Positions 1 to 64,000 of a DNA stretch of 64,000 bases are shown in pieces. A model generated the notes under the pieces. The model made no database searches. It saw only the letters and a list, made by a program, of their open reading frames with translations, and had not been told where the DNA came from. Source of the DNA: an uncultured virus (IMG/VR IMGVR_UViG_3300042392_001228) (taxonomy: Duplodnaviria; Heunggongvirae; Uroviricota; Caudoviricetes). The translations under genes were made by a program, and so were the position numbers. Positions within the stretch are counted from its first letter, which is position 1, and every line of letters starts with the position of its first letter. The DNA lies in IMG/VR virus record IMGVR_UViG_3300042392_001228, positions 1 through 64,000 of that record; one strand, written 5' to 3'.

Positions 1-531
1 CTTTTCAATCTTATCCTGTGTGGTTTTCCTTAAGTCATCAAACTTCGGTGAGTCTGACATGCGCTTCAGCAACCCCTCCTGGCGGCTTAGCTTCTCTCCT
101 ACCTCTTTCATTTTCTCGTTAATTACAGCCCAGTGCTCACCGGTTAGAGCCGCTTTGACTTTGCCCTTTGCACCCACCGTTTGAGTTCGCCCAGAGCTTT
201 CCACAATTTTTGATCCTTTCGGGAGCATACTCGCAAGTTGGCCGATTGCATCGTTCTCTCCCTTCTCTTCAGGGGTGCCCTTGCGGCAGGTCCCTCCGGT
301 ACCGTATGCGGTGCCATTGGGGCGGACGCAGCGAGTGTAGTCATAGTTCTCTATGTATTCTCCGCGAGCCTCACCGGATTTTGCAACAAATTGCTGCTCT
401 CCGCGACTCTTAACTCCCTCGGAAAAGTTTTGAAACTTCCCTGTGTCCGCAAGGTCTGACGTTTCGTAGCCTGCTTCACGCATCAGAGCGAGAAACTTTT
501 CGGCGGAGTCAGGGGTGAATGAGCCTTGCAT
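1..531 (-). CDS. Polymorphic effector-family protein, 3' end runs off the window (not in ORF track)
   Basis: Manual translation from ATG 531: MQGSFTPDSAEKFLALM...QNFSEG...NYDYTRCVRPNGTAYGTGGTCRKG..., open to position 1; GGGTAAAA 22 nt upstream. Confidence 0.85.
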   Translation of the reverse strand, partial: MQGSFTPDSAEKFLALMREAGYETSDLADTGKFQNFSEGVKSRGEQQFVAKSGEARGEYIENYDYTRCVRPNGTAYGTGGTCRKGTPEEKGENDAIGQLASMLPKGSKIVESSGRTQTVGAKGKVKAALTGEHWAVINEKMKEVGEKLSRQEGLLKRMSDSPKFDDLRKTTQDKIEK

Positions 532-595
532 ACGATTTACCGTGTATGCCTTATTTTACCCTGTTTGCTTCGCAGGCGTAAAGGGGCGGTTAACC
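521..595. repeat. ~75 bp direct repeat, copy 1 (promoter, 5' UTR and first codons)
   Basis: gagccttgcatacgatttaccgtgtat...ttttaccctgtttgct.cgcaggcgtaaagggg.cggtt.acc; also at 1546-1621. Confidence 0.9.
554..561 (-). promoter_or_regulatory. Putative late promoter GGGTAAAA
   Basis: 22 nt upstream of ATG 531; recurrent motif. Confidence 0.75.
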
Positions 596-626
596 GCCTA
601 ATAAAGCTAGTGAAACGTAAAGCCAG

Positions 627-1556
627 TTATACCGCTTCAAGCTCAACAATAACATGCATTGGCATTTTCGATACTTTTTTCACTTTGAACGGCTGACCAC
701 GGGGTATAAGAACTTCCTCTTCCGATTTGGCCGCTGAACCTTTTCCCAAGTACACACCCCCGTGATCCCCCGAAATTTTCAAAGTAACTCCTACTGTATT
801 AAGCGCGGTGTTTATTGAAGAACCCTTTGCTGTAGCTTTGTTATACTCAATCGCCCTGTTACCGAAAACAGATCCATAAGACTCATTACTTCGTGCCCTA
901 TTCGCTGATGAAGATTGGACAGCAGGATCAGAATATATTCCTCCAACTTTGAAGTACTTGTCAACATCTGTGTAGGGAACTCGGATCCCTCTTTGAAGGT
1001 CTCCGCTATGTTTGGGGAGTTTTGCCATTGCAGACTGGAGGCCTACGATCGCCTCGTTTGCAATCAAAGGTCCACTCGTTACGCCTCCCACGCCCTTATA
1101 CGCCTTTTCAGTTGGTTTTCTCCCACGCATTAGGATGTTCATGGCAATATATCCGTTTTCGCTATAGTGCAAAATGGATCCCAGTTCCACTGCAGTAAGT
1201 TTGTGATCTTTCGCAAACTTTCGGTAGTGGTCTTGTTCGGACTTTGTGTACTTTTCTAAGAGACTAGAAAGTTTCTGTCGAGCTTTCTCACCTTTTGTAC
1301 TAGTATCTGGCTTGAACTCCCTCACCTTTGCAGTTGAACGACTCGGTGAAGAAGACTTTCTTGGGGGATGCTGCCCGGAATCTGGCTTAGCTGCTTGAGT
1401 CCCTTTCCTGCATTGCCCTGCTGTTCCGTACGCGTCGCCGTTAGGCTTTACACAGCGAACGAAGTCATAGTTCCATTCAGAGAAGGAAAACCCGTGAGTA
1501 TCTCTGAGGATCTCAGCGTAAGTAGAGAGTGCTTCGTCAGAGAAGGAGCCTTGCAT
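627..1556 (-). CDS. Effector-family protein with C-terminal VIP2/C3-like (R-S-E) ADP-ribosyltransferase
   Basis: N-terminal GSFS..FSE..YDFVRCVKPNG..YGTAGQCRKG; C-terminal Y..MN..MR, LQRGI, VQSSS, SEEEVLIPRG motifs. Confidence 0.85.
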   Translation of the reverse strand: MQGSFSDEALSTYAEILRDTHGFSFSEWNYDFVRCVKPNGDAYGTAGQCRKGTQAAKPDSGQHPPRKSSSPSRSTAKVREFKPDTSTKGEKARQKLSSLLEKYTKSEQDHYRKFAKDHKLTAVELGSILHYSENGYIAMNILMRGRKPTEKAYKGVGGVTSGPLIANEAIVGLQSAMAKLPKHSGDLQRGIRVPYTDVDKYFKVGGIYSDPAVQSSSANRARSNESYGSVFGNRAIEYNKATAKGSSINTALNTVGVTLKISGDHGGVYLGKGSAAKSEEEVLIPRGQPFKVKKVSKMPMHVIVELEAV

Positions 1557-1621
1557 ACGATTTACCGTGTATACTCTATTTTACCCTGTTTGCTACGCAG
1601 GCGTAAAGGGGGCGGTTTACC
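1546..1621. repeat. ~75 bp direct repeat, copy 2
   Basis: Near-identical to 521-595. Confidence 0.9.
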
Positions 1622-1858
1622 CTCACCTTGATTCCCCCCTCCGCAACCACTCTTAATCTCCTCGGACCGCACCCACTCCTTCAACCCAGCAACGTACGCC
1701 CTTAGCAACTCAGCTTGTTGCAAGTTCTGGGGGCACCCCGTTCTAAGATGCAAGGACATGTGTCGGTCTATTGCATCTAGGCATGTTTTGATGACAGGGT
1801 TCCACGGTTCCCTGACTTTCGTGTTGTATGTTCTTTTCGTCTCGTCAAAGTCTTCCAT
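1562..1858 (-). CDS. Hypothetical phage protein
   Basis: ATG 1858 MEDFDETKRTYNTKVREPWN...; 3' end reads through the repeat at 1546-1621. Confidence 0.6.
   Translation of the reverse strand: MEDFDETKRTYNTKVREPWNPVIKTCLDAIDRHMSLHLRTGCPQNLQQAELLRAYVAGLKEWVRSEEIKSGCGGGNQGEGKPPPLRLRSKQGKIEYTR
1579..1586 (-). promoter_or_regulatory. Putative late promoter GGGTAAAA
   Basis: 22 nt upstream of ATG 1556. Confidence 0.75.
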
Positions 1859-2035
1859 TGCCTTGTTAACTACGTACTTAGTGTGGGAATCCGTTTCGTG
1901 AAGCAGCAAATTTCCAAGGGTGCGACCTTTGGTTTCGGGCTCCGCACAGTCACAAATAGTCCGTCATTTGCCAGAATTCGTATACAAATAAGGAGTGGGA
2001 GCGCAAAGAGCCTAGTTCTTCTACCGCAAGCACAA

Positions 2036-2764
2036 TCAAACAACTTGGAGTGTGCGATTGTAGTACATTTTGCGGTCTTCAAGACCGTTGTAGCCGCCGT
2101 TAACTCTCCTGGTAACCTGCTCCACAGAAGGGTTTTTGTCACAAAGAGCATTCATTCCGTTGTTAAACCACCAGAATCCTGCCGAAGAGAACGGGTAATT
2201 ATCCGCAACGTAGTTCACACCTTGCATCACCTGAGGGTCTTTAGTAAAATTAGCAAAGTCTTGGTAGTTCGCACGCCCTGTCAATTGTATGTAGCCCGCA
2301 CCCTTGAAACGGGGGCCATCGCCCGGTTGTGTATTCCCCAGGTCTCTCCTACCTTCGTAGTCCCACCCCGAAGCAAGTTCTTTCTTCCAGCGGCCACCGC
2401 CGGACTCGTGAGCTGTTTGACTGAGAAAATGGCGAATTCGGGGCGGTGTTGTTATTCCGAAGTCCCCGAGGCACTTGTTTAGCTCGGACACTTCGGAGTC
2501 AGTGATTAGGGTAGGGGAGCATTGCCACACGTAGGCTAGAGTTTCCTTGGAAACATACTGCTTCGGTGAGGGGGCCACAGGTTGAGTGGGCGGAGTGTAG
2601 AGTTTACGGTACTTTTTCACCCAGGCTGCCTCATCTGTCAGCAATTCTGGTTGCTTTGCAAAAACTTGCTTAGCAAAGTCAAGGAAAGCAGCTTCTTGGT
2701 AAGGGTTGTCGCTTCTGCGGTAACGAACGAAATCGAGGAATTTTTCCGGTGTGAATTGTGGCAT
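2036..2764 (-). CDS. Endolysin, glycoside hydrolase family 19 (chitinase-like)
   Basis: [46 protein letters not shown]. Confidence 0.92.
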
Positions 2765-2791
2765 TGTTACTTGGTTACTTGGTTACTAAGG

Positions 2792-2799
2792 TTTTACCC
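2792..2799 (-). promoter_or_regulatory. Putative late promoter GGGTAAAA
   Basis: 27 nt upstream of endolysin ATG. Confidence 0.75.
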
Positions 2800-2820
2800 C
2801 CAGGCCCCCTAATAACTGTT

Positions 2821-3942
2821 TCACTGAGACTGTGCCCTGCGGATCCGTTGTGTTGCAATTTCCAGGTACTCAGGCTCTCGTTCAATTCCGATGAAGTCAA
2901 AACCCTCTAGTTCACACGCCATACCCGTAGAGCCTGACCCCATGAATGGATCGAGCACGATGCCACCGGGCGGGGTGACAAGGCGGCACAGGTAGCGCAT
3001 CAGATCTACCGGTTTCACTGTGGGGTGGATGTTACCCTCTCCCCTTTCGCGTTTACTTGCTTTGGGACAGTAAAAGAATCGAGCGGCGCTGCCGGTACTG
3101 CCTGACGGGAACAACCCCACCACCTCGTCGCTGCCGTCGTGGATCAGGTTGGCGGGCCAGCGGCCAAGAGTGTTTAGCTTCTCAATAGCAGCGTCTGCGG
3201 CTGCCTGCCTGCGGACTAATCCGTTTGGATCGTTTTTCCACGGACGATCCCACCCATCTGACGATCCACCTAAAATTGCTTTGCCGCTCATTTTGGGCAA
3301 AACGTCGTCCGTCCCCACCCTGCACCCATCCACATTCAGCGCCCCAGTGCCGTGCTCCAGCACGTTGGCGGCCACGGTGCCCGTCAGCGGCTTACGGGCC
3401 ATGGTGATCGGCTCCAGGGCGGGCTTTAGCGCAGTGCCCCAGCCGGCCCACTGCTGGGCTTCAGGGGTGGCGGGGGCGTCTCCTGCATGCTCGTGATAAC
3501 CGTTCGCCCTTGCTTTCCTCATCCAAGGCCGTTCGTCGAGTTCATTTGAAAATCCTTTTCCCGCCGTTGATCGGGGTGTCATAGGGGTTCTAACCACCTC
3601 CCGCTCAGCCCCCCTCGCCTTATCAATCGCCTTCGATACATCTAACGATTTCGGGAACCCCGACCCGTAGACCCAGGCGATCATGTCCCGAATCTCAAAG
3701 CCCGCATCCTCAATCCTTGCCGCCATCCGATGCTGGGTGCGCGTGCCAGCGAAGGCCAGCAAGTGCCCGCCAGGCTTCAACACCCGCAGGCACTCGGTCC
3801 ACACCTCAACCGTGGGCACGTTATAGTCCCATCGCTTGCACATGAAGGACAGGCCATAGGGCGGATCAGTCACCACTGAATCCACACTACTATCGGGCAT
3901 GGTTCGCAGCACGTCAAGGCAGTCGCCAAGTAAGAGAGTCAT
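2821..3942 (-). CDS. Site-specific DNA methyltransferase (N6-A/N4-C, beta class)
   Basis: VVTDPPY near N-terminus; HPTVKP and VLDPFMGSGSTG near C-terminus. Confidence 0.93.
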   Translation of the reverse strand: MTLLLGDCLDVLRTMPDSSVDSVVTDPPYGLSFMCKRWDYNVPTVEVWTECLRVLKPGGHLLAFAGTRTQHRMAARIEDAGFEIRDMIAWVYGSGFPKSLDVSKAIDKARGAEREVVRTPMTPRSTAGKGFSNELDERPWMRKARANGYHEHAGDAPATPEAQQWAGWGTALKPALEPITMARKPLTGTVAANVLEHGTGALNVDGCRVGTDDVLPKMSGKAILGGSSDGWDRPWKNDPNGLVRRQAAADAAIEKLNTLGRWPANLIHDGSDEVVGLFPSGSTGSAARFFYCPKASKRERGEGNIHPTVKPVDLMRYLCRLVTPPGGIVLDPFMGSGSTGMACELEGFDFIGIEREPEYLEIATQRIRRAQSQ

Positions 3943-3992
3943 TCTTTAGTTGAGTATGTGTAGTTTGTTTTGAGCCTTTGAGGGGCATACGG

Positions 3993-4000
3993 TTTTACCC
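3993..4000 (-). promoter_or_regulatory. Putative late promoter GGGTAAAA
   Basis: 50 nt upstream of methylase ATG. Confidence 0.6.
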
Positions 4001-4050
4001 TCGGCCCCGTAAGAGGAGTCCCTGAGAGCACAAGGAAAGGTTCCCCCGGC

Positions 4051-4215
4051 CTATGTCTCAGCAGTATCCGTCTTGTACCTGTTAATGCCCCTGATGAAGG
4101 AGTCCATGTTGGTTGCTTTCTCGGCATCTTCGATGAACTTGCGCCTATCCTCGAAAAGGACCGGTTGAATAAGAACAGCGAGAATGCGGCTGATTGTAGG
4201 GTCGTTGATGTTCAT
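4051..4215 (-). CDS. 54 aa partner protein coupled to the upstream effector (candidate immunity; not in ORF track)
   Basis: ATGA overlap with stop of 4212..5588; MNINDPTISRILAVLIQPVLFEDRRKFIEDAEKATNMDSFIRGINRYKTDTAET*. Confidence 0.7.
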   Translation of the reverse strand: MNINDPTISRILAVLIQPVLFEDRRKFIEDAEKATNMDSFIRGINRYKTDTAET

Positions 4216-5588
4216 TCGTTTTCGTCGGGGATTTGTGAGTCCATGGCGGCAATGATTGCTCCACGGTTGAGAAGAACCAAATAGTCCTCCCCGTGTTGGG
4301 GGATCGTGTAAGCGTGTATTCCTAGTGCCGCTGCAGCTTCACCTAGGTCCCTATAGGTGTATCCGGTTTTTTCCTTTGCGTCCTTAACAGTCCTCTCAGC
4401 CCACTTCATTGCTTCGGTTCTTCTCTCAAAAAATGTTTCACCCTGGAATTGAACTATATTTGCGTCTTTACGAACGGCAAAGACGGTTATCTTGGATGAT
4501 ACGTTTTTAAGGTTCCCTGTATAAGCCGTGGCGGTTCTGATGGCTTTGTCCTCGCCCCCACCGTTATCACCTCGAAGTCCTTGAGAGTCGTCTTGAGCCG
4601 CTCCTGCAGAGTAAGACCCGTTACCATGTACCCCCCTTCCAGGGTAGTGAGTATCTCCCTCACTCCCCAACCCTTTGAATTGATCTGAAAATTCCTTGGA
4701 AGTAACACCACGATAGAAGATTAGAGGGGATCCGTCAGAGTTTGTTACAATGTCCTTTCGTTTTCGTAAATCGTCGACCGTTGCAACAAGCTCGGGCTTG
4801 GCGTTGAACCCTTGCCTCTTGTACAAAGAGGCTAGTGTTGGGGATGAGGGTAGTTCTGGAACTACTTTGTCTATCGGGGAGCTACTTCCCGGAGTCTTGT
4901 CATACTTAGGAGACTCTCTCAGTGCCGCTTCGTACGTCTTCGGGTCTCTACCCGGCAGCCTCCTCTCTCTCAGCTCCTTTTCCTTCTGATAAATCAACAG
5001 TCGAAGATTAATCAATCGGGCCTTATTTGCAACCGTGTCCAACTCCGGCGACTTAACCAGGGTTTGCATCATCCTGTAACTTCTTTTTATTTCCGCCACT
5101 GCTTTGGGACCTGACCCAACCCAATCGTATTCATCCTGCACCTTGGGGTTGTTTTCTGAGACTGCTTTCCTCAGCTCTTCCCTGCTGGTTTTCCTATCTC
5201 GCCCAGTCCCCTGCTTCACTAGCCGACCTTCAGGAGCTTTCTCCCCTTTGCTCTTGAGTAAACCCTCTAAAACTGCCCTTTGCTTTGGGGTTACGCGAGG
5301 GTCCTGGAGAACCTTCTTAAGGTCTTCAGCTCCCAACCCTTTTATTTTTTCGGTGAGCCTCATTCCCCCTGCTTTAGGGCCACGCTTTCCTTTTACTTGA
5401 CTCTCCTCTTTCGCCCCAATTTCTGTACCCTGCTTACACTTTCCTCGGCTACCATATATAGTGCCGTTCGGTCTTAAACAGCGAGTGAAGTCATGAGTGT
5501 CTCCATCGGAAAAGTTCAAAGGGTGCGTCTCGGCGATGAGAGCTTCGTACGCTTGGAGAGCTTCAAAGGAAAAAGAACCGGATACCAT
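4212..5588 (-). CDS. Effector-family protein with putative ART/PARP-like C-terminal domain
   Basis: Start reassigned to ATG 5588 (MVSGSFSFEALQAY..NFSDG..HDFTRCLRPNG..YGSRGKCKQG); C-terminal FYRGV..HYPGRGVHGNGSYSA..EDYLVLLNR. Catalytic call tentative. Confidence 0.7.
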   Translation of the reverse strand: MVSGSFSFEALQAYEALIAETHPLNFSDGDTHDFTRCLRPNGTIYGSRGKCKQGTEIGAKEESQVKGKRGPKAGGMRLTEKIKGLGAEDLKKVLQDPRVTPKQRAVLEGLLKSKGEKAPEGRLVKQGTGRDRKTSREELRKAVSENNPKVQDEYDWVGSGPKAVAEIKRSYRMMQTLVKSPELDTVANKARLINLRLLIYQKEKELRERRLPGRDPKTYEAALRESPKYDKTPGSSSPIDKVVPELPSSPTLASLYKRQGFNAKPELVATVDDLRKRKDIVTNSDGSPLIFYRGVTSKEFSDQFKGLGSEGDTHYPGRGVHGNGSYSAGAAQDDSQGLRGDNGGGEDKAIRTATAYTGNLKNVSSKITVFAVRKDANIVQFQGETFFERRTEAMKWAERTVKDAKEKTGYTYRDLGEAAAALGIHAYTIPQHGEDYLVLLNRGAIIAAMDSQIPDENE

Positions 5589-5603
5589 GTTTATACTCGT
5601 TGA

Positions 5604-5611
5604 AGTTACCC
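5604..5611 (-). promoter_or_regulatory. Late promoter variant GGGTAACT
   Basis: 15 nt upstream of ATG 5588; overlaps the Gly-stop of the upstream gene. Confidence 0.5.
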
Positions 5612-6142
5612 GTTGCAAACAGGCAATGTTGGCTTCCTTTCAGCTTGGCCGCCTTGCCGCCCCATTTCTTGAACTTGCTGCTGAGGCTGCTGGTCGAACG
5701 TTTGACCTTGCTGCTGTGCCGCTTGCTGCGCTTGCTGGGTGGCCTGAAGCTGCTCTGTGCTTCGAGGCTGGGGCCTCGGACGGCAGTTTTCCTCGTAGCT
5801 TGCCGAGAGTTCCTTGCCCTTTTGCCCCAACTCATCAAACATTGCCAGTCCTTTAAGATCGCTACGCGATCTTGGGCCTTGCTGGGGGTTTCCCTTCGAG
5901 ATAGAAACAGGGAAGATTGACTCTGAACTTTGCTCCTTTTGCTTACCCTCACTTCCTCTTTGTTTCCCCGGACGACTATCAATGTCCATGCCTTGTAAAC
6001 TTTGGGCGTGCGTAGTTTTGTTCTCTCTCGGAAGCTTCTCTGTGGTCTTGCCCGTCAAAAACTGCTGTTCCCACGGAGACTCGCCGTACAGCATTTCTTG
6101 TACGGCAGCTAGAGATTCGGTTGTAAATCCGGGGACGTTCAT
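5606..6142 (-). CDS. Hypothetical Gln-rich protein with GF leader
   Basis: MNVPGFTTESLAAV...; tiles between neighbouring genes. Confidence 0.65.
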   Translation of the reverse strand: MNVPGFTTESLAAVQEMLYGESPWEQQFLTGKTTEKLPRENKTTHAQSLQGMDIDSRPGKQRGSEGKQKEQSSESIFPVSISKGNPQQGPRSRSDLKGLAMFDELGQKGKELSASYEENCRPRPQPRSTEQLQATQQAQQAAQQQGQTFDQQPQQQVQEMGRQGGQAERKPTLPVCNG

Positions 6143-6227
6143 TCTTACTAGTTCTTTTTCGATTGAATCTGAGTGGAAGTTAGCGTTCCGTGCTCCAGGG
6201 TACTCCCGCTCTTGCGGTGAGTTCTAC

Positions 6228-6794
6228 TCATCGCATTCTTCCACTAACTACTCCACCCTTAATACCCGACTCTACTCTTTTACGGAAAGAGTCTCTCTTT
6301 CTCTCTTCCGGGGTCATAGCCTCACGCTCTTTCGCTGCCTTGGTCCCAGCCTCGCTTCTACCCTCAAGTTTAAGCCTTTCTGCCATAGCCTTCTTTATGG
6401 CTAAGGCGTGGCCCTCTTTCACATCGGTTTCATCGTTGTCTATGGCTTTAATCACCGCCTTATGAATTGCCCCCAAGTGCTTCACTGACTCTGCCTTTGC
6501 GTAAATCTTGTTAAAGGTCTCGTCCGCGTCACTATTCCAGCTTATATTTCGTTTAGCGTCCTCTCTCGCTAGCTCCAGTTGTTCCGGCGTCATTGGGCCT
6601 AACCCACGGCTTTTTGTTAGGGCCACCTCTATTCCCTTGCGGCATTGTCCCGCCGTCCCATATGCGCTACCATCAGGTTTTACACATCGAGTGAAGTCGT
6701 ACGATTCTCCCTCAGAGAAGTTCTGGGGGTATCTTTGAGAAACAAGTGCTTCGTAAGCTGAGAGGGCTTCACCGGAAAAGGAACCGTTTGTCAT
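6228..6794 (-). CDS. Effector-family protein, C-terminal domain unknown
   Basis: MTNGSFSGEALSAY..QNFSEGESYDFTRCVKPDGSAYGTAGQCRKG. Confidence 0.85.
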   Translation of the reverse strand: MTNGSFSGEALSAYEALVSQRYPQNFSEGESYDFTRCVKPDGSAYGTAGQCRKGIEVALTKSRGLGPMTPEQLELAREDAKRNISWNSDADETFNKIYAKAESVKHLGAIHKAVIKAIDNDETDVKEGHALAIKKAMAERLKLEGRSEAGTKAAKEREAMTPEERKRDSFRKRVESGIKGGVVSGRMR

Positions 6795-6813
6795 GGTAAT
6801 TCTCTTTAAGTGA

Positions 6814-6821
6814 CTTTACCC
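6814..6821 (-). promoter_or_regulatory. Putative late promoter GGGTAAAG
   Basis: 19 nt upstream of ATG 6794. Confidence 0.75.
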
Positions 6822-6860
6822 TACTTCCTTCCTATCAACAAGGCCAATAGCCGTCCAACC

Positions 6861-7178
6861 TTACCCCTGGCAAGAACCGTCGGGACGTCCACAAGTTACA
6901 AAGTCCAAGGCACCGCCAAGCATCGAAGCAACCTCCTGAGCAACCTCCTCGGAATAACCCATCGACGTTAGCCGCTCTGCATGATCCTTCGACTTTCCTG
7001 CCATTGAAAGTGCTATTGCAATGGCCTGATCTTGAGACTTAACAACCTTACCTTCTTTCCCCTTCTTTCCTCGTCCTGAATGCAACGGTTTCGGATCGCC
7101 GTGCTTCCACCGGTGCATCACTTGCCCCACTTCGTCTTTGTGGGCCGACATCGAGTGATCTTCAGGAAGCTTCGACAT
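6861..7178 (-). CDS. DUF6496-like small protein ending in a truncated Cys module
   Basis: VMHRWKHG..LHSG..KVVKSQDQAIAIALS; C-terminal LDFVTCGRPDGSCQG*. Confidence 0.7.
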   Translation of the reverse strand: MSKLPEDHSMSAHKDEVGQVMHRWKHGDPKPLHSGRGKKGKEGKVVKSQDQAIAIALSMAGKSKDHAERLTSMGYSEEVAQEVASMLGGALDFVTCGRPDGSCQG

Positions 7179-7203
7179 TTTACGTGAACCGGACTTACAG
7201 ATA

Positions 7204-7211
7204 TTTTACCC
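7204..7211 (-). promoter_or_regulatory. Putative late promoter GGGTAAAA
   Basis: 25 nt upstream of ATG 7178. Confidence 0.75.
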
Positions 7212-7275
7212 TGCCTACTCTCTTTGTTATAGGCGGACTTACCCGTATGAACAGAGGGGGATCCCACCCGTGGGG

Positions 7276-7449
7276 CTAGAGGTAAGCCCCGCCTAAGAGC
7301 GCATCCTCACTTACATCCCCCTTCTCTCGCAGCTTCATTGCAGCTTCAAGGTACGGATTTGCGCCGTCACCAAGCTCGCCGCGTCTTTCCTTGTAACGAG
7401 ACATGAGCGCGATATACTGCGCGTCGTTTTTTCCTGTAGTCCCTTTCAT
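7276..7449 (-). CDS. 57 aa kinase-partner protein (candidate immunity/inhibitor; not in ORF track)
   Basis: TAATG overlap with kinase stop; MKGTTGKNDAQYIALMSRYKERRGELGDGANPYLEAAMKLREKGDVSEDALLGGAYL*; homologous to 45762..45923. Confidence 0.85.
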   Translation of the reverse strand: MKGTTGKNDAQYIALMSRYKERRGELGDGANPYLEAAMKLREKGDVSEDALLGGAYL

Positions 7450-9026
7450 TAGATACCCTTGTAGAGTGTGTTGATCACTTCCATCGCTTGCTTGTCGCTT
7501 AGTTTAGCCCAAGGTCCCACCTTATACTTCTCGTCGCGAGTGCTAGTTTTAGTGGTAAGAACTTTAGTCATGCCTTCACCGTCTATTCCAAAACTTCGGA
7601 GTTTCTCGATAGCTCTCTCTCTGTTTGTGTACGCTTTGTAAGCTAGCGGGGCATCCTCTTCGAGAAATGCTAAGTAGTTTGCTTTTTGTTTCGGAGTGTT
7701 ATACTTTCTTTCCACATCTGCAATTAGGCTCCCACCTGGACCCCAACTCTTAAAGGTGGAGTCTGCGCTTTTTCCTCTGGGTCCCGGAAAGGCACCTAGT
7801 GCCTCCACAAGAGCAGCTTTCGGATTGTCTTGCGCCAGCCCCATATCAACAAATCGCCCTTTACCCTTCTCATCTACCAAAACATTGCCCCCATGCATAT
7901 CATTGTGTGCGACCCCCATCCTGTGCAGATCTGCACGAGCCTTCCAATAGGCGTCGGTGTTCCCTTTACTGGAATCTCTACTCGGATTCATACCTAGAGG
8001 GGTCCCTTGAACTTTTGACATAGCGATACGGCCGTTCCTTAGGTCTACCCCCGTTCCCTTGGGGCCAGCGGGTCCGCCAATATCCGCAGCAATCAGCTTC
8101 GGCCCCAAGTCGGCTTTACCAACTTTATCTACGATAGCCGCCTCCGTGCGGCTAATTATACCTCTTTTAACAACTTCGCCGTCCGGACTTAGAATCGCAG
8201 TGCCGTACATACCCGACCCTAGCATCTTAGCCTTTTCGCCAAAGGTTCGACTCCAACCATCGTACTTCGGGTCTCCCTGTCTCACATGGTTGCTCTTTTC
8301 GATCTTAGAGTCCATGATCGCGGCTATTTCTTCTTCGTAGGTTAAACCAGCTGAGTTCACTTTCTTGGATGACTCTCTTGGACCCCGGTTCTCTTCAAGA
8401 ATGCTCTTGATGTCGGCCAGAACTTCTTTTTTCGTTACTTTTGCTCCGCCGCTCTGACCCCCACCGGGTTCTAACCCGGACGCTTTTCGTTGTGACACAG
8501 CCGAAACTTTTTTGGCGATCGCCGGTAAAAGTTGCCGTTCGGCCAGCAGCTTGTTTACTTGCGCTCTCTGTTTGTCGTTCAGCCTCGGGTCATTTAGAAC
8601 CTTCTTCAGTTCTTCAACGGGTAGCGCCTTGACTTTGGCTGTCAAACGCATTTTTCCCTGCGTTACGGCCCCCTTTGACGGGTCCGGTACCGCTTTCTTA
8701 CTCAACAGCTTCGCTGAGAGTTTTGAGAGTGACGAATGGAGTTCCGAGGGAAGGGGTTTCCCCTGTGGTGTTGGCTTTACTGTCTTCTTAGTCCTTTCGG
8801 TCTTTGTCTTCTCCCCCTTTACCCTTGGCACTTTTTTCTCTGGACCACCCTCTTTAACTTGCTCTGTACCCTTCCTACACTGCCCCGCCGTCCCATACAC
8901 AGTGCCATCTTTCCTTACACAACGTGTAAAGTCGTACGTTCCCCCCTCAGAAAAGTCCGATGGGTGCTGTTCGGCAATCAGTGTTTTGTACGCCTGGAGG
9001 GCATCGGACGAGAAGGAACCTTGCAC
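7449..9026 (-). CDS. Effector-family protein with C-terminal Ser/Thr protein kinase-like domain
   Basis: GTG 9026 QGSFSSDALQAY..DFSEG..YDFTRCVRKDG..YGTAGQCRKG; kinase motifs LGSGMYG, VVKRG, HNDMHGGN, VDMG. Confidence 0.88.
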   Translation of the reverse strand: MQGSFSSDALQAYKTLIAEQHPSDFSEGGTYDFTRCVRKDGTVYGTAGQCRKGTEQVKEGGPEKKVPRVKGEKTKTERTKKTVKPTPQGKPLPSELHSSLSKLSAKLLSKKAVPDPSKGAVTQGKMRLTAKVKALPVEELKKVLNDPRLNDKQRAQVNKLLAERQLLPAIAKKVSAVSQRKASGLEPGGGQSGGAKVTKKEVLADIKSILEENRGPRESSKKVNSAGLTYEEEIAAIMDSKIEKSNHVRQGDPKYDGWSRTFGEKAKMLGSGMYGTAILSPDGEVVKRGIISRTEAAIVDKVGKADLGPKLIAADIGGPAGPKGTGVDLRNGRIAMSKVQGTPLGMNPSRDSSKGNTDAYWKARADLHRMGVAHNDMHGGNVLVDEKGKGRFVDMGLAQDNPKAALVEALGAFPGPRGKSADSTFKSWGPGGSLIADVERKYNTPKQKANYLAFLEEDAPLAYKAYTNRERAIEKLRSFGIDGEGMTKVLTTKTSTRDEKYKVGPWAKLSDKQAMEVINTLYKGI

Positions 9027-9050
9027 TGTACAGAGTCTATACCTACACAA

Positions 9051-9058
9051 TTTTACCC
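9051..9058 (-). promoter_or_regulatory. Putative late promoter GGGTAAAA
   Basis: 24 nt upstream of GTG 9026; overlaps the Gly-stop of the upstream gene. Confidence 0.7.
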
Positions 9059-9262
9059 CTCAACATAAACCTCCAGCTCTTCCAGAAAGTCTCGAAGCTG
9101 CCGCGTCTGGTGAGACAGCCGTGAAAGAAGCAAAATGGAGTCCGCCAGGAACTCTTCGAGTTCGTCACGAGACAACTCCTTGAGTCTCTTTCGCACAGAT
9201 TGGGCGCGGAACTCAATCTCCAGGGGAAGCGGTGTTACGCTAAATGTCCTCGGTGAATCCAT
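9053..9262 (-). CDS. NblA-like phycobilisome degradation protein (putative)
   Basis: 69 aa; LPLEIEFRAQSVRKRLKELSRDELEEFL resembles NblA LSLEQxF...MSREQ..FL. Confidence 0.55.
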   Translation of the reverse strand: MDSPRTFSVTPLPLEIEFRAQSVRKRLKELSRDELEEFLADSILLLSRLSHQTRQLRDFLEELEVYVEG

Positions 9263-9917
9263 GTGCAATTGCCTGCAATTTGTAGAATTTATCTGCGGCC
9301 CACTCTCTCTCTTCAGGCGACAAGTCTTTTTCCTCAGCATACTTGACAACAGTATTGAGTTCGGACTCTGAAAGTTCTTTCATGGAACTCACAAGTTCGG
9401 GAGAAGCCACGTAAGGCTTAACATCGTCGTCGTTAAAAATAAACTCTCGTGTGGTCCAATCTTCAGGGTTAGAGTCGTAGGAAACATGGTAGTTATGGTT
9501 TGTCATATCAACCATAATTACTTTCGATTCAGGTAATCCCAACTCTGTCGCAATTTCGGTGTAAGTCTTCTTTTGCTTCAGTAGCTCGTCTACCTTGGTC
9601 TTATACGTCGCAACCCATCGCGGGGTTTTCACCATTCGGGAGTAGTCCCGCAAAGCGTGCTGGATATAGCCTCTGGCGGTTCTCCAAGCAAAGGTGCTAA
9701 ACTGAACTTTTTTGTCGGGGTCGTACCGTGTAGCAGCAACGCAGAGTGCGAAATTCGCTATTGACTCAAGGTCCTCTCTTGTGAGAGAGCCGGTGTACCC
9801 GCCCGTTGAGCACTTAGCACCGTAGGCGAGTCGTCCAGCGATCCACTTGTGGTCTCTTACCAAACACTGTTGCTCTTTTGTGAGCTCAGGGTAGCGCCTG
9901 TAGCGTCTTTTTGCCAT
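9240..9917 (-). CDS. Phage sigma-70 family sigma factor, SigF/SigB-like
   Basis: REDLESIANFALCVAATRYDPDKKVQFSTFAWRTARGYIQHALRDYSRMVKTPR (region 2); TYTEIATELG (region 3). Confidence 0.85.
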   Translation of the reverse strand: MAKRRYRRYPELTKEQQCLVRDHKWIAGRLAYGAKCSTGGYTGSLTREDLESIANFALCVAATRYDPDKKVQFSTFAWRTARGYIQHALRDYSRMVKTPRWVATYKTKVDELLKQKKTYTEIATELGLPESKVIMVDMTNHNYHVSYDSNPEDWTTREFIFNDDDVKPYVASPELVSSMKELSESELNTVVKYAEEKDLSPEEREWAADKFYKLQAIAHGFTEDI

Positions 9918-9918
9918 A

Positions 9919-11862
9919 TTAAGCCTCGCAGCTTTTGCATTCGTTGTAAACGCCGTCTGAATCGTCATGGGCGCTGACCGTCTCGGTGTTATTCGATTGT
10001 TTGTATGCTATGTAGTCGGTAAAACCCCCAATGTGTTTCTTGAAGAGCCATAATTGTGGTACAGTTGTCCACTCAGGGTTCCAAAATCCTTTTTCTTCCG
10101 CTTCTGCTTTCGTGATTTCTTCGTACCGAACTCCCTCCATGGATAGTTCGTTCTTAAGTTTCACACACCATGGACAACCCTCACGGGTCACAATCAAAGC
10201 AGGGACAACTTCTTTATTCGTAAGAAGGCTGCTTGACTTCAGGTAATAAAGGGACTTTAGCTTCATCTTCCATGCTGCCAGGTGCAGACGAGTAATATAC
10301 GAGGCATCTGACTTCGGGTCTGGAAACAGATTTAGCGATTGACCCTGACACACGTAAGGTTGCCGGTCTGCAGCCTGCTTGATAAGCTCAAACTGGTCTA
10401 CTTCCCTTGCAGTCCTAAACACTTCTTTTTCGTGCTCAGTCAAGCATTCAATGCCCTGAACACTTCCCTTGGCCACTAGAATTTGATCCCAAACTTCCGG
10501 ACCTACTCCTCTGTCGCAGAAGATTTTTTCAAGGTACTGATTCTTTCGAACATATGTGCCTTTAGCTTGTTTGGCGACGTAATAGTTTCGGTCTCGTGGC
10601 TCTATGCCTTCGGTGCCTGCCCCGCAAATTACACTATTTGTTTTGGTTGGTGCGATCGCGATTAAGTGCGTGTGACGCATTCCGGTACCCTTGCACCATT
10701 CCGGTTCCCCAAACCGCTCGGCCAGCTCCTTCGAAGCTTTGACTGCTTCCTCCTTCATCCATCGAGTTGTTTCGACGTTTAACTCTCGCGCCCCTTGTGA
10801 CTTCACAGGTAAACCGTGCAGTTGATAGAGGGAGTGAAGTCCCATGACCCCTAGGCCAAGGGCACGGCTTTTCTCTGCGAAACGAACGGACCTACCCATG
10901 CCAACCTTGTCTTTGGCTTTGCGTATGAACTCGCTAACGACTGCCTCAAGGAAGTGGATCCCAATTTGAGGAACAGTACGGCCTGAAGTAGGAGACTTCC
11001 AATCCTTATACTCGTCGTAGCGGCTCAGGTTTAAGCTACTGAGGACGCACACGAATGAGTGGTTCTCGTCAGTGTGAAGGAAGATTTCGCTGCAGAGATT
11101 ACTGGTCTTTACAGTCAGTCCCCTTTCTTTGTAGCAATCCGGGTTCTGGTTATTAGCATTGTCAATAAAGATTAGGTACGGGGTCCCCGAGATCATTCTT
11201 GTTCTCAAGACCTCTGCGAACAACTCATGCTTTTGTTTATCGCCCTTTATCATGGACTCAACCCACTCATCGGATATGGTGAGTGCTATGTTTGAGTCTA
11301 CCCATGTCCGTGGGTCTCCTTTTGTGTGATCCTTTGCACGAAGCAGTTCTGGAACGTCCGGGTGATCAATAGGCAGGTAAAAAGCGAATGATCCTCTCCT
11401 GACTCCCCCTTGGCTCACGACTCTCGCACAAATATCGTATTGCTGCATCCAGGGCACAGCACCAATTGATTTTCCTCCCCCAGTTATAGGCGACCCTGCG
11501 GGGCGAATTTCCCCGAAGTAGTTGCCCACTCCTCCCCCACTTTTGCTCAGTTGAGCTACTTCTTTCAAGTGAGAGTAGATAGAGGAAATGCTATCTGAAG
11601 GGTGTACAGAGAAGCACGATATAGGCTGACCACGGTATGTACCGAAGTTGGAAGCCACCGGACTCGCTGCGCCAATCCAGCCGGACCAAAGGCAGTGGAA
11701 CAAGTCTTCGTCTAGTGTCGGATCTTCGTTTATCTTTGAAGCCGTTTTTGCTAGACGGCTAAACATATCTTTTGGAGTCTCCCCTACTAATAAGTAGCCA
11801 TTAGAGAGAGTATGAAGGGCCTCTTCATTCATCCAATGTGGGTGAGTAAGTTCTGTATTCAT
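9919..11862 (-). CDS. nrdA: Class I ribonucleotide reductase alpha subunit with inserted glutaredoxin domain
   Basis: ISCF, SNLCSEI, CVLSSLN, IAPT, KSLYY; Grx CPWC..TVPQ..IGGF; terminal CKSC. Confidence 0.95.
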   Translation of the reverse strand: MNTELTHPHWMNEEALHTLSNGYLLVGETPKDMFSRLAKTASKINEDPTLDEDLFHCLWSGWIGAASPVASNFGTYRGQPISCFSVHPSDSISSIYSHLKEVAQLSKSGGGVGNYFGEIRPAGSPITGGGKSIGAVPWMQQYDICARVVSQGGVRRGSFAFYLPIDHPDVPELLRAKDHTKGDPRTWVDSNIALTISDEWVESMIKGDKQKHELFAEVLRTRMISGTPYLIFIDNANNQNPDCYKERGLTVKTSNLCSEIFLHTDENHSFVCVLSSLNLSRYDEYKDWKSPTSGRTVPQIGIHFLEAVVSEFIRKAKDKVGMGRSVRFAEKSRALGLGVMGLHSLYQLHGLPVKSQGARELNVETTRWMKEEAVKASKELAERFGEPEWCKGTGMRHTHLIAIAPTKTNSVICGAGTEGIEPRDRNYYVAKQAKGTYVRKNQYLEKIFCDRGVGPEVWDQILVAKGSVQGIECLTEHEKEVFRTAREVDQFELIKQAADRQPYVCQGQSLNLFPDPKSDASYITRLHLAAWKMKLKSLYYLKSSSLLTNKEVVPALIVTREGCPWCVKLKNELSMEGVRYEEITKAEAEEKGFWNPEWTTVPQLWLFKKHIGGFTDYIAYKQSNNTETVSAHDDSDGVYNECKSCEA

Positions 11863-11898
11863 AGTGATTTCAAGAGTTAAGAATGTGGTTATAGCGTA

Positions 11899-12879
11899 TT
11901 ACACCAAGTCTAGAACCAGATCCTTTAAGTTAACTCTCAAAAAATCCTGAGTCGGTTTTGCAACGTAGGCGTCCCCCGACTTTGCTTGAGCGAAAACGTC
12001 TGTACTTGTCGCGCCTGCAGCAATAGGGTCGAACCACTGTTTAATCCTATTCGCAGAATCCATGTCGACGTGGAACATAGGTACAGATATTCCTAGCTTA
12101 TTCAACCTGTCGTTTGCTCGCCAGCGAAGATAATGCTTCGTGTCATGCAGAGTAATGGTGTCGAGAGTACGTCCTTCAAAGATCTGGTTAAGGAACGCGT
12201 CCTCATTTCGGAGTACCGCGTCAAACCCTTGGAAAATCGCTTCTGCTTCAATCAGGGTTAAAGGGTCTTCCTTAATCAGCTCACGAAAGAGTTGTATTCC
12301 GGTATCGCTGTGCTGTTGCTCGTCTTGAATTGACCATGAAATAATTTGCGATAGCCCTCTGTACCTTCCGTTGAGATTCAAGGAAAGAAGGACTGCGAAG
12401 GAAGAAAACAGCGAGACACCCTCGGCAGCGCCACTGAATACCGCGAGGGACTCCTTAATGTTTTTCTTTCCTAGAAAGTACCCAATCTTTTGACGGGCTA
12501 TGGGGTCACCAAGGAAAGCCTCAAATTCGTCTAGACCTAGGGTGTCCGATAAGAGATTATATGCTTCGGCGTGAACAACTTCAGAGAAAGCAAAGGTTCG
12601 AGCCACTGCCGCAATCTCATGCTTAGGGAACCACTCCGGAATCTTTGACCAGTAGTCCCCAATGTGTGTCTCAAGAATGGTGAAACCACGCAAAATACCC
12701 CCCACAATCTCACGTTCGCTCTGAGTTGCACTTTGCCAATCTCGAACATCACTTTCAAATTGTGCTTCTTCAGGACCCCAAAGAGAAAGGCGAGCTTTCT
12801 GATAAGTTTTGAAAAACTCAGGGTATTCAAATTCCCCGTTAAGTTTGTAGGCTTCTCGATACTGAGTGATGCTTGGCAT
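11899..12879 (-). CDS. nrdB: Class I ribonucleotide reductase beta subunit
   Basis: EVVHAEAY, EGVSLFSSF, DEQQH; adjacent to nrdA. Confidence 0.95.
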   Translation of the reverse strand: MPSITQYREAYKLNGEFEYPEFFKTYQKARLSLWGPEEAQFESDVRDWQSATQSEREIVGGILRGFTILETHIGDYWSKIPEWFPKHEIAAVARTFAFSEVVHAEAYNLLSDTLGLDEFEAFLGDPIARQKIGYFLGKKNIKESLAVFSGAAEGVSLFSSFAVLLSLNLNGRYRGLSQIISWSIQDEQQHSDTGIQLFRELIKEDPLTLIEAEAIFQGFDAVLRNEDAFLNQIFEGRTLDTITLHDTKHYLRWRANDRLNKLGISVPMFHVDMDSANRIKQWFDPIAAGATSTDVFAQAKSGDAYVAKPTQDFLRVNLKDLVLDLV

Positions 12880-13477
12880 TTAGTCGTTCTAAGCGTTTGC
12901 GTTCTTTTTCTGCGAGATATCTGTCTCGTGCAGGTTTGTGTTTTTCATGGCTCCACCACTCGGGTTGGTTCCCGTGTTTCCAAACAGCGTACCCTTTCTC
13001 ACCCATTAGGTAATTTCGGTACGCTTGAACCGGGTTTGCTGGATCTTTGTACTGGTCCGGCATAGCTTGAACGAACGGTGAGTGGTCTCTCGAACTCGCC
13101 GCGTTGAAGTTTTTGTAGAGCAAGGTCCGAACTTCATCTAAGCCGAACAAAGCACCGTGGTGTTTGTTGTATCGTTCCCAGTACTCCTGAGCCATACCGA
13201 AAGCGTGCTCTACGACCCAGTGAACATTGGCTGGCGTTTCGTACAGCCACTTTGAACAAGGGTGGTGAGCGAAACCTTTCGTCCCGTAGAACAACTTTTC
13301 AGACTCCAGGAGAGCCAGTTGCCTATTGAGTCCGGGCTTCTCGATTTTCACCTCAAATGTGTTAAACGCCCAAGGTGCCAGTAACTGCAAGCTCTCAGTC
13401 GTCATTTTTACGACGAGCTTGTCAGGCAGGGATGCTCCCGCGATTTGCGGGTCTTCATGCACAGCAAAGATGTTCAT
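12839..13477 (-). CDS. Pyrimidine-dimer DNA glycosylase (DenV-like family)
   Basis: MNIF...DKLVVKMTTESLQLL, HPCSKW, FVQAMPDQYK..VQAYRNY. Confidence 0.75.
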   Translation of the reverse strand: MNIFAVHEDPQIAGASLPDKLVVKMTTESLQLLAPWAFNTFEVKIEKPGLNRQLALLESEKLFYGTKGFAHHPCSKWLYETPANVHWVVEHAFGMAQEYWERYNKHHGALFGLDEVRTLLYKNFNAASSRDHSPFVQAMPDQYKDPANPVQAYRNYLMGEKGYAVWKHGNQPEWWSHEKHKPARDRYLAEKERKRLERLNAKHHSVSRSLQT

Positions 13478-13493
13478 TTGTTTCGAACGAAGT

Positions 13494-13521
13494 AGTTTAG
13501 TTTAGCGCGAAAAAGGTAAAC
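13494..13521 (-). promoter_or_regulatory. Early/middle promoter GTTTAC-N16-TAAACT
   Basis: Upstream of the glycosylase-nrdB-nrdA-sigma-nblA run; recurrent motif. Confidence 0.7.
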
Positions 13522-13542
13522 TCTTCCGAATTTGTTTCAACC

Positions 13543-13577
13543 AAAGAAAAACCACCCCCGGTTATCCCGAAGGCGGT
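13543..13577 (-). terminator. Intrinsic terminator after hli
   Basis: ACCGCCTTCGG-GATAA-CCGGGGGTGGT followed by TTTTCTTT. Confidence 0.75.
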
Positions 13578-13599
13578 CACTCGATCTCTTGTGAAGATC

Positions 13600-13803
13600 T
13601 CACCAAATTCCTGGTATAACTTGCCCAGTGACTGCGTAAGACCCGAGTGCAGCGACTATTCCTATCATCGCCGCTCTCCCATTCAACGTTTCACCAAAAG
13701 TGTCCCAGGCCACCATTGGTCGGTAGTTTGAGTCTACGGAAGTCATCGGGGGCTCAATTGCAAAGTTATTGAGCCGACCCTTTTCATCAGAAGTGACTGT
13801 CAT
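13600..13803 (-). CDS. hli: High-light inducible protein
   Basis: MTVT..GRLNNFAIEP...ETLNGRAAMIG...TGQVIPGIW. Confidence 0.93.
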   Translation of the reverse strand: MTVTSDEKGRLNNFAIEPPMTSVDSNYRPMVAWDTFGETLNGRAAMIGIVAALGSYAVTGQVIPGIW

Positions 13804-13822
13804 TTTGTTTGTTCCGTGTTTA

Positions 13823-13850
13823 AGTTTAGTGATTGCAGGAGGAGGTAAAC
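13823..13850 (-). promoter_or_regulatory. Early/middle promoter GTTTAC-N16-TAAACT
   Basis: Upstream of hli ATG 13803. Confidence 0.7.
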
Positions 13851-13865
13851 AGCCTTGTCGCATGG

Positions 13866-14117
13866 TTACAGAGTGACATCCAAATTCGAGACAACTTGCT
13901 CCAAAGGAAGGGACACCTCGCCGGACTGCTGGTGCTGGCCCAAAGCAGCTAGGCCCGTGGTGAGATTTTCGTAGTCTTCACCCACGCTCTGCCCTTTTCT
14001 CTCGGCTTTTCTGCGCTTACGTTCATTCAACCACAGTTGCATGTACGCAAGGTCACCGGGAGTGTGAAGCTCAGGGTGCCTCAGAGCTTCTTTTACAAGC
14101 TTTTTCGCTTTTGTCAT
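13866..14117 (-). CDS. Hypothetical phage protein
   Basis: ATGA-coupled to speD; KKLVKEALRHPELHTPGDLAYMQLWL. Confidence 0.7.
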   Translation of the reverse strand: MTKAKKLVKEALRHPELHTPGDLAYMQLWLNERKRRKAERKGQSVGEDYENLTTGLAALGQHQQSGEVSLPLEQVVSNLDVTL

Positions 14118-14452
14118 CGTTCAATCTCCTGAATAGTGAAGGAAGGGCAACCAAGGTGTTTGCAAAAGGTTTGCGCGATTTCTGACGAGGACCGCCCACC
14201 GCAAGTGAACACATCTACAGCTGCCTTGCCTTTTTCGGGCCACGTGTGAATCGAAATATGACTCTCCGCAAGCAAGATAATGCCTGTCAAACCTTGCGGG
14301 TCAAACTGGTGAAGGATCGGCTCGCTAAGGGCCACCAACTCGTGTTGGAGCACTGTGAGTCTGAACGCCTCTCGAAGCCGATCGATGCAGTTTAGCTTGT
14401 CGAAGTCAGCGTCGAAAATGCGAACTAGAGCATGAGTTCCAAGACTTTCCAA
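14114..14452 (-). CDS. speD: S-adenosylmethionine decarboxylase proenzyme
   Basis: HQFDPQGLTGIILLAESHISIHTWPE..VDVFTCG. Confidence 0.95.
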   Translation of the reverse strand: MESLGTHALVRIFDADFDKLNCIDRLREAFRLTVLQHELVALSEPILHQFDPQGLTGIILLAESHISIHTWPEKGKAAVDVFTCGGRSSSEIAQTFCKHLGCPSFTIQEIER

Positions 14453-14468
14453 TTCATAAATACCTCAA

Positions 14469-14825
14469 TTATTCAGAAGTGTGCTGTTCTAAAATTTGTT
14501 TTACCCCCTCTCTTAGTTCCCTTAGAGACAGGGCACCTTGCAAGAATCCCAGGTACTTTCCCGTTGAACTCAGGAAGAGGTAAGTAGGGAAGTCTATCTC
14601 GTATGTGTCTGAGACTGCGTAGCGTTCGAGACACTGGTAGATTCGAGTCCGTGTTGCGTTCCCATTAAAGTCTCGAAGGGTGTCAAAGGGTATCTCTTGA
14701 AAAGAAACTTCGGGAAACCCCTCAAACATGGACTTGTCGAACCGGGACATCGTGTCACAGACTGGACATCCAAGGTCGAACACCTTGGTCACAACAACCG
14801 CTGCGTTAGGCTTATTTTCTGTCAT
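14469..14825 (-). CDS. Thioredoxin-fold protein
   Basis: GCPVC and FPTYLF cis-Pro motif. Confidence 0.7.
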   Translation of the reverse strand: MTENKPNAAVVVTKVFDLGCPVCDTMSRFDKSMFEGFPEVSFQEIPFDTLRDFNGNATRTRIYQCLERYAVSDTYEIDFPTYLFLSSTGKYLGFLQGALSLRELREGVKQILEQHTSE

Positions 14826-14834
14826 TGTCCCGCC

Positions 14835-15437
14835 TCAAATAAAGTTTCGAAGTTCGGGACTAACCTCACGCACTTTTTTGGTGAAACGTGAAATGTGACC
14901 GTTTGTAGCCTGTTTCGTAAGCCCATACTTTTGAGCAACTTCCCCTTGTCGCATTGCCTTTCTGCCGAGTAGTCCAAATCGGTCGCAGACGATTTGTGCT
15001 CTCTTGCTGTCGAGAGAACCACAACCCTTCTTTATAATGTCTGCAATGTCCATGCGAGCAAACTCTTCCTTCAGTTCGTAAGCGTTCGGGTCTTCAAGGT
15101 TGTTCGACCAGTCTGACTGCTCTAAGGACAGCGCAAACTTGGGGTTCTTTTTCTCTTTTCTTGCAGCACCCTGAACCGCACCACGAACGTTCGGGTAGAT
15201 CCACGTCATTGGGCGGATGCCCCGCCCGTTGACCCGATAGTTAAGGTCAAACGTTTTGATAGCTTTTACGATGCCAAGTAAACCCTCTTGAACAAGATCG
15301 TCGTAGATATAGTCGTGACCCATAAATTTGTACTTGTGGGCAAACTTATGAACAAGTGGGGTGAACTGCTTCAGAGTCTCGCTGACCGCTAGAGAATCTC
15401 CTCGAACTGCGCTGTAAAAGGTTTCGTCTGTGTACAT
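14835..15437 (-). CDS. Second phage sigma-70 family sigma factor (regions 2 and 4)
   Basis: YDDLVQEGLLGIVKAIKTFD; IVCDRFGL..MRQGEVAQKYGLTKQ HTH; alternative TTG start at 15449. Confidence 0.88.
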   Translation of the reverse strand: MYTDETFYSAVRGDSLAVSETLKQFTPLVHKFAHKYKFMGHDYIYDDLVQEGLLGIVKAIKTFDLNYRVNGRGIRPMTWIYPNVRGAVQGAARKEKKNPKFALSLEQSDWSNNLEDPNAYELKEEFARMDIADIIKKGCGSLDSKRAQIVCDRFGLLGRKAMRQGEVAQKYGLTKQATNGHISRFTKKVREVSPELRNFI

Positions 15438-15457
15438 GGTGTTTTTCAACTACAATA

Positions 15458-15485
15458 AGTATAGCGCCTCTAAGGGAAAAGGCAA
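15458..15485 (-). promoter_or_regulatory. Sigma70-like promoter TTGCCT-N16-TATACT
   Basis: Directly upstream of the second sigma gene. Confidence 0.55.
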
Positions 15486-15526
15486 AGCCGGTATCCCGGC
15501 GTTTTTAGGCGGGTATCCGCCATCCC

Positions 15527-15754
15527 TCACGCTTGTGAATTGTGATATTCTTCCAAAAGGTCTTTGGAAGGCAATCTTTCGTGGTTTTGCCGCATTATCC
15601 AAACGCAAGCTGCTTTCTGAGTGACCCACGCTGTGTAGAGTTGTTTCGATAGAGCTTTTAGCTCTTCAAGGTTAGTGCAAGAATCAATGTCCCTGTGAAA
15701 CCTCTCCATCTCAAATGTTTGGGTTAAAGTCAGGGAGATGGCATCAGAACTCAT
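15527..15754 (-). CDS. nblA: NblA-like phycobilisome degradation protein (putative)
   Basis: 75 aa from ATG 15754; LTLTQTFEMERFHRDID..NLEELKALSKQLY helix-loop-helix pattern. Confidence 0.6.
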   Translation of the reverse strand: MSSDAISLTLTQTFEMERFHRDIDSCTNLEELKALSKQLYTAWVTQKAACVWIMRQNHERLPSKDLLEEYHNSQA

Positions 15755-16232
15755 GGTTTTCGTCAAAGTAAATAACTTGAACACGGACCTCACAAAGAAG
15801 GTCGCTTGCAATTTTGAAACTGTCGGACCACTTGGACCCGGACAGAACTGGTGCTGGGCAGATAATCTTCTTAACACCTGCCTGAGCGAGCATGCTTGCG
15901 CAAGGCGAACACGGATGGCGAGTTATGTAGGCTGTAGCCCCGAGCAGAGTGGATCCCCTGCGTGTGGCGTCGATTATCGCATTCCGTTCGGCATGAATAA
16001 TCACCTTGTTCTTGTAATCCGAGTCTTTTAGGCGGTGGAGATCATCAGACAGTCCTTCAGGAAAGCCGTTGAACCCCTCGCAGATTGCCCTTTTGTCCTT
16101 AACCATTACACACCCAACTTTTCGCTTCGGGTCTTTACTCCAGGATGAAATTTCTTGGGCCCGGTGAATAAATCTTCGGTCCCACTCAGACAAAAGGGGG
16201 TTAGTGTCCGGTGTGAAATCAGCGATTGTCAC
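15744..16232 (-). CDS. dCMP deaminase
   Basis: WSKDP..KVG, GFNG, HAERNAI, PCSPC; start approximate (16232 or 16253). Confidence 0.9.
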   Translation of the reverse strand: MTIADFTPDTNPLLSEWDRRFIHRAQEISSWSKDPKRKVGCVMVKDKRAICEGFNGFPEGLSDDLHRLKDSDYKNKVIIHAERNAIIDATRRGSTLLGATAYITRHPCSPCASMLAQAGVKKIICPAPVLSGSKWSDSFKIASDLLCEVRVQVIYFDENHEF

Positions 16233-16548
16233 CGCTTCCTGAAAGAACACCACGAGCGGCTCGAGAGGCTAACTTGTCCAAGTTCATTTGTGCGATATCT
16301 TCGAGAGAATAGTCGATTTCTGTTGCGAGTTGCGACAAGTACCAAAGCACGTCTCCAGCTTCTTTCGCAATTTGGTCTCTCTTTTCATCCGTGATAACTC
16401 CATGGTCGTCTCGAATAATCTTCTTAACTTTCTCCGCTATCTCTCCAGTTTCCCCACTCAATCCCAGAGTCGGGTACACGAAATTTGACCCTAAATTTGG
16501 GTAAACTGCGGTGGCTCGTGATTTTTCTTGGTAAGTGTTTAGATCCAT
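16219..16548 (-). CDS. mazG: MazG-like nucleotide pyrophosphohydrolase
   Basis: LGLSGETGEIAEKVKK..KEAGDVLWY..NLDKLASR. Confidence 0.9.
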   Translation of the reverse strand: MDLNTYQEKSRATAVYPNLGSNFVYPTLGLSGETGEIAEKVKKIIRDDHGVITDEKRDQIAKEAGDVLWYLSQLATEIDYSLEDIAQMNLDKLASRAARGVLSGSGDNR

Positions 16549-16589
16549 TTTGTTTCAGCTTGTTGAAATGTGTTTAATTTTAGGCGGGG

Positions 16590-17090
16590 TTAGTAGCTAA
16601 ACTCAACTTCCTCAACCTCTCCTTGCTCAGCCATTGTTCCGTAGGATTTGAAAACGAGCCCCAGGTTAAAGCGAATTGTTGTAGGGATTTTCCCCACAAA
16701 CTTGGCCACACCCTTCAGTATGCTCTGCGCTGAAAGAATTTCGTAGTCGAACGTCTCAACGCTAGTCTCAGGGATAAAGACATTAAGGCTCAAGTGGCCA
16801 CCCTCAGGAAGAAACTGGTAAGTGGTCTTTCCGACAACTATAGCCCCTTGGTTATCGTTCAGCTGGGAGCGCAAGGTTACTAGCAGTACCATCCACTCAA
16901 CATTATTATAGTTCCCCTCAAACGGAGATAGAAGGTCGAAGGTCGAAGGTGAAACTCGGTAGCCGTAGTCAGCTTCAGACTCCGCCACCACTGCAACGTG
17001 GCTCAGATGAACTCCGTAGTGACCGGACTTTCCTCTTTTAACGAGGCTCTCGTTAAGGTAGCTGTGGGGGTCCTTGTAAGTTTGTGCCAT
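16590..17090 (-). CDS. Hypothetical protein
   Basis: 166 aa ORF in co-directional operon. Confidence 0.7.
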   Translation of the reverse strand: MAQTYKDPHSYLNESLVKRGKSGHYGVHLSHVAVVAESEADYGYRVSPSTFDLLSPFEGNYNNVEWMVLLVTLRSQLNDNQGAIVVGKTTYQFLPEGGHLSLNVFIPETSVETFDYEILSAQSILKGVAKFVGKIPTTIRFNLGLVFKSYGTMAEQGEVEEVEFSY

Positions 17091-17505
17091 TTGGTTCAGG
17101 ATGTTCGTAAACTACGTAGCCGCCGTTTGTGACGTTTCGGAAAGGGTCGTTTGGGAGCACTTCCGCTGTATTATTGCGAATGCGGTTCTTTCGTAAACTC
17201 CCTTCATCGCCGAACTGAGGGTGCTTTCCGAGCAGGTCCCAGACGTGTCGCTTTGACTCAATGCTGAAAGACCCAAAGTAGCGGTCAACAGCGTTGTTTT
17301 CAGACCCTGATGTTGTTCTCAGGGGGTTAGCTTCTGAAAACGTTTTCTCTCGGGGCTGAGAGAGGTCGTCTCGCGACTTCACTTTACGACTCAAAGATCT
17401 CTTCAAACCGAAAGCACCCGACCCGTTACCGTACCCGCCCTGAGAGTTTATCGGAGTGGGTAGGTCGGGTTGAGACTCTTCCGGATTTTGAAAAAGTTCG
17501 TCCAT
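17053..17505 (-). CDS. Hypothetical protein
   Basis: 150 aa ORF, TGATG-coupled to the upstream gene. Confidence 0.65.
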   Translation of the reverse strand: MDELFQNPEESQPDLPTPINSQGGYGNGSGAFGLKRSLSRKVKSRDDLSQPREKTFSEANPLRTTSGSENNAVDRYFGSFSIESKRHVWDLLGKHPQFGDEGSLRKNRIRNNTAEVLPNDPFRNVTNGGYVVYEHPEPNGTNLQGPPQLP

Positions 17506-17885
17506 CAGTTCAGAGGTAAGCGCAAGGAAGGTACGAAAGAGTTCTCGCTCACCTTGCGAACTCCAATAATATATCGAGTCGTGAAGTACTGCCCAGGTTC
17601 AGGCACCAAGTAGCCGAACTTTACAATTTGCCACAGTGACACAAGGTGGAAGGCGTAAGCAAGATTCTCTGTTCCCTCTATGAAGGTCTTCACTAGGAGG
17701 CGAGGAGTGTACAACTCACAGAGACAACTCAGTTCCTGCACCGTTCCAATCTTGTCGTACAACCCTGCGGGATCATCTGCTAAGACAAAACCCTCAGATT
17801 CCAGTTGCTCCTTGAGCCTAAGTTGCTTTTGGCATTCGTATGTAAAAGAATCCACAAGGGTTTGTTCAGAGTTTTGTATGTTCAT
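17505..17885 (-). CDS. Hypothetical protein
   Basis: 126 aa ORF, ATGA-coupled to the helicase. Confidence 0.7.
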   Translation of the reverse strand: MNIQNSEQTLVDSFTYECQKQLRLKEQLESEGFVLADDPAGLYDKIGTVQELSCLCELYTPRLLVKTFIEGTENLAYAFHLVSLWQIVKFGYLVPEPGQYFTTRYIIGVRKVSENSFVPSLRLPLN

Positions 17886-19906
17886 ACTTTTACCCCTTTA
17901 ACCTCGTAGAGTTTTTTACGTGCGGATTCTCGGAACCTTTCAGCAACATCGGGTGAGTAGTTCTTGTCAAGAAGCCAATCGTCACAGCAATTTGTCTTAG
18001 GGTTGAGTAGTCTTTGTTTGTCCATGTCTTCCATGGATTCAACTAGCTTTTCCCCTTCCAAAACAAGTTCCTCTTGAGCGTGACGACAATTGTTCCAGTT
18101 TTCAATGACGTAGTTCGCCTCGCCACCAATCTTAAAACCATCCCTCATCACCAGCTTTTCCATTATCTCTCGAATTAGCGTCAGAGCTGTTTTGTCCTTG
18201 GTCTCTTGCCGCTGACCCGTCGTTTCGTCGAACAGAAACTCTCGTGCGAGGGAAATTGCCTTTCTCACAGATTCCCACCTTAGCTCTCGGAAACCTTGGT
18301 AGTAATGTGTCGACGGGCGCCCTGCGTTCTCCCACTCTTTTTTCATGCTCGCAGTTAAGTGTTGGCACGACGGGTCCACTCCCACAAAGTAAAGAGAACT
18401 GAGATACTCGTAGAGAACATCCGGCGTCAGCTCGGGCATGAAGCTAAGGTCTGACCCCGTTCGAACCGAGTGAGCGAACGCCATGGCATTAACGAGTGCC
18501 TGTGTGACATCGGCTTTGAATCGGATCCTTTGTCGTGTGGTCCAATAGCGCACTTCAACCTGAAGGCGATTGATGCGGGGATCAGCTACATCGTTAATGA
18601 TTTCCCAGAACCTATCGGTAGCGAGGCGGAGACACCAAAGATACAACGCATCAGCACTCACACCTAGCTTATTAGCTAGGTAAGGAATGTGTGCTCGTGG
18701 GCGAAGGTCGGGAGACCCCTCTGACACTGTCCCTTTCGTGTTCTCGATGTTTTTTGTTACCTCATACTCCCTATATGTACTAATGAGCTTGATTCGATCT
18801 ATGATCCCAGGGTCGAGATCGTAGGCAAACTTACTGTTCCAGTCATTGGAGTTAACCAATATGACTGTCTTTGGCCAAATTTGCTCGGCTTTTTCGAACT
18901 TTTCTTCTACTTGGAAAAGCCCATTCGTGATCAAAATCTTGGTCTCCTCAGAAGCAAGGAACTTCTTGAGAGAAGCCAAGGAGGTATCATCCTTGTATGC
19001 TATGTCACTAAGAGCAGCAGCTTTAAGGCCGAAGCGATCTTCAGTCGATTTAAATGTGTGAGTTACAAAACCGCACTTGGAAAAAGCTGCGGTCATTCCA
19101 TTGAAGAGAGTCGACTTTCCTAATCCAGCATCCTTACCCACAATCACCCCCGCCATACGAGCAGTGTGATCTACAGGTTGATCCTTTCCCGGTGGCAAGT
19201 GATTTGACCTGCCGACCCCGATTCGCCCAATAATCAACCTGAGCATTTCCCGCTCTGCCTCAGGGAAGATTGAGAAAACGTCGGCTAAGGTCACCATTTG
19301 CAGAACAGGGTTGAACCAGTCTCTGTCGGGAACCCATGACCTTGGATTAGAGACAGGAACTCCACCCCACCGAGCCGCAGGGTCAAACGTATGACCGTAG
19401 CTTAACGTTTCATGAATGCTCTTGCTCATGTTTATTCTCTTCATCTTCAGCAGCCGCTCTGTGAAAGAGACGAGGTCTGAGTCTCCGGCTTTCGGTTTGT
19501 ATAAGGGTTCCCAGAAAGTTCTTACATCGTCTGGGCACAAATCAGGGTGAAAACAGGATTCGATCTTCTCAAAGTCGTCGTACACTGATATGTCTTGCAA
19601 AGGGTTGAAGTCTGCCGGGTACTGAATTCCCCTTACCATTACAGGTGGCGTGGGCTTCAGAATGCGGTGCCTACAGTGATCACCTGACTCGTCAATTTCA
19701 ACAACGAACCCTCTCGCCTTTAGTAGAGTAATGCCTGAGTTGTAAAGCTCGGACACTTTTGTGGGTGCTCTTTTTTTCTTCTCTTGTTTTTCCTCGCCGT
19801 CTTTCTTCGACCGGAAGGACGCTGCCTTGTTTCGCTCTTTCGCTTCGGTTAGTATTCCAATCTCTTGTTTCGTACTTCCGAGTCCCCCGGAAAAGGGATC
19901 TGCCAT
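17882..19906 (-). CDS. P-loop NTPase, probable SF3/D5-like replicative helicase
   Basis: Walker A VGKDAGLGKSTL, Walker B-like IAYKDD, EEKF, motif C ILVNSN, Arg finger IIDRI. Confidence 0.7.
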   Translation of the reverse strand: MADPFSGGLGSTKQEIGILTEAKERNKAASFRSKKDGEEKQEKKKRAPTKVSELYNSGITLLKARGFVVEIDESGDHCRHRILKPTPPVMVRGIQYPADFNPLQDISVYDDFEKIESCFHPDLCPDDVRTFWEPLYKPKAGDSDLVSFTERLLKMKRINMSKSIHETLSYGHTFDPAARWGGVPVSNPRSWVPDRDWFNPVLQMVTLADVFSIFPEAEREMLRLIIGRIGVGRSNHLPPGKDQPVDHTARMAGVIVGKDAGLGKSTLFNGMTAAFSKCGFVTHTFKSTEDRFGLKAAALSDIAYKDDTSLASLKKFLASEETKILITNGLFQVEEKFEKAEQIWPKTVILVNSNDWNSKFAYDLDPGIIDRIKLISTYREYEVTKNIENTKGTVSEGSPDLRPRAHIPYLANKLGVSADALYLWCLRLATDRFWEIINDVADPRINRLQVEVRYWTTRQRIRFKADVTQALVNAMAFAHSVRTGSDLSFMPELTPDVLYEYLSSLYFVGVDPSCQHLTASMKKEWENAGRPSTHYYQGFRELRWESVRKAISLAREFLFDETTGQRQETKDKTALTLIREIMEKLVMRDGFKIGGEANYVIENWNNCRHAQEELVLEGEKLVESMEDMDKQRLLNPKTNCCDDWLLDKNYSPDVAERFRESARKKLYEVKGVKV

Positions 19907-19937
19907 GTATCCTCTTGTTGTTTAGGTTTGACGGTGT

Positions 19938-19965
19938 AGTATAGCAAAAGACCCCAGCGGTAAGC
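19938..19965 (-). promoter_or_regulatory. Early/middle promoter GCTTAC-N16-TATACT
   Basis: Upstream of helicase ATG; overlaps hairpin 19948-19974. Confidence 0.65.
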
Positions 19966-19974
19966 CAGGGTCTT
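19946..19974 (-). terminator. Hairpin / probable terminator
   Basis: AAGACCCTGGC-TTACC-GCTGGGGTCTT then TT. Confidence 0.55.
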
Positions 19975-20013
19975 GTTGTCCCAAGAGTTTAACTCAGGGA
20001 CTTAAATTGTTGA

Positions 20014-21000
20014 TCAAAAATCCAGAGCAAAGCTCTCAGGGTTCTGAACAAAGTTCGGACACTTCAGTGTCACTTTTGCTGCAGCGTTGCCGTTATACTC
20101 GAAGTGCTCAAGAACCTTTAGAGTTGCGGGAGCGTCAGGAGTAATCAAGGGCTCAGCAGCAAGAATCTTCTTCATTGCGGAGTTCGGCTTGACAATCACC
20201 CAGTCGGAGACTTCGGTTTCTTGGTCTATCCACTCTCCCTCGACTTGAACGCGAACTGGTGCCACAAATGGCTCAGTCACTTTCGCTTGCAGAAAGTAGT
20301 CGGTACCGAAAGCACCACCTTCCTTGACTCGATAAGAAGTGATTGTGTATTCGCCTAAGGGTAGACTCGCGACTTTGACGAAAGGACCCACAAGACGCTG
20401 ACCCACAAGACGCTCTCCCCCTGTGTTTTCACCACGCTTGGAAAGATCAGGTGCGGCATAAACCTTTTCAGCAATCGCTTCGGGATTTTCATCGAGCAAG
20501 AGTTCGAGAAGATCTGCGGGAAGTTCCTCCTTAATTTCCTTCTTCCGAATTGTGATAGGAAGAGTGTAAAGAGTGCCGTCTCCTTGTACGGACACAGAAA
20601 GAACGGGCTCGGTGTATTTACCGATCTGCTCATCCTTAAAGGCGAACTTTAGTCCTTTCGGGGCGTTAGCCACTCCGACCTTGCCAGGAGCCAACAGAAG
20701 GGGAATATCCCTATCACCCCAACGAATTACAAGGCCACCTACTTCAGTAGAGAAGATTGTGGGAGAGTAAAGACGTTGAAAGGTCCCATTCGGGTCAGCC
20801 TTCACAGTGAAGGTAGACGCTTCAGGGTCGAAATCCTCGCCAGTTAGCGCACGAAAGATGGTTGACAACCCATTGCGGTAAGACTCGGGCAGAGCCTTGT
20901 TTGGAATGTCGGTGTATGCCCGTGAGTAGCTCTTTGACTCCAACCTTGCGCGGTTTTTGTCGTCGAGTTGGGGCAGAATTTTGAATGTAGTTACAGCCAT
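20014..21000 (-). CDS. Hypothetical replication-region protein (possible ssDNA-binding), C-terminal ALDF
   Basis: ATG 21000; own promoter; next to helicase; function inferred from context only. Confidence 0.6.
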   Translation of the reverse strand: MAVTTFKILPQLDDKNRARLESKSYSRAYTDIPNKALPESYRNGLSTIFRALTGEDFDPEASTFTVKADPNGTFQRLYSPTIFSTEVGGLVIRWGDRDIPLLLAPGKVGVANAPKGLKFAFKDEQIGKYTEPVLSVSVQGDGTLYTLPITIRKKEIKEELPADLLELLLDENPEAIAEKVYAAPDLSKRGENTGGERLVGQRLVGPFVKVASLPLGEYTITSYRVKEGGAFGTDYFLQAKVTEPFVAPVRVQVEGEWIDQETEVSDWVIVKPNSAMKKILAAEPLITPDAPATLKVLEHFEYNGNAAAKVTLKCPNFVQNPESFALDF

Positions 21001-21058
21001 TGTGTTACTTGTGAAGAACGCGATAAACTGAGCCCTATTGCCCAGCACGTTCAACACA

Positions 21059-21086
21059 AGTATAGGCTTGCCCCGGACTAGTAAAC
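21059..21086 (-). promoter_or_regulatory. Early/middle promoter GTTTAC-N16-TATACT
   Basis: Intergenic, upstream of ATG 21000. Confidence 0.7.
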
Positions 21087-21101
21087 TCCCGTGTTGCCCC
21101 C

Positions 21102-22691
21102 CTACGTTTTGCCAATGCGACGAAGATTCAACTGCCTGACCTTCTCGAACGGTAGATCAACAACACCGCTTCCGTTCACAAACTTGATGCCCAGCTCCTT
21201 TGTCAAATAATCGTACAAGCCCCGGTCGGTCACTAAAGTCTGAGAAGTTCCAAAAAGTTTTGCTAAAAGATGAAAGGAGTCTGCAGCCTCCGACTCTCTT
21301 TGTGCAACTTGTCCACTCGATGGCTCGGGGTAGGTTTGCGCAGGAGTGTTAAACCCTAGTGAACCCCAGGCGTAGTTGTGCCAACTCTCCAGAGTTCCTG
21401 TGCTTCCGACCAAGTTTTTCTCTTTGGCTTTTCCGAGCCAAGTCTCGCCGAGTGCCTTATTCATGAGATTCCCGAGGCCGTACTGACGGCTAGCTTGAAT
21501 GGAAACTTCCACTCCACCATCCGTCTGAGTGTACTCAATACCATTAACAATCCAGTCTTCTATGAAAGTTCCACTGAAGTTTGGTATAAATAAGACATCG
21601 TTCGGCTTCACACCGGTAAGGGCAGGACACATAAAAACTGAGGCGCTTAGCTTGGAACTGCGCTCTTGCTGTATCTCAAGTTTTCGCTTCTCTCCGTCTT
21701 GATTTTCCTTTAGGCGCACTCCGGGCCTAGCACGAGAGTTGGCCGTGTTTCCGGCCCCACTTTTGCTCTGGGACTGTTGAGCCGCCACTGCTTGCTGGCT
21801 CTGCGGAGTTGTCGTCGCAGGTTGCCCCTGTGTTCCCGGTTGCGCAGGCTGAACCTTTTCTTGCGTGCTTTCCAAGCTTGTTTGAGTCTTTTGAGGGGGC
21901 TGCCACTCAGACGTTTTTGTAATTGTGTTTATGATCCCTGGGCCAAGGAAGTACCCGTACCGAACAGTGGGGTCGGGGAACTGACTCTGCGGTGCGAGTT
22001 CCTCTACTGTGGTCTTATCTGACAAGTACGGCCCCAGCACCACGCAACTTGCAGAAAGTTTTTGAGAAGTTCCCGGAGAAACAATGTTCGTCGCCATAAC
22101 GAGCCCACCAGTTTGCTCAACGAGGTTTTTCACGCTGTCGAGGTAGTTGGACCCCTCGGAATAGTTTGACAGAACTTTCGTTGTTTTCAGACTTTCTTGC
22201 ATCTGCTTCGTGACTTTCACAAGGTCGTACTTTTCGACCCCGAACGTGTAGTCAAGCTGCGATAAGTTTGCAAGAGGTGACGTTCCCTGGTCGCTAGCTT
22301 GCGCCGTACTCTTTATATTCGCATTCACGAGTCCGTCGAGTTCAGACGCGAGTTTCACTTCCAGCGACATTTCCTTCCCATATACCTCTGTCTGTCCAGA
22401 CCAAACGAACGAAAAAGTGATGGAACGTCCATTCAAGTAGTAGTACCGGACTGTAATTGTGCGGTTGAGTGCAGTTTCTAGCAGTTTTTCGTAGACGCTG
22501 AACGCGGCGCCAGTCGGATTCCATCTCATTGAGCCAGTCGGGGTCTGCCCTGAGTCTTGTAAAGACACCCTCACATTGTACACCAGTGGCTGGTTCGTCA
22601 GCCCCGTTGTGCTACCGTCGAAGTTGTGGTTCATCAGGTTCACGTCCCCCCAAACAACCTCGCAGCGGGGGATTATCAAACTGTTTGCCAT
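21102..22691 (-). CDS. Putative baseplate hub / tail protein
   Basis: Immediately downstream of tape measure; P.L.GVKPND...EDWIVNGIEY pattern. Confidence 0.5.
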   Translation of the reverse strand: MANSLIIPRCEVVWGDVNLMNHNFDGSTTGLTNQPLVYNVRVSLQDSGQTPTGSMRWNPTGAAFSVYEKLLETALNRTITVRYYYLNGRSITFSFVWSGQTEVYGKEMSLEVKLASELDGLVNANIKSTAQASDQGTSPLANLSQLDYTFGVEKYDLVKVTKQMQESLKTTKVLSNYSEGSNYLDSVKNLVEQTGGLVMATNIVSPGTSQKLSASCVVLGPYLSDKTTVEELAPQSQFPDPTVRYGYFLGPGIINTITKTSEWQPPQKTQTSLESTQEKVQPAQPGTQGQPATTTPQSQQAVAAQQSQSKSGAGNTANSRARPGVRLKENQDGEKRKLEIQQERSSKLSASVFMCPALTGVKPNDVLFIPNFSGTFIEDWIVNGIEYTQTDGGVEVSIQASRQYGLGNLMNKALGETWLGKAKEKNLVGSTGTLESWHNYAWGSLGFNTPAQTYPEPSSGQVAQRESEAADSFHLLAKLFGTSQTLVTDRGLYDYLTKELGIKFVNGSGVVDLPFEKVRQLNLRRIGKT

Positions 22692-22692
22692 A

Positions 22693-25600
22693 TTAGTGGT
22701 TCCTAAGTTCGTCCACAACCATTCCAATTCGCATAGCGACTAAGGAAGCGAGTTCCTCTGGGTCTTGATTCGGCTGTTGATAAATTGTTATTGGGGCGTG
22801 AATCGTTGAGCTACCGAACCCTTCAGACGTGTTTGAGGTGATCGAAGTGACTTTCGCCGACGGTGGCATCATTTTTCTCTCCCAAGACTCGGCTTCCTTT
22901 TGGTTGGAGAAGAACGCAGGGGTCCCCTTCCCGAGAGCGTACGCTACGTGAACATGATCCATGTGGTTTGGAATTGTCCACGGAACCTTCACACCGTTTT
23001 TAATGCTGAAGCCCAAGGGTGTGTAGTAAAGCTCTGCCATTCTTCCCCCCGAAGTAGAGGCCAGTCGCTGAGCATAGGCGAGCATCGCGCCAGGTGAGCC
23101 CGCTACATCAATAGCTCGTCCGGCGTAATGATACGACCCAGGGGCGTGTTTCCCTCCCGTTGTTGAGGTTATCGTGAGTCCTAGATTTTGTGCCAGCGAA
23201 CTTGCCGCCCCCAAACTCCCGGACATCATTCCGAGTGCTCCCCCAAACATTCCCCCAGCGGAGGATGCAATTTGAGAGATTTGCTTTCCTATTGCTGAGA
23301 ACATTGATGCTGTTTGGTTTTGGTTGCTATTCAGCTGTTCCTGAACCTTAGAGAACATGTTATTATTATGCTCCTGAGCTTTAGATAAGGCCGATCCAAG
23401 ACTGTTTATTTGAGTTTGAGACTCAATAACTTGGCCGGAAACTTTGAACAATCCCTCTGTAAATCTCTTACCGTTTTCGGTGTACACTTGGTTGTTCTCG
23501 TTCATTGTGGTCGTGAGCTGACCGAATCCCTCTTTGAGAGTTTCCATGAAAGAGCCCACTCCAAGACCACCCGCAGCAGGTATAACCGTTTCACTGCTGT
23601 TTGCTATTACAAGACTGGAACTCGGTGGTTTGTTTGCCATTTCAAAGTCTATGGCTTGGCTCAAGCTCCCGGAGAAAGGGTTTGCGCTCCCAAACGCGGA
23701 TGCCTTTGCCTTCGGAGCTCTTGCAGAAGACGCACCGGCAGCAGGTCTCGGAGACGCTTTGCTACTCCCTGGCACACGGTCACTGATCCAGCCCCCTATA
23801 TTAACCGCAATATCATTAATCTTACTTCCGATTGCCCTGAAAAGATTTCCGATTGCACCCACGATTATGCCACCTAAGCCCACGACGCTTTCCGCAGCTC
23901 CGATGAGAGTTTCAATTATTCCGCTAAAGATTTTTTTAACGCCCTGAACTATCAATTGCTGATTTCCCGTGAATATGCCCACGAGTAAATCCCAAATCCC
24001 TGTGAAGAAATTCGTAAGTCCCCTAAGTATGTCACCCAGGCCCCCCAAGAACAGTCCGGCTGCCGAAGCGACCCAGTTTGTGCTCTCGGATAGTTTGGCC
24101 CCCGTGTCCTTCAGCCAATCCGCGAGCATTCGCAACGGACCTTCGAAAATTACAAAACCCGCTACGAGCGCCACAATGGGTAAGGCAAACCCTGCCACAC
24201 CCGCCAGAGCACCTCCCGCCAAGCCAGCAAAAACACCCATGAGCATGTTGCCGAATCCCATAATTGCGAGGGGAACCACCCCCGCTATTACAGCACTGAT
24301 GAAAGCTGGGGCAGCCAATAACAGAAAAACCTTTCCTAGGGCGTCGCCGAGCGGTGTAACACCTTGGAGTGCGTTGCCATCGTTGAACAACATCTTGAGA
24401 ACAATGTCCTTAAAGGTGTCGAGTACAATTTTCATGTACCGTTCACCGTTCACTTCCCCGCCCTTAAAGCCCTTCATGAAGTCCGACAGGAACTTTTGTA
24501 TACCCGTTCCAACATCTTTCCCTGCCTGTTCTGGGTTGAAATAACTCGCAAGTGCCTTAAAAGTCTCGGCTAAGCCCCGTCCGAGCGCCTCAGCTAGGCT
24601 CTTCTTTCCTGCAGAAATTTCAGACCCCAAGTTCTCAAAGTTGTCTTGTAGTTCCGTCAAAGGTCTCGCAAGTGCGCCAATAATTGAGTTAACGGGTCCT
24701 ATCAAAAGGTTCCCCGCCGAGTTCATCATGTTAGCAAAACTTTGCAACAGAGGCCCGAATTGAGTCGCTATTACTTCGATCGGAGAGTCTGCCGACTTGT
24801 AGAAGTCATCGAGGTTTTTTATGAATCGGACTCTGTTGTTCTTCTGCTGTTCCTCAATCTTCTGTATCTCAGATTCTTTCTTGCCTTGTTTCGCAAGAGC
24901 GTCTAAAACTTCCTTGTTTCGCCTGTCATACTTCGCTATTTGCTTATCTCTCGCCCCACTTGATGCCATCATTGCTAGGGTCTTCTCCCCCTGTTTGTTA
25001 ATGTCTGCTGTTAATGTGATAATACCGGACGGACCGAGAAAGGTGTCGTTTACGGACTGCATACCACCTGCAATCGTATTCTTAGCTTCTTCAAGAGCAG
25101 CCTCAGGCATTGCGATCGAGAAACCGTAACTGGCCGCCTTAATTCTCCCTTCGACGGTGTTGCCGAACTTTTTAAGACCCTCTTTGAGGGATGAGACGAG
25201 GATCGGGTTATTTTCAAAGACGGATAATTGTCTGTTGATTGTCCCCGATCCAAGGAACTGTGTGACCCCCATAGCAGCCTGGGGTGCGTACGCCGGACTA
25301 GTAATTACAGATCCGATTTGGGAGTACAAGATAGCGAGTTTCTTGCCAACGCCGTTTTCTCCCCCCATCACTTCATTTAGTTTCTCCCTACTCACGATCG
25401 AAAGGTCTGTGATGCCTTTCTCCTTCAACATTACGGGAAGTAAGTTGTCGCCGAGCTGTCTCGATAGTACTTGAATGGTTTGGGAGCTTACTGTACTTGT
25501 ACGAATAATCTCGTTAATCGCGCTATCCATGGAGCGACTAATGTTTTTCGTCTGCAGGTACATGTCGTTCGAAGCGTCCTTCAATGCCTGACCCTCTTTG

Positions 25601-26172
25601 CCGGCCAGCCCCTGTTTGAACATTCCCTCTTTATTTAGGGACCCAAACAGGGAACCACGAGCCATGACATCCCCGAGTTGGTCTTGAACTGCCTCAGAGT
25701 ATCTCTTTCCTATGAACCCTATACCCTGCTGAAGGATGTTTACTGCGGAAGAGGCCCCCGCTGTTAAAGCATTCGCAAACCCTTCTCCTACTTTTATAAG
25801 TGCGTTTGCCTCGAGAATTTTTCCCAGAATCTTTGCATCTTCCTGCGCCGCCTTTAACCCAGACTTATCGATGGGAAGCCCTTTCTTCGACACCGAGTCA
25901 AGGTCTTTGCCAAGCATCTGAACTTCTTCGCGAGCTGCTTGAATACCGGATTTGTCGAACTTAAACTGAAGCTTGTTCAGAGTCTTCATTTCATTCTGAA
26001 GAGTCTTCAGCTCTGAGTTAGCCGCCTTAAATCCGTCTCGCAAAGATGCCGCAGCATTATCCTTGCTGAGGGGTTTGCTCAGCTTCTGAAACTCTTTATT
26101 TAGATCCTTTAGCTTCTTGGAAATTTGATCATCAAACTTACCAATCAGTGTAAAGGTCTTATTCTCCGCCAT
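22693..26172 (-). CDS. Tail tape measure protein with C-terminal M15-like Zn peptidase
   Basis: 1159 aa, helical, Ala/Gly-rich with hydrophobic segments; SYHYAGRAIDV...HMDHVHV. Confidence 0.85.
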   Translation of the reverse strand: MAENKTFTLIGKFDDQISKKLKDLNKEFQKLSKPLSKDNAAASLRDGFKAANSELKTLQNEMKTLNKLQFKFDKSGIQAAREEVQMLGKDLDSVSKKGLPIDKSGLKAAQEDAKILGKILEANALIKVGEGFANALTAGASSAVNILQQGIGFIGKRYSEAVQDQLGDVMARGSLFGSLNKEGMFKQGLAGKEGQALKDASNDMYLQTKNISRSMDSAINEIIRTSTVSSQTIQVLSRQLGDNLLPVMLKEKGITDLSIVSREKLNEVMGGENGVGKKLAILYSQIGSVITSPAYAPQAAMGVTQFLGSGTINRQLSVFENNPILVSSLKEGLKKFGNTVEGRIKAASYGFSIAMPEAALEEAKNTIAGGMQSVNDTFLGPSGIITLTADINKQGEKTLAMMASSGARDKQIAKYDRRNKEVLDALAKQGKKESEIQKIEEQQKNNRVRFIKNLDDFYKSADSPIEVIATQFGPLLQSFANMMNSAGNLLIGPVNSIIGALARPLTELQDNFENLGSEISAGKKSLAEALGRGLAETFKALASYFNPEQAGKDVGTGIQKFLSDFMKGFKGGEVNGERYMKIVLDTFKDIVLKMLFNDGNALQGVTPLGDALGKVFLLLAAPAFISAVIAGVVPLAIMGFGNMLMGVFAGLAGGALAGVAGFALPIVALVAGFVIFEGPLRMLADWLKDTGAKLSESTNWVASAAGLFLGGLGDILRGLTNFFTGIWDLLVGIFTGNQQLIVQGVKKIFSGIIETLIGAAESVVGLGGIIVGAIGNLFRAIGSKINDIAVNIGGWISDRVPGSSKASPRPAAGASSARAPKAKASAFGSANPFSGSLSQAIDFEMANKPPSSSLVIANSSETVIPAAGGLGVGSFMETLKEGFGQLTTTMNENNQVYTENGKRFTEGLFKVSGQVIESQTQINSLGSALSKAQEHNNNMFSKVQEQLNSNQNQTASMFSAIGKQISQIASSAGGMFGGALGMMSGSLGAASSLAQNLGLTITSTTGGKHAPGSYHYAGRAIDVAGSPGAMLAYAQRLASTSGGRMAELYYTPLGFSIKNGVKVPWTIPNHMDHVHVAYALGKGTPAFFSNQKEAESWERKMMPPSAKVTSITSNTSEGFGSSTIHAPITIYQQPNQDPEELASLVAMRIGMVVDELRNH

Positions 26173-26210
26173 TCTCTTGTCTCGTGCGGTAATAGCCGGG
26201 TGTTAATAGA

Positions 26211-26218
26211 CTTTACCC
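26211..26218 (-). promoter_or_regulatory. Putative late promoter GGGTAAAG
   Basis: 38 nt upstream of tape measure ATG. Confidence 0.7.
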
Positions 26219-26225
26219 CGTAGCA

Positions 26226-27746
26226 CTAAAACTGCCCTTGACCCCGAGGCAATGTCTTTCTAACCTCAACCCCATTGTTAGTGTAACTCACGGTACTCTC
26301 TCCCTTTTTATTCACATTGACTCTCACATTTGTTGCTCCGGAGGGTACACCGGGAATTTTTGTTGTCGGCGAAACATTTTGACTTGTTTGTCCAGCCACG
26401 CCACCCCCACGAGACGAGTTGGTCTGCTGCTGATTTACAACTACTGGACGAGTCGACAGAACACTCGCTACGGCACCCAAATTTGATGTGGTCCCGGAAA
26501 CTGTTTTGCTTGCTATGTCTCTCCCATCATCAACTTGGTACGAGGGAACTTGTGAAAAGGAAATGTCAACCTTGGCACGTGTTGCAAGGCCAGTCAAGTC
26601 TCTCATTTCCTCCTTCACCTTCACTTCCTTGATAAGGAAGCACCCACCATCAACATCACCATATCTCTTATTATTTGCATAGACCCAATACACGGGCACC
26701 TTAACGTAGCCGTTTTGCGTGTCCAGTGTGAAACTCAGGAGTTTTTCCAAGTCAGAAACCTTCCCTTCAATGGTCTTCCCCCTTGTGAAACCCTCCACAA
26801 GAGCGTTTGACATGCTTAGTTCCCTCATTCCCCGGCTGCCCGATATCACGGGTGGCAGGTTTGTGCCGAAAATTGGAACTCTATCCACCTGAACGGCGGT
26901 TGACCAGGAAATTTCTTCAGGTGCGCAGATAAAGTTCCACACTGAGGACTGTTGTGAATCTTGAGAGAAGGGTTGTCCTACTGTGGAACTTGTGAGAATC
27001 TGTGGTACTGTGGATATTGCCTTAAATGCGTCAGGGCTGCCAAACGGCACACCACTAAAGGATCCTGCTAAACTGGCTTGTTTTGTCAAGTCTCCGAGAA
27101 CAGCTCCAGAGGCACTCTGGAATGCTGCCGAGTAGTCTGCCTTCGGTGTTGGGGGCAGCCCCCCTGAAGACGGGACACTTTGCCCTGCCGGGATGGATGT
27201 TTGAACGCCACTTCCACCCTTGCCTGACACCTGATCCGTAACTTCTGCTTGGGCTCCGGATACTGCGGGCTTAATTGAAAACACCACGTCAGCACCGTTT
27301 GATCCAGGGTTGTAGGCGTACCCTTGGTAATCCGCGTCTGGCTCGTTTCCCGCCCCAGGAAAGAACTTAGTTGGGCTACTTACTGTTGCCGGGAATAATG
27401 TACCCAGCAGGTCTCTCGACAGGTTACTAACCGCGTTTCCTGCAAAGTCTTGAACCAACGACCCTAAGGGGCCAAGGGCTTTTGAGTTAACGATAGAGGC
27501 CGTTAGGGACTGAGATATGGCTTGACTACCGGTTGAAATTAGCCCCGGTGTTACTGCCGAACTCAACAGCGAAGTGAGTGACTGCGGGCTCAACCCTGCG
27601 GTGCTCGCCCACTGGTCCGACAATTTGGGGCTCAAGGCCACCCTAACCGCTGAAGACGCGATATTGTTTATTAAACCTCCCGCAACACTGTTCACAAGGG
27701 AGTTTGAGCTTACTGAGATTGTAGGAATGACTCCGGAAAAAGCCAT
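26226..27746 (-). CDS. Putative tail-tube initiator / baseplate protein
   Basis: WNFICAPEEISWS..RELSMSN..FLIKEVKVKEEMRD..RAKVDISF tube-like domain; adjacent to tape measure. Confidence 0.5.
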   Translation of the reverse strand: MAFSGVIPTISVSSNSLVNSVAGGLINNIASSAVRVALSPKLSDQWASTAGLSPQSLTSLLSSAVTPGLISTGSQAISQSLTASIVNSKALGPLGSLVQDFAGNAVSNLSRDLLGTLFPATVSSPTKFFPGAGNEPDADYQGYAYNPGSNGADVVFSIKPAVSGAQAEVTDQVSGKGGSGVQTSIPAGQSVPSSGGLPPTPKADYSAAFQSASGAVLGDLTKQASLAGSFSGVPFGSPDAFKAISTVPQILTSSTVGQPFSQDSQQSSVWNFICAPEEISWSTAVQVDRVPIFGTNLPPVISGSRGMRELSMSNALVEGFTRGKTIEGKVSDLEKLLSFTLDTQNGYVKVPVYWVYANNKRYGDVDGGCFLIKEVKVKEEMRDLTGLATRAKVDISFSQVPSYQVDDGRDIASKTVSGTTSNLGAVASVLSTRPVVVNQQQTNSSRGGGVAGQTSQNVSPTTKIPGVPSGATNVRVNVNKKGESTVSYTNNGVEVRKTLPRGQGQF

Positions 27747-28417
27747 TATTTCCACCCCTGGCTACGGGTTTTCTTCACGCTAGTGTTCTTCTTATCGTCC
27801 CTCTTCACATCTTTCACAATTTGTGGAATTGCGTCGAGCGATGACTCATCTAGGCGGTATGTGCAAATCCACCCTTGCTCAGTCGGCGCAATCTCAAAGT
27901 TGAAACGGTGACTGTCGTACTGAAAAGTTCCTGCGAACGTTCCGTCGTCTACTTGCAAAAAGTCGTTCGAACTTGACGGGTACTTGCCCTTAGCATCACG
28001 AATGTTGTTTACTGAATCTCCGAAAACACTCTCAATAACGCTTGTAAGTACCCTCTCAACTTTTTCCGCAGTCCCCAGATTATCCTCAACGAAGTTGTCT
28101 AAGGTAATAGAAGGATCGCTTGAACTATCCCATAGCTTCTCAGGGTGTATACTCTCTATGGACTCTGCAGACGGCCAGTGGTCAGGGTTCACCTTTTGTA
28201 GCATTTCCAAGGTCTCGTCAACTTCTTCAGTGCTCAAGTCCCCTACTCCCTCAACCTTTGAAAGTGCAGAGACTAGTGAAACGTCTCCATCGGCGAATTC
28301 GTGGGCAAAGTTATCCAGGTAACCCTGAGGAATGCTTGCAGCATTTCCCCCGCACGCTTCGAGAAGAAGGTGAGCCATTGAACTACAATGGGCGAAGTAG
28401 GATAAGTCGGACTGCAT
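27746..28417 (-). CDS. Hypothetical late protein
   Basis: 223 aa acidic ORF with late motif upstream. Confidence 0.7.
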   Translation of the reverse strand: MQSDLSYFAHCSSMAHLLLEACGGNAASIPQGYLDNFAHEFADGDVSLVSALSKVEGVGDLSTEEVDETLEMLQKVNPDHWPSAESIESIHPEKLWDSSSDPSITLDNFVEDNLGTAEKVERVLTSVIESVFGDSVNNIRDAKGKYPSSSNDFLQVDDGTFAGTFQYDSHRFNFEIAPTEQGWICTYRLDESSLDAIPQIVKDVKRDDKKNTSVKKTRSQGWK

Positions 28418-28440
28418 CCCGGCACAATCATTCCCCCTAG

Positions 28441-28448
28441 TTTTACCC
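28441..28448 (-). promoter_or_regulatory. Putative late promoter GGGTAAAA
   Basis: 23 nt upstream of ATG 28417. Confidence 0.75.
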
Positions 28449-28459
28449 GTTTTACCGCC

Positions 28460-29443
28460 CTAAAGTCTCGTTGGTGAATCTAAACCCACCTTAGCAAACT
28501 GAATTAGGGTCTGATCAAAGTGGTCACTCCGAAGGTTAACTCCGGGTTCATTTAAGCATTCTACAAGGTTTTCATACCATGGGGCGTCCTTTTCTATATT
28601 GTAGTCAAGGTTGGGTTCTGTCAAATCGAATAAGGATTTTGGGCTGCCTGGTGGCAAATTATCTCCCATGTCACCAAATTTAACTTTCCAGTCGGCAAGA
28701 TTTTTGGGGTGGTCTAAGTCGAAACCCATCCTCCATTTAGTATGCTCAATTACACCTGCATTATCTACAAGTCTTGCTTGAATTTTCTCTTTTGGGAAGG
28801 GGACACGAGTGTTTGCGAAATACACTCCAATGTCTTCATCTACAAGTTGAGACCAATCTCTGTCTAGGGTGGATAGCAAAATTTGCCGGTCTCTTACAAC
28901 AGACCCTGGCTCGCTATCTCGAGAAAGCCGATAAACGGCCCCGGCAATATCATCGGCTTCAAAGCCCTCCTGAGAGAACACCGGATAGTACTTGTTGACG
29001 TACTCCCACCCTATGTCAAAGATGCGCCAAAACGTATCTGTCTTGTCCCCCCGAGTACCTTTGTAATTAGTTGGAATTTCTGATATGTCTTTTCCTTTCT
29101 TCTCGGCATATTCTACCCATGCAGTCTGAACTTCGGCGGACTCATTCATGGCCCGGTCGCGCCAGTAGTTCCCTGTGTCTTTGAACCGACTATCTGCAAC
29201 CACTACTATACGGTAGGGGTGCCTCGGGAGCATGTCTGGCCCCCGATTAATTTTTAGGGCCCAACACCCTTTTATCAGCTTGTCCTCTACATCCTTATTT
29301 ACAGACCCCTCAACTTTATCTTCGAACCACCGTTTAACGTCGTGTAAATAAACGTGGAAATCAACAACTACGAGCGGGGCAGGGTTACTATCGAGCTTAA
29401 AGTAGGACTCTAATTTTGGTCTTGGCGTTTCATTTTCATTCAT
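28460..29443 (-). CDS. 5'-3' exonuclease / flap endonuclease (T4 RNase H, PolI N-terminal-like)
   Basis: VVVD, YWR, YKGTR, FEADD, TLDRDWSQL, GDMGDNLP. Confidence 0.88.
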   Translation of the reverse strand: MNENETPRPKLESYFKLDSNPAPLVVVDFHVYLHDVKRWFEDKVEGSVNKDVEDKLIKGCWALKINRGPDMLPRHPYRIVVVADSRFKDTGNYWRDRAMNESAEVQTAWVEYAEKKGKDISEIPTNYKGTRGDKTDTFWRIFDIGWEYVNKYYPVFSQEGFEADDIAGAVYRLSRDSEPGSVVRDRQILLSTLDRDWSQLVDEDIGVYFANTRVPFPKEKIQARLVDNAGVIEHTKWRMGFDLDHPKNLADWKVKFGDMGDNLPPGSPKSLFDLTEPNLDYNIEKDAPWYENLVECLNEPGVNLRSDHFDQTLIQFAKVGLDSPTRL

Positions 29444-29465
29444 ATAATCCAGCGGTAGCACCCTT

Positions 29466-29493
29466 ATTCTAGGGTCTACCGCTATTCGTAAAC
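29466..29493 (-). promoter_or_regulatory. Early/middle promoter GTTTAC-N16-TAGAAT
   Basis: Upstream of the exonuclease; overlaps inverted repeat 29451-29483. Confidence 0.65.
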
Positions 29494-29726
29494 TATATTA
29501 TTTTGGGCATAGGTAAGTCTATGTAGTATGCTGGAAGGCCAACTTCTTCCTCGGAAAATCGTGAGTCAGATAAACTGTGCCATTCACCTGATTTGAAGAG
29601 CCACACGTCACAATTTGACACTTGAAAGTCCCCACTCCTATCAGAGAATGCGACCCAGTATTCTTTGTCGACCGGGGGGGAATCCTCCGCAATCTTCCAG
29701 AATCCTTTTGCGAGTTGATTGTTCAT
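29493..29726 (-). CDS. Hypothetical protein
   Basis: 77 aa, ATGA-coupled to thyX. Confidence 0.65.
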   Translation of the reverse strand: MNNQLAKGFWKIAEDSPPVDKEYWVAFSDRSGDFQVSNCDVWLFKSGEWHSLSDSRFSEEEVGLPAYYIDLPMPKII

Positions 29727-30526
29727 GTCGTGGGTAATTGTTCTCTTAAGAGCTCGATTGTGGCCTTCAGCTTTAGAATCTCACGAGCTTTCTCGTCTTC
29801 AGCGTATAAGGGCTTTTGTGTCTTCTCATCGAACAGGGAGCGATAGATGGTAGGAAACTGTGTTGAAAAGATTGTTCGAACCGCCCTTGCTAATTCAACG
29901 TGCTCCCACTGCGCCACTCCCTCATCGTCTCTCACTCCGATGTAATGAATGAAGGAGCGAACGCTTCCCTTAAGATACATGCGAGTGTAAACCCCTTCTG
30001 GTAACACAAATCGGGCCATCTCTTTTGCGATGCCCTTGTCCAGAAGGTTTGTGTAGGACTGGAGCGCTGCTTTATACGCAAACTCAAACTCAGCCAACAT
30101 AAAGTCTGTGAGGCTGGGGTCCTCGACTACAAAACTGTTTTGTCGGTTCTTGGTGTCTTGCAACCGCGCCTGTTCAGGCATGTAGAAGAGATCCTTGAAT
30201 GTCGGTAAGTCTTCCGTGTGCTTACGCATCATTTCTTGGTTTTCGTACCGCCCCGAAAACTGCTGAAACTTGAACGAACTATGTCTAAGTACCTGGACAG
30301 AAATTGCAAGCGGTGTTACAACTTCCACAGTGAGGTCGGCCTGGTCAAACACACTCCAGTGACCCTCTTTCGCACAGTACTTGAGCAGATGCTCAATTTT
30401 AGGATTGCTCTGGTCTTTGCTCGTTACTCGTGCGATGTATGCTATCAGCTCTTCCCCTTGGGGAGTGGTGCTTACAAGGCGAGATTTGCTAGAGCCTTCG
30501 ATGAACCACGGATTGTTATTCTCCAT
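29723..30526 (-). CDS. thyX: Flavin-dependent thymidylate synthase
   Basis: ARV, HWSVF, RHSSFKFQQFSGRY, AKEMARFVLP, AQWEH. Confidence 0.95.
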   Translation of the reverse strand: MENNNPWFIEGSSKSRLVSTTPQGEELIAYIARVTSKDQSNPKIEHLLKYCAKEGHWSVFDQADLTVEVVTPLAISVQVLRHSSFKFQQFSGRYENQEMMRKHTEDLPTFKDLFYMPEQARLQDTKNRQNSFVVEDPSLTDFMLAEFEFAYKAALQSYTNLLDKGIAKEMARFVLPEGVYTRMYLKGSVRSFIHYIGVRDDEGVAQWEHVELARAVRTIFSTQFPTIYRSLFDEKTQKPLYAEDEKAREILKLKATIELLREQLPTT

Positions 30527-30527
30527 G

Positions 30528-30908
30528 TCAAGAAGCTCCCTGTGAGGTTAGACGGGCTTCGAGTCTATCAACAACCCCCGCGACAATCTCAGCCATAGTG
30601 GCTACGGCAGTGGAGTCATTGATCTTAATAACAGGGTCTTGAACACTGAAAACAGGGTGTTTCACGGGCTCTTTCCCCCTTTGTGACTCTTCACCCGAGG
30701 ACAATGCAAGAAACTCGTCGTAGTCTAACGGGTAGCCTATTGCTCTCAAGAACCGCTCAAAATTCTCAATCATTTCGCTAAGGTCCGCCTCAGACGAAAA
30801 CTGTATAGATACTCGTGGGTCGGATGGATCTTCGGCGTCAATGAAAGCTGGGAACCCCTCGGTGGGGGGCTCGTAAAGGAAGGTAATTGTACCAAACATT
30901 GTGTTCAA
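30528..30908 (-). CDS. Hypothetical phage protein
   Basis: LSEMIENFERFLRAIGY; operon tiling. Confidence 0.7.
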   Translation of the reverse strand: MNTMFGTITFLYEPPTEGFPAFIDAEDPSDPRVSIQFSSEADLSEMIENFERFLRAIGYPLDYDEFLALSSGEESQRGKEPVKHPVFSVQDPVIKINDSTAVATMAEIVAGVVDRLEARLTSQGAS

Positions 30909-31525
30909 AAGTCGAGAGAAATTTCGTCAGAGCTTAACGTGGCGAGATCTAAGCCTTTCGCCATGAGATCCATGATACGGACGGTAGATATGCAATCTGC
31001 AAGAGCGTCGTGTGCTGGCATTCCAGACAAGTTTGGAAGTTTCTGCCATCGTACACTGCCCTTGCTTTCGTTCCACTCACCCTTCCACTCTGAGTACCTG
31101 TCCATGCAACAACTCGCCCCCGAAAATTTGGGAACCACCATGTTGTATTTCTTGTACAAATGTACTAAGAGGGCGATGTCAAAATCTGCGTTGTACGCAA
31201 CAACGTGCTTACCATCCAGGATGAAAGATATTAGCTTTGCAACCTGAGGGAAGACAGGGCTCTCACTGACCATGTCGTTGGATATGCCGTGTATCCCAAC
31301 TAGCTGGTCACTCATTGGCTGAGCGGGTTTTATCAGCATGGAAAACAACGGTCGCATAGCGGTGTTTGTTACAGTAAGCTGAACAATTTCCGTCGTAGGG
31401 TCGTTTCTCAGAATTCCCGTGGTTTCGCAGTCGATAACCACGGTTTTTGTATCAGCAAGGCGCTCTTTCGCCCACTCTGACGATTTTCGCTTGAGCTCTT
31501 TGAACTCTAACTCTGTTGGTTTCAC
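30905..31525 (-). CDS. DEDDh 3'-5' exonuclease (DnaQ/epsilon-like)
   Basis: IDCETTG, AYNADFD, AHDALADC. Confidence 0.92.
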   Translation of the reverse strand: MKPTELEFKELKRKSSEWAKERLADTKTVVIDCETTGILRNDPTTEIVQLTVTNTAMRPLFSMLIKPAQPMSDQLVGIHGISNDMVSESPVFPQVAKLISFILDGKHVVAYNADFDIALLVHLYKKYNMVVPKFSGASCCMDRYSEWKGEWNESKGSVRWQKLPNLSGMPAHDALADCISTVRIMDLMAKGLDLATLSSDEISLDF

Positions 31526-31776
31526 TGTCTAGGTAAGTTTTTTAAGGCGGAGTCGTCCGCTTCAGCGTCATTGTAGGTTGCCCCCACGGGCAGTAAACCC
31601 TGGGCGTCACGGTACTCTCTCTCGATCCTTTCGTGCCATTCTATTACCTTCGTGAAGGCAACGATTAGGTCAGTTGCGTAACCTCGAACCCGTTCTCGGT
31701 CCCCCGGCCCGTCTTGTAAAACGAACTCAAAAAAAGTACGTCCTTCGTGGTCGTGACTTTCGATTTCAATTTTCAT
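31522..31776 (-). CDS. Hypothetical protein
   Basis: 84 aa, operon tiling. Confidence 0.65.
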   Translation of the reverse strand: MKIEIESHDHEGRTFFEFVLQDGPGDRERVRGYATDLIVAFTKVIEWHERIEREYRDAQGLLPVGATYNDAEADDSALKNLPRQ

Positions 31777-32140
31777 AGTTTTCAGTAAGAGCTACTGGGA
31801 GAATCCCATAATCTTCGAGTCCAAACATGCCCCTGTCAATTGACTTCCCCCCCATTCGAGTGTATGAGTAAATTTTTCCGGTGAAGCGCACACGTTCGTT
31901 CTTCCGGGGTACGCCTCCCGCCATCTTAAATTGCCTTTTCAAGACCCACAAATGGTCAAGGTATATAGATTCTCCCAGGGGCAAAGGAGTTACAAAGACG
32001 TTCACAAGGCATAGCGAATCGAGATCTTTTCTTTTACCGTGGGGGCGAAACTCTTTGACTCTGCCTGAGCAATCAACCTCGGTTCCCAGTAGGTACTTCA
32101 GATCATCTCGCTGCCGTACTACTGAGGTTTTATCTGTCAC
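31766..32140 (-). CDS. Hypothetical protein (OB-fold-like)
   Basis: DHLW..ERVRFTGKIYSY..DYG; GTG start downstream of a promoter. Confidence 0.65.
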   Translation of the reverse strand: MTDKTSVVRQRDDLKYLLGTEVDCSGRVKEFRPHGKRKDLDSLCLVNVFVTPLPLGESIYLDHLWVLKRQFKMAGGVPRKNERVRFTGKIYSYTRMGGKSIDRGMFGLEDYGILPVALTENYEN

Positions 32141-32164
32141 ATTTAGTGAGTTGTTTCTACTTGG

Positions 32165-32193
32165 AGTTTAGCGCTGTCAAGCGAAGGGTAAAG
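32165..32193 (-). promoter_or_regulatory. Early/middle promoter CTTTAC-N17-TAAACT
   Basis: Upstream of the 32140..29493 operon. Confidence 0.55.
32186..32193 (+). promoter_or_regulatory. Putative late promoter GGGTAAAG (plus strand)
   Basis: 21 nt upstream of ATG 32215, the only convincing plus-strand gene. Confidence 0.65.
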
Positions 32194-32214
32194 CTTCTTA
32201 CACGAACCCACTCG

Positions 32215-32973
32215 ATGAGCGACACACTCGGCAAACAAACATTCGGACTAACCAAAAAAGACTACACCGACAAACTAAGTAGAATTATAGAGAACCACCG
32301 AGTAAATTCCCAGCTTATTGGTGAACCGAAGGAGTTTGTTTTAAGGTCGTGCCGAGTCACACCTACGTGGGAAAAGTTGTCTACAGACCCTGAAGTTAAG
32401 CTCTATCTTAGGAATGTAGATATCGCCGGGGGCATGAGAGTGAAAATGCTAAGCCTCGAAAGAGGCGGCTCCAAGCAACCTGTGCCCAAGAAGAAACTTA
32501 TCGACTTTTTGTATCCTCCAAAGAAAATCGCAACCAGCGCAAGCTCAGAGGAGAAGCATTTTAATGCGGTAAAAGCAGCCATGAGGAGCGGTGTGTCTCA
32601 ACAGCTGAAGGACTTTCGAGACTCTGTGAATCTTCCGGCAACTTGCTACCTAACGGGAAAGAATCTAAGGAGGGGCATGAAGACAGACGTGGACCATGTG
32701 GGTTTGTCTTTTGCTGAAATTGCAGACTCGTTCGTTAAACTAAACTCGTTGACCTACGTGGATATTTTCCTGGTGGGCCCACCCACGGCGAAGGAGTTTA
32801 AGGACAAAGCCCTGTGGAAAGAGTGGAAAAGCTATCACCTTGCAAAGGCTAATTTCTCTTTGGTGTGCTCCTCGGCTAATCGGTCTAAGGGGTGCGAGGG
32901 TTATAAAACTTCTGAGGAAGTTCTTGGATCTTTCTCCAAATGTGACGCGGAAGATCTTTCCCTGGACTTTTAA
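32215..32973 (+). CDS. Putative HNH-like nuclease, C-terminal SLDF
   Basis: CYLTG..DVDHV..F...W..YH..LVC..ANRSKG; fills a gap on the minus strand. Confidence 0.6.
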   Translation: MSDTLGKQTFGLTKKDYTDKLSRIIENHRVNSQLIGEPKEFVLRSCRVTPTWEKLSTDPEVKLYLRNVDIAGGMRVKMLSLERGGSKQPVPKKKLIDFLYPPKKIATSASSEEKHFNAVKAAMRSGVSQQLKDFRDSVNLPATCYLTGKNLRRGMKTDVDHVGLSFAEIADSFVKLNSLTYVDIFLVGPPTAKEFKDKALWKEWKSYHLAKANFSLVCSSANRSKGCEGYKTSEEVLGSFSKCDAEDLSLDF

Positions 32974-33029
32974 GGGGGTCTGGCTAACTCGGCACTTTGA
33001 ACGCCCACGTAGACGAGCAATAAGGGCTA

Positions 33030-33716
33030 TTACACCTTTTGTGTGTACAACACAACTTTCAAACACGCCCCCGCAACTGTACTTCCTACACGAGTTATCA
33101 AGAAGGTCACTAGGGATCCCGCCGCTATGGTGAACCCCCCAGTTGTAAAAGCTGTTGAGAATGCCCCAGGCGTAGCTGTCGAGTTTGTGGACCCAATTGC
33201 AATCGTTGGTAGAGTTGTGTATACTGAGACGCCGTTAACCCTGATGTCAAACTGCAAGGAAGCACCCGCAGGTGGTGTCCCAACCGCCCAGACCGGAAGA
33301 CTTGTAAGCACCGTGGCCCTGGGCCAGTACGGGAGTTTTAGGCGTGTTCCAACTGTTAAGTTGGATGTCTCATCGCTAAGGCTGAATAGTTCGTCTGTTT
33401 GAGATGCCAGGCTTAGTCTTTGCTCGGACGAGAGCCAGCTAGTTCCGCTCCAAACCTTAAAATTTTCTGCGACAGTGTCGTACCAAAGCTCTCCCAAGCA
33501 TAGGCCCAGGAAGTATGGGGCTGAAACACCAAAGTTTGGTGGTTCTGGCCCAACATGACACGGGCCAACTTTTATAAGGTTGCCTTCAATGTCTGCAAAG
33601 TACAAACCCGGCTCTTCAGTACCTATGTTCGCAGCCAGCTGCCCGTCCTGCAAAGTAATTGGGTCAGGTCTTTTCTTCTCGTCGGTACTTCGCAGAACCA
33701 GGGTGGTTTGAGACAT
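33030..33716 (-). CDS. Tail fibre-associated protein with shared N-terminal module
   Basis: [40 protein letters not shown]. Confidence 0.7.
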   Translation of the reverse strand: MSQTTLVLRSTDEKKRPDPITLQDGQLAANIGTEEPGLYFADIEGNLIKVGPCHVGPEPPNFGVSAPYFLGLCLGELWYDTVAENFKVWSGTSWLSSEQRLSLASQTDELFSLSDETSNLTVGTRLKLPYWPRATVLTSLPVWAVGTPPAGASLQFDIRVNGVSVYTTLPTIAIGSTNSTATPGAFSTAFTTGGFTIAAGSLVTFLITRVGSTVAGACLKVVLYTQKV

Positions 33717-33749
33717 ACTCTCCTTGGGGTTTTCGACTCTTATTGTAAG

Positions 33750-33757
33750 TTATACCC
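33750..33757 (-). promoter_or_regulatory. Late promoter variant GGGTATAA
   Basis: 33 nt upstream of ATG 33716; next to a G12 tract. Confidence 0.5.
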
Positions 33758-33785
33758 TTTGGGGGGGGGGGGCCACGGGGCAGTG

Positions 33786-34061
33786 TTAGCTAAAGCCTAC
33801 CGGCCATATTTGACCTGTGGATCTTAGTACAACTTGAAGAGCGGCGACAACAACTGGATCAAATCCGGCGGTTACAAAGTTGATGCCCCCGGCGTTTCCA
33901 ATATTGGGTGTCACGGGGTTAACCCCGCTAATTTGTGTGGTAAATCCTGCTGGAGATACTGATGATTGGGGACCAAGTTCTCGTAGGAGAATAATTGACC
34001 CCGCAGTAGATCCGCTATCCCATAATCCTCCGGATATACTCTGTGCTGTGGTTATGCTCAT
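33786..34061 (-). CDS. Hypothetical small structural protein
   Basis: 91 aa, ATGA-coupled to upstream gene. Confidence 0.6.
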   Translation of the reverse strand: MSITTAQSISGGLWDSGSTAGSIILLRELGPQSSVSPAGFTTQISGVNPVTPNIGNAGGINFVTAGFDPVVVAALQVVLRSTGQIWPVGFS

Positions 34062-35041
34062 CCTACTGTACGGGCGAGGAATACGGGGTTGCTAGTGATC
34101 GAGTTGGTGGTTCCGGCGTTGTGGAATGTTAGTATTTCATATTCTTCTACGCCAGCACTTACTGTTGCATTGTCTTGTATTGCCAAGATGTTGCTATTTT
34201 TGATAGACGAGATGCCGAAGTCTACCGGTAGATCTGTTGCATGAATACTCGTGAGTCGAATTCCGTTGAAAACTGGATTAAAATTAGAACCTGCACTTGG
34301 ATTGGCGGCTGTTGTCCAACCGGGAAGTACAAACCCACTATTCGGGAAAGATGAGCTGTTACTTGTTCCAAAATTAGTTGGAATACTATAAATACTACAA
34401 TTTATCTCGGAAACAGAGCCTCCGCCTGCGCTAGAGTTGTTTAGACTGGAACCAAGAAGAAGCTCCCTTCTATTACGGTGAACGGATCGGACCTCAACTG
34501 CTCTACCGGCTGTGTCAATACGAAATAACCCACTATGGTAACCTAAATTTAGGTCGTAAAACGCCCTAAAGGTTGTAGCCGGGGGGTCGATTGTAACGGT
34601 AATATAAGATGTACCTGTACGAAAAACAAAAAAGCTTCTACCACTTGACGTGTAACGAGTAATAGAGAAGCTGATTGAGGTGGATATTGTTAATAGTGAA
34701 AATGCACCCCCGAGTCCCGCTGTATTAGTATCATGCCAATCAACGTACTGCGTACCAGCGCCACCAACACCCGCTGGAATCTTGGCTGTCGTGTTCCATC
34801 CAGTGCTAGTCCTAACCCAAATTCCGGTTCCATCAAATGTGAACCAGTAATAAGTTTTCCCATAAGTTTTAGAACCATCGTATATAATCTCTAAAACTCG
34901 GTGCTCTCTACCTCCAGATGTAAAAGAATCATGCCAGACTGCCATTAACCCGGCGCCAATAAAGGCATCTCGTACTACATCTGTGACTTGAATGATTGTC
35001 CAAGGCGCAACGGCGGCAAGTGGTTGTTTCGTAACGGCCAT
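34058..35041 (-). CDS. Putative tail/receptor-binding accessory protein
   Basis: Ser/Thr/Gly- and aromatic-rich, within the fibre cluster. Confidence 0.6.
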   Translation of the reverse strand: MAVTKQPLAAVAPWTIIQVTDVVRDAFIGAGLMAVWHDSFTSGGREHRVLEIIYDGSKTYGKTYYWFTFDGTGIWVRTSTGWNTTAKIPAGVGGAGTQYVDWHDTNTAGLGGAFSLLTISTSISFSITRYTSSGRSFFVFRTGTSYITVTIDPPATTFRAFYDLNLGYHSGLFRIDTAGRAVEVRSVHRNRRELLLGSSLNNSSAGGGSVSEINCSIYSIPTNFGTSNSSSFPNSGFVLPGWTTAANPSAGSNFNPVFNGIRLTSIHATDLPVDFGISSIKNSNILAIQDNATVSAGVEEYEILTFHNAGTTNSITSNPVFLARTVG

Positions 35042-35046
35042 AATTG

Positions 35047-36192
35047 TTAGTCCTCCTGAGGATGAGTTGTTGTGGTTAAGGTTATTGCGCTTGACCCTAC
35101 GCTACGTTTAATGAGTCTAACGTAAACAAGGCCGTTTGAGTCCCCTTGTAGAAGCGGAACAGGGTTTTGAATAATTGTTTCAGGTGTCAAGGTTGTTACA
35201 TTTTCCGAGTAGGGCTTGTTGTCTCCGAGGTTTATAATAGACTGCATAGTACCGCCTGGCTCTAATCGGGGGTCTGCTGATCTTTGTGCGCTTGACCGGT
35301 ACATTCGAATCCAAGCTGGTTCAGACACTTGAACGGCGACTAACTCTGAAAGCCTGCCCAGTCCAAGTGTGAAGTCTTCCGTGTCTCCCTGCCCGCTCAA
35401 AACACTGGTAGTGTAAGTAGTGTTTACACGTAGGGATCCTACGGGGCCTGTCGCCCCGACAGCTCCTGTGGCCCCTGTGGCCCCAGGCACCCCAACCCCA
35501 GATGCACCGGTGGCACCCACAGCCCCAGTTGCCCCAGTCACACCTGCACCGGTGGCACCCACAGCCCCAGTTGCCCCCGTCGCGCCAGAAGTTCCCACTC
35601 CAGTTGCCCCAGTCACACCTGCACCGGTGGCACCCACAGCCCCAGTTGCCCCCGTCGCGCCAGAAGTTCCCACTCCAGTCGCCCCGGTAACTCCCGCACC
35701 CGTTGCCCCGATCGGACCCGTCGCGCCAGAAGTTCCCACTCCAGTCGCCCCGGTAACTCCCACTCCAGTCGCCCCGATCGGACCCGTCGCACCCGTCGCA
35801 CCATTTGCGCCAGAAGCCCCCACACCTGTAGGACCAGCGGCACCAGTGGCCCCTGCAGGCCCCGTCGCCCCAATTGTTCCTGGGGATGTCCCCCCGCCTT
35901 GTATGGCGAGCCATACGTACCCGTCCCAGATATTGAGTGACCCCTCGGTTGTGTCATACCACATTTCCCCGACACAGTTTCCACTGAAATACGAGGAGGG
36001 TACGCCGAAGTTCGGAGGCTCAGGACCCACGTGACACGGACCGATCTTTCGAAGATTACCGTCAGTGTCTGCGAAGTATAAACCAGGCTCTGCCGGGTCA
36101 ATGTTCACAGCCAATTGGCCCTGGGAGAGAATCGCAGGGTTAGGGCGTTTCTGTTCTTCTAGACTCCTTAAAATTTGTATTTTTGTGATCAT
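35047..36192 (-). CDS. Collagen-like tail fibre protein
   Basis: Shared fibre N-terminal module plus ~145 aa of GATG/GVTG repeats. Confidence 0.85.
35437..35880. repeat. Coding collagen-like tandem repeats
   Basis: Repeated gcaccggtggcacccacagccccagttgcccc and ccagaagttcccactccagt units. Confidence 0.9.
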
Positions 36193-36195
36193 GGC

Positions 36196-36879
36196 CTAAG
36201 CGGAGGGGGAAATGGGCCAAGAGTGAAACTCCATACTATTGCAATAGTCGCTTAATGAAACTAAGTCCCCCTTTTCGGATGTTAGCCTTCGCTTAACCTT
36301 TGATTCTTCTCTCACAGCTTCTCTCCAAGTACCCCAATCTTCAGGGATGTCCCCCCCCGTCTCAGACTGACGAACTACCATCCAATCGGAGGGTTGTAGT
36401 AGAGAATAAGTTCTCTCTCTTATTACGTTTGCTACATAGTTTTGTGCGTCAGGCAGAGACAAGTCAATTGGAAAAACCGACCACACATACTCAGCAGAGC
36501 CGTCCCAGTAAAGAGATGTGTTTAAGCAGGGCTGATCCGTGGGTGGTTTCTCAGTTGAGTCACTTGGTTGGGGCCAACCTTTTTCAGTCACTACAATTTT
36601 CCTGCCCACTGGCGGAACGGTGCTGTAAAAGGTTTTAGGATTTTGCTTACAGATAATTATCTCTTCAGCTTCTGTGATCAGAAATTCCCAAGGCTCAATA
36701 CTCTCTATGACTTCTACGTGGGGTGTAACCCCCTTGTACTCTACAGTTCCCTCTAAACTTTCGGTGTCAAACTGTATAGCGTGTATGGTGGGATCAACGG
36801 AAGTCATGTCAACTTCCGAGGCTACGCTACCGTTGAGAACTACTACTCTATCAATTGGGATGATTGTAATCTGAGACAT
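36196..36879 (-). CDS. Tail fibre assembly chaperone-like protein
   Basis: IHAIQF; LQPSDWMVVRQSETG..IPEDW..WREAVR. Confidence 0.65.
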   Translation of the reverse strand: MSQITIIPIDRVVVLNGSVASEVDMTSVDPTIHAIQFDTESLEGTVEYKGVTPHVEVIESIEPWEFLITEAEEIIICKQNPKTFYSTVPPVGRKIVVTEKGWPQPSDSTEKPPTDQPCLNTSLYWDGSAEYVWSVFPIDLSLPDAQNYVANVIRERTYSLLQPSDWMVVRQSETGGDIPEDWGTWREAVREESKVKRRLTSEKGDLVSLSDYCNSMEFHSWPISPSA

Positions 36880-36899
36880 TTTGTTAAGGTTATAAGGGA

Positions 36900-36907
36900 C
36901 TTTACCC
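36900..36907 (-). promoter_or_regulatory. Putative late promoter GGGTAAAG
   Basis: 20 nt upstream of ATG 36879; overlaps a Gly-stop. Confidence 0.7.
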
Positions 36908-37222
36908 TGGTGAGAGCTCTTTCAGGTCCACAGGTTGAATTGAGTCTCTACGTGGGTACCCCTGAGAAGCTTGTAACAGAATCGTATTTAGCAGATCCGA
37001 TCTTTCCACTGACTCATTTCGGAAACTTTGAACAGACGCGGAGGTTTGCCTTTGCTGATGGGAATTTTCGATTAGAAGGATCGGGAGAAGGTTCACGGCG
37101 CATTGCCATTCAGCTACTTCAAGACCCGTGTTCGGGTTTACACCCCTCGCTTGGCAGTACCAAGCACATTTGTTTTCAATGCAGTTTTTTCGAATTAGTG
37201 GGCAATAGTTTCCTTTTTTCAT
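36902..37222 (-). CDS. Cys-rich phage protein downstream of tail fibre
   Basis: CPLI..C...CAW..G.NPNTG..W.CA..LLIENS.QQRQT..SFRNE. Confidence 0.75.
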   Translation of the reverse strand: MKKGNYCPLIRKNCIENKCAWYCQARGVNPNTGLEVAEWQCAVNLLPILLIENSHQQRQTSASVQSFRNESVERSDLLNTILLQASQGYPRRDSIQPVDLKELSPG

Positions 37223-37249
37223 GACTTATGCAAGGGTTACTAAGTTAAA

Positions 37250-40200
37250 TTAAGACTTTGTTGCTACAATGAAATCAACGTATTTCACATTAAAATTCAT
37301 ACCCGACATCGAGTAGGAGGGGTTGTTGAAAGCGTGGGAGTGGGGAGAGCTAGACCCGGTAGAACCCGTGGTCCCCGATGTAGAGGATAGGGGGGAAGAC
37401 ACAGCATTGAAGTTTGTCCCCCCTGCCCCTCCATTACCCTGCTCGGACCAGTAGGAGTAGGAGTGTGTGTGGGAGGGGATCTCACTTGTCACTAGAGAGT
37501 GGCCACTAACCGACCCGCCGACAGACAAGCTGATTGAGCTACTGCGTGATGAAGTGAATACCGTATCAAAGTTGGTGGAACCCCCGGTCCCCCCCCCTGA
37601 AGAGCTTACAATCCGAATTGCTGCGTTGTTGAAGGCAGGGGAAGACACTGTTACCCACCCTGTAGGTGGTGAAGCATTATGGAATGCCATACTGGTCCCG
37701 GCGGAAAAACCTACACTCGTAATGGCAGACAAAGTCACTATCCCCGGTAAAGTTTCTGTCGCTGTTCTAAAGTTCGTGTACCACTCCGGGGAAAATAGCG
37801 GAGCACCCGAAACAGAGCACCCCGAAGTGAACTCAAGGGTAGTTGTTACGTTTAGATTATCAACAGTAAGCTGAGGGTAGTAGGTTGGAATGTCAACTCC
37901 AGCGAAAGGATTACCAATATCAGATATACTAGTGGTATCACCAGTGCTTAGATCGGTTAACCCTGCAGCAGTTACAAAATAACCTTCCTGGTTAAAACCT
38001 GTAGCGTACACTCTTCCGCCGAGCTGGTTAGTGAAGTAGTATGTGAATTGGTTCTGTGGTGAAAGGTCTCCCTGGTACTCTGGTAGTGCTTTTGTATAGT
38101 TAAGAAAGCCAGCCCACTCCCAAGCATGGCCGAAAACACGTAACACAGACGGGCGTCTAAACTCAATGGGCCAATTTGCGAGTAAGTTTGCAGCACCGTC
38201 CGGGGTAAATCCCTTCATGTCCGAGTTGGAGCCTGGGTTCAGGTCCCGGTCAACAGTGGCCACCGGTAGTAGGATTGAAGTGGCTTGCACTCCTGTAAAG
38301 CCAATTCCATGTAAGAACTCGTATACACCTCTGTAGTCTGTAGAAGTTCTGTACTGTGCCGAAATCGCACTGTCGGTCGACCAGCAAGTTGTCAGATTGT
38401 ATCCGCAATTTACGGACGGCTGAACACCGTCTGTGTCATTGTCAAAGTAAATTACCGGTGCTACATTCGTGTAAAAGTCGTAGGCGTTGAAGTCCGACGG
38501 CATGTGAACATACGACTGACTCCATTTCTCCGTGTCGAAAGACGTATCTGAGTTTTTAACTACACATGTGAAGTGCTTATTTTGGTACTTTACAGTTTCA
38601 CCGGGTCGGTAGTACCCCCCAGATGTCCAAGCGTTCGATGGGTTTGCCCTTTGAAGAATGATCTGGGCTTTCTTAACAACCGGGTCTGACCCAATCGGTA
38701 TGGGGCCTGACTTGTTGATAATGACCATCCCTGAGTCTGGGAGAAGATCAACGGTTCCGCTGCCGGAACTTACTGTAGTTTGAACTATATAGTCTCTGGG
38801 TGGTGTTCGAGTGTTGCTGTCTGTGTTCGTAACGTTAAGGCTGTAGCGTCTTTGACTCAGGGAACGATTGTCTACGAGTCGACGAATGTATACTTTGTTT
38901 CCGGCCAAACTAGCCCCATCAACTCCAGGGTAGTCGCCGTCCTGGTTTTGCATTTGAGTTGTAATTTGAAGGTGCCCAGGGGTCGTTGGTGCCCAAGGTG
39001 AGGAGGTTAAAGGTGCTCTCCAGTCCGGACCGTTAGGGTTCTCAATCCACAGATAGCTACCACTCTTTAGAGTGTAGTTCTTGGCTGCCAAGACTTGGGG
39101 GACCCCTAGGTAAATTTCTGACTCAATGAGAGGCTGCGTCAAAACCAATACGGTGGCGTCGTCGGCCACTCCTGTGGCTATCACGCCCAGGGAAATATTA
39201 TTAACTACAGTTATCTGATCAGTCATATTTGTAGCCACGTTTATCGTAGCCACGTTCCAATTGATATCCTGCGGGAATGCCTCAGACTTATATCCCTCAG
39301 CCAAAGCTGCACAGCCTCCAAAAGAGCTGTTTGAGTTTGTGACCGAGATCTCAGCCCCGTTCTTCACCCAGTGGTGAATCCCTTGTCCAATCGCAAAAAC
39401 GGAAACTTCTTGAATGAACGCACCATTAACAGCTTTAATGTGGGATGATATCCTTAAGGGATCCATTCGAAGATCGTTAGGGTTCAGTGCAATAAAGCTG
39501 TCGTAGTTAGATATTGTGCTACCCCAAACTTTAGTAGAGGAGTTGTATCTTTGCCAGCAGTACAAGTCCCTTTGTAGGCTAACTCCAGTAAACTGAGACG
39601 TAACTATCGATTTGAACCCTGTCACTTCGTTTCCGTCTGCGTAAACTCCGCAGAGGCCATACCTAGATCTCACTGAGCAGTTAAATATGTACGGCGATGA
39701 CCCGATAACTCCGTCGGTGTTTTCTTCGGGAAGTCCTGGGGGCTTCGGCGCAACAATCTCCGATTCCCCTGGATTTACAGGTAGGTTCGGGTTGGTTTGA
39801 CCGAAGATCGTCCGTACTTTGGCGTAGTAAGCAGTTAGGTCTGCGTCTGAAGCGAACGAGAAACAGTCGAGCAAGTGGTGGCTGGCCGCTAAACCAAGCT
39901 TGTCTTTGAAGGTGAAGTTGAAGAAGAAGCCCCCACCTGTAATGCGAAGAATTGACCCCCTATTCGTGTCAATGTTCCCGGTCTTAGCCGGAACATAGCT
40001 CGGTCTAATTATTGTTTTTCTTAAGTCCTCCCCAATAACGGACACACCTCGGGGGAGTATGACGCCAGCATAAGCCTCGCTGTTCATTGCCCTTAACTGG
40101 GACTCCGTTGGAATCGCACCGCTAACCCACGGGCTAACTGTGGCGCTTCCCGGTGTCCCGTCAACCACGTTCTCTCCCGCCGAGCACTTGATGACAAAGC

Positions 40201-40888
40201 GATCAAATGCTATCGAGTCCGGTTGTAAGCCTGCTTGAAAACGGGCGACTTCGAGTGCGGCCCTCTGCAGGGTTTTGAAAGGCTTCTGGGGTGTGTACCC
40301 CGCAACTGTCATTTGGTTGGTAATGACGGGCACAACAGTTCCGTCGTATACACCCGCAACATAGATATCGCTACCGATTTGAGGATTCACGTACAACGTG
40401 AAGGTTCCAGTGAGAAATTCCTTATTAAGGTCTGCGGGACCGTAAGAAGCAGGAACCCACGAGGTCCCCGTGCAAATGAACAGCTGCCCACTCTCACTGT
40501 TCCAGTATAGACTTCCAGTTGTTGCTTCGTCTTCGTTTGTGCCGATGTCCGGGGCATTTCCAACTGTCCCGAAGGGGAGCGAGACTTTTATAGCCGTACC
40601 TTCCAAGTCTAAGCCGAACCCAGGATTTCTTACAACCCAGGATAACACCCCGTTGGCACCTATTGTCAGCTGGCCGCCGGTTACGGGAGCTGCTGGCCAT
40701 ACATAAGAGTTAAAGGCGCTCGGGTTGTTGGTCTTAATAACCCCCGCCGCAGTTGAAGCATTGAACGAGATAGTTCCGTCCGACCCGATTGTCACACCGG
40801 AGCCTTCCTTCACCCCTTGAGGTTGTCCAGGTAAAACAGTGCCTTTATCACTGTCCCCCATAAGTAGTTGTGCTCGGGTTAATGCCAC
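37250..40888 (-). CDS. Large tail fibre protein with C-terminal collar/needle-like domain
   Basis: 1212 aa; PFKTLQRA, beta-helix-like core, PPTGW..EIPSHTH..PHSH. Confidence 0.8.
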   Translation of the reverse strand: MALTRAQLLMGDSDKGTVLPGQPQGVKEGSGVTIGSDGTISFNASTAAGVIKTNNPSAFNSYVWPAAPVTGGQLTIGANGVLSWVVRNPGFGLDLEGTAIKVSLPFGTVGNAPDIGTNEDEATTGSLYWNSESGQLFICTGTSWVPASYGPADLNKEFLTGTFTLYVNPQIGSDIYVAGVYDGTVVPVITNQMTVAGYTPQKPFKTLQRAALEVARFQAGLQPDSIAFDRFVIKCSAGENVVDGTPGSATVSPWVSGAIPTESQLRAMNSEAYAGVILPRGVSVIGEDLRKTIIRPSYVPAKTGNIDTNRGSILRITGGGFFFNFTFKDKLGLAASHHLLDCFSFASDADLTAYYAKVRTIFGQTNPNLPVNPGESEIVAPKPPGLPEENTDGVIGSSPYIFNCSVRSRYGLCGVYADGNEVTGFKSIVTSQFTGVSLQRDLYCWQRYNSSTKVWGSTISNYDSFIALNPNDLRMDPLRISSHIKAVNGAFIQEVSVFAIGQGIHHWVKNGAEISVTNSNSSFGGCAALAEGYKSEAFPQDINWNVATINVATNMTDQITVVNNISLGVIATGVADDATVLVLTQPLIESEIYLGVPQVLAAKNYTLKSGSYLWIENPNGPDWRAPLTSSPWAPTTPGHLQITTQMQNQDGDYPGVDGASLAGNKVYIRRLVDNRSLSQRRYSLNVTNTDSNTRTPPRDYIVQTTVSSGSGTVDLLPDSGMVIINKSGPIPIGSDPVVKKAQIILQRANPSNAWTSGGYYRPGETVKYQNKHFTCVVKNSDTSFDTEKWSQSYVHMPSDFNAYDFYTNVAPVIYFDNDTDGVQPSVNCGYNLTTCWSTDSAISAQYRTSTDYRGVYEFLHGIGFTGVQATSILLPVATVDRDLNPGSNSDMKGFTPDGAANLLANWPIEFRRPSVLRVFGHAWEWAGFLNYTKALPEYQGDLSPQNQFTYYFTNQLGGRVYATGFNQEGYFVTAAGLTDLSTGDTTSISDIGNPFAGVDIPTYYPQLTVDNLNVTTTLEFTSGCSVSGAPLFSPEWYTNFRTATETLPGIVTLSAITSVGFSAGTSMAFHNASPPTGWVTVSSPAFNNAAIRIVSSSGGGTGGSTNFDTVFTSSRSSSISLSVGGSVSGHSLVTSEIPSHTHSYSYWSEQGNGGAGGTNFNAVSSPLSSTSGTTGSTGSSSPHSHAFNNPSYSMSGMNFNVKYVDFIVATKS

Positions 40889-40914
40889 TGTTCAGAACTA
40901 ACACATACAGATAG

Positions 40915-40922
40915 TTTTACCC
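40915..40922 (-). promoter_or_regulatory. Putative late promoter GGGTAAAA
   Basis: 26 nt upstream of GTG 40888. Confidence 0.75.
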
Positions 40923-40925
40923 TAG

Positions 40926-43900
40926 TTATAACACCCCGACCTCGTTTGCGACGGATAGCACGATACCCGGTCCCCACCTTAAGAAGCTACTCCCGTACTT
41001 ACCTTGGTTTGGACAAAAAATAAACTCGGCGTTGGACACTACTCGTAAGTTTGCCACGGTGTTAGGTAGAGGGGCGTCAGTTGGGTCTAAGAAGGTTAAA
41101 ACAGAATTTTCAACGGTGTAGGATACGCCAGGTAACTGCAACGCACCACCCAAGCTGAGCATAATATTCTCCGCTGTTACAGCAGAAGCATTCACCACCT
41201 TACCCCCGTACTTTAAGGAAAATGAAGTTCTAGCCCCGTTAAACTCCCCACTAATGTCGTCAAGTGAGTAAACTTCTACAGGATAGGTCGAACGCAAAGA
41301 CCAGTATGAACCCGAGCAAATAGATCTGATGTCTAGGGTAGTTCCTTCGGGGGGAACTCCTGTGAAGGAAAACCGAACAGTTGTTGGAGAGGTCCTCTCA
41401 ACAGAGTAAGAGAACGGCAGAGAGGAGTTGACAGCGGATAAGGGTATTTGCCCCACCCCACCTAAAAAGACGAACGTGTTGTTGGCGGTGACTTCCAGCG
41501 GGACCAACAAGCTCGGGTCCGAGGGGATGGTGGCCGTGAAGTTCGTTCTTGCCCCGTCAAATGGCTCAACGAAGCTCAAAGACGCAACAGTTAGAGTTCG
41601 ATTTGAGTCAACACTGGTTACAACTCGAATATTGCAGGACAAACCTGATGCAGGGGACGTTGCGAATTGAATCCTGTTTCCGACCAGAGAGTAGTTCACT
41701 CCTGGTTTTTGAACGGAAGCTCCCAGGGTTACGAACAAAGATTCTGCGGATAGCTGATCTGGAGGTATCGCTAAACCACTGCGAGTTAAGTCGAAAGTTG
41801 AACGTGACCCGTTGAACTCAGGTGAGATGTCGTCGGCAGAGTATACAACAACTTGAGAAGGGAACTCAACATACGGTTGCTCTTCGTAAACTTGCTGGTT
41901 ACTAAGGTTAATTGTCGGAGTAGAGTACTCGTAGAAGTTCGCTGTTAGCGCCTGACGCTGTGGGCCAAACTGAACAATTTCCCCCTTATCGTTCACGCCC
42001 ATTACGGTGAGTCTCCCGCTCCAAGTAGTGGTGGCTTGGTAGTCGGTAGCTAGCTTTCGAGTGAAGTCATTGCTCTGAAACTCAGGGAGTCCACGAGAGT
42101 AGTTGTAATAGCCTGCGTAAGCCCAAGTGTGGGTGTTTGCAGTTATGACAGAAGGCTGATTAAACTCTAGAGGCCACTTGTCTACAGTCAAGGAGTAACC
42201 GTTTGTCGGAAGATTACCTGAAAGGGACAGGATTGACATCAGCCGTTCGCCCCAGTACTTCGGAGTTAAATGTGGTTTTAGGACACCTTTGGAGTACCCC
42301 ATGACCTCAAAGAAACGGTACATCGCCCTCTTGGTGCTGGCCCAGTCCGGATCGTAAAGCTCGGGTTGAGGGAGGGGGTTTGCGCTACATACCGTAACTG
42401 TAGTTTGCTGTGGCCAGTTGTTTCCCGGTAGTGTTGTTGGGTAGTAACTGTTCTCATAAGTTAGACGTACTCCTCGAACGACGGTTCCGTTCAAGTTTAT
42501 GACTCGAATGTACTCAACTCCCGAAAAAGAGCTAAGTCGGAGTACAGACGCTGTTTGACGCGGGTTCTCAATATCAACAGACGACAAAACGGAAAATTCC
42601 ACTATTGAGGGGCGATACCTTCTTGGTACGGGGGCCAAGGTTGCGTCTTGTTCCAGCTGTATCTCGTTCAAAGTAGAAACCGTGTATGTAACTGCACCGT
42701 CGGCTAAGTCTTTTAGGCACAATCCAAGGCTCTCTGTGCTGTCGTCCCCGTCATAAACATACTGAGAAGAGTAAGTGGGGTAGGGGTCAGTGGCACCTCT
42801 AAAGTAGCTCTGCTCTGCGTAGTCCTCTATGTCCAGGTACGAGTCGACTGCGTAAGAACCCTGAAAAGTTTCTGAGACCTTTTCTTGTTTTTCCAGGACA
42901 CTTGTGTCAACGAACGGTGAGCAGGTCTCGATCGGAGCCACAGAGAAAGGTCCAAAGCTGTCCGTGAAACTTGAAGCCTCACCGTAATACACGCAGTTCC
43001 ACAGGTTATTTTCAGCTGTGTACCAGTTTCTGTTTCTGTAAGTGGTGTATGAGCCAGACGGAAGGTTAAAGTTGCTTCCTTGCCCCCAGGGGCGACTGTA
43101 GTCGGTTGCAGTGATCGCAACATAGTAAGTTAGATCCTGGTTGCTATCCCCAATAACGTAGTTAAACTGCGGGGAAGACCCTTGTCCACCTGTCTCCGTA
43201 GCATCAACGGTGAAGAGTCTCCCCCAACCCCCGAGGACCCCTGGGTCGAATTGAACGTTCGGCCTTAGCGAAATTGAACCTTGTTGTTGGCTGGTTTGGT
43301 TTAGCCTTAGTACCGATCCAACTTGGGGGGCGATGGCGTTCGGAAGGGTGTTCCCTATATATAGGCTGTAAGAACGCTCAAAATCTTGTCTCGGGTCGGT
43401 AAACCTGCGAATGTATGGAACACCGAGAATTGGCAGTAGTCCTTCGTCGTTTGGTATTGTACTATCCGAAGACCTTAGGCGAATCTTAGCAAAGTTTATA
43501 GGGTCGCCGAGCCCGGTTATAACTGTGGGTCCGCCGTCTGTAGCGAAAAATCCGCGATAGGTGCAGGACTCCGTTTCAACCCAGAGTGCTGTCCCTGGGC
43601 TCAAGGAGTAGGGGAGTAGATGGCATGGCGAAAAGTCCGAGTTCAGCTCTAAGATCTGCGTGTTCGGATCCTGAGGGTCAATGTAAATCGCCTTGACTTT
43701 GCCACCAAGGGAGAGTATTCTCTTGTTGTCTGGGCTCTCTACCTGAGACTTAAGAAGGGCCAATGGCCTTTGAACACCTTCAAGCACGAATCCCTTTCCG
43801 TTGGCCTTCGCACCACTTATCGTGTTAATTCCCAGAAAACCCTCTGACTTAAACGCAACCGACCCGAAGTTCGTGGTGCTATTTGTTAGGCTGCAGGTTC

Positions 43901-45698
43901 CGCCGTTTAGTGCCCATACCCCAATTGCGGGGCCGATGCTGTACACAGATTGAAACTGCCCATATGCCCCATTCCTAACTCGAAAACCGAAGTGTCGAAA
44001 GTCTCTTTCAATGTCAACAATTCCTATGCTTTTGCCTCCTGGCTCGGTAAGGCTCTTGTAGTAGTACCGTATGTTGTTTACGGGAGTAGAGTTTAATAGG
44101 GAAAGTTGATCTTTCTCCGGAACGTTGGAGAGAGAAGAGGGGCGAAGCTCTACAGGGGTTGACAGAAACTTTGCCTCGGTTAGATTCCACCACTTTTGCT
44201 CTGGTAGCTTTGTGGCGGGATTCACGAGAGTTGTGTAAATTTCGTATACGCACGGATCGTTCTGCAGCGATACCGCTGTACAGGAGTTTACAATTACCGA
44301 CTTAAACCCGGAAACAGTCGCCCCGTCGAAGTCCCCCCAGTTCATGCCGTAGTCGGACCGGAGTACAATGTCTTTCGCGTAGAAAGACGAGTTTCTCGTA
44401 GTGTTTGAGTCCTCGTTGTTGGGGTAGGTTCCAACCGGGCCCACGATTGTGTAGTCTCCGCTATTTACGAGAGACATTCCCTTTGTAACTTTTCCACCAA
44501 AGAAGTCGGGAAAGGCTTTCTGAACTTTCGTAAAGTACTCCCCAATCTCAAGCAGAGTTGCGTTTTCAAACACCTTTAACCTGTGAGCAGACTTTAAAGT
44601 GTTTTCCACCCTAAGCTTCGGTGTTGTTTTGTCGCTGAATGTCGGTAAGGATGAGAAAGGAACGTACTCCGCAGCGGGAGTCTCCGTCTGAGACCCGAAC
44701 GACAAATTGAAGCGGTAAGTGTCTATGGGAATAACGTAGTAAGTTCCTGCAGTGAAAGTTCCGGTGCTCTGGTCAATGGTCGGCTCGAAACTCACGGAGA
44801 CCTCTTCATTGAAAAAATGACCGTTTGGTCTCTCAGAGGCGAAAACCGCTAATCCATTTTCCTCTGTAACCGTAATAACCGTTCTCGATGACAATTTGTC
44901 AACAACGGAGAATGACTCAGCGAGAACGTTCCCGCCGCATTTGAAAATTGAGCTTAAGGGTTGGTCCACTCCTCTGAATGCCACAGGAAACGCAGGGTTC
45001 AGGTAGGTTGGAACAAATGCCGGTGAGACAACGCACTTTTTAAGGTCAAGCCCAATAATCGATATGCCGAAGGGGACAATAATTCCTCCGCTCAAGGAGT
45101 TAAACTGTTGTAGTTGTGCCGTTGTAACTTTGTTGGTTGCCGACGAGAAATTTACAGTGAAGTCATCGAGGCTAACACCGGGGCCATTGTTGGCTGTTAT
45201 GATGGAGGAGGAGAGAAGGATTGTGTAGCGATTGCTTTCGTTCGAAGTGGAGAAACCAGCTAAAACGCGGCTTATGTATATCTTTGAAAGCTCAAGTATT
45301 GCTCGGGATAAAGTCTGAAAGGGCAAGGCTTGCCCGTCGTTTCGAAGAGAATCCGTTGAGTACTTAAACTCAGGCGCAACAAACACTATGCTCCCCCCAC
45401 CACCGAGGAAAGGAGCGGACACCGTGCGCCACTGACTCGTTGCGTCCCCTACATTGATTGTGCCGTCCTCGGTGTCGAACCACAACTCACCCTTTTCCGG
45501 GAGGTTCGTAGGAGGAAGAGGTAGCACTGAGGGGGGCCCAACTTTAATTACTTGACCGTCAGTGACTGAGAAGAAAAGCCCTGGTTCTTCGCTGTTTGTG
45601 TTTAGGCCGATTTCACCTGGCGGAAGGTGCGACGGACTCGGCCTCTTTCCGGCGATTGAAGAACGCTTCAGGACTATTCGTTTGGCTTTTGCTGACAT
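40926..45698 (-). CDS. Large tail/virion structural protein, paralog of 37250..40888
   Basis: 1590 aa; shared fibre N-module, PFQTLSRA core, three C-terminal F[ND]G.R..F..Q.P..Y..F repeats. Confidence 0.8.
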   Translation of the reverse strand: MSAKAKRIVLKRSSIAGKRPSPSHLPPGEIGLNTNSEEPGLFFSVTDGQVIKVGPPSVLPLPPTNLPEKGELWFDTEDGTINVGDATSQWRTVSAPFLGGGGSIVFVAPEFKYSTDSLRNDGQALPFQTLSRAILELSKIYISRVLAGFSTSNESNRYTILLSSSIITANNGPGVSLDDFTVNFSSATNKVTTAQLQQFNSLSGGIIVPFGISIIGLDLKKCVVSPAFVPTYLNPAFPVAFRGVDQPLSSIFKCGGNVLAESFSVVDKLSSRTVITVTEENGLAVFASERPNGHFFNEEVSVSFEPTIDQSTGTFTAGTYYVIPIDTYRFNLSFGSQTETPAAEYVPFSSLPTFSDKTTPKLRVENTLKSAHRLKVFENATLLEIGEYFTKVQKAFPDFFGGKVTKGMSLVNSGDYTIVGPVGTYPNNEDSNTTRNSSFYAKDIVLRSDYGMNWGDFDGATVSGFKSVIVNSCTAVSLQNDPCVYEIYTTLVNPATKLPEQKWWNLTEAKFLSTPVELRPSSLSNVPEKDQLSLLNSTPVNNIRYYYKSLTEPGGKSIGIVDIERDFRHFGFRVRNGAYGQFQSVYSIGPAIGVWALNGGTCSLTNSTTNFGSVAFKSEGFLGINTISGAKANGKGFVLEGVQRPLALLKSQVESPDNKRILSLGGKVKAIYIDPQDPNTQILELNSDFSPCHLLPYSLSPGTALWVETESCTYRGFFATDGGPTVITGLGDPINFAKIRLRSSDSTIPNDEGLLPILGVPYIRRFTDPRQDFERSYSLYIGNTLPNAIAPQVGSVLRLNQTSQQQGSISLRPNVQFDPGVLGGWGRLFTVDATETGGQGSSPQFNYVIGDSNQDLTYYVAITATDYSRPWGQGSNFNLPSGSYTTYRNRNWYTAENNLWNCVYYGEASSFTDSFGPFSVAPIETCSPFVDTSVLEKQEKVSETFQGSYAVDSYLDIEDYAEQSYFRGATDPYPTYSSQYVYDGDDSTESLGLCLKDLADGAVTYTVSTLNEIQLEQDATLAPVPRRYRPSIVEFSVLSSVDIENPRQTASVLRLSSFSGVEYIRVINLNGTVVRGVRLTYENSYYPTTLPGNNWPQQTTVTVCSANPLPQPELYDPDWASTKRAMYRFFEVMGYSKGVLKPHLTPKYWGERLMSILSLSGNLPTNGYSLTVDKWPLEFNQPSVITANTHTWAYAGYYNYSRGLPEFQSNDFTRKLATDYQATTTWSGRLTVMGVNDKGEIVQFGPQRQALTANFYEYSTPTINLSNQQVYEEQPYVEFPSQVVVYSADDISPEFNGSRSTFDLTRSGLAIPPDQLSAESLFVTLGASVQKPGVNYSLVGNRIQFATSPASGLSCNIRVVTSVDSNRTLTVASLSFVEPFDGARTNFTATIPSDPSLLVPLEVTANNTFVFLGGVGQIPLSAVNSSLPFSYSVERTSPTTVRFSFTGVPPEGTTLDIRSICSGSYWSLRSTYPVEVYSLDDISGEFNGARTSFSLKYGGKVVNASAVTAENIMLSLGGALQLPGVSYTVENSVLTFLDPTDAPLPNTVANLRVVSNAEFIFCPNQGKYGSSFLRWGPGIVLSVANEVGVL

Positions 45699-45738
45699 TT
45701 GCTAAAGAGCTTAAGACTGTGTGCAGAGGCACTCATAC

Positions 45739-45746
45739 TTTTACCC
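45739..45746 (-). promoter_or_regulatory. Putative late promoter GGGTAAAA
   Basis: 40 nt upstream of ATG 45698; merges with a G10 tract. Confidence 0.7.
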
Positions 45747-45761
45747 CCCCCCCTCCCTCCC

Positions 45762-45923
45762 TTAGATGTACCTCGCTGCCTCTTTCGCCTCAGAGCTCAC
45801 TCCGCGTTTTCCAAGTTTCATAGCTGTGTTTAAAATATCCCGAGCACGATCTCTTTCGCTTGGGTTTCTCCTTACCCTTTTGTAGAGTGACATGAGGTCG
45901 AGGTACTTTTGGTCCTTGTCCAT
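45762..45923 (-). CDS. 53 aa kinase-partner protein (candidate immunity/inhibitor; not in ORF track)
   Basis: TAATG overlap with kinase stop; MDKDQKYLDLMSLYKRVRRNPSERDRARDILNTAMKLGKRGVSSEAKEAARYI*; homologous to 7276..7449. Confidence 0.85.
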   Translation of the reverse strand: MDKDQKYLDLMSLYKRVRRNPSERDRARDILNTAMKLGKRGVSSEAKEAARYI

Positions 45924-47185
45924 TAACTAACACCTTCGTAGAGTATAGAAATAAGCCTTGAAGCATCTTCTTTGCTGATCTTACCCCAGGCACCTTTGTT
46001 GTAAGAGCTGAGCGGTTGGTCTAAACTGTGGGTCACCACCTCAGCAATATCGTCTTTGTTTAGCCCGAGCTTTTCCATCTCGGAGTAAACTTTGATTCGG
46101 TTTCGTATAATCTTCCCGAGGTTTGTTTTGGGGGTAGTACCCTTCGGAGTAACTGTAGCGGATGGTGGCAAGTAAAACTGTTTGTTGTCTCGTGCCTGGA
46201 AATCCCCTGAGTTTTCATTGAGTGGCTTTCTGAGCATTGCACCAGGGGGCAGTAAGTACCTCACCGACAAAACTCCGATGGCCTCTGAGAGGGCGGCACG
46301 AGGGTCGTCCTGTGAAACACCGAAGTCAACAAAACGTGCTTTCCCCCTGTCGTCGATAATTACGTTTCCTACGTGGGCGTCATTATGGGCAACACCCTGC
46401 TCATGGAGTTTCTTTCGTAGAGCGTAGTAAGAGTCTCCCACAGTTGTGTTTCCAACTGGGCTTTCGTAAGAGTCAAAGTCTTCAGCTGGCTTACCCCTTA
46501 CACGGGACATTGCTATTCTTCCAGGGTAGTACCCAGCGTTGTTGAACTCAGCAGACTTATTCATCTCAGCCGAGATTAGCTTGGGGGTTATATCCTTTCC
46601 ACTTAATTTCTCAAGAATTCTCACTTCATTTTCCCCCACCTCTCCCCTTTTCACGACTACGGACGGGGGTGGTTTGGATGCAATTACCGCTCCGTACAAA
46701 CCTGATCCTAACCCCTTTGATCCTGATTCGTACGACTGTTTCCAGTCGTAGCTACCCCCTAACTTTAGGGTTGGTGTAAACTCGGAGTCGAATTCGAGTG
46801 CATTTTGACGTTCTTGAATAGCTGGGCGATCCGCCCTGGTGTGCTTGGCCCATGTGTCAAAGAGTGCCTTTTCAACTTTCGTAGCCCTGTTTATCTCCTC
46901 GTCCGTCATATAATCTTTATTGCGCAGCTCAGCAAGCTGGCGCTCTGCCTCCCGCTTTAACGAGGGGAAGTCATTACCTACCCTGACCTTTGAGTTGGAC
47001 GCTAACGCCTCAATAAGGTCCTTGACCAGCGGGTTTGTCTCGCCACTCTTAGCAACTTTGCCTGCTAATGATCCCTGTAAGTTTTCTACTTGGTGGGATA
47101 GTTTGGGGGTCAAGGAGGCTCTGCACTTAGCCTCGCGGCTAATGCAGGTACCTCCGCAGCTCTTTCCCTTGGTGCAGCGCTTCAT
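45923..47185 (-). CDS. Ser/Thr protein kinase-like protein with N-terminal Cys4 module
   Basis: ATG 47185 MKRCTKGKSCGGTCISREAKC; LGSGLYG, VVKRG, HNDAHVGN, VDFG. Confidence 0.88.
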   Translation of the reverse strand: MKRCTKGKSCGGTCISREAKCRASLTPKLSHQVENLQGSLAGKVAKSGETNPLVKDLIEALASNSKVRVGNDFPSLKREAERQLAELRNKDYMTDEEINRATKVEKALFDTWAKHTRADRPAIQERQNALEFDSEFTPTLKLGGSYDWKQSYESGSKGLGSGLYGAVIASKPPPSVVVKRGEVGENEVRILEKLSGKDITPKLISAEMNKSAEFNNAGYYPGRIAMSRVRGKPAEDFDSYESPVGNTTVGDSYYALRKKLHEQGVAHNDAHVGNVIIDDRGKARFVDFGVSQDDPRAALSEAIGVLSVRYLLPPGAMLRKPLNENSGDFQARDNKQFYLPPSATVTPKGTTPKTNLGKIIRNRIKVYSEMEKLGLNKDDIAEVVTHSLDQPLSSYNKGAWGKISKEDASRLISILYEGVS

Positions 47186-47186
47186 T

Positions 47187-48029
47187 TCACTGTAGCTCTG
47201 GACTCCCTGCCTCACGAGCAATTTTGAACCTTTGTACGGATCCAGCTGCTTCCCTACCATCTTTGTCAGCTTTTATACTTATAAACTTTCCATCGTTAGA
47301 CACCACTTTTCCGGACATCTTATCGCCAGTCTTTTTGTCATAGAAATCTGTGGACATTCCAACTTTCATTTCAGACGCCATGTTGGGGTGCATCACACCT
47401 GCTTGAGCGAATTCCCTATTGTTCACCCAACGGCGGGCAGGTTCTTTAGCTTTTGCTTTGGTTTCGGCTGCGCGTTGAGCCATGGCTTCACTCTTACGTG
47501 CGGCAGGTGTCTTACTGTCGCCCTTGGCCAGTCTCCCTTCCTTTGCATTCGCTTTTTTAATAGCTTCAGCTTCAATCTTGGAGTAAAGGGCTCTCGCCCC
47601 TTCCACGTCGCCTTTCTTTTCTAGACTTGAAAACTGGCTTTTAACCTCGGGAGTGTCAAGCACCTGACGCATTAATCGCCAGGTCGCGTTACTAGTAAGT
47701 CTCTTTTCTTTGATAGCTTCCTTTCTTTCCTTGTTATTTTTAGCTTTCTTCTCTACTGGCTGCTTAGCCTGTTCGGCACCTTTCTTACACTTGCCCCTAG
47801 TACCGTATGCTGATCCATCCGGGCGAACGCAACGTGTGAAGTCATAAGAGCCAAGGAGTGTATTCACCGCTTCTTCAATAAACGGGTACTTATTCCCGTA
47901 ATTTTCAGAGAAGGAGAAACCTTCGGATGCTAACGCATCCGCTTCATTGCGGAGTTCTAAAGCTTCGCCTAAGTTACCTTTCAGTGCTTCTGAAAGGGCT
48001 TCGAGGTAACAATGGTCGAGTTCGTTCAT
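47187..48029 (-). CDS. Effector-family protein (type 2 leader)
   Basis: ..GFSFSEN..SYDFTRCVRPDGSAYGTRGKCKKG. Confidence 0.85.
   Translation of the reverse strand: MNELDHCYLEALSEALKGNLGEALELRNEADALASEGFSFSENYGNKYPFIEEAVNTLLGSYDFTRCVRPDGSAYGTRGKCKKGAEQAKQPVEKKAKNNKERKEAIKEKRLTSNATWRLMRQVLDTPEVKSQFSSLEKKGDVEGARALYSKIEAEAIKKANAKEGRLAKGDSKTPAARKSEAMAQRAAETKAKAKEPARRWVNNREFAQAGVMHPNMASEMKVGMSTDFYDKKTGDKMSGKVVSNDGKFISIKADKDGREAAGSVQRFKIAREAGSPELQ
47856..48029. repeat. 174 bp coding repeat, copy 1
   Basis: 57 of 58 aa identical to 61464..61637. Confidence 0.9.
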
Positions 48030-48080
48030 GGTTAAAATTGTGAAGACTACGGAAGTGCATGTATCTCGCCCCCCCCCCTT

Positions 48081-48088
48081 TTTTACCC
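48081..48088 (-). promoter_or_regulatory. Putative late promoter GGGTAAAA
   Basis: 51 nt upstream of ATG 48029. Confidence 0.65.
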
Positions 48089-48128
48089 TTTAATTAGTAA
48101 CTTTCTTTGTGGGGGCCTTGTACTGGGA

Positions 48129-48563
48129 CTAAGAATCACTAATGGTAGAAAGCAAGTCTTGTAAGCGATCGATACGGGTACTCACAGAGTCAATCCGCTC
48201 TGAGTAAGAAGTTTCCATGCCGGCAGCAATATTGTGGTCGTCAGTGTTCTTTCGAGCCAGGTCAAGCGTTGCCATTTTGCCGTCAATTTCCTCGCGCTCT
48301 TTCACAAGTTTCTTTGTCGCAGCCATCTGCCTTTGAAGTTCTTGAAAAGCTCCCCGCTGTCGAGAGAGTTTCATGGCAAAGCCCAAGTCAGCAATTGCTT
48401 TCGATATCGCTTCGTGCCGCTCGCCCATAGCGCCGTACTCCCCGAAGCTGGGGCGGAGTGTAGATGTAACTGAGGGCTCCATCACAGTTCCTCGGTAGTA
48501 GTCCGTTGGAGTGTGGGAGAAACCTTCAAGCTGAAGTTCGTTCTCAGGGAAGTTAGGATTCAT
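48129..48563 (-). CDS. Hypothetical coiled-coil late protein
   Basis: 144 aa; SFGE and SYSE motifs. Confidence 0.7.
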   Translation of the reverse strand: MNPNFPENELQLEGFSHTPTDYYRGTVMEPSVTSTLRPSFGEYGAMGERHEAISKAIADLGFAMKLSRQRGAFQELQRQMAATKKLVKEREEIDGKMATLDLARKNTDDHNIAAGMETSYSERIDSVSTRIDRLQDLLSTISDS

Positions 48564-48603
48564 AGGTTCCCTTCTTGCGAAAAGAGATTCTTGTTGTACA
48601 TAA

Positions 48604-48611
48604 CTTTACCC
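48604..48611 (-). promoter_or_regulatory. Putative late promoter GGGTAAAG
   Basis: 40 nt upstream of ATG 48563. Confidence 0.7.
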
Positions 48612-48626
48612 TTCAATACTGTGGGT

Positions 48627-49124
48627 CTAGCCGCCAAGCTGACGAATTTGATTCTGTATGGCCTGGCGCCCACTCTCAGTGGTTTGACTCGCTAAGGCTT
48701 TCTTAAGCCCATCAATCCTGTTTGTTTGCACTGCGGGGGATTGTGGCTGGGATGGCTGCTTTGCGGATGGCACCTTCGCCTCTCCTGCAACAGATCCCCA
48801 GGCTACAATTACCGGTTTACCGCCCTTGATGGCCCAGCCGAACTTCTTCCCCTCAACCGTAAAAGCCTTTTTATTGGCTGCGGACGCTTGCTCTTTTGTT
48901 GACGCCCCGGCACCTTGTTTCTGAGCTTCGTTGCTTAGCTGCTCTTCTTGCTTGCTTCTTTTCGATGAGTCGAAGTCTTTGTCCCCGGTTCCCCCGACTT
49001 TTCTACATAAACCGAATACCATCTTCTCATCGGATTCACACGCCGCAAAGTCCCAGTCTACAACATGGTAATGCACTCCTTCTGTGAGGTGATCTACGTT
49101 GGGTACGCTAAAGTCTCCTGTCAT
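48627..49124 (-). CDS. Late protein with divergent DF..C...CRK module
   Basis: MTGDFS..WDFAACESDEKMVFGLCRKVG. Confidence 0.7.
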   Translation of the reverse strand: MTGDFSVPNVDHLTEGVHYHVVDWDFAACESDEKMVFGLCRKVGGTGDKDFDSSKRSKQEEQLSNEAQKQGAGASTKEQASAANKKAFTVEGKKFGWAIKGGKPVIVAWGSVAGEAKVPSAKQPSQPQSPAVQTNRIDGLKKALASQTTESGRQAIQNQIRQLGG

Positions 49125-49145
49125 TCCCTTGGCTCAACTAAGTTG

Positions 49146-49153
49146 TTTTACCC
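49146..49153 (-). promoter_or_regulatory. Putative late promoter GGGTAAAA
   Basis: 21 nt upstream of ATG 49124. Confidence 0.75.
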
Positions 49154-49254
49154 TGCGCCACATTACAGGGTTGACGGTAACTTTGTCGCATTGGATCACC
49201 TCTACAGAAACTACATTCCCCCCAAAGTGTCCAGGGAAAATTCTTTAGTTTAAC

Positions 49255-49596
49255 TTACCATTTTTCCAAATTGGCCCAATAACTACCAGAAGACTTCCCC
49301 TTCGCAATATTAGCAGCATGCCTCGCTTTAAATGACTGCCGTCTGGCTTTATAAGACTCTGACTCACCATCTTTCTTTGGTGACCCTTTCACACCTTGCT
49401 GCCCGAATCGAATCAGCTTACCCCCTTTGGGTGCACCAGGATAGCACGATTTTACAATATGGGAATTTTTCGGATGATTTGGTGTGGAACGGGGGTCGTT
49501 ACAGTCGAGAGAGCTTTTATCTACCTGTTCTGCATACTTTTCCAGTGCAGCCTCTCGAAAAGAAGCGTAGGATGAATTGTCAAAGGATCCCCACAT
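49255..49596 (-). CDS. Basic phage protein (DUF6321-like) with GSF leader
   Basis: MWGSFDNSSYASF..KLIRFGQQG..ARRQSFKARH..YWAN..KW. Confidence 0.7.
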   Translation of the reverse strand: MWGSFDNSSYASFREAALEKYAEQVDKSSLDCNDPRSTPNHPKNSHIVKSCYPGAPKGGKLIRFGQQGVKGSPKKDGESESYKARRQSFKARHAANIAKGKSSGSYWANLEKW

Positions 49597-49600
49597 TGTC

Positions 49601-49981
49601 TCAATCTTCGTATTGCAACGCGTCGGCAACCGAAGTCATGCTGTTCTCAGCCTCAGCCAACTTTGCCGCCATCCACGGACTCAGATTCGTGTAAGGCCCA
49701 ACCAGTTCCAGTATAGTTTCAATATTGTCCCTCATAGATCGCAACTGAGAAATGGCCATGCTGCCGTTCGGTTCGACTTCCCTGTCGTCTTCGGCAGCGT
49801 CTTCGTATTCAGAGTCGGAGTCGTAGTCATCCTCGTCGTCCTCACCCATAAAGAAGGTGTCAGGGTCCCTCCCTGGCTCTTTCTCAAATGCTGGAGCAAC
49901 TCCCATGAAGTTGCTGGGGTTTTCAACCCCGTACTTGTAAGCTCTGTAAGCTTCCGGTGAGAAGGATCCCCAGTGACTCAT
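49601..49981 (-). CDS. Acidic late protein with GSF leader
   Basis: MSHWGSFSPEAYRAY..SMAISQL..LSPWMAAKL. Confidence 0.75.
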   Translation of the reverse strand: MSHWGSFSPEAYRAYKYGVENPSNFMGVAPAFEKEPGRDPDTFFMGEDDEDDYDSDSEYEDAAEDDREVEPNGSMAISQLRSMRDNIETILELVGPYTNLSPWMAAKLAEAENSMTSVADALQYED

Positions 49982-50005
49982 TTCTGTAAGTGGTTAACTA
50001 CCTAA

Positions 50006-50013
50006 CTTTACCC
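50006..50013 (-). promoter_or_regulatory. Putative late promoter GGGTAAAG
   Basis: 24 nt upstream of ATG 49981. Confidence 0.75.
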
Positions 50014-50385
50014 CTAGCTATTAGCGTTCTCCCTATGCCTGTAAAACTGCATAGAAAGCTCTTCCACCTTGTCGACAAGACGGTTGTGGTCTGTCTTCAG
50101 TGTGTACTTCTCAGGAAGTTCCGCTCTCATGTCGTTAAGGGCTTTCTCAACATTCTTAATGTGGGAAAGGACATTCTCGTTTTGAACGGTATTCGCTGCA
50201 ATCAGAGCGTTAATTCTTTTGTCGTTTTCCTCAATAAGACGTTCTATCTTTTGGTCTGCGTTGTTTCTTAGGTACTGAACTCTTTTCTCGTTCTTACCTT
50301 GAATCACAAAGGTGCCACCGACACCTGCAAGACCAGCTGTGAAAATCCAGCCGCAGATTATGAGTGGTATTTCAAAAAGTCCCAT
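50014..50385 (-). CDS. Single-TM coiled-coil membrane protein
   Basis: Hydrophobic N-terminus followed by a heptad-rich region. Confidence 0.65.
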   Translation of the reverse strand: MGLFEIPLIICGWIFTAGLAGVGGTFVIQGKNEKRVQYLRNNADQKIERLIEENDKRINALIAANTVQNENVLSHIKNVEKALNDMRAELPEKYTLKTDHNRLVDKVEELSMQFYRHRENANS

Positions 50386-50387
50386 GT

Positions 50388-51182
50388 TTACTCCGGCAAC
50401 CTTGACTGGCCAGCTTCGACCGCTGCTCTAGCTGCTTTCCTTGAGCTCCCTCTTGCACTCGGAGCCTCTTCGCTGAAGTCTGGGGAAGGCAAGCCCGACT
50501 CCCCTTGCCCCATTCGATCTTTCACCGTTTGAGGGAGACCCGACTCCCAGCCGTACTTCTTAGCAATGCGAATAATCTCTGACATAATTTTGCGAGGGTT
50601 CGCTGCCCTGCCCACGGAAGACCACGCTGCTGACACATCTTGAGCGCTTGCGACGGGAAAGGACATACCGGGCCCAGCAAACTCTCCCCGCTCCTCTCCG
50701 GACTGCAACTTCTGCCTTTTACTCGCGGACCACTCTCGAAAGTCTGCGTCGCTTTTCGCTGCTGCTTTGCAAGAGTCACATTTGCATTTGCCCACTCCTT
50801 TGCAAGTAGCTTGTGAGAAGGGCTGAGGCATAGACATTAGCTCAGTGTCATCGGCAAAGTTATACTCTTTTCTCTTTATTTCTCGAAATGTCTCCATTCT
50901 CGCCCGCTTGCGACCGAAAATCTCTTTCATGGCAGCTTGCCCGTCCGCGTGAGCGTCTCGATCGCGATTAACCAAGTTTTCTTTTTTCAGGCGGCTAGCC
51001 TTATTGGCGTCCAAGAGAGCTTCGTTATGAAAAGACATATTACCGTCTTTGTCGGTTCGCCACTTTTTTCCTGTGCGGTTCATTTCCTCGAGTTTATCTG
51101 TGGAAATAGCTGTAGCCGCGTTCATGGAACCGCCAACTCCCGGCAGGGTTACAGACGAAAAGTCTAAGTTAGCACCGTACAT
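50388..51182 (-). CDS. Late protein with DUF6582-like domain
   Basis: FAGPGMSFPV..DV.AAW..VGRA..I.RIAKKYG; NFAD, DFRE and DFSE motifs. Confidence 0.65.
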   Translation of the reverse strand: MYGANLDFSSVTLPGVGGSMNAATAISTDKLEEMNRTGKKWRTDKDGNMSFHNEALLDANKASRLKKENLVNRDRDAHADGQAAMKEIFGRKRARMETFREIKRKEYNFADDTELMSMPQPFSQATCKGVGKCKCDSCKAAAKSDADFREWSASKRQKLQSGEERGEFAGPGMSFPVASAQDVSAAWSSVGRAANPRKIMSEIIRIAKKYGWESGLPQTVKDRMGQGESGLPSPDFSEEAPSARGSSRKAARAAVEAGQSRLPE

Positions 51183-51205
51183 AGGGGTCTTACGTTGATA
51201 CTAAA

Positions 51206-51213
51206 CTTTACCC
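51206..51213 (-). promoter_or_regulatory. Putative late promoter GGGTAAAG
   Basis: 23 nt upstream of ATG 51182. Confidence 0.75.
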
Positions 51214-51262
51214 TCTTTTTCGCTTAGAAACGGACTCCGGGGTTTACTTATCCACGGGAACC

Positions 51263-51583
51263 TTAGACCTTACTTTCTTCGTCCAGGTTGTCATCTTGTT
51301 TGGTCTTGCGCTTGCGGCCCCCTCGCACAGTTGAAATTATTTCTGAAACATTTTGCCCTGAAGAAGGGACCAAAAGTGCTAAAATTGTAGTGAGTGCTAG
51401 CTTCCCGGTCTCGTTAAATGTGTTGGTCGCATTGTTACAGATGAGGGTTACTTTTGTGGAGTCTTTGTCACGTTCTGCATAGGATTGGCAGGACCACGTT
51501 TGATACCCTACAATTATAAATTGAACCAGGAAGATACCCGCTAATGCTCGAATAAGTAGAGCTCTCTCGTTGAATTGGGTCAT
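51263..51583 (-). CDS. Two-TM membrane protein (holin-like candidate)
   Basis: Two hydrophobic segments and a highly charged C-terminus. Confidence 0.5.
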   Translation of the reverse strand: MTQFNERALLIRALAGIFLVQFIIVGYQTWSCQSYAERDKDSTKVTLICNNATNTFNETGKLALTTILALLVPSSGQNVSEIISTVRGGRKRKTKQDDNLDEESKV

Positions 51584-51604
51584 GCTTACTTCGCCAGTAA
51601 ACAG

Positions 51605-51612
51605 TTTTACCC
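51605..51612 (-). promoter_or_regulatory. Putative late promoter GGGTAAAA
   Basis: 21 nt upstream of ATG 51583; overlaps a Gly-stop. Confidence 0.7.
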
Positions 51613-52287
51613 GTTCAAGGACAGTAAAACCGAGAGAAGAGAAAGGTCACCGAGAAACTTAGCTGAGGTTGCTTGGTCGGTCTGCTCAGAAAATGAAGCC
51701 TCAGAGCTTCTGAATAGCCTCTGTAGCTTCAAAAGGTCGGAGTTGTACTTTCGTGATATGGCGCCCGAAATTTGGGCCACTTTGGGAAGTTTTGACCCTG
51801 CAAAAGCTGCACCAATTCCGGTGAACTTTCCTGCGAGTAGGGGCAGAGCTTGATGAATAATCTCACGACTTTCCTGGTGGGTTAGGAAACTTTCCACACC
51901 TGTGTGGGCACTTTTTCCCAGGAACGCGGCAGAAGCTTCTGTGAGTAGGTCTCTTACAAAGTCCTCACTCGACCTTAAATGTCGAGAGTGAAGTCCCGTG
52001 GCAACCACCGCTTGAATAATAGTCTCTGATAACTTTTCTGTGGTTTCTGGGGGTATGCCGTAGCGAGTTTCTAGGTACTTTGATACCAGGGGGCCAACAA
52101 CTTTCCCAACTTTCCAGGAAGTTACGTTGGCCCCAACATGCTCCCCAAGGTGCAGCAACTTTTCACTGTTACGTGTGAGACTGTCGCTCACTGACGCCGG
52201 CAACTTTTTCTCGCACTTAAAACCCTTGCTTATGCAAGTTGCCGAGCAAGACTTTCCTGCTGTGCATTTTTTCCTAGGGTTGCCCAC
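51607..52287 (-). CDS. Protein with N-terminal Cys4 module
   Basis: KKCTAGKSCSATCISKGFKC; ASFSEQ near C-terminus. Confidence 0.75.
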   Translation of the reverse strand: MGNPRKKCTAGKSCSATCISKGFKCEKKLPASVSDSLTRNSEKLLHLGEHVGANVTSWKVGKVVGPLVSKYLETRYGIPPETTEKLSETIIQAVVATGLHSRHLRSSEDFVRDLLTEASAAFLGKSAHTGVESFLTHQESREIIHQALPLLAGKFTGIGAAFAGSKLPKVAQISGAISRKYNSDLLKLQRLFRSSEASFSEQTDQATSAKFLGDLSLLSVLLSLNG

Positions 52288-52299
52288 TGATTGTTCCCC

Positions 52300-52899
52300 T
52301 TAGTCAAGGTCAGAGTCAAGGTCAGAGTCAAGGTCGTCTTCGAAGAGTTCGTCTTCGCTTTCGCTCAAGAGTTCGTCCACTATGCGGTCAATATCTTCGT
52401 CAGATAGCTCTTCGTCATAGTCGTCTTCCAGTTCTTCCAGTTCGTCCGACTCATCCAGCTCGGATTCTTCGCTCAAGAGCTCGTCAATTAACCGTTCTAC
52501 TTCGTCGTCGGTAAGCTCCGGCTCCCCCTCTTCCCCTATGTCAAAGTAAGCGTCATCGTCGTAGTCGTCCTCTTCGAGTGAGCCCTCAGAAAGATCGTCG
52601 CCCTCTGCAAGAAGCTGGTCAATAAGCTCTTCAAGCTCTTCATCGGAGAGCTCTTCCCCAGGCTCTTCAACTCCCGGTACAAGAACTTGATTTGCTTGAA
52701 AGTCCTTATTTGACCCGTCGTTCGCCTTCCACAGACCAGTGTGCTGAATCCATGGCGAAGTGTTTAGAACTAGGTTAGTGGGAAGGCCCGTGTATTTATC
52801 TGTCTCTTGGTCTTCTGGCTCGAGGATCTGCGCTGCGTAGGCGGCTCTGAACGCCTCAATTGAGTCAGAGTCAAAGTCACCGTTGATTCTGTTGGACAT
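52300..52899 (-). CDS. Highly acidic repeat protein with GDF leader (scaffold/core-like)
   Basis: NGDFDSDSIEAF; three EL[ST]D...I/VD.LL repeats; DLDS tail. Confidence 0.75.
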   Translation of the reverse strand: MSNRINGDFDSDSIEAFRAAYAAQILEPEDQETDKYTGLPTNLVLNTSPWIQHTGLWKANDGSNKDFQANQVLVPGVEEPGEELSDEELEELIDQLLAEGDDLSEGSLEEDDYDDDAYFDIGEEGEPELTDDEVERLIDELLSEESELDESDELEELEDDYDEELSDEDIDRIVDELLSESEDELFEDDLDSDLDSDLD

Positions 52900-52922
52900 T
52901 GTATGGTTTGTGGACTGCTAAA

Positions 52923-52930
52923 CTTTACCC
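52923..52930 (-). promoter_or_regulatory. Putative late promoter GGGTAAAG
   Basis: 23 nt upstream of ATG 52899. Confidence 0.75.
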
Positions 52931-52940
52931 TCCGCCTACC

Positions 52941-53306
52941 TTAGATCGATTCGTACTTGCCTGAAACATCCTGCAGCAATTTCCCGTTACCTTGGAGGTT
53001 CTCTCGGTATTTTTTGATCTCGGACTGGACATCGGCGCGGAACTTTCCTTCCTCGATAAGCTTTCTCTTGCGTTCTTCCTGGGTCTCTTCAGACTTTTCA
53101 ATAAGTCGTCCATCTGCGGTAACTTCAAGGTCGCTTTGTAGCTTCGCCGGGGCAACAGGATTCGGATTCACCTCAAGAGTTAAACGATCAAGCAACTTAT
53201 CGAAGTGGTCTCGAAGTGAGCGGCGACAGATAGCGTTGGCGGATATGTCCATCGGACCGCAAGGTACGCGGTACAGCTTCTCAATTTTGTCTTTGGTCTT
53301 TAGCAC
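52941..53306 (-). CDS. Hypothetical protein
   Basis: 121 aa, GTG start 2 nt after upstream stop. Confidence 0.65.
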   Translation of the reverse strand: MLKTKDKIEKLYRVPCGPMDISANAICRRSLRDHFDKLLDRLTLEVNPNPVAPAKLQSDLEVTADGRLIEKSEETQEERKRKLIEEGKFRADVQSEIKKYRENLQGNGKLLQDVSGKYESI

Positions 53307-53308
53307 AG

Positions 53309-53644
53309 TTAGGCTCCATTACGGGGCTTTTCTACCCATTCCTTGTCGTAGTCGGCGTAATGCCGGCCTTTTTGCTTTTCCTTGAGTGGCTTTGCCGATG
53401 CTTTGTTCGACTCTCTCATACCAAGAATCAAGGTGTCTCGCATTGCTCGGAGTTGCTCGCGAGGGATTGTGCACAGGTTGCTGTCGCGATACGAACGAAA
53501 CTTGTGTGCAACATCTGAGGGGTCGTCACACTGCAAGAAGACGGACCATACCCCGTAGGATTGAGGGTGGCTGAGGGAGCCAGGTGGCAGGCTTTGTTCT
53601 AAGGCCAAGCGGTCGGGGCGAGGGAAGCGAGTGTCTCTCCTCAT
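53309..53644 (-). CDS. Hypothetical protein
   Basis: 111 aa ORF with late motif upstream. Confidence 0.65.
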   Translation of the reverse strand: MRRDTRFPRPDRLALEQSLPPGSLSHPQSYGVWSVFLQCDDPSDVAHKFRSYRDSNLCTIPREQLRAMRDTLILGMRESNKASAKPLKEKQKGRHYADYDKEWVEKPRNGA

Positions 53645-53714
53645 GGTTTTGCCTCAGGGCTGGGCTTTGGCGGGGCACAAATCACGGTGCTATTGTTTTG
53701 CTGGCTATGATGAA

Positions 53715-53722
53715 TTTTACCC
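53715..53722 (-). promoter_or_regulatory. Putative late promoter GGGTAAAA
   Basis: Just downstream of the phoH terminator, 70 nt upstream of ATG 53644. Confidence 0.65.
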
Positions 53723-53735
53723 TCAACCTGCCCCG

Positions 53736-53760
53736 AAAAAAGAGGGGCCTTTCGGCCCCT
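53736..53760 (-). terminator. Intrinsic terminator after phoH
   Basis: AGGGGCC-GAAA-GGCCCCT followed by CTTTTTT. Confidence 0.88.
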
Positions 53761-53796
53761 TGTCTCAGTCGTGTTACCTAGCTAAGGTACGAATTA

Positions 53797-54519
53797 CTAA
53801 GCCTCGTAAGCCTCCAGGATTTCCGCTATAATCCCATTTCTTACAATATCTTCCCTTTCAAACTTAACTCTCCCTACACCCCGAATGGAGGAAAGTCGAT
53901 GGTAGCAGTCTAAGAGTCCGTTTTCAGGTTTAAACACATCGAGGTCAATTTGTCTAGTGTCCCCTGTAATGATAACTTTTGAATCTTTTCCAACCCTACT
54001 AATGACGGTTTTGACGTTTTCGGGCATAGAGTTCTGAGCCTCATCAAAAAGAATCAGACACTCATTTAGCGATCTTCCCCGTAAGTCCTCTAGAAGAGTG
54101 GGCTCTACAATTTTCTTATCAACCAAGTAGTCAGCAGCCCCCCTACTCTTAGTCATTACAACCAAATTGTCGTATACTGGCCCAACAAGAGGTTTCATCT
54201 TTTCCTCAAGCGTTCCAGGCAAGGCACCCCTACTTCTTTGATGAGAGCATCCTACATCACTTCGAATGTAGTAAACTTTCTGTATATTACCCTTTGAAAT
54301 CTCAGTCAAACCCCACCAAAGAGCCACAAGAGTTTTTCCAACTCCGGAGGGTCCAATAGCTATGGTGACTGTATTTTTGTTTAAGGAAGTCCAAAGATCT
54401 TCTTGGCGGTCAGACTTTGAGTAGAAGGGTATGACATCCATACCCCTGCCGTAGGAACGTTCGACCGTTTGAGCTGTTTCAGCGCGACGTGACTTGCGCT
54501 TGTCTCGACTTTTCAACAT
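53797..54519 (-). CDS. phoH: PhoH-family ATPase
   Basis: GPSGVGKT, LPGTLEEKM, LRGRSL, DEAQN, TGDTRQID, DIVRN. Confidence 0.95.
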   Translation of the reverse strand: MLKSRDKRKSRRAETAQTVERSYGRGMDVIPFYSKSDRQEDLWTSLNKNTVTIAIGPSGVGKTLVALWWGLTEISKGNIQKVYYIRSDVGCSHQRSRGALPGTLEEKMKPLVGPVYDNLVVMTKSRGAADYLVDKKIVEPTLLEDLRGRSLNECLILFDEAQNSMPENVKTVISRVGKDSKVIITGDTRQIDLDVFKPENGLLDCYHRLSSIRGVGRVKFEREDIVRNGIIAEILEAYEA

Positions 54520-54644
54520 GGTATAAGAGGATTTGACAACAGTGGATAGCGTGTATTCTTCGTTGATAACCAGGACTACATAATCCTTCTCCCTCTTCGA
54601 AACGTTTGGTAGAGTTTATTGTGAAAGGGAAACCCTACGAGTGA

Positions 54645-54652
54645 CTTTACCC
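54645..54652 (-). promoter_or_regulatory. Putative late promoter GGGTAAAG
   Basis: Intergenic, 125 nt upstream of phoH. Confidence 0.55.
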
Positions 54653-54691
54653 GCTGGCCCCCCTTTTTTTGACTGAAGTGTGGCGTTCAAC

Positions 54692-54895
54692 TCACTCGTG
54701 AACCCTTTCTACGAATAGATCAAAACCGTCGGCCCCGCCACACCACCGAGAGTAGGAGTCTTCTGGGATCACATACTGGGGTCTTTTCTTAGCTTGGTCA
54801 AGGTACCTGTCTGAGGCAGGGTCTGTAATGAGACAACGAGTCCCGTGCAGCTCCTGCATTATTGCAGTGTTTTTATCCGTTGGTGAAATAGCCAT
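54692..54895 (-). CDS. Hypothetical protein
   Basis: 67 aa ORF with ATG start. Confidence 0.6.
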   Translation of the reverse strand: MAISPTDKNTAIMQELHGTRCLITDPASDRYLDQAKKRPQYVIPEDSYSRWCGGADGFDLFVERVHE

Positions 54896-54957
54896 TTTAA
54901 CTGTTGAGAAACAACAGCAACTTTTTGTGCGGTTGCGAATCGCAATCTACACCGGAA

Positions 54958-56376
54958 TTAAACAGAAGGTGGAAGCAGTTCCATGAAGCTAACCAAAATA
55001 GCATCCATTATATCTGAGTACGATCCAATGCACTCCCAACTTTTAAACAACACGTTGTGTATATATGGGTTGGATGCTACTTTCCCCGACTTTACCATTA
55101 GATTGGTCGCAAGTTCCTTAGCCACCACTCTCTCCTTGCTCACTCGAACAGGTAAACCTAGCTTCTCTAGGTGCTGTCTCCAGTGCTCACTCACCATGGA
55201 CGACTCGATAACAACTTCTGTAACACCGTAGGCTTTAGCGGCTAGAGAAACAATTACGCCAACAGTCTCCAAGTTCCAATTCGCCTGGTACGCGTCGAGA
55301 ACGTACACACAGTCCTTTTCCTTCGTGGATCCAGCCACACAAATCCCAGTCATATCCGCGTTGCCTGGCGAGCAAGAGGGGTCAATAGAGATAATGACCT
55401 TATCTAGAGGGGGTACCTCGGAGCAGACTCCGAACCCAGTGGAGAGCACCCCTTTGTACAACCACGAGAACTTTACATCCCCCATTGTTTTCCGCAAGTC
55501 CTGTAGATTCTTTGGGCTAAATGTGGTGTTAGCATCATTGATGCTCTGTCCAGGTTTCCTGCCGAGGATGTCAGCCTTGGCTTCTTCTTCGCTCTCAATG
55601 ATGGCGGACAAGTTAATGTGAACGGCTCCTTTCGGATTTGAGACTGGGTCAAAGACTCCGTACTTTTCCAGAAAGTAGCTGAAAATGTCTCCCTCGCCTA
55701 ATCGAGACCCGAGAACGACTGTGGCACTCTTGCCTACGCAATGGTCTTCTATTTCGCGTATCTGTTTCTTGTTGACACTTCCGTCCGACACGCCGTTGTG
55801 GCAGTCATCGATTAGCCATACGCCTGGCGTTTCGTATAAGCTACCGTAATAGCCCCGCAACACATACCCCCCAAAGGAGACTGGTAAAACATGAAACGAT
55901 GCAAGCGGGGGAACCACAGAGGAGTACGTCCGGAACGGGGAGGACTGAACCATATGCTTAGTCTTGTGAACTACCGACGCGGCAAGATCCTGTGTGTACG
56001 AGGTTACAAAGTGGCTAGCCATGGGGTCTTTGCTAAGCAGCCAGGACAGCAAGTGAACCCCTAGAGTGGTTTTCCCTGTGCGCGGTGGCATCGACACGAG
56101 GAGAACCGGGTACCTTCCCTCGGCAATATCCTCAAATGCGGAACCCACCACTTCGTACGCCTTTGCGTCGAGCGGCGCACTTTCGAGTGAGAAGCCTCCT
56201 GCATCGGAAACAAGATCGCAGAAAGCAAGAAAGCTACTTTTCGCACTTTCCTTGGCGAACGCTTCTCGAGGTAACCCTTCAAGTTTCAGCTCAAGGAGTT
56301 TTCTTTGGTAGCTCCTCCAGCTTGAGTGCTCCGCTAATTGGGAAGCGTGCGTTAATTTTTGGTGTTTAAGTGACAT
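54958..56376 (-). CDS. Divergent paralog of terminase large subunit
   Basis: MPPRTGKT, LIDD, ISIDPS, ADMTGICVAG, VIE, DIMDA; collinear with 56410..58200. Confidence 0.85.
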   Translation of the reverse strand: MSLKHQKLTHASQLAEHSSWRSYQRKLLELKLEGLPREAFAKESAKSSFLAFCDLVSDAGGFSLESAPLDAKAYEVVGSAFEDIAEGRYPVLLVSMPPRTGKTTLGVHLLSWLLSKDPMASHFVTSYTQDLAASVVHKTKHMVQSSPFRTYSSVVPPLASFHVLPVSFGGYVLRGYYGSLYETPGVWLIDDCHNGVSDGSVNKKQIREIEDHCVGKSATVVLGSRLGEGDIFSYFLEKYGVFDPVSNPKGAVHINLSAIIESEEEAKADILGRKPGQSINDANTTFSPKNLQDLRKTMGDVKFSWLYKGVLSTGFGVCSEVPPLDKVIISIDPSCSPGNADMTGICVAGSTKEKDCVYVLDAYQANWNLETVGVIVSLAAKAYGVTEVVIESSMVSEHWRQHLEKLGLPVRVSKERVVAKELATNLMVKSGKVASNPYIHNVLFKSWECIGSYSDIMDAILVSFMELLPPSV

Positions 56377-56409
56377 CCTGTGGTTGTGTTTGTGTTGTCT
56401 TGTATAGAG

Positions 56410-58200
56410 TTAATTAAAAAGGTCGTAGCCGGATCCACTTCGAAGACCCCGGCTGCGGCCACCTCGGAAAATACCCCTATCAGGTACCTCGGCAGACTGA
56501 GGATCAGGGTCGTTGAAGCCCATACTGCGGGGAGCTCTTCGGCCCCCGACCGAAACACTTCGCTCTTCGAAAAGCCCACCGTAAGAGTGACCATCCCGAA
56601 ACATTGGTCTGCGTAGGGCACCAGCCCATTTTCGACTCTGAATGATCGAGTCTTGTATACCCCGGTCAACGGAGTCAATTTTGAGCGAGTAATAAGTTAG
56701 CGCCCATACCATGGCGTCAGTACTATCGTCGTGTCGAACGTACGGGAAAGACGTTAGTTCTTTTATGAAAGCATCGGTCCATAGGCCCCGCACCAGTATA
56801 ACGCGGTGGTTTTCGAGTAAAGGGCAGACTGCCTGGAGGCGAGTCGTTTTTGACTTCAGCGGCCTCATTTCCTCGATAGGTATCTTAGCCTCTCGCTTCA
56901 GCATTTGAATGAGGGAGTGCCCTGATGCAGCTTTCTCAATGCATAGAACTTTTGCGCTGTACAAAGCGTAATGCTGCTTTACCGATTCAATTAAGTCGGG
57001 AAAACCCCACTTTCCTTTAACAATCTCACGAATGTATACAACGTCGGGGTTACGTGTGTTTACACCAGCGACGCATATTGCGCTCTCATCAGCTTTCTCT
57101 CGCTCGGAGAAAGCGCAGTCAACTCCAAACCATACAACGTCCAAGGGGGGGCAGTCTTTCTCCTCTATAACCTTAACCCAGCTACTCTTTACAATCTGCC
57201 CCTCAGCCGATACAGGAACCCCTTGGTAAAGAGCTGCGAACTTAAAGCTACCCATTATCTTTTTCTGGGACTCAAGCATCGGAACAGAGAAAGCGGGGTT
57301 GTCGGGCCAGTGGCTCTCTCCCATCTCTCTCCCCAAGGGGTCATTATCGGGGTCCTCACAGAGCCCTGCAATGTTTATCCACCTCCATCCGAAATCCCCG
57401 TCATCAGCTACCCAGTCTACTCCGTTCCCGTCTAGGTCTAGAAAACCGTCCCCGTCCATTAAGACCCCGTGAAGGTCTTTTTCGTGGAAGCGAGTCGCGA
57501 TCACCATTTGGCAAAAGTGGTTGGTTCTTCGGGTAGACGCCTGCTCCTGCCACCATGACTCAAGGTTGTCTAGCGCCTGCTTCGAGTCCGATGATTTTAA
57601 AGGGTCGTCTATCACCATTGCCCCCACGCCAGGGCTCTCCATGTCCGTTGTACCCGCTGTAAAGCCAGTTAGGACTCCACCCACAGACGTTGCAAGGATG
57701 TACCCCCCGCCAATCATATCGTATTTCGAGTCCGGGCTGAACCCCATCCACTCGGGGAATATTCTTTTAAACTCCTTTGACTTCAGCATCTGGACAGTTT
57801 CCCTGTGGAACTTGAAAGACAGCGAAGCTCCGTAAGAAGCTATAACATGCTGTGTCTTTTGGTCCCTGCCCAGCAACCATGCCAAGAACATAGTCGCCAG
57901 CATCGACTTCCCTGAGCGAGGGGGGCAAGAAACGATTAGTCTCTTGTACCTCCTATTTGCCAGGTCCTCAAAGCCAGATCCTATAATCTCGTGAAACTCG
58001 GACACGTTAAGGTCGCCTGCCTTCATTATATCGCAGAAGGCAAGAAAGCATTCTCGAGCAGCCTGATAGCGGTACTCAGAAACCACCGAGCGCGGTGCCT
58101 CAAGAAGGACGAGCTCCCTTAAGCCCCTTTGGTAGTCTCGCCAAGACGAGTACTCGTCAAGTTGAGACACGTGCGTTATTACGGGTCGGTTATAGCTCAT
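56410..58200 (-). CDS. terL: Terminase large subunit
   Basis: CPPRSGKS, VIDDP, TRFH..DL, ALYQG.P, GVDCA, IEKA.SG, FP..RHDDSTDA. Confidence 0.95.
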   Translation of the reverse strand: MSYNRPVITHVSQLDEYSSWRDYQRGLRELVLLEAPRSVVSEYRYQAARECFLAFCDIMKAGDLNVSEFHEIIGSGFEDLANRRYKRLIVSCPPRSGKSMLATMFLAWLLGRDQKTQHVIASYGASLSFKFHRETVQMLKSKEFKRIFPEWMGFSPDSKYDMIGGGYILATSVGGVLTGFTAGTTDMESPGVGAMVIDDPLKSSDSKQALDNLESWWQEQASTRRTNHFCQMVIATRFHEKDLHGVLMDGDGFLDLDGNGVDWVADDGDFGWRWINIAGLCEDPDNDPLGREMGESHWPDNPAFSVPMLESQKKIMGSFKFAALYQGVPVSAEGQIVKSSWVKVIEEKDCPPLDVVWFGVDCAFSEREKADESAICVAGVNTRNPDVVYIREIVKGKWGFPDLIESVKQHYALYSAKVLCIEKAASGHSLIQMLKREAKIPIEEMRPLKSKTTRLQAVCPLLENHRVILVRGLWTDAFIKELTSFPYVRHDDSTDAMVWALTYYSLKIDSVDRGIQDSIIQSRKWAGALRRPMFRDGHSYGGLFEERSVSVGGRRAPRSMGFNDPDPQSAEVPDRGIFRGGRSRGLRSGSGYDLFN

Positions 58201-58490
58201 TCTTTTTGACTTTTAGGCTTTAGCTTGTTTAGTAACTTTTCAACGGTCGGTCCGTACTCTTTGGCTAGATCTTGTTCCCCCTTACTCTCTGTTTCGGTCA
58301 AACTCACAATATCCGACACAATCTCGCGGTGCGCTTTCACAGCCGAGTTAAACACAGTCACAAGATCTCGAGTGCTGCACTCCTCCAAGTGGTCTTGAAG
58401 TAGCTCAAGAGCGTCTTCAGCAACCTGCAATGCTGCTGCGGCAAGGGTCTCTTTCTGCCTCAGGATTTTGTCGTTCGAAGTTGTTGTCAT
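58197..58490 (-). CDS. Possible terminase small subunit
   Basis: Small helical protein ATGA-coupled directly upstream of terL; position only. Confidence 0.45.
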   Translation of the reverse strand: MTTTSNDKILRQKETLAAAALQVAEDALELLQDHLEECSTRDLVTVFNSAVKAHREIVSDIVSLTETESKGEQDLAKEYGPTVEKLLNKLKPKSQKE

Positions 58491-58639
58491 AGTGTTTTTC
58501 TGCATCGTGAGCACCCCGTATTTGAAGTGGGATAACTCCGGAAGTTTTGCAATTGTTTAAGGATGGCCTGCGCCAAGGCCGAATTGTTGGACTTAACAGC
58601 AACGTCATACTGTGCCCAGAGCTGTGCGGGAGTTGCCAT
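58487..58639 (-). CDS. Small hypothetical protein with C-terminal CxxC
   Basis: ATG 58639 MATPAQLW..GCSRC; tiles between neighbours. Confidence 0.55.
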   Translation of the reverse strand: MATPAQLWAQYDVAVKSNNSALAQAILKQLQNFRSYPTSNTGCSRCRKTL

Positions 58640-58641
58640 AC

Positions 58642-59865
58642 TTAACAGAGACTCGGAGGAGTTGGTCCGCCTTCGCAAGGAATGCAGCCGAGCTTCCACA
58701 AGGAATTAATCGACGCAAGCTCGAAGGAATCTTGTATCAACCAACCTTTACCCTGCGGAGACTGGGCTACAAAGTAGAACCGTCCCTGCGGTGTTTGAAT
58801 AAACGTGTCGGGTTTCACCCCGACGAGTGTTCCGCCCATCAAAGTTTGCGTCTTGCCGTTCGGATCTAGGGGGTCTGAGTACAGGGTTCGGTTCGCCCCT
58901 CTCACAATTGCGAACTCCCCGTAGGTGAGTCCCGACGACCACGACGCATCCTTCACACTTAGCGGGTCTATTCCCCCCTTGGCTGCGCCAGAAACCGTAT
59001 TCCTCCAAAGATCCACAGCGTAACGAGCAAGCTTTTTCCCGGAGTTAACGTAGAAAACTTCCTTTATGGGCTGCTTTGTTGTGGCGTTCCAAATTGTTAC
59101 AACCAAGCGACCGTCCGCCGTGAAATTCTTATTACTTAGCAAGTAGATCGGCTGACTTAAAGGATCTTCGAGGAATACTTCACTCGGGCTGCGAACATAG
59201 ACCCAATCCCCTGACTGCGTGAGTTCTTCACTCCACTGCACTCCGAGTGCATCTGTGAGTGCGGCATCTAGGGGGTTCGTCTCAGGGTACCATGGCACAT
59301 AAATACACCCCGTTGCTTCATCGAGAACACCGGCTAAGGGTAAAGAAGTCAGGACATTTCGAGTGGGGAAAATTTGGCGGCAGTCACCACGTTGAACACA
59401 GGGGTCGAGTGCGATATACGGCAGGGTTTCCTCGATAGTTACGGACCAGTTTTGAGTGTAGGTGTACTGGGACTCCGGGCTTAAGCCTGTGAACTGGGAC
59501 GTAGAGCATCGAAAAGGTTCCAAAACTTGCACGTAAGCACCCGAAGGGGCACTCCCCGACAGTGTGATTTTTGCGCCCATGAGGAGTTGCGTGGCAAAGT
59601 CGTGTCCGGAACTCGTCAGGTAGTTTTGGCACGAAAAGTTAAGCTCAAAATTGAGAGTGTCTTCGTATATGAAGGGTACTCGGTTCTTAACATTGCTTGT
59701 TGAACTTTCGTATCGGACAACGATGTTGTTGGTCTGAGTTACAACGCCTTCGTTCTCCACTGCGTCAGCCAAACGCAAAACATTAACTCCAATTGGTATG
59801 AGGGGGGATGCAATAAGAGAGTCGCAGAGGAATTGCTCTATTTTCGTTATTGTATTCAGTTCCAT
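58642..59865 (-). CDS. Putative neck / tail-completion protein with C-terminal extension
   Basis: Follows the gp36-like gene; N-terminal pattern reminiscent of Mu gp37-like proteins. Confidence 0.45.
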   Translation of the reverse strand: MELNTITKIEQFLCDSLIASPLIPIGVNVLRLADAVENEGVVTQTNNIVVRYESSTSNVKNRVPFIYEDTLNFELNFSCQNYLTSSGHDFATQLLMGAKITLSGSAPSGAYVQVLEPFRCSTSQFTGLSPESQYTYTQNWSVTIEETLPYIALDPCVQRGDCRQIFPTRNVLTSLPLAGVLDEATGCIYVPWYPETNPLDAALTDALGVQWSEELTQSGDWVYVRSPSEVFLEDPLSQPIYLLSNKNFTADGRLVVTIWNATTKQPIKEVFYVNSGKKLARYAVDLWRNTVSGAAKGGIDPLSVKDASWSSGLTYGEFAIVRGANRTLYSDPLDPNGKTQTLMGGTLVGVKPDTFIQTPQGRFYFVAQSPQGKGWLIQDSFELASINSLWKLGCIPCEGGPTPPSLC

Positions 59866-59877
59866 TTAGGTTAGGAC

Positions 59878-60957
59878 TTAAGGGTAGATCGTATCAGAGC
59901 CGTTAACGCGATAGCCGCCTGCGTCGTTCGGCTCTGTAATTTGTGGAGTCCCACCTAAGTCTTCGTAGTTTCGTGCTGAGATCCAGTTAGTTTCAGAGTT
60001 GTTTTGCCCCGTTGCCCCGAAACCAGCACGAAAGTCCGGAGCCTGATCCCCCGCCATGTCTGTATTCCACCCTCCGAAACCTTTTCCCGAAACCCCGTTG
60101 TACCGCTGCGGGACACGCCAGGAGCGCATGATTCCTGCCTTGGTGTCAATAGCTGAGTCACCGTGGCCCGCACGAACCGAAGTCATTTCTCGTTCAGCGT
60201 CGAGTTGTTTTAGTGCTTCGGTGTAATCCTTGAAAACATCCTCTCTTCGCCGAACATTATCCAGGTAGTATCGGGCTATGATAAGTGCTGTTCGGCGGCG
60301 GTTGCTCGTAATTAGGACCTTTCCCGCTTTCCCTGACTGCTCAATGTATGAGTCTATGAGAGCGTTTGCATCCTCGATTGCCATTCGCATCTTGGCAACA
60401 TTCACCGAGTTTGCGCTCGCGTCGTCAATGTTTGTAAGTTGTATGGCTTCCTTGAGTCCGTACGCGATAATGAAGTCGTCGGGCGACGCACTTCGTGGGT
60501 CGGACCTGTTTGGCGTTAAAACACCTGAGCGATCTTGATGCGGATAGCCGTAACCGCCAATAGTCTGCCCAAGGTTGGAACCCTTGCGAGAGCTTTCCGT
60601 TTGTTCGCTCGGTGTGAGCGTGTTTCGGACCGAAACTCGGTAAAAGCCTCGTACTGCGTTTCTTTTCTTTACAACATCACTAGCTGTGGAGGGAACTGGC
60701 CCCCTCATGCAAGAGGCTAAGGCGACGGGGGGCTCATAGGAAACAAATACCTCGTCCCACGCAGACAAGCAGCTGTCTAGCCCAAGGGATACCATTGTGT
60801 CCGAGGAGTACACGAATGTCTCTACTCCGTACTGACCGTAGTTCACAGTGAAGGAGCTTATGGGAACACTGACCCGAGTGTCAAGTGGGCTATCGAAGTA
60901 CAGAACAACTGTACTCGGCGCTGAAAGTATGGCCTCCTTTATCTGCGGTACTGACAT
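59878..60957 (-). CDS. Head-tail connector (Mu gp36/DUF1320-like) with N-terminal beta-sandwich
   Basis: YGLKEAIQLT..AIEDANALIDSYI..IARYYL..Y.EALK.L. Confidence 0.75.
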   Translation of the reverse strand: MSVPQIKEAILSAPSTVVLYFDSPLDTRVSVPISSFTVNYGQYGVETFVYSSDTMVSLGLDSCLSAWDEVFVSYEPPVALASCMRGPVPSTASDVVKKRNAVRGFYRVSVRNTLTPSEQTESSRKGSNLGQTIGGYGYPHQDRSGVLTPNRSDPRSASPDDFIIAYGLKEAIQLTNIDDASANSVNVAKMRMAIEDANALIDSYIEQSGKAGKVLITSNRRRTALIIARYYLDNVRRREDVFKDYTEALKQLDAEREMTSVRAGHGDSAIDTKAGIMRSWRVPQRYNGVSGKGFGGWNTDMAGDQAPDFRAGFGATGQNNSETNWISARNYEDLGGTPQITEPNDAGGYRVNGSDTIYP

Positions 60958-60979
60958 TCGGCTCTTTCCTTGTACAAGG

Positions 60980-60987
60980 TTTTACCC
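60980..60987 (-). promoter_or_regulatory. Putative late promoter GGGTAAAA
   Basis: 22 nt upstream of ATG 60957. Confidence 0.75.
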
Positions 60988-61025
60988 TGCTGCCTAAGGA
61001 AAGTCGGAGCCCCACGAAAGCTACC

Positions 61026-61637
61026 TCACATCAGTTTGTCCCTACCCATTGACATTTTGTAAGGTTTGCTGCCATGCCTTGTATCTCCCCCCTCTAAGCG
61101 TATACTATTTCCGGACCGTGTCGCCGACCAATGGGTGCCACTTTCGTCCTCAAATTTGAACCTTTCCCCCTCCTTTAACTTTCCAAGGGCAGTTTGGTGC
61201 TCGGGGTGTAGAACAGCCTTGAACTCAGACCCCTTACTGACCACTACCCTGTCACCCTGCTTTCTTACGGAAGTTTCCGAACCTTCGGCTGCGAGTCTTT
61301 TGAGAGTGGCTTGGGCAGCCATGTCTCTTTCTACCTTGGTTCGCCTGGCGGGAGAAGTCGCCTTTACCGGTTTAGCTTCTTCAGTTCCTTTTCTGCACTG
61401 CCCCGCTGTTCCGTACGCTTCACCGGACGGTTTTACGCAGCGTGTGAATTCGTACGAATTAATCAGGGTATTTACAGCCTCTTCAATGAATGGGTATTTG
61501 TTCCCGTAATTTTCAGAGAAGGAGAAACCTTCGGATGCTAACGCATCCGCTTCATTGCGGAGTTCTAAAGCCTCTCCAAGGTTACCTTTTAGTGCTTCAG
61601 AAAGGGCTTCGAGGTAACAGTGGTCGAGTTTATTCAT
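61026..61637 (-). CDS. Effector-family protein (type 2 leader)
   Basis: ..GFSFSEN..SYEFTRCVKPSGEAYGTAGQCRKG; alternative GTG start at 61673. Confidence 0.85.
   Translation of the reverse strand: MNKLDHCYLEALSEALKGNLGEALELRNEADALASEGFSFSENYGNKYPFIEEAVNTLINSYEFTRCVKPSGEAYGTAGQCRKGTEEAKPVKATSPARRTKVERDMAAQATLKRLAAEGSETSVRKQGDRVVVSKGSEFKAVLHPEHQTALGKLKEGERFKFEDESGTHWSATRSGNSIRLEGGDTRHGSKPYKMSMGRDKLM
61464..61637. repeat. 174 bp coding repeat, copy 2
   Basis: Matches 47856..48029. Confidence 0.9.
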
Positions 61638-61685
61638 GTCTGATGTTGTGAAAATTTCAGGGAGTGTTTTCACCCCGTCTTTTTA

Positions 61686-61693
61686 TTTTACCC
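61686..61693 (-). promoter_or_regulatory. Putative late promoter GGGTAAAA
   Basis: 48 nt upstream of ATG 61637. Confidence 0.7.
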
Positions 61694-61715
61694 TTTGCGG
61701 ACCAGGTCTAGGTAG

Positions 61716-62126
61716 TCAACGCAGCAGGAAATCTTTCGGATCGTTTGACACGGGAAAGAGATTCTCGGACACCCAGAACGAGTAGACATCCTTATGGACT
61801 CGTACCGAGTACCCTCGAGCTGCGGAGTACAGACAATTTGCAAGGAACTGAAAGGCCAGTCGAAGAGGCCACTCATCTCTCCAGTTGACTTCCCAACTGT
61901 CAATCGTGAGCAACTTACCGCTCACTGTGTAGTCTATTCGGGATACTATGCTCCCTCCCCTTAAACCTGGTGCGGGGTAATCGAAAGTTTGAGCAACGGA
62001 CTCGTAGGGCTCCCCATCATACTTTCCTAGGACATACCGCAGCTCACTTGCCCCGTCCTGAAAGTACAAGAAGTCCTGAAAGATAAATCCCCCTTGGCGA
62101 TAGACAGAAGGACGACGTACTGCCAT
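61716..62126 (-). CDS. Hypothetical protein
   Basis: ATG 62126 (TAATG-coupled) MAVRRPSV... Confidence 0.65.
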   Translation of the reverse strand: MAVRRPSVYRQGGFIFQDFLYFQDGASELRYVLGKYDGEPYESVAQTFDYPAPGLRGGSIVSRIDYTVSGKLLTIDSWEVNWRDEWPLRLAFQFLANCLYSAARGYSVRVHKDVYSFWVSENLFPVSNDPKDFLLR

Positions 62127-62497
62127 TAGACCCTCACCAATGCATGAAAAGTTCCATTTCTCCCCACAATTACCCGGTCTCGGTACTCCTTTCCGTCCAC
62201 AATGAGTCGGTCCGTGTTGGTTATCGCCTCGACTCTCAGGTCCTGTTCGCAAGTTACCGGCTCAAGAAAAGTTGTGGGTACCGCAACAAAGAATCTTTCC
62301 TGACTCAGGAAGCTTTTCCCGATGGAGAAAGAAACGTGGGCACTTACAGAGTTGGCCGCGTAAATAGAGTCATACACGCAAAGGTTCTCAACGACTCCGA
62401 GGGATTTGTAGAACACTGGCGCTAAAGGGTTTGTAGCACTCTGGCCGAACCCTGGAGAGTTGACAAAGCCTGGGTCGTAATCCTCGGTGAAAGTCAT
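62126..62497 (-). CDS. Hypothetical baseplate-region protein
   Basis: ATGA-coupled to the spike gene. Confidence 0.6.
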   Translation of the reverse strand: MTFTEDYDPGFVNSPGFGQSATNPLAPVFYKSLGVVENLCVYDSIYAANSVSAHVSFSIGKSFLSQERFFVAVPTTFLEPVTCEQDLRVEAITNTDRLIVDGKEYRDRVIVGRNGTFHALVRV

Positions 62498-63690
62498 TTG
62501 AATGGGTTTGGTAAGGAGGGTAGCTTAGAGAAAACAGTTTTTATTGTTGCCGCAGGGTTCTGAAGCGTCGAGATGACAAACTTGGTTGCCCCAGGAACAT
62601 AGGAAGGCAGCGACTTCTCTGCTGCTTTTTTCACAAAGTCGGTGGGGTCTGCTATGACTTTTCTAAGAACTTCTGAGAAGTTTAGAACTTTTTGTGCTTG
62701 CTGAATCGCTGTCTTCGTAAAATTCGACCCTGGGACACTCTCGACTGCAGCAAGAATTTCAGGGTTGTAGGTGGTTATGAACGACCCGGTAATATTATCG
62801 ATAAACCCAGAATTTCGTGCAAAGCTAAGGGCAGTGTCTTGGCTGAACAAAGGCCCTTCCACAAACTTGAACGCTTGTATCGTGCTCATCGGGGGCGGTG
62901 CCCACGCTGCAGCAGACCCCCAAGGATTACCGGCAGGGGCAGTAGAGTACCCGGTTCGCCCCTCTTTTTTCATTTCCTGATGACTTGTAACAAAGACGTG
63001 GTCGTATGTTGCAGCCATTTGTCCAGGGCTGAGACGATTTCCAGCAGAGTCAACCTGCGATGTAACATCGTTTCCGCCTGCGTGCCCGTGCGCCAAATCT
63101 GCGTGCCTTACCCATATGTACTGTCCGTCTCTCTTCAGACAAATACACACCCAATCTGAGTTCATTGGACCATTTTCTTCAACAACAGTGCAGCCGTGGT
63201 TCTCCTTGCATGCCGGGGGCAGACCGCCAGCTTCGTATATCGGCAGCCGAGTCATTGTGCTGTTGCTCGGAATCTGTAGAGCTTGCTGAGAGCCGTCGGT
63301 TAAATTCTGAGGGTCGTACAGTACGTCTTGCAAAACTGCATAGTGGTACTCCCCGTTGCTCAGAGAAATATTCACTCTCTTTCCTTCGAGGGACTTCGGC
63401 TGCTTTCCCTTGAAAGCCGGGGAAACATCGAGCCAGTGTGACAAGTTGCTTGACTCTCCTGGCCTCGGTAGAGAAAACTCTCCAGCACCTTCGACTGACG
63501 GAATGTCCTGAGGGTTCATGGCGTCGAACAGAACCTTGACTCTCCCTAAGTCTTCAGGGTCTTCAACACTAATTATGGTCCCACGAACAGTTCCCCTGGG
63601 TGACCCGGTGTACCTCGCGTTGGCTTCGATGGCTTTCGCCATCTCGGCCTGTTGTCGAATCCATGGAATGTTTCTCAGGCTTTGGGCCAT
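62494..63690 (-). CDS. Baseplate spike / gp5-gpV-like protein (N-terminal OB fold)
   Basis: RGTIISVEDPEDLGRVKVLF..SHW; later H..L.HGH. Confidence 0.7.
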   Translation of the reverse strand: MAQSLRNIPWIRQQAEMAKAIEANARYTGSPRGTVRGTIISVEDPEDLGRVKVLFDAMNPQDIPSVEGAGEFSLPRPGESSNLSHWLDVSPAFKGKQPKSLEGKRVNISLSNGEYHYAVLQDVLYDPQNLTDGSQQALQIPSNSTMTRLPIYEAGGLPPACKENHGCTVVEENGPMNSDWVCICLKRDGQYIWVRHADLAHGHAGGNDVTSQVDSAGNRLSPGQMAATYDHVFVTSHQEMKKEGRTGYSTAPAGNPWGSAAAWAPPPMSTIQAFKFVEGPLFSQDTALSFARNSGFIDNITGSFITTYNPEILAAVESVPGSNFTKTAIQQAQKVLNFSEVLRKVIADPTDFVKKAAEKSLPSYVPGATKFVISTLQNPAATIKTVFSKLPSLPNPFK

Positions 63691-63693
63691 AGT

Positions 63694-63969
63694 TTACCGT
63701 ATCTTGAGGGAAAACTTCGGAGTGTTTTTTGACGGTAGTCGCTTAGCGAGTGCGGGTGGTCGTAGTGCCGCCTCTGCTTCTTTCACAGGGGGCACCTCAG
63801 AGCTTGCTTCAGGGTGGCCCTCCTGAGGGATTTCCTGGTGAGGCTCCAGGTGAGACTCGCCTAGTTCCTCGATAGGGTGTTCAGGTGCAGATGTGGCGGT
63901 GGGTGTTTCCTCGGTGTGATCTAGGGGAACTGTTTCTGTGTCGGGTGCACTTTTTCTTCGTGTGGTCAT
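63694..63969 (-). CDS. Hypothetical Pro/Glu-rich protein
   Basis: 91 aa ORF with late motif upstream. Confidence 0.65.
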   Translation of the reverse strand: MTTRRKSAPDTETVPLDHTEETPTATSAPEHPIEELGESHLEPHQEIPQEGHPEASSEVPPVKEAEAALRPPALAKRLPSKNTPKFSLKIR

Positions 63970-63990
63970 TTCGGTAAGGTGGCTAAGAGT

Positions 63991-63998
63991 TTTTACCC
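63991..63998 (-). promoter_or_regulatory. Putative late promoter GGGTAAAA
   Basis: 21 nt upstream of ATG 63969. Confidence 0.75.
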
Positions 63999-64000
63999 GT

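Follow-up and report, generated by a model that had tools for sequence, protein, structure and literature searches.

Kinases recur in purified cyanophage particles. A kinase of phage T7 is reported to disarm bacterial defences broadly (PMC13645617). The locus studied here raises the question of what the product of a small gene does when that gene directly follows such a kinase gene. The window, which is the whole 64,000-nucleotide stretch analysed, covers roughly a third of the genome of a ~277-kb cyanophage with Synechococcus phage S-CBWM1 among its relatives, and carries two diverged copies of one conserved two-gene cassette composed of a kinase gene and a small gene, the product of which is termed the partner below.

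Two kinase-partner cassettes in the window

All features described lie on the minus strand. The first kinase, K1 (7449..9026), is a tagged atypical kinase of 525 aa with a GTG start at 9026, in a frame open to a TTG at 9050, and the same 525-aa protein was obtained from gene callers (P0026). It consists of an N-terminal module of ~57 aa with the motif YDFTRC...DG..YG (tag 1, 8856..9026) and a 278-aa kinase domain with a C-terminal helical bundle (7452..8285), in which the G-loop, the VVKRG lysine, HNDMHGGN and VDMG were located. The paralogous kinase K2 (420 aa, 45923..47185) starts with ATG at 47185, in a frame open to 47260, and begins with the Cys motif C.KGKSCGG.CI (tag 2, 47066..47185). 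As claimed in a previous sequence-only reading, the two kinases have unlike N-terminal modules and both end in TAATG, which opens a small ORF: the partner genes S1 (57 aa, 7276..7449) and S2 (53 aa, 45762..45923), the starts of which overlap the stops of K1 and K2, respectively. A GAGGG/AAGGG stretch upstream of the small-gene start sits within the conserved last codons of the kinase. In locus L030, a single A-to-G change converts TAATG to TAGTG, keeping both the stop and the start.

The gene that comes next after S2 encodes a tail fibre of 1590 aa. The synteny of S-CBWM1 is that of the window: PhoH is followed by tagged proteins, the kinase and the small gene, and a baseplate or tail-fibre gene comes last. 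G001, a 98%-complete relative of the window phage, contains three cassettes; judging by this relative, the window phage also carries three, in a genome about twice the size of that of S-CBWM1. A nucleotide search of a phage collection using the K1/S1 region as the query gave no match.

The partner genes form a conserved family

As S1 and S2 are shorter than 60 aa and match no known family (no hit was obtained in Pfam or PHROG, nor to any DNA-binding family), they could be regarded as chance frames in 3′ untranslated sequence and not as genes. The two products showed the homology claimed for them, with 20 of 51 residues identical (39%; E 5e-6, single comparison). Among orthologues, dN/dS was 0-0.11 for S1 and 0-0.25 for S2, and the differences from the window sequence at codon positions 1, 2 and 3 numbered 14, 0 and 75 for S1 and 9, 4 and 29 for S2. 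Such strong purifying selection, with changes mostly at third positions, together with homologues in 129 clusters and a partner peptide in one proteome (S-CREM2, see below), leaves the chance-frame explanation with a negligible probability; the homologue clusters and dN/dS refute it, and the ORFs are real genes, as first supposed. Judged from these alignments, the partner changes less than the kinase does: S1 has substitutions at only 3 of its 57 residues in a comparison in which the kinase domain keeps just 74% identity.

At 50% identity, the partner family comprised at least 129 clusters of stand-alone proteins of 44-144 aa, the exception being one 544-aa TPR protein (P0269), and no kinase-partner fusion was found among the 129 clusters. 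P0269 was rejected as a family member, its match being weak and running only through a repeated helix, though the match suggests a TPR-like helix in the partner. A search for related loci with a narrower small-protein alignment returned mostly contigs already found. The partner profile hit only designed helical proteins and chance-level natural proteins in the PDB, and the ESM Atlas contained nothing usable for the partner. The partner is predicted to be helical and some 50 residues long, and was encountered exclusively as a stand-alone protein. The conserved Ser in a G-x-V-S motif was considered as a phospho-acceptor and set aside, as it is more likely to be a helix N-cap.

K1 and K2 are atypical protein-kinase-like enzymes

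K1 and K2 shared 99 of 286 aligned residues (35%, E 4e-45). Every motif previously listed as common to the two kinases was found in this alignment, and both contain LGSG.YG, VVKRG, HND.H.GN and RFVD.G. K40, H127, N128, D129, N134 and D147 were invariant in 36 kinase sequences, and the catalytic motifs of K1 and K2 are intact. The kinase domain of K1 was modelled as a bilobal kinase fold (pLDDT 91.2, pTM 0.90) with at least 500 kinase matches in Foldseek, while K2 folded from its single sequence gave a model without value (pLDDT 35.7). The closest folds were small RIO, WaaP, Ark1, Bud32 and OspG kinases (Rio2, Z 10.8; WaaP, Z 10.3) in a flat ranking, with Z of 8-11 across many kinases; the structural likeness to RIO (Z 9.6-10.8) is tied with that to many other kinases, and neither K1 nor K2 matched RIO1 (PF01163) at E <= 0.1. 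Pfam Pkinase (PF00069) scored 20.3 bits for K1 and 20.8 bits for K2, under the gathering cut-off of 31.7 and with the catalytic loop alone matched, and K2 was barely over the APH cut-off (23.5 vs 23.2). By sequence and fold together, K1 and K2 are atypical protein-kinase-like enzymes of the ePK-like superfamily.

The same kinase family includes S-CBWM1 gp113 (RIO-like), gp161 and gp162, S-CRM01 g130 and S-CREM2 gp14, as determined with tblastn and a profile. The clade of polyvalent-protein kinases is described as lacking the whole C-terminal subdomain and having its catalytic His and Asp separated by an insert (Iyer et al. 2017, PMC5512222), whereas the K1/K2 family reads HND without an insert and has a helical C-terminal bundle; no partner gene for those kinases is described in the sections of that paper available to us. 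A pattern scan of 185,579 bacterial species genomes, which sees conserved patterns only, gave one weak match to the kinase family, and the idea of a bacterial toxin-antitoxin origin was dropped because of this result; type II modules, in which the antitoxin has a DNA-binding domain and autoregulates the operon, occur in bacterial genomes.

The N-terminal modules of the kinases behave as cargo tags

Tag 1 was located on seven proteins in this record and on 15 in G001. Its carriers include a 309-aa protein with a PHROG match to an Alt-like ADP-ribosyltransferase (627..1556, tag at 1395..1556), a 468-aa protein with a PHROG match to 'minor head protein' (4212..5618, tag at 5421..5582), a 188-aa protein downstream of S1 (6228..6794) and a 280-aa protein directly upstream of K2 (47187..48029), the stop of which lies 1 nt before the K2 ATG; a 215-aa protein (61026..61673) matched tag 1 partially at 61377..61460. 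Tag 2 was found in two proteins here, K2 and a 226-aa protein (51607..52287) with a tag-2-like N-terminus at 52180..52272, and in five of S-CBWM1 (gp106, gp113, gp161, gp162 and gp174), where it is carried by kinases that PMC10665884 reports from virions and by a 'virion structural protein'. Both tags are therefore N-terminal sequences shared by otherwise unrelated proteins, as is typical of T4-type cargo. In T4, a short N-terminal signal is reported to address enzymes such as Alt, and the internal proteins, to the head for injection with the DNA (PMC3012670, PMC5512222). The Alt-like ADP-ribosyltransferase of the window phage likewise carries tag 1, whereas the window tags differ from the T4 signal in being longer, Cys-containing modules.

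The kinase modules thus behave as common cargo tags, and since these tags are common to other probable virion cargo, the description of the kinases as packaged effectors is plausible. S1 and S2 matched neither tag 1 nor tag 2, in agreement with the claim that neither partner carries the packaging module. In T4-like cyanophages, long partners (75-79 aa) open with a leader of the type found on their kinases. The leader pattern, derived after the sequences had been seen, matched only gp6, gp13 and gp14 among 49 of the 85 CDS in the S-CREM2 stretch, and all three are in the virion table of PMC10665884.

The partner family is linked to the kinase family

The kinase-side survey covered 77 viral loci with 85 kinase frames, which fell into 30 clusters when grouped at 70% identity. 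In 20 clusters the small gene was downstream on the same strand; it was upstream in two, convergent in one and absent in five, and the locus ran off in two, one of which was settled by locus L019, with the small gene downstream; it adjoins the kinase in 24 of the 29 evaluable clusters. From the small-gene side, a kinase ended directly upstream in all 15 evaluable metagenome loci (two further loci were at a contig edge), and 11 of 11 copies in six whole phage records adjoined a kinase. Stop and start codons of the kinase and the small gene overlapped in 29 loci. The pair has been kept despite wide divergence and altered gene order, and in S-CBWM1-like as well as T4-like phages, which are unrelated groups; one partner family spans kinases 27-49% identical to each other. 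Kinases with intact motifs and no partner were also found (the L044 group, and gp161, gp162 and gp173 of S-CBWM1), as were single partners beside arrays of two to four kinases or kinase domains. One orphan was identified, small gene L115, with no kinase in its 72-kb record (32% complete); we counted it against the subunit role discussed below.

On these counts, the partner family is tightly linked to this kinase family, and the linkage expected outside this genome was seen in many cyanophages, metagenome loci and cultured phages. The small protein could instead be a separate small cargo or an early effector with a target of its own, which does not bind the kinase and stays beside it only because the two genes are regulated and inherited together. 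The leader of the T4-like partners, the kinase-less orphan, the convergent and upstream arrangements and the clusters of many small tagged proteins in these phages would fit this. Against it, adjacency has persisted through divergence, gene-order change and two unrelated phage groups, every copy in the whole records adjoins a kinase, and the stop/start overlap is widespread, so that we consider a separate cargo quite unlikely.

The pair in cultured cyanophages and their virions

The pair was also present in the cultured phages S-CBWM1 (gp113/gp114), S-CRM01 (g130/g129), S-N03, S-B68 and S-CREM2 (gp14/gp13), where the small genes gp114, g129 and gp13 are annotated only as hypothetical. The papers on these virion kinases treat the kinases alone. 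Kinases are reported from virions of S-CRM01, S-TIM5 and S-CBWM1 (PMC10665884), and the S-CREM2 virion list of the same paper gives 21 peptides for ORF14, the kinase. ORF13, the partner, is in the virion proteome with one unique peptide and 11.5% coverage (Table 3 of PMC10665884), and the paper itself flags possible carry-over of abundant proteins. The partner evidence from virions is this single peptide from one phage, which we also counted against the subunit role.

In T4-like cyanophages, the kinase-type leader on the partner and the presence of S-CREM2 ORF13 in the virion proteome contradict the claim that packaging leaves the partner behind. A partner acting only during assembly, as a chaperone that keeps the kinase folded or soluble or as an adaptor that hands it to the prohead core, with no role after delivery, would agree with translational coupling (allowing co-translational pairing), with the tagless partners of the window lineage and with the low partner signal in S-CREM2 virions. 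A purpose-built leader on the T4-like partners is hard to explain if the chaperone stays outside, and no comparable partner accompanies the other tagged cargo proteins; we regard this role as improbable.

The partner as a candidate kinase-bound subunit

In MuF-type toxin-immunity systems, immunity proteins diversify along with the toxin domains that they neutralise. The cassettes resemble MuF polymorphic toxins in layout: the N-terminal module is associated with the head, the C-terminal enzyme varies, and a small ORF lies downstream, as is the case at both K1 and K2. Of 191 MuF toxins, 89.4% are reported to be followed by an ORF of < 150 aa (Jamet et al. 2017, PMC5576092). They differ in that K1 and K2 have no Phage_Mu_F domain in Pfam, in that the partner is conserved and not hypervariable, and in that it is seemingly packaged in T4-like phages. 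The word kinase has no occurrence in the text of PMC5576092.

The sequence-only reading had proposed effector-immunity pairs, in which a harmful kinase is blocked by its untagged partner during late synthesis and freed in the next cell, the partner staying behind. Parts of this proposal stand, namely the homologous linked partner genes, the intact kinase motifs, the cargo-like tags and a relative (L095) in which a MuF head domain is fused to the kinase (E 1.9e-12, 48.4 bits vs a cut-off of 29.6) with a small gene alongside. Polymorphic toxin loci usually have a small coupled ORF after the effector, some kinase relatives are fused to an ADP-ribosyltransferase domain, both tags are absent from S1 and S2, and partner and kinase are never fused. 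However, a single partner family that evolves more slowly than the kinases it accompanies, with low dN/dS for S1 (0.02-0.11), is unlike co-diversifying immunity proteins. One partner serving arrays of kinases, the partner-less kinases with intact motifs, and the cargo-type leader and virion detection in T4-like relatives also speak against it. The immunity reading is thus weak, and we consider it unlikely. The order of kinase and small ORF and the MuF-kinase relative fit the grammar of toxin-immunity systems equally well.

Over left-behind immunity, we tentatively favour a reading in which the small protein serves as a dedicated subunit, binding the kinase domain and travelling with the kinase into the next cell. 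The N-terminal tag would mark the kinase as cargo of the phage head, to be delivered together with the DNA, and the small gene, translationally coupled through its overlapping start, would supply a protein that binds the kinase domain and goes along. In the window lineage, the partner, which has no tag of its own, would ride bound to the tagged kinase; in T4-like cyanophages it would enter through its own leader. In the next cell, the partner would act on the kinase as a regulator, most likely stabilising it, activating it or setting its target; restraint of the kinase until delivery is a less likely alternative. The data show the genes, their conservation and linkage, the tags, the kinase fold and the virion detection in relatives; we infer the binding, the direction of control, the co-delivery in the window lineage and the substrate, which may be a protein, an RNA or a small molecule.

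The nearest folds often act with a bound partner, according to PDB entry titles (WaaP-acyl carrier protein, Bud32-Cgi121 and OspG-E2-ubiquitin). These pairs of a minimal kinase and a small protein rank with the best matches by structure (Z 8.7-10.3), whereas K1 and K2 belong to none of their sequence families and the 50-aa partner resembles none of their partners.

A bolder form of the subunit proposal, possible and more doubtful, is that cyanophages deliver a two-component kinase, in which the ~50-residue three-helix partner would be a universal, obligate regulatory subunit of head-packed kinases (a labile timer, or an activator in the manner of cyclins), conserved in both the T4-like and the S-CBWM1-like phages and reaching the next host kinase-bound or by its own leader. 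Because several kinases with intact motifs have no partner, the partner as an obligate subunit is not universal.

Taken together, an unannotated ORF of < 60 aa can now be placed in a defined family, which has at least 129 clusters, and a strictly linked, strongly conserved partner gene provides a handle on the control of delivered kinases. As the pair is also present in cultured S-CBWM1, S-CREM2 and S-CRM01, the question is directly testable. If the two-component delivered kinase proves true, the partner would represent a novel type of kinase regulator, and would also be the first partner to be described for a phage kinase that the virion delivers.

Two kinase genes with small downstream partners

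The kinase gene K1 (7449..9026, minus strand) and its paralogue K2 (45923..47185, minus) each end in TAATG, common to the kinase stop codon and the start codon of a small gene, S1 (7276..7449, minus; 57 aa) after K1 and S2 (45762..45923, minus; 53 aa) after K2. These junctions, the homology of S1 to S2 (39% identity, E 5e-6) and all of the kinase motifs listed in the sequence-only reading were confirmed, and the K1 and K2 kinase domains share 35% identity over 286 residues (E 4e-45). K1 starts with GTG at 9026, and gene callers returned the identical 525-aa protein (P0026). The ATG of K2 (47185) lies 1 nt past the stop of the upstream gene; this previously proposed start was accepted because it places a Cys motif at the extreme N-terminus, as in gp106 and gp162 of Synechococcus phage S-CBWM1.

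The two small ORFs, which the gene track had missed, are genuine genes as judged from purifying selection and family size. dN/dS was 0-0.11 for S1 orthologues (dS up to 1.2) and 0-0.25 for S2 orthologues, and differences from the window at codon positions 1/2/3 numbered 14/0/75 and 9/4/29, respectively. At one related locus (L030), a single change turns TAATG into TAGTG, keeping both stop and start. Profile searches retrieved 25 proteins from one database and 129 clusters at 50% identity from another; matches were 44-144 aa and reached the C-terminal end in nearly all rows among the matches listed, and the sole long match, a 544-aa TPR protein, aligned through a repeated helix. No fusion of the small protein to a kinase was present among the profile matches (the 129 clusters), and no relatives of S1 or S2 were found in Pfam, PHROG, ESM Atlas or natural PDB proteins. 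GenBank annotates the small partner as hypothetical. Within the literature covered, which dealt with MuF toxins, phage kinases and the kinases of cyanophage virions, the small family and its kinase linkage are undescribed; the kinases themselves do figure in the virion-kinase and phage-kinase papers covered.

Around the cassettes, a 105-aa DUF6496 protein (6861..7178, minus; Pfam E 2.5e-8) lies directly 3′ of S1, before the next protein carrying the K1 N-terminal module. The G-rich run GGGAGGGAGGGGGGGGGG (45740..45762, minus) takes up the short stretch that separates the S2 stop from the beginning of a gene for a 1590-aa fibre protein. Upstream of K1, a 98-aa ORF (9053..9349, minus) ends in ...VYVEG-stop, and its last codons contain a GAGGGG stretch 5 nt ahead of an alternative K1 TTG start (9050).

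Genome setting

All long ORFs of the window are on the minus strand. The viral contig in this record is 75,214 bp long, with a CheckV completeness estimate of 33%; close relatives measure 277-279 kb, one with terminal repeats. The gene content (tail fibres, terminase, ribonucleotide reductase, thymidylate synthase, PhoH, MazG, SAM decarboxylase and two sigma factors) is of the type that indicates an aquatic cyanophage, and the gene order matches S-CBWM1: PhoH is followed by several small genes, then a kinase, a small gene and a giant fibre gene. The sigma-70-like factors are encoded at 9240..9968 and 14835..15449 (minus), one just upstream of the K1 cassette. Two adjacent minus-strand ORFs, 54958..56376 (E 9e-23) and 56410..58200 (E 3e-82), both have matches among the terminase large subunit PHROGs; they may represent a terminase that has been duplicated or split.

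Linkage of the small gene to kinases

In 77 viral loci, 85 kinase-bearing frames formed 30 clusters at 70% identity. The small gene lay directly downstream on the same strand in 20 clusters, upstream on the same strand in two and convergent in one; it was absent from five, and the kinase frame ran off the locus in two. A longer locus (L019) settled one of the latter, its small gene lying 60 nt past a protein with three kinase domains, so that the small gene adjoined a kinase in 24 of 29 evaluable clusters. In one upstream case (L056), the small gene is shared with the preceding kinase of a four-kinase array. Kinases without a partner were the L044 group (at the K2 position, with the fibre gene directly next and with intact motifs; two of its copies carry a frameshift), L045/L097, the leading kinase in each of two arrays and a partial kinase-like frame. 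Junctions were 1-nt stop/start overlaps at 29 loci, 11-nt overlaps at five and gaps of 2-69 nt at most others.

The L019 protein (2798..7183, plus; 1462 aa) has its three kinase domains in tandem, one matching the OspG_kinase Pfam family, followed by a lone partner gene (7244..7411). In L056, the four tandem kinase genes span 1104..5820, with a lone partner gene after the second. A 416-aa ORF in L070 (199..1449, plus), assigned by eye from sequence as TnpB/IS605 OrfB-like, lies just upstream of a partner-then-kinase cassette, which may have been rearranged by a transposition event.

Linkage outside this genome was also evident starting from the small gene. Each of the 11 copies carried by six whole phage records has a kinase as its neighbour, a 98%-complete relative carries three kinases and three partners, and a kinase ends directly upstream in 15 of 17 metagenome contigs found via the small protein, the other two having only 41 bases upstream of it. 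One small gene (L115) is an orphan, with no kinase in its locus or 71,912-bp record (32% complete). By pattern scan, the kinase family is nearly missing from the genomes of 185,579 species of bacteria and archaea, with one weak match.

Kinase domain and N-terminal modules

Pfam searches of the kinases gave just sub-threshold Pkinase, ABC1 and APH matches around the catalytic loop, apart from the APH match of K2, which barely reached the cut-off (23.5 against 23.2). The domain, confidently modelled from a 36-sequence alignment (pLDDT 91.2, pTM 0.90), has a kinase core, after which ~95 residues form a helical bundle. Foldseek matched generic kinases (TM 0.3-0.4), and exhaustive structural alignment ranked Rio2 (Z 10.8), WaaP with acyl carrier protein (10.3), Ark1 RNA kinases (9.7, 9.6), Rio1 (9.6), APH (9.4), YabT (9.3), OspG (8.8), Bud32-Cgi121 (8.7) and NleH1 (8.4), a ranking so flat that no substrate class is singled out. 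At least 209 proteins belong to the family, and their N-termini vary; some are fused to an ADP-ribosyltransferase domain, and the L095 member to a Phage_Mu_F head domain.

The first 57 residues of K1 (tag 1) recur on seven proteins of the record and 15 of a complete relative; one carrier (4212..5618) matches a minor head protein. Another (627..1556, minus; 309 aa, tag 1395..1556) matches an Alt-like RNA polymerase ADP-ribosyltransferase PHROG and may be a second packaged enzyme. The Cys motif of K2 (tag 2) recurs on the 51607..52287 protein and, in S-CBWM1, on gp106, gp162 and gp174, the last annotated as a virion structural protein. It also occurs in frame just 5′ of the annotated starts of gp113 (L127 4465..5325) and gp161 (L128 888..1703), so both kinase genes probably extend further 5′ than annotated. 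The APH, ChoK and Rio2 kinases have been found in S-CBWM1 virions, according to PMC10665884 (citing Xu 2018). Given these shared tags and virion kinases, the proposal that the K1 and K2 N-termini are packaging modules is plausible on indirect evidence.

Role of the small protein

The sequence-only reading held that the partner inhibits the kinase and stays behind at packaging, the two being a candidate effector-immunity pair. The kinase-then-small-ORF order, the coupling of the two genes, the untagged partner in the window lineage and the MuF-kinase relative (L095) agree with this; it is nevertheless unlikely, as the partner is conserved (S1 differs at 3 of 57 residues, against 74% identity in the kinase domain), a single partner family serves all kinases, arrays of kinases have one partner, some kinases have none, and the partner appears to be packaged in T4-like phages. 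T4-like cyanophage partners are 75-79 aa, the extra N-terminus being the type of leader that their kinases also have. In S-CREM2, a leader pattern, derived after the leaders had been seen, matches only gp6, gp13 and gp14 among the 49 CDS covered (of 85 in the stretch), and gp13 matches the small-family profile (E 1.8e-13). PMC10665884 gives 19 virion peptides for ORF6, 21 for ORF14 (the kinase) and one unique peptide (11.5% coverage) for ORF13 (the partner), and cautions that abundant proteins may co-purify with virions. From the leader and the virion peptide, the partner itself appears to be cargo in the T4-like lineage, which contradicts its being left behind there. That the small protein is a small cargo independent of the kinase seems improbable, and we give little credence to a role as chaperone or adaptor. 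Because of the points against immunity, we tentatively favour a dedicated subunit with putative kinase binding: the partner would act together with the kinase inside the newly infected cell.
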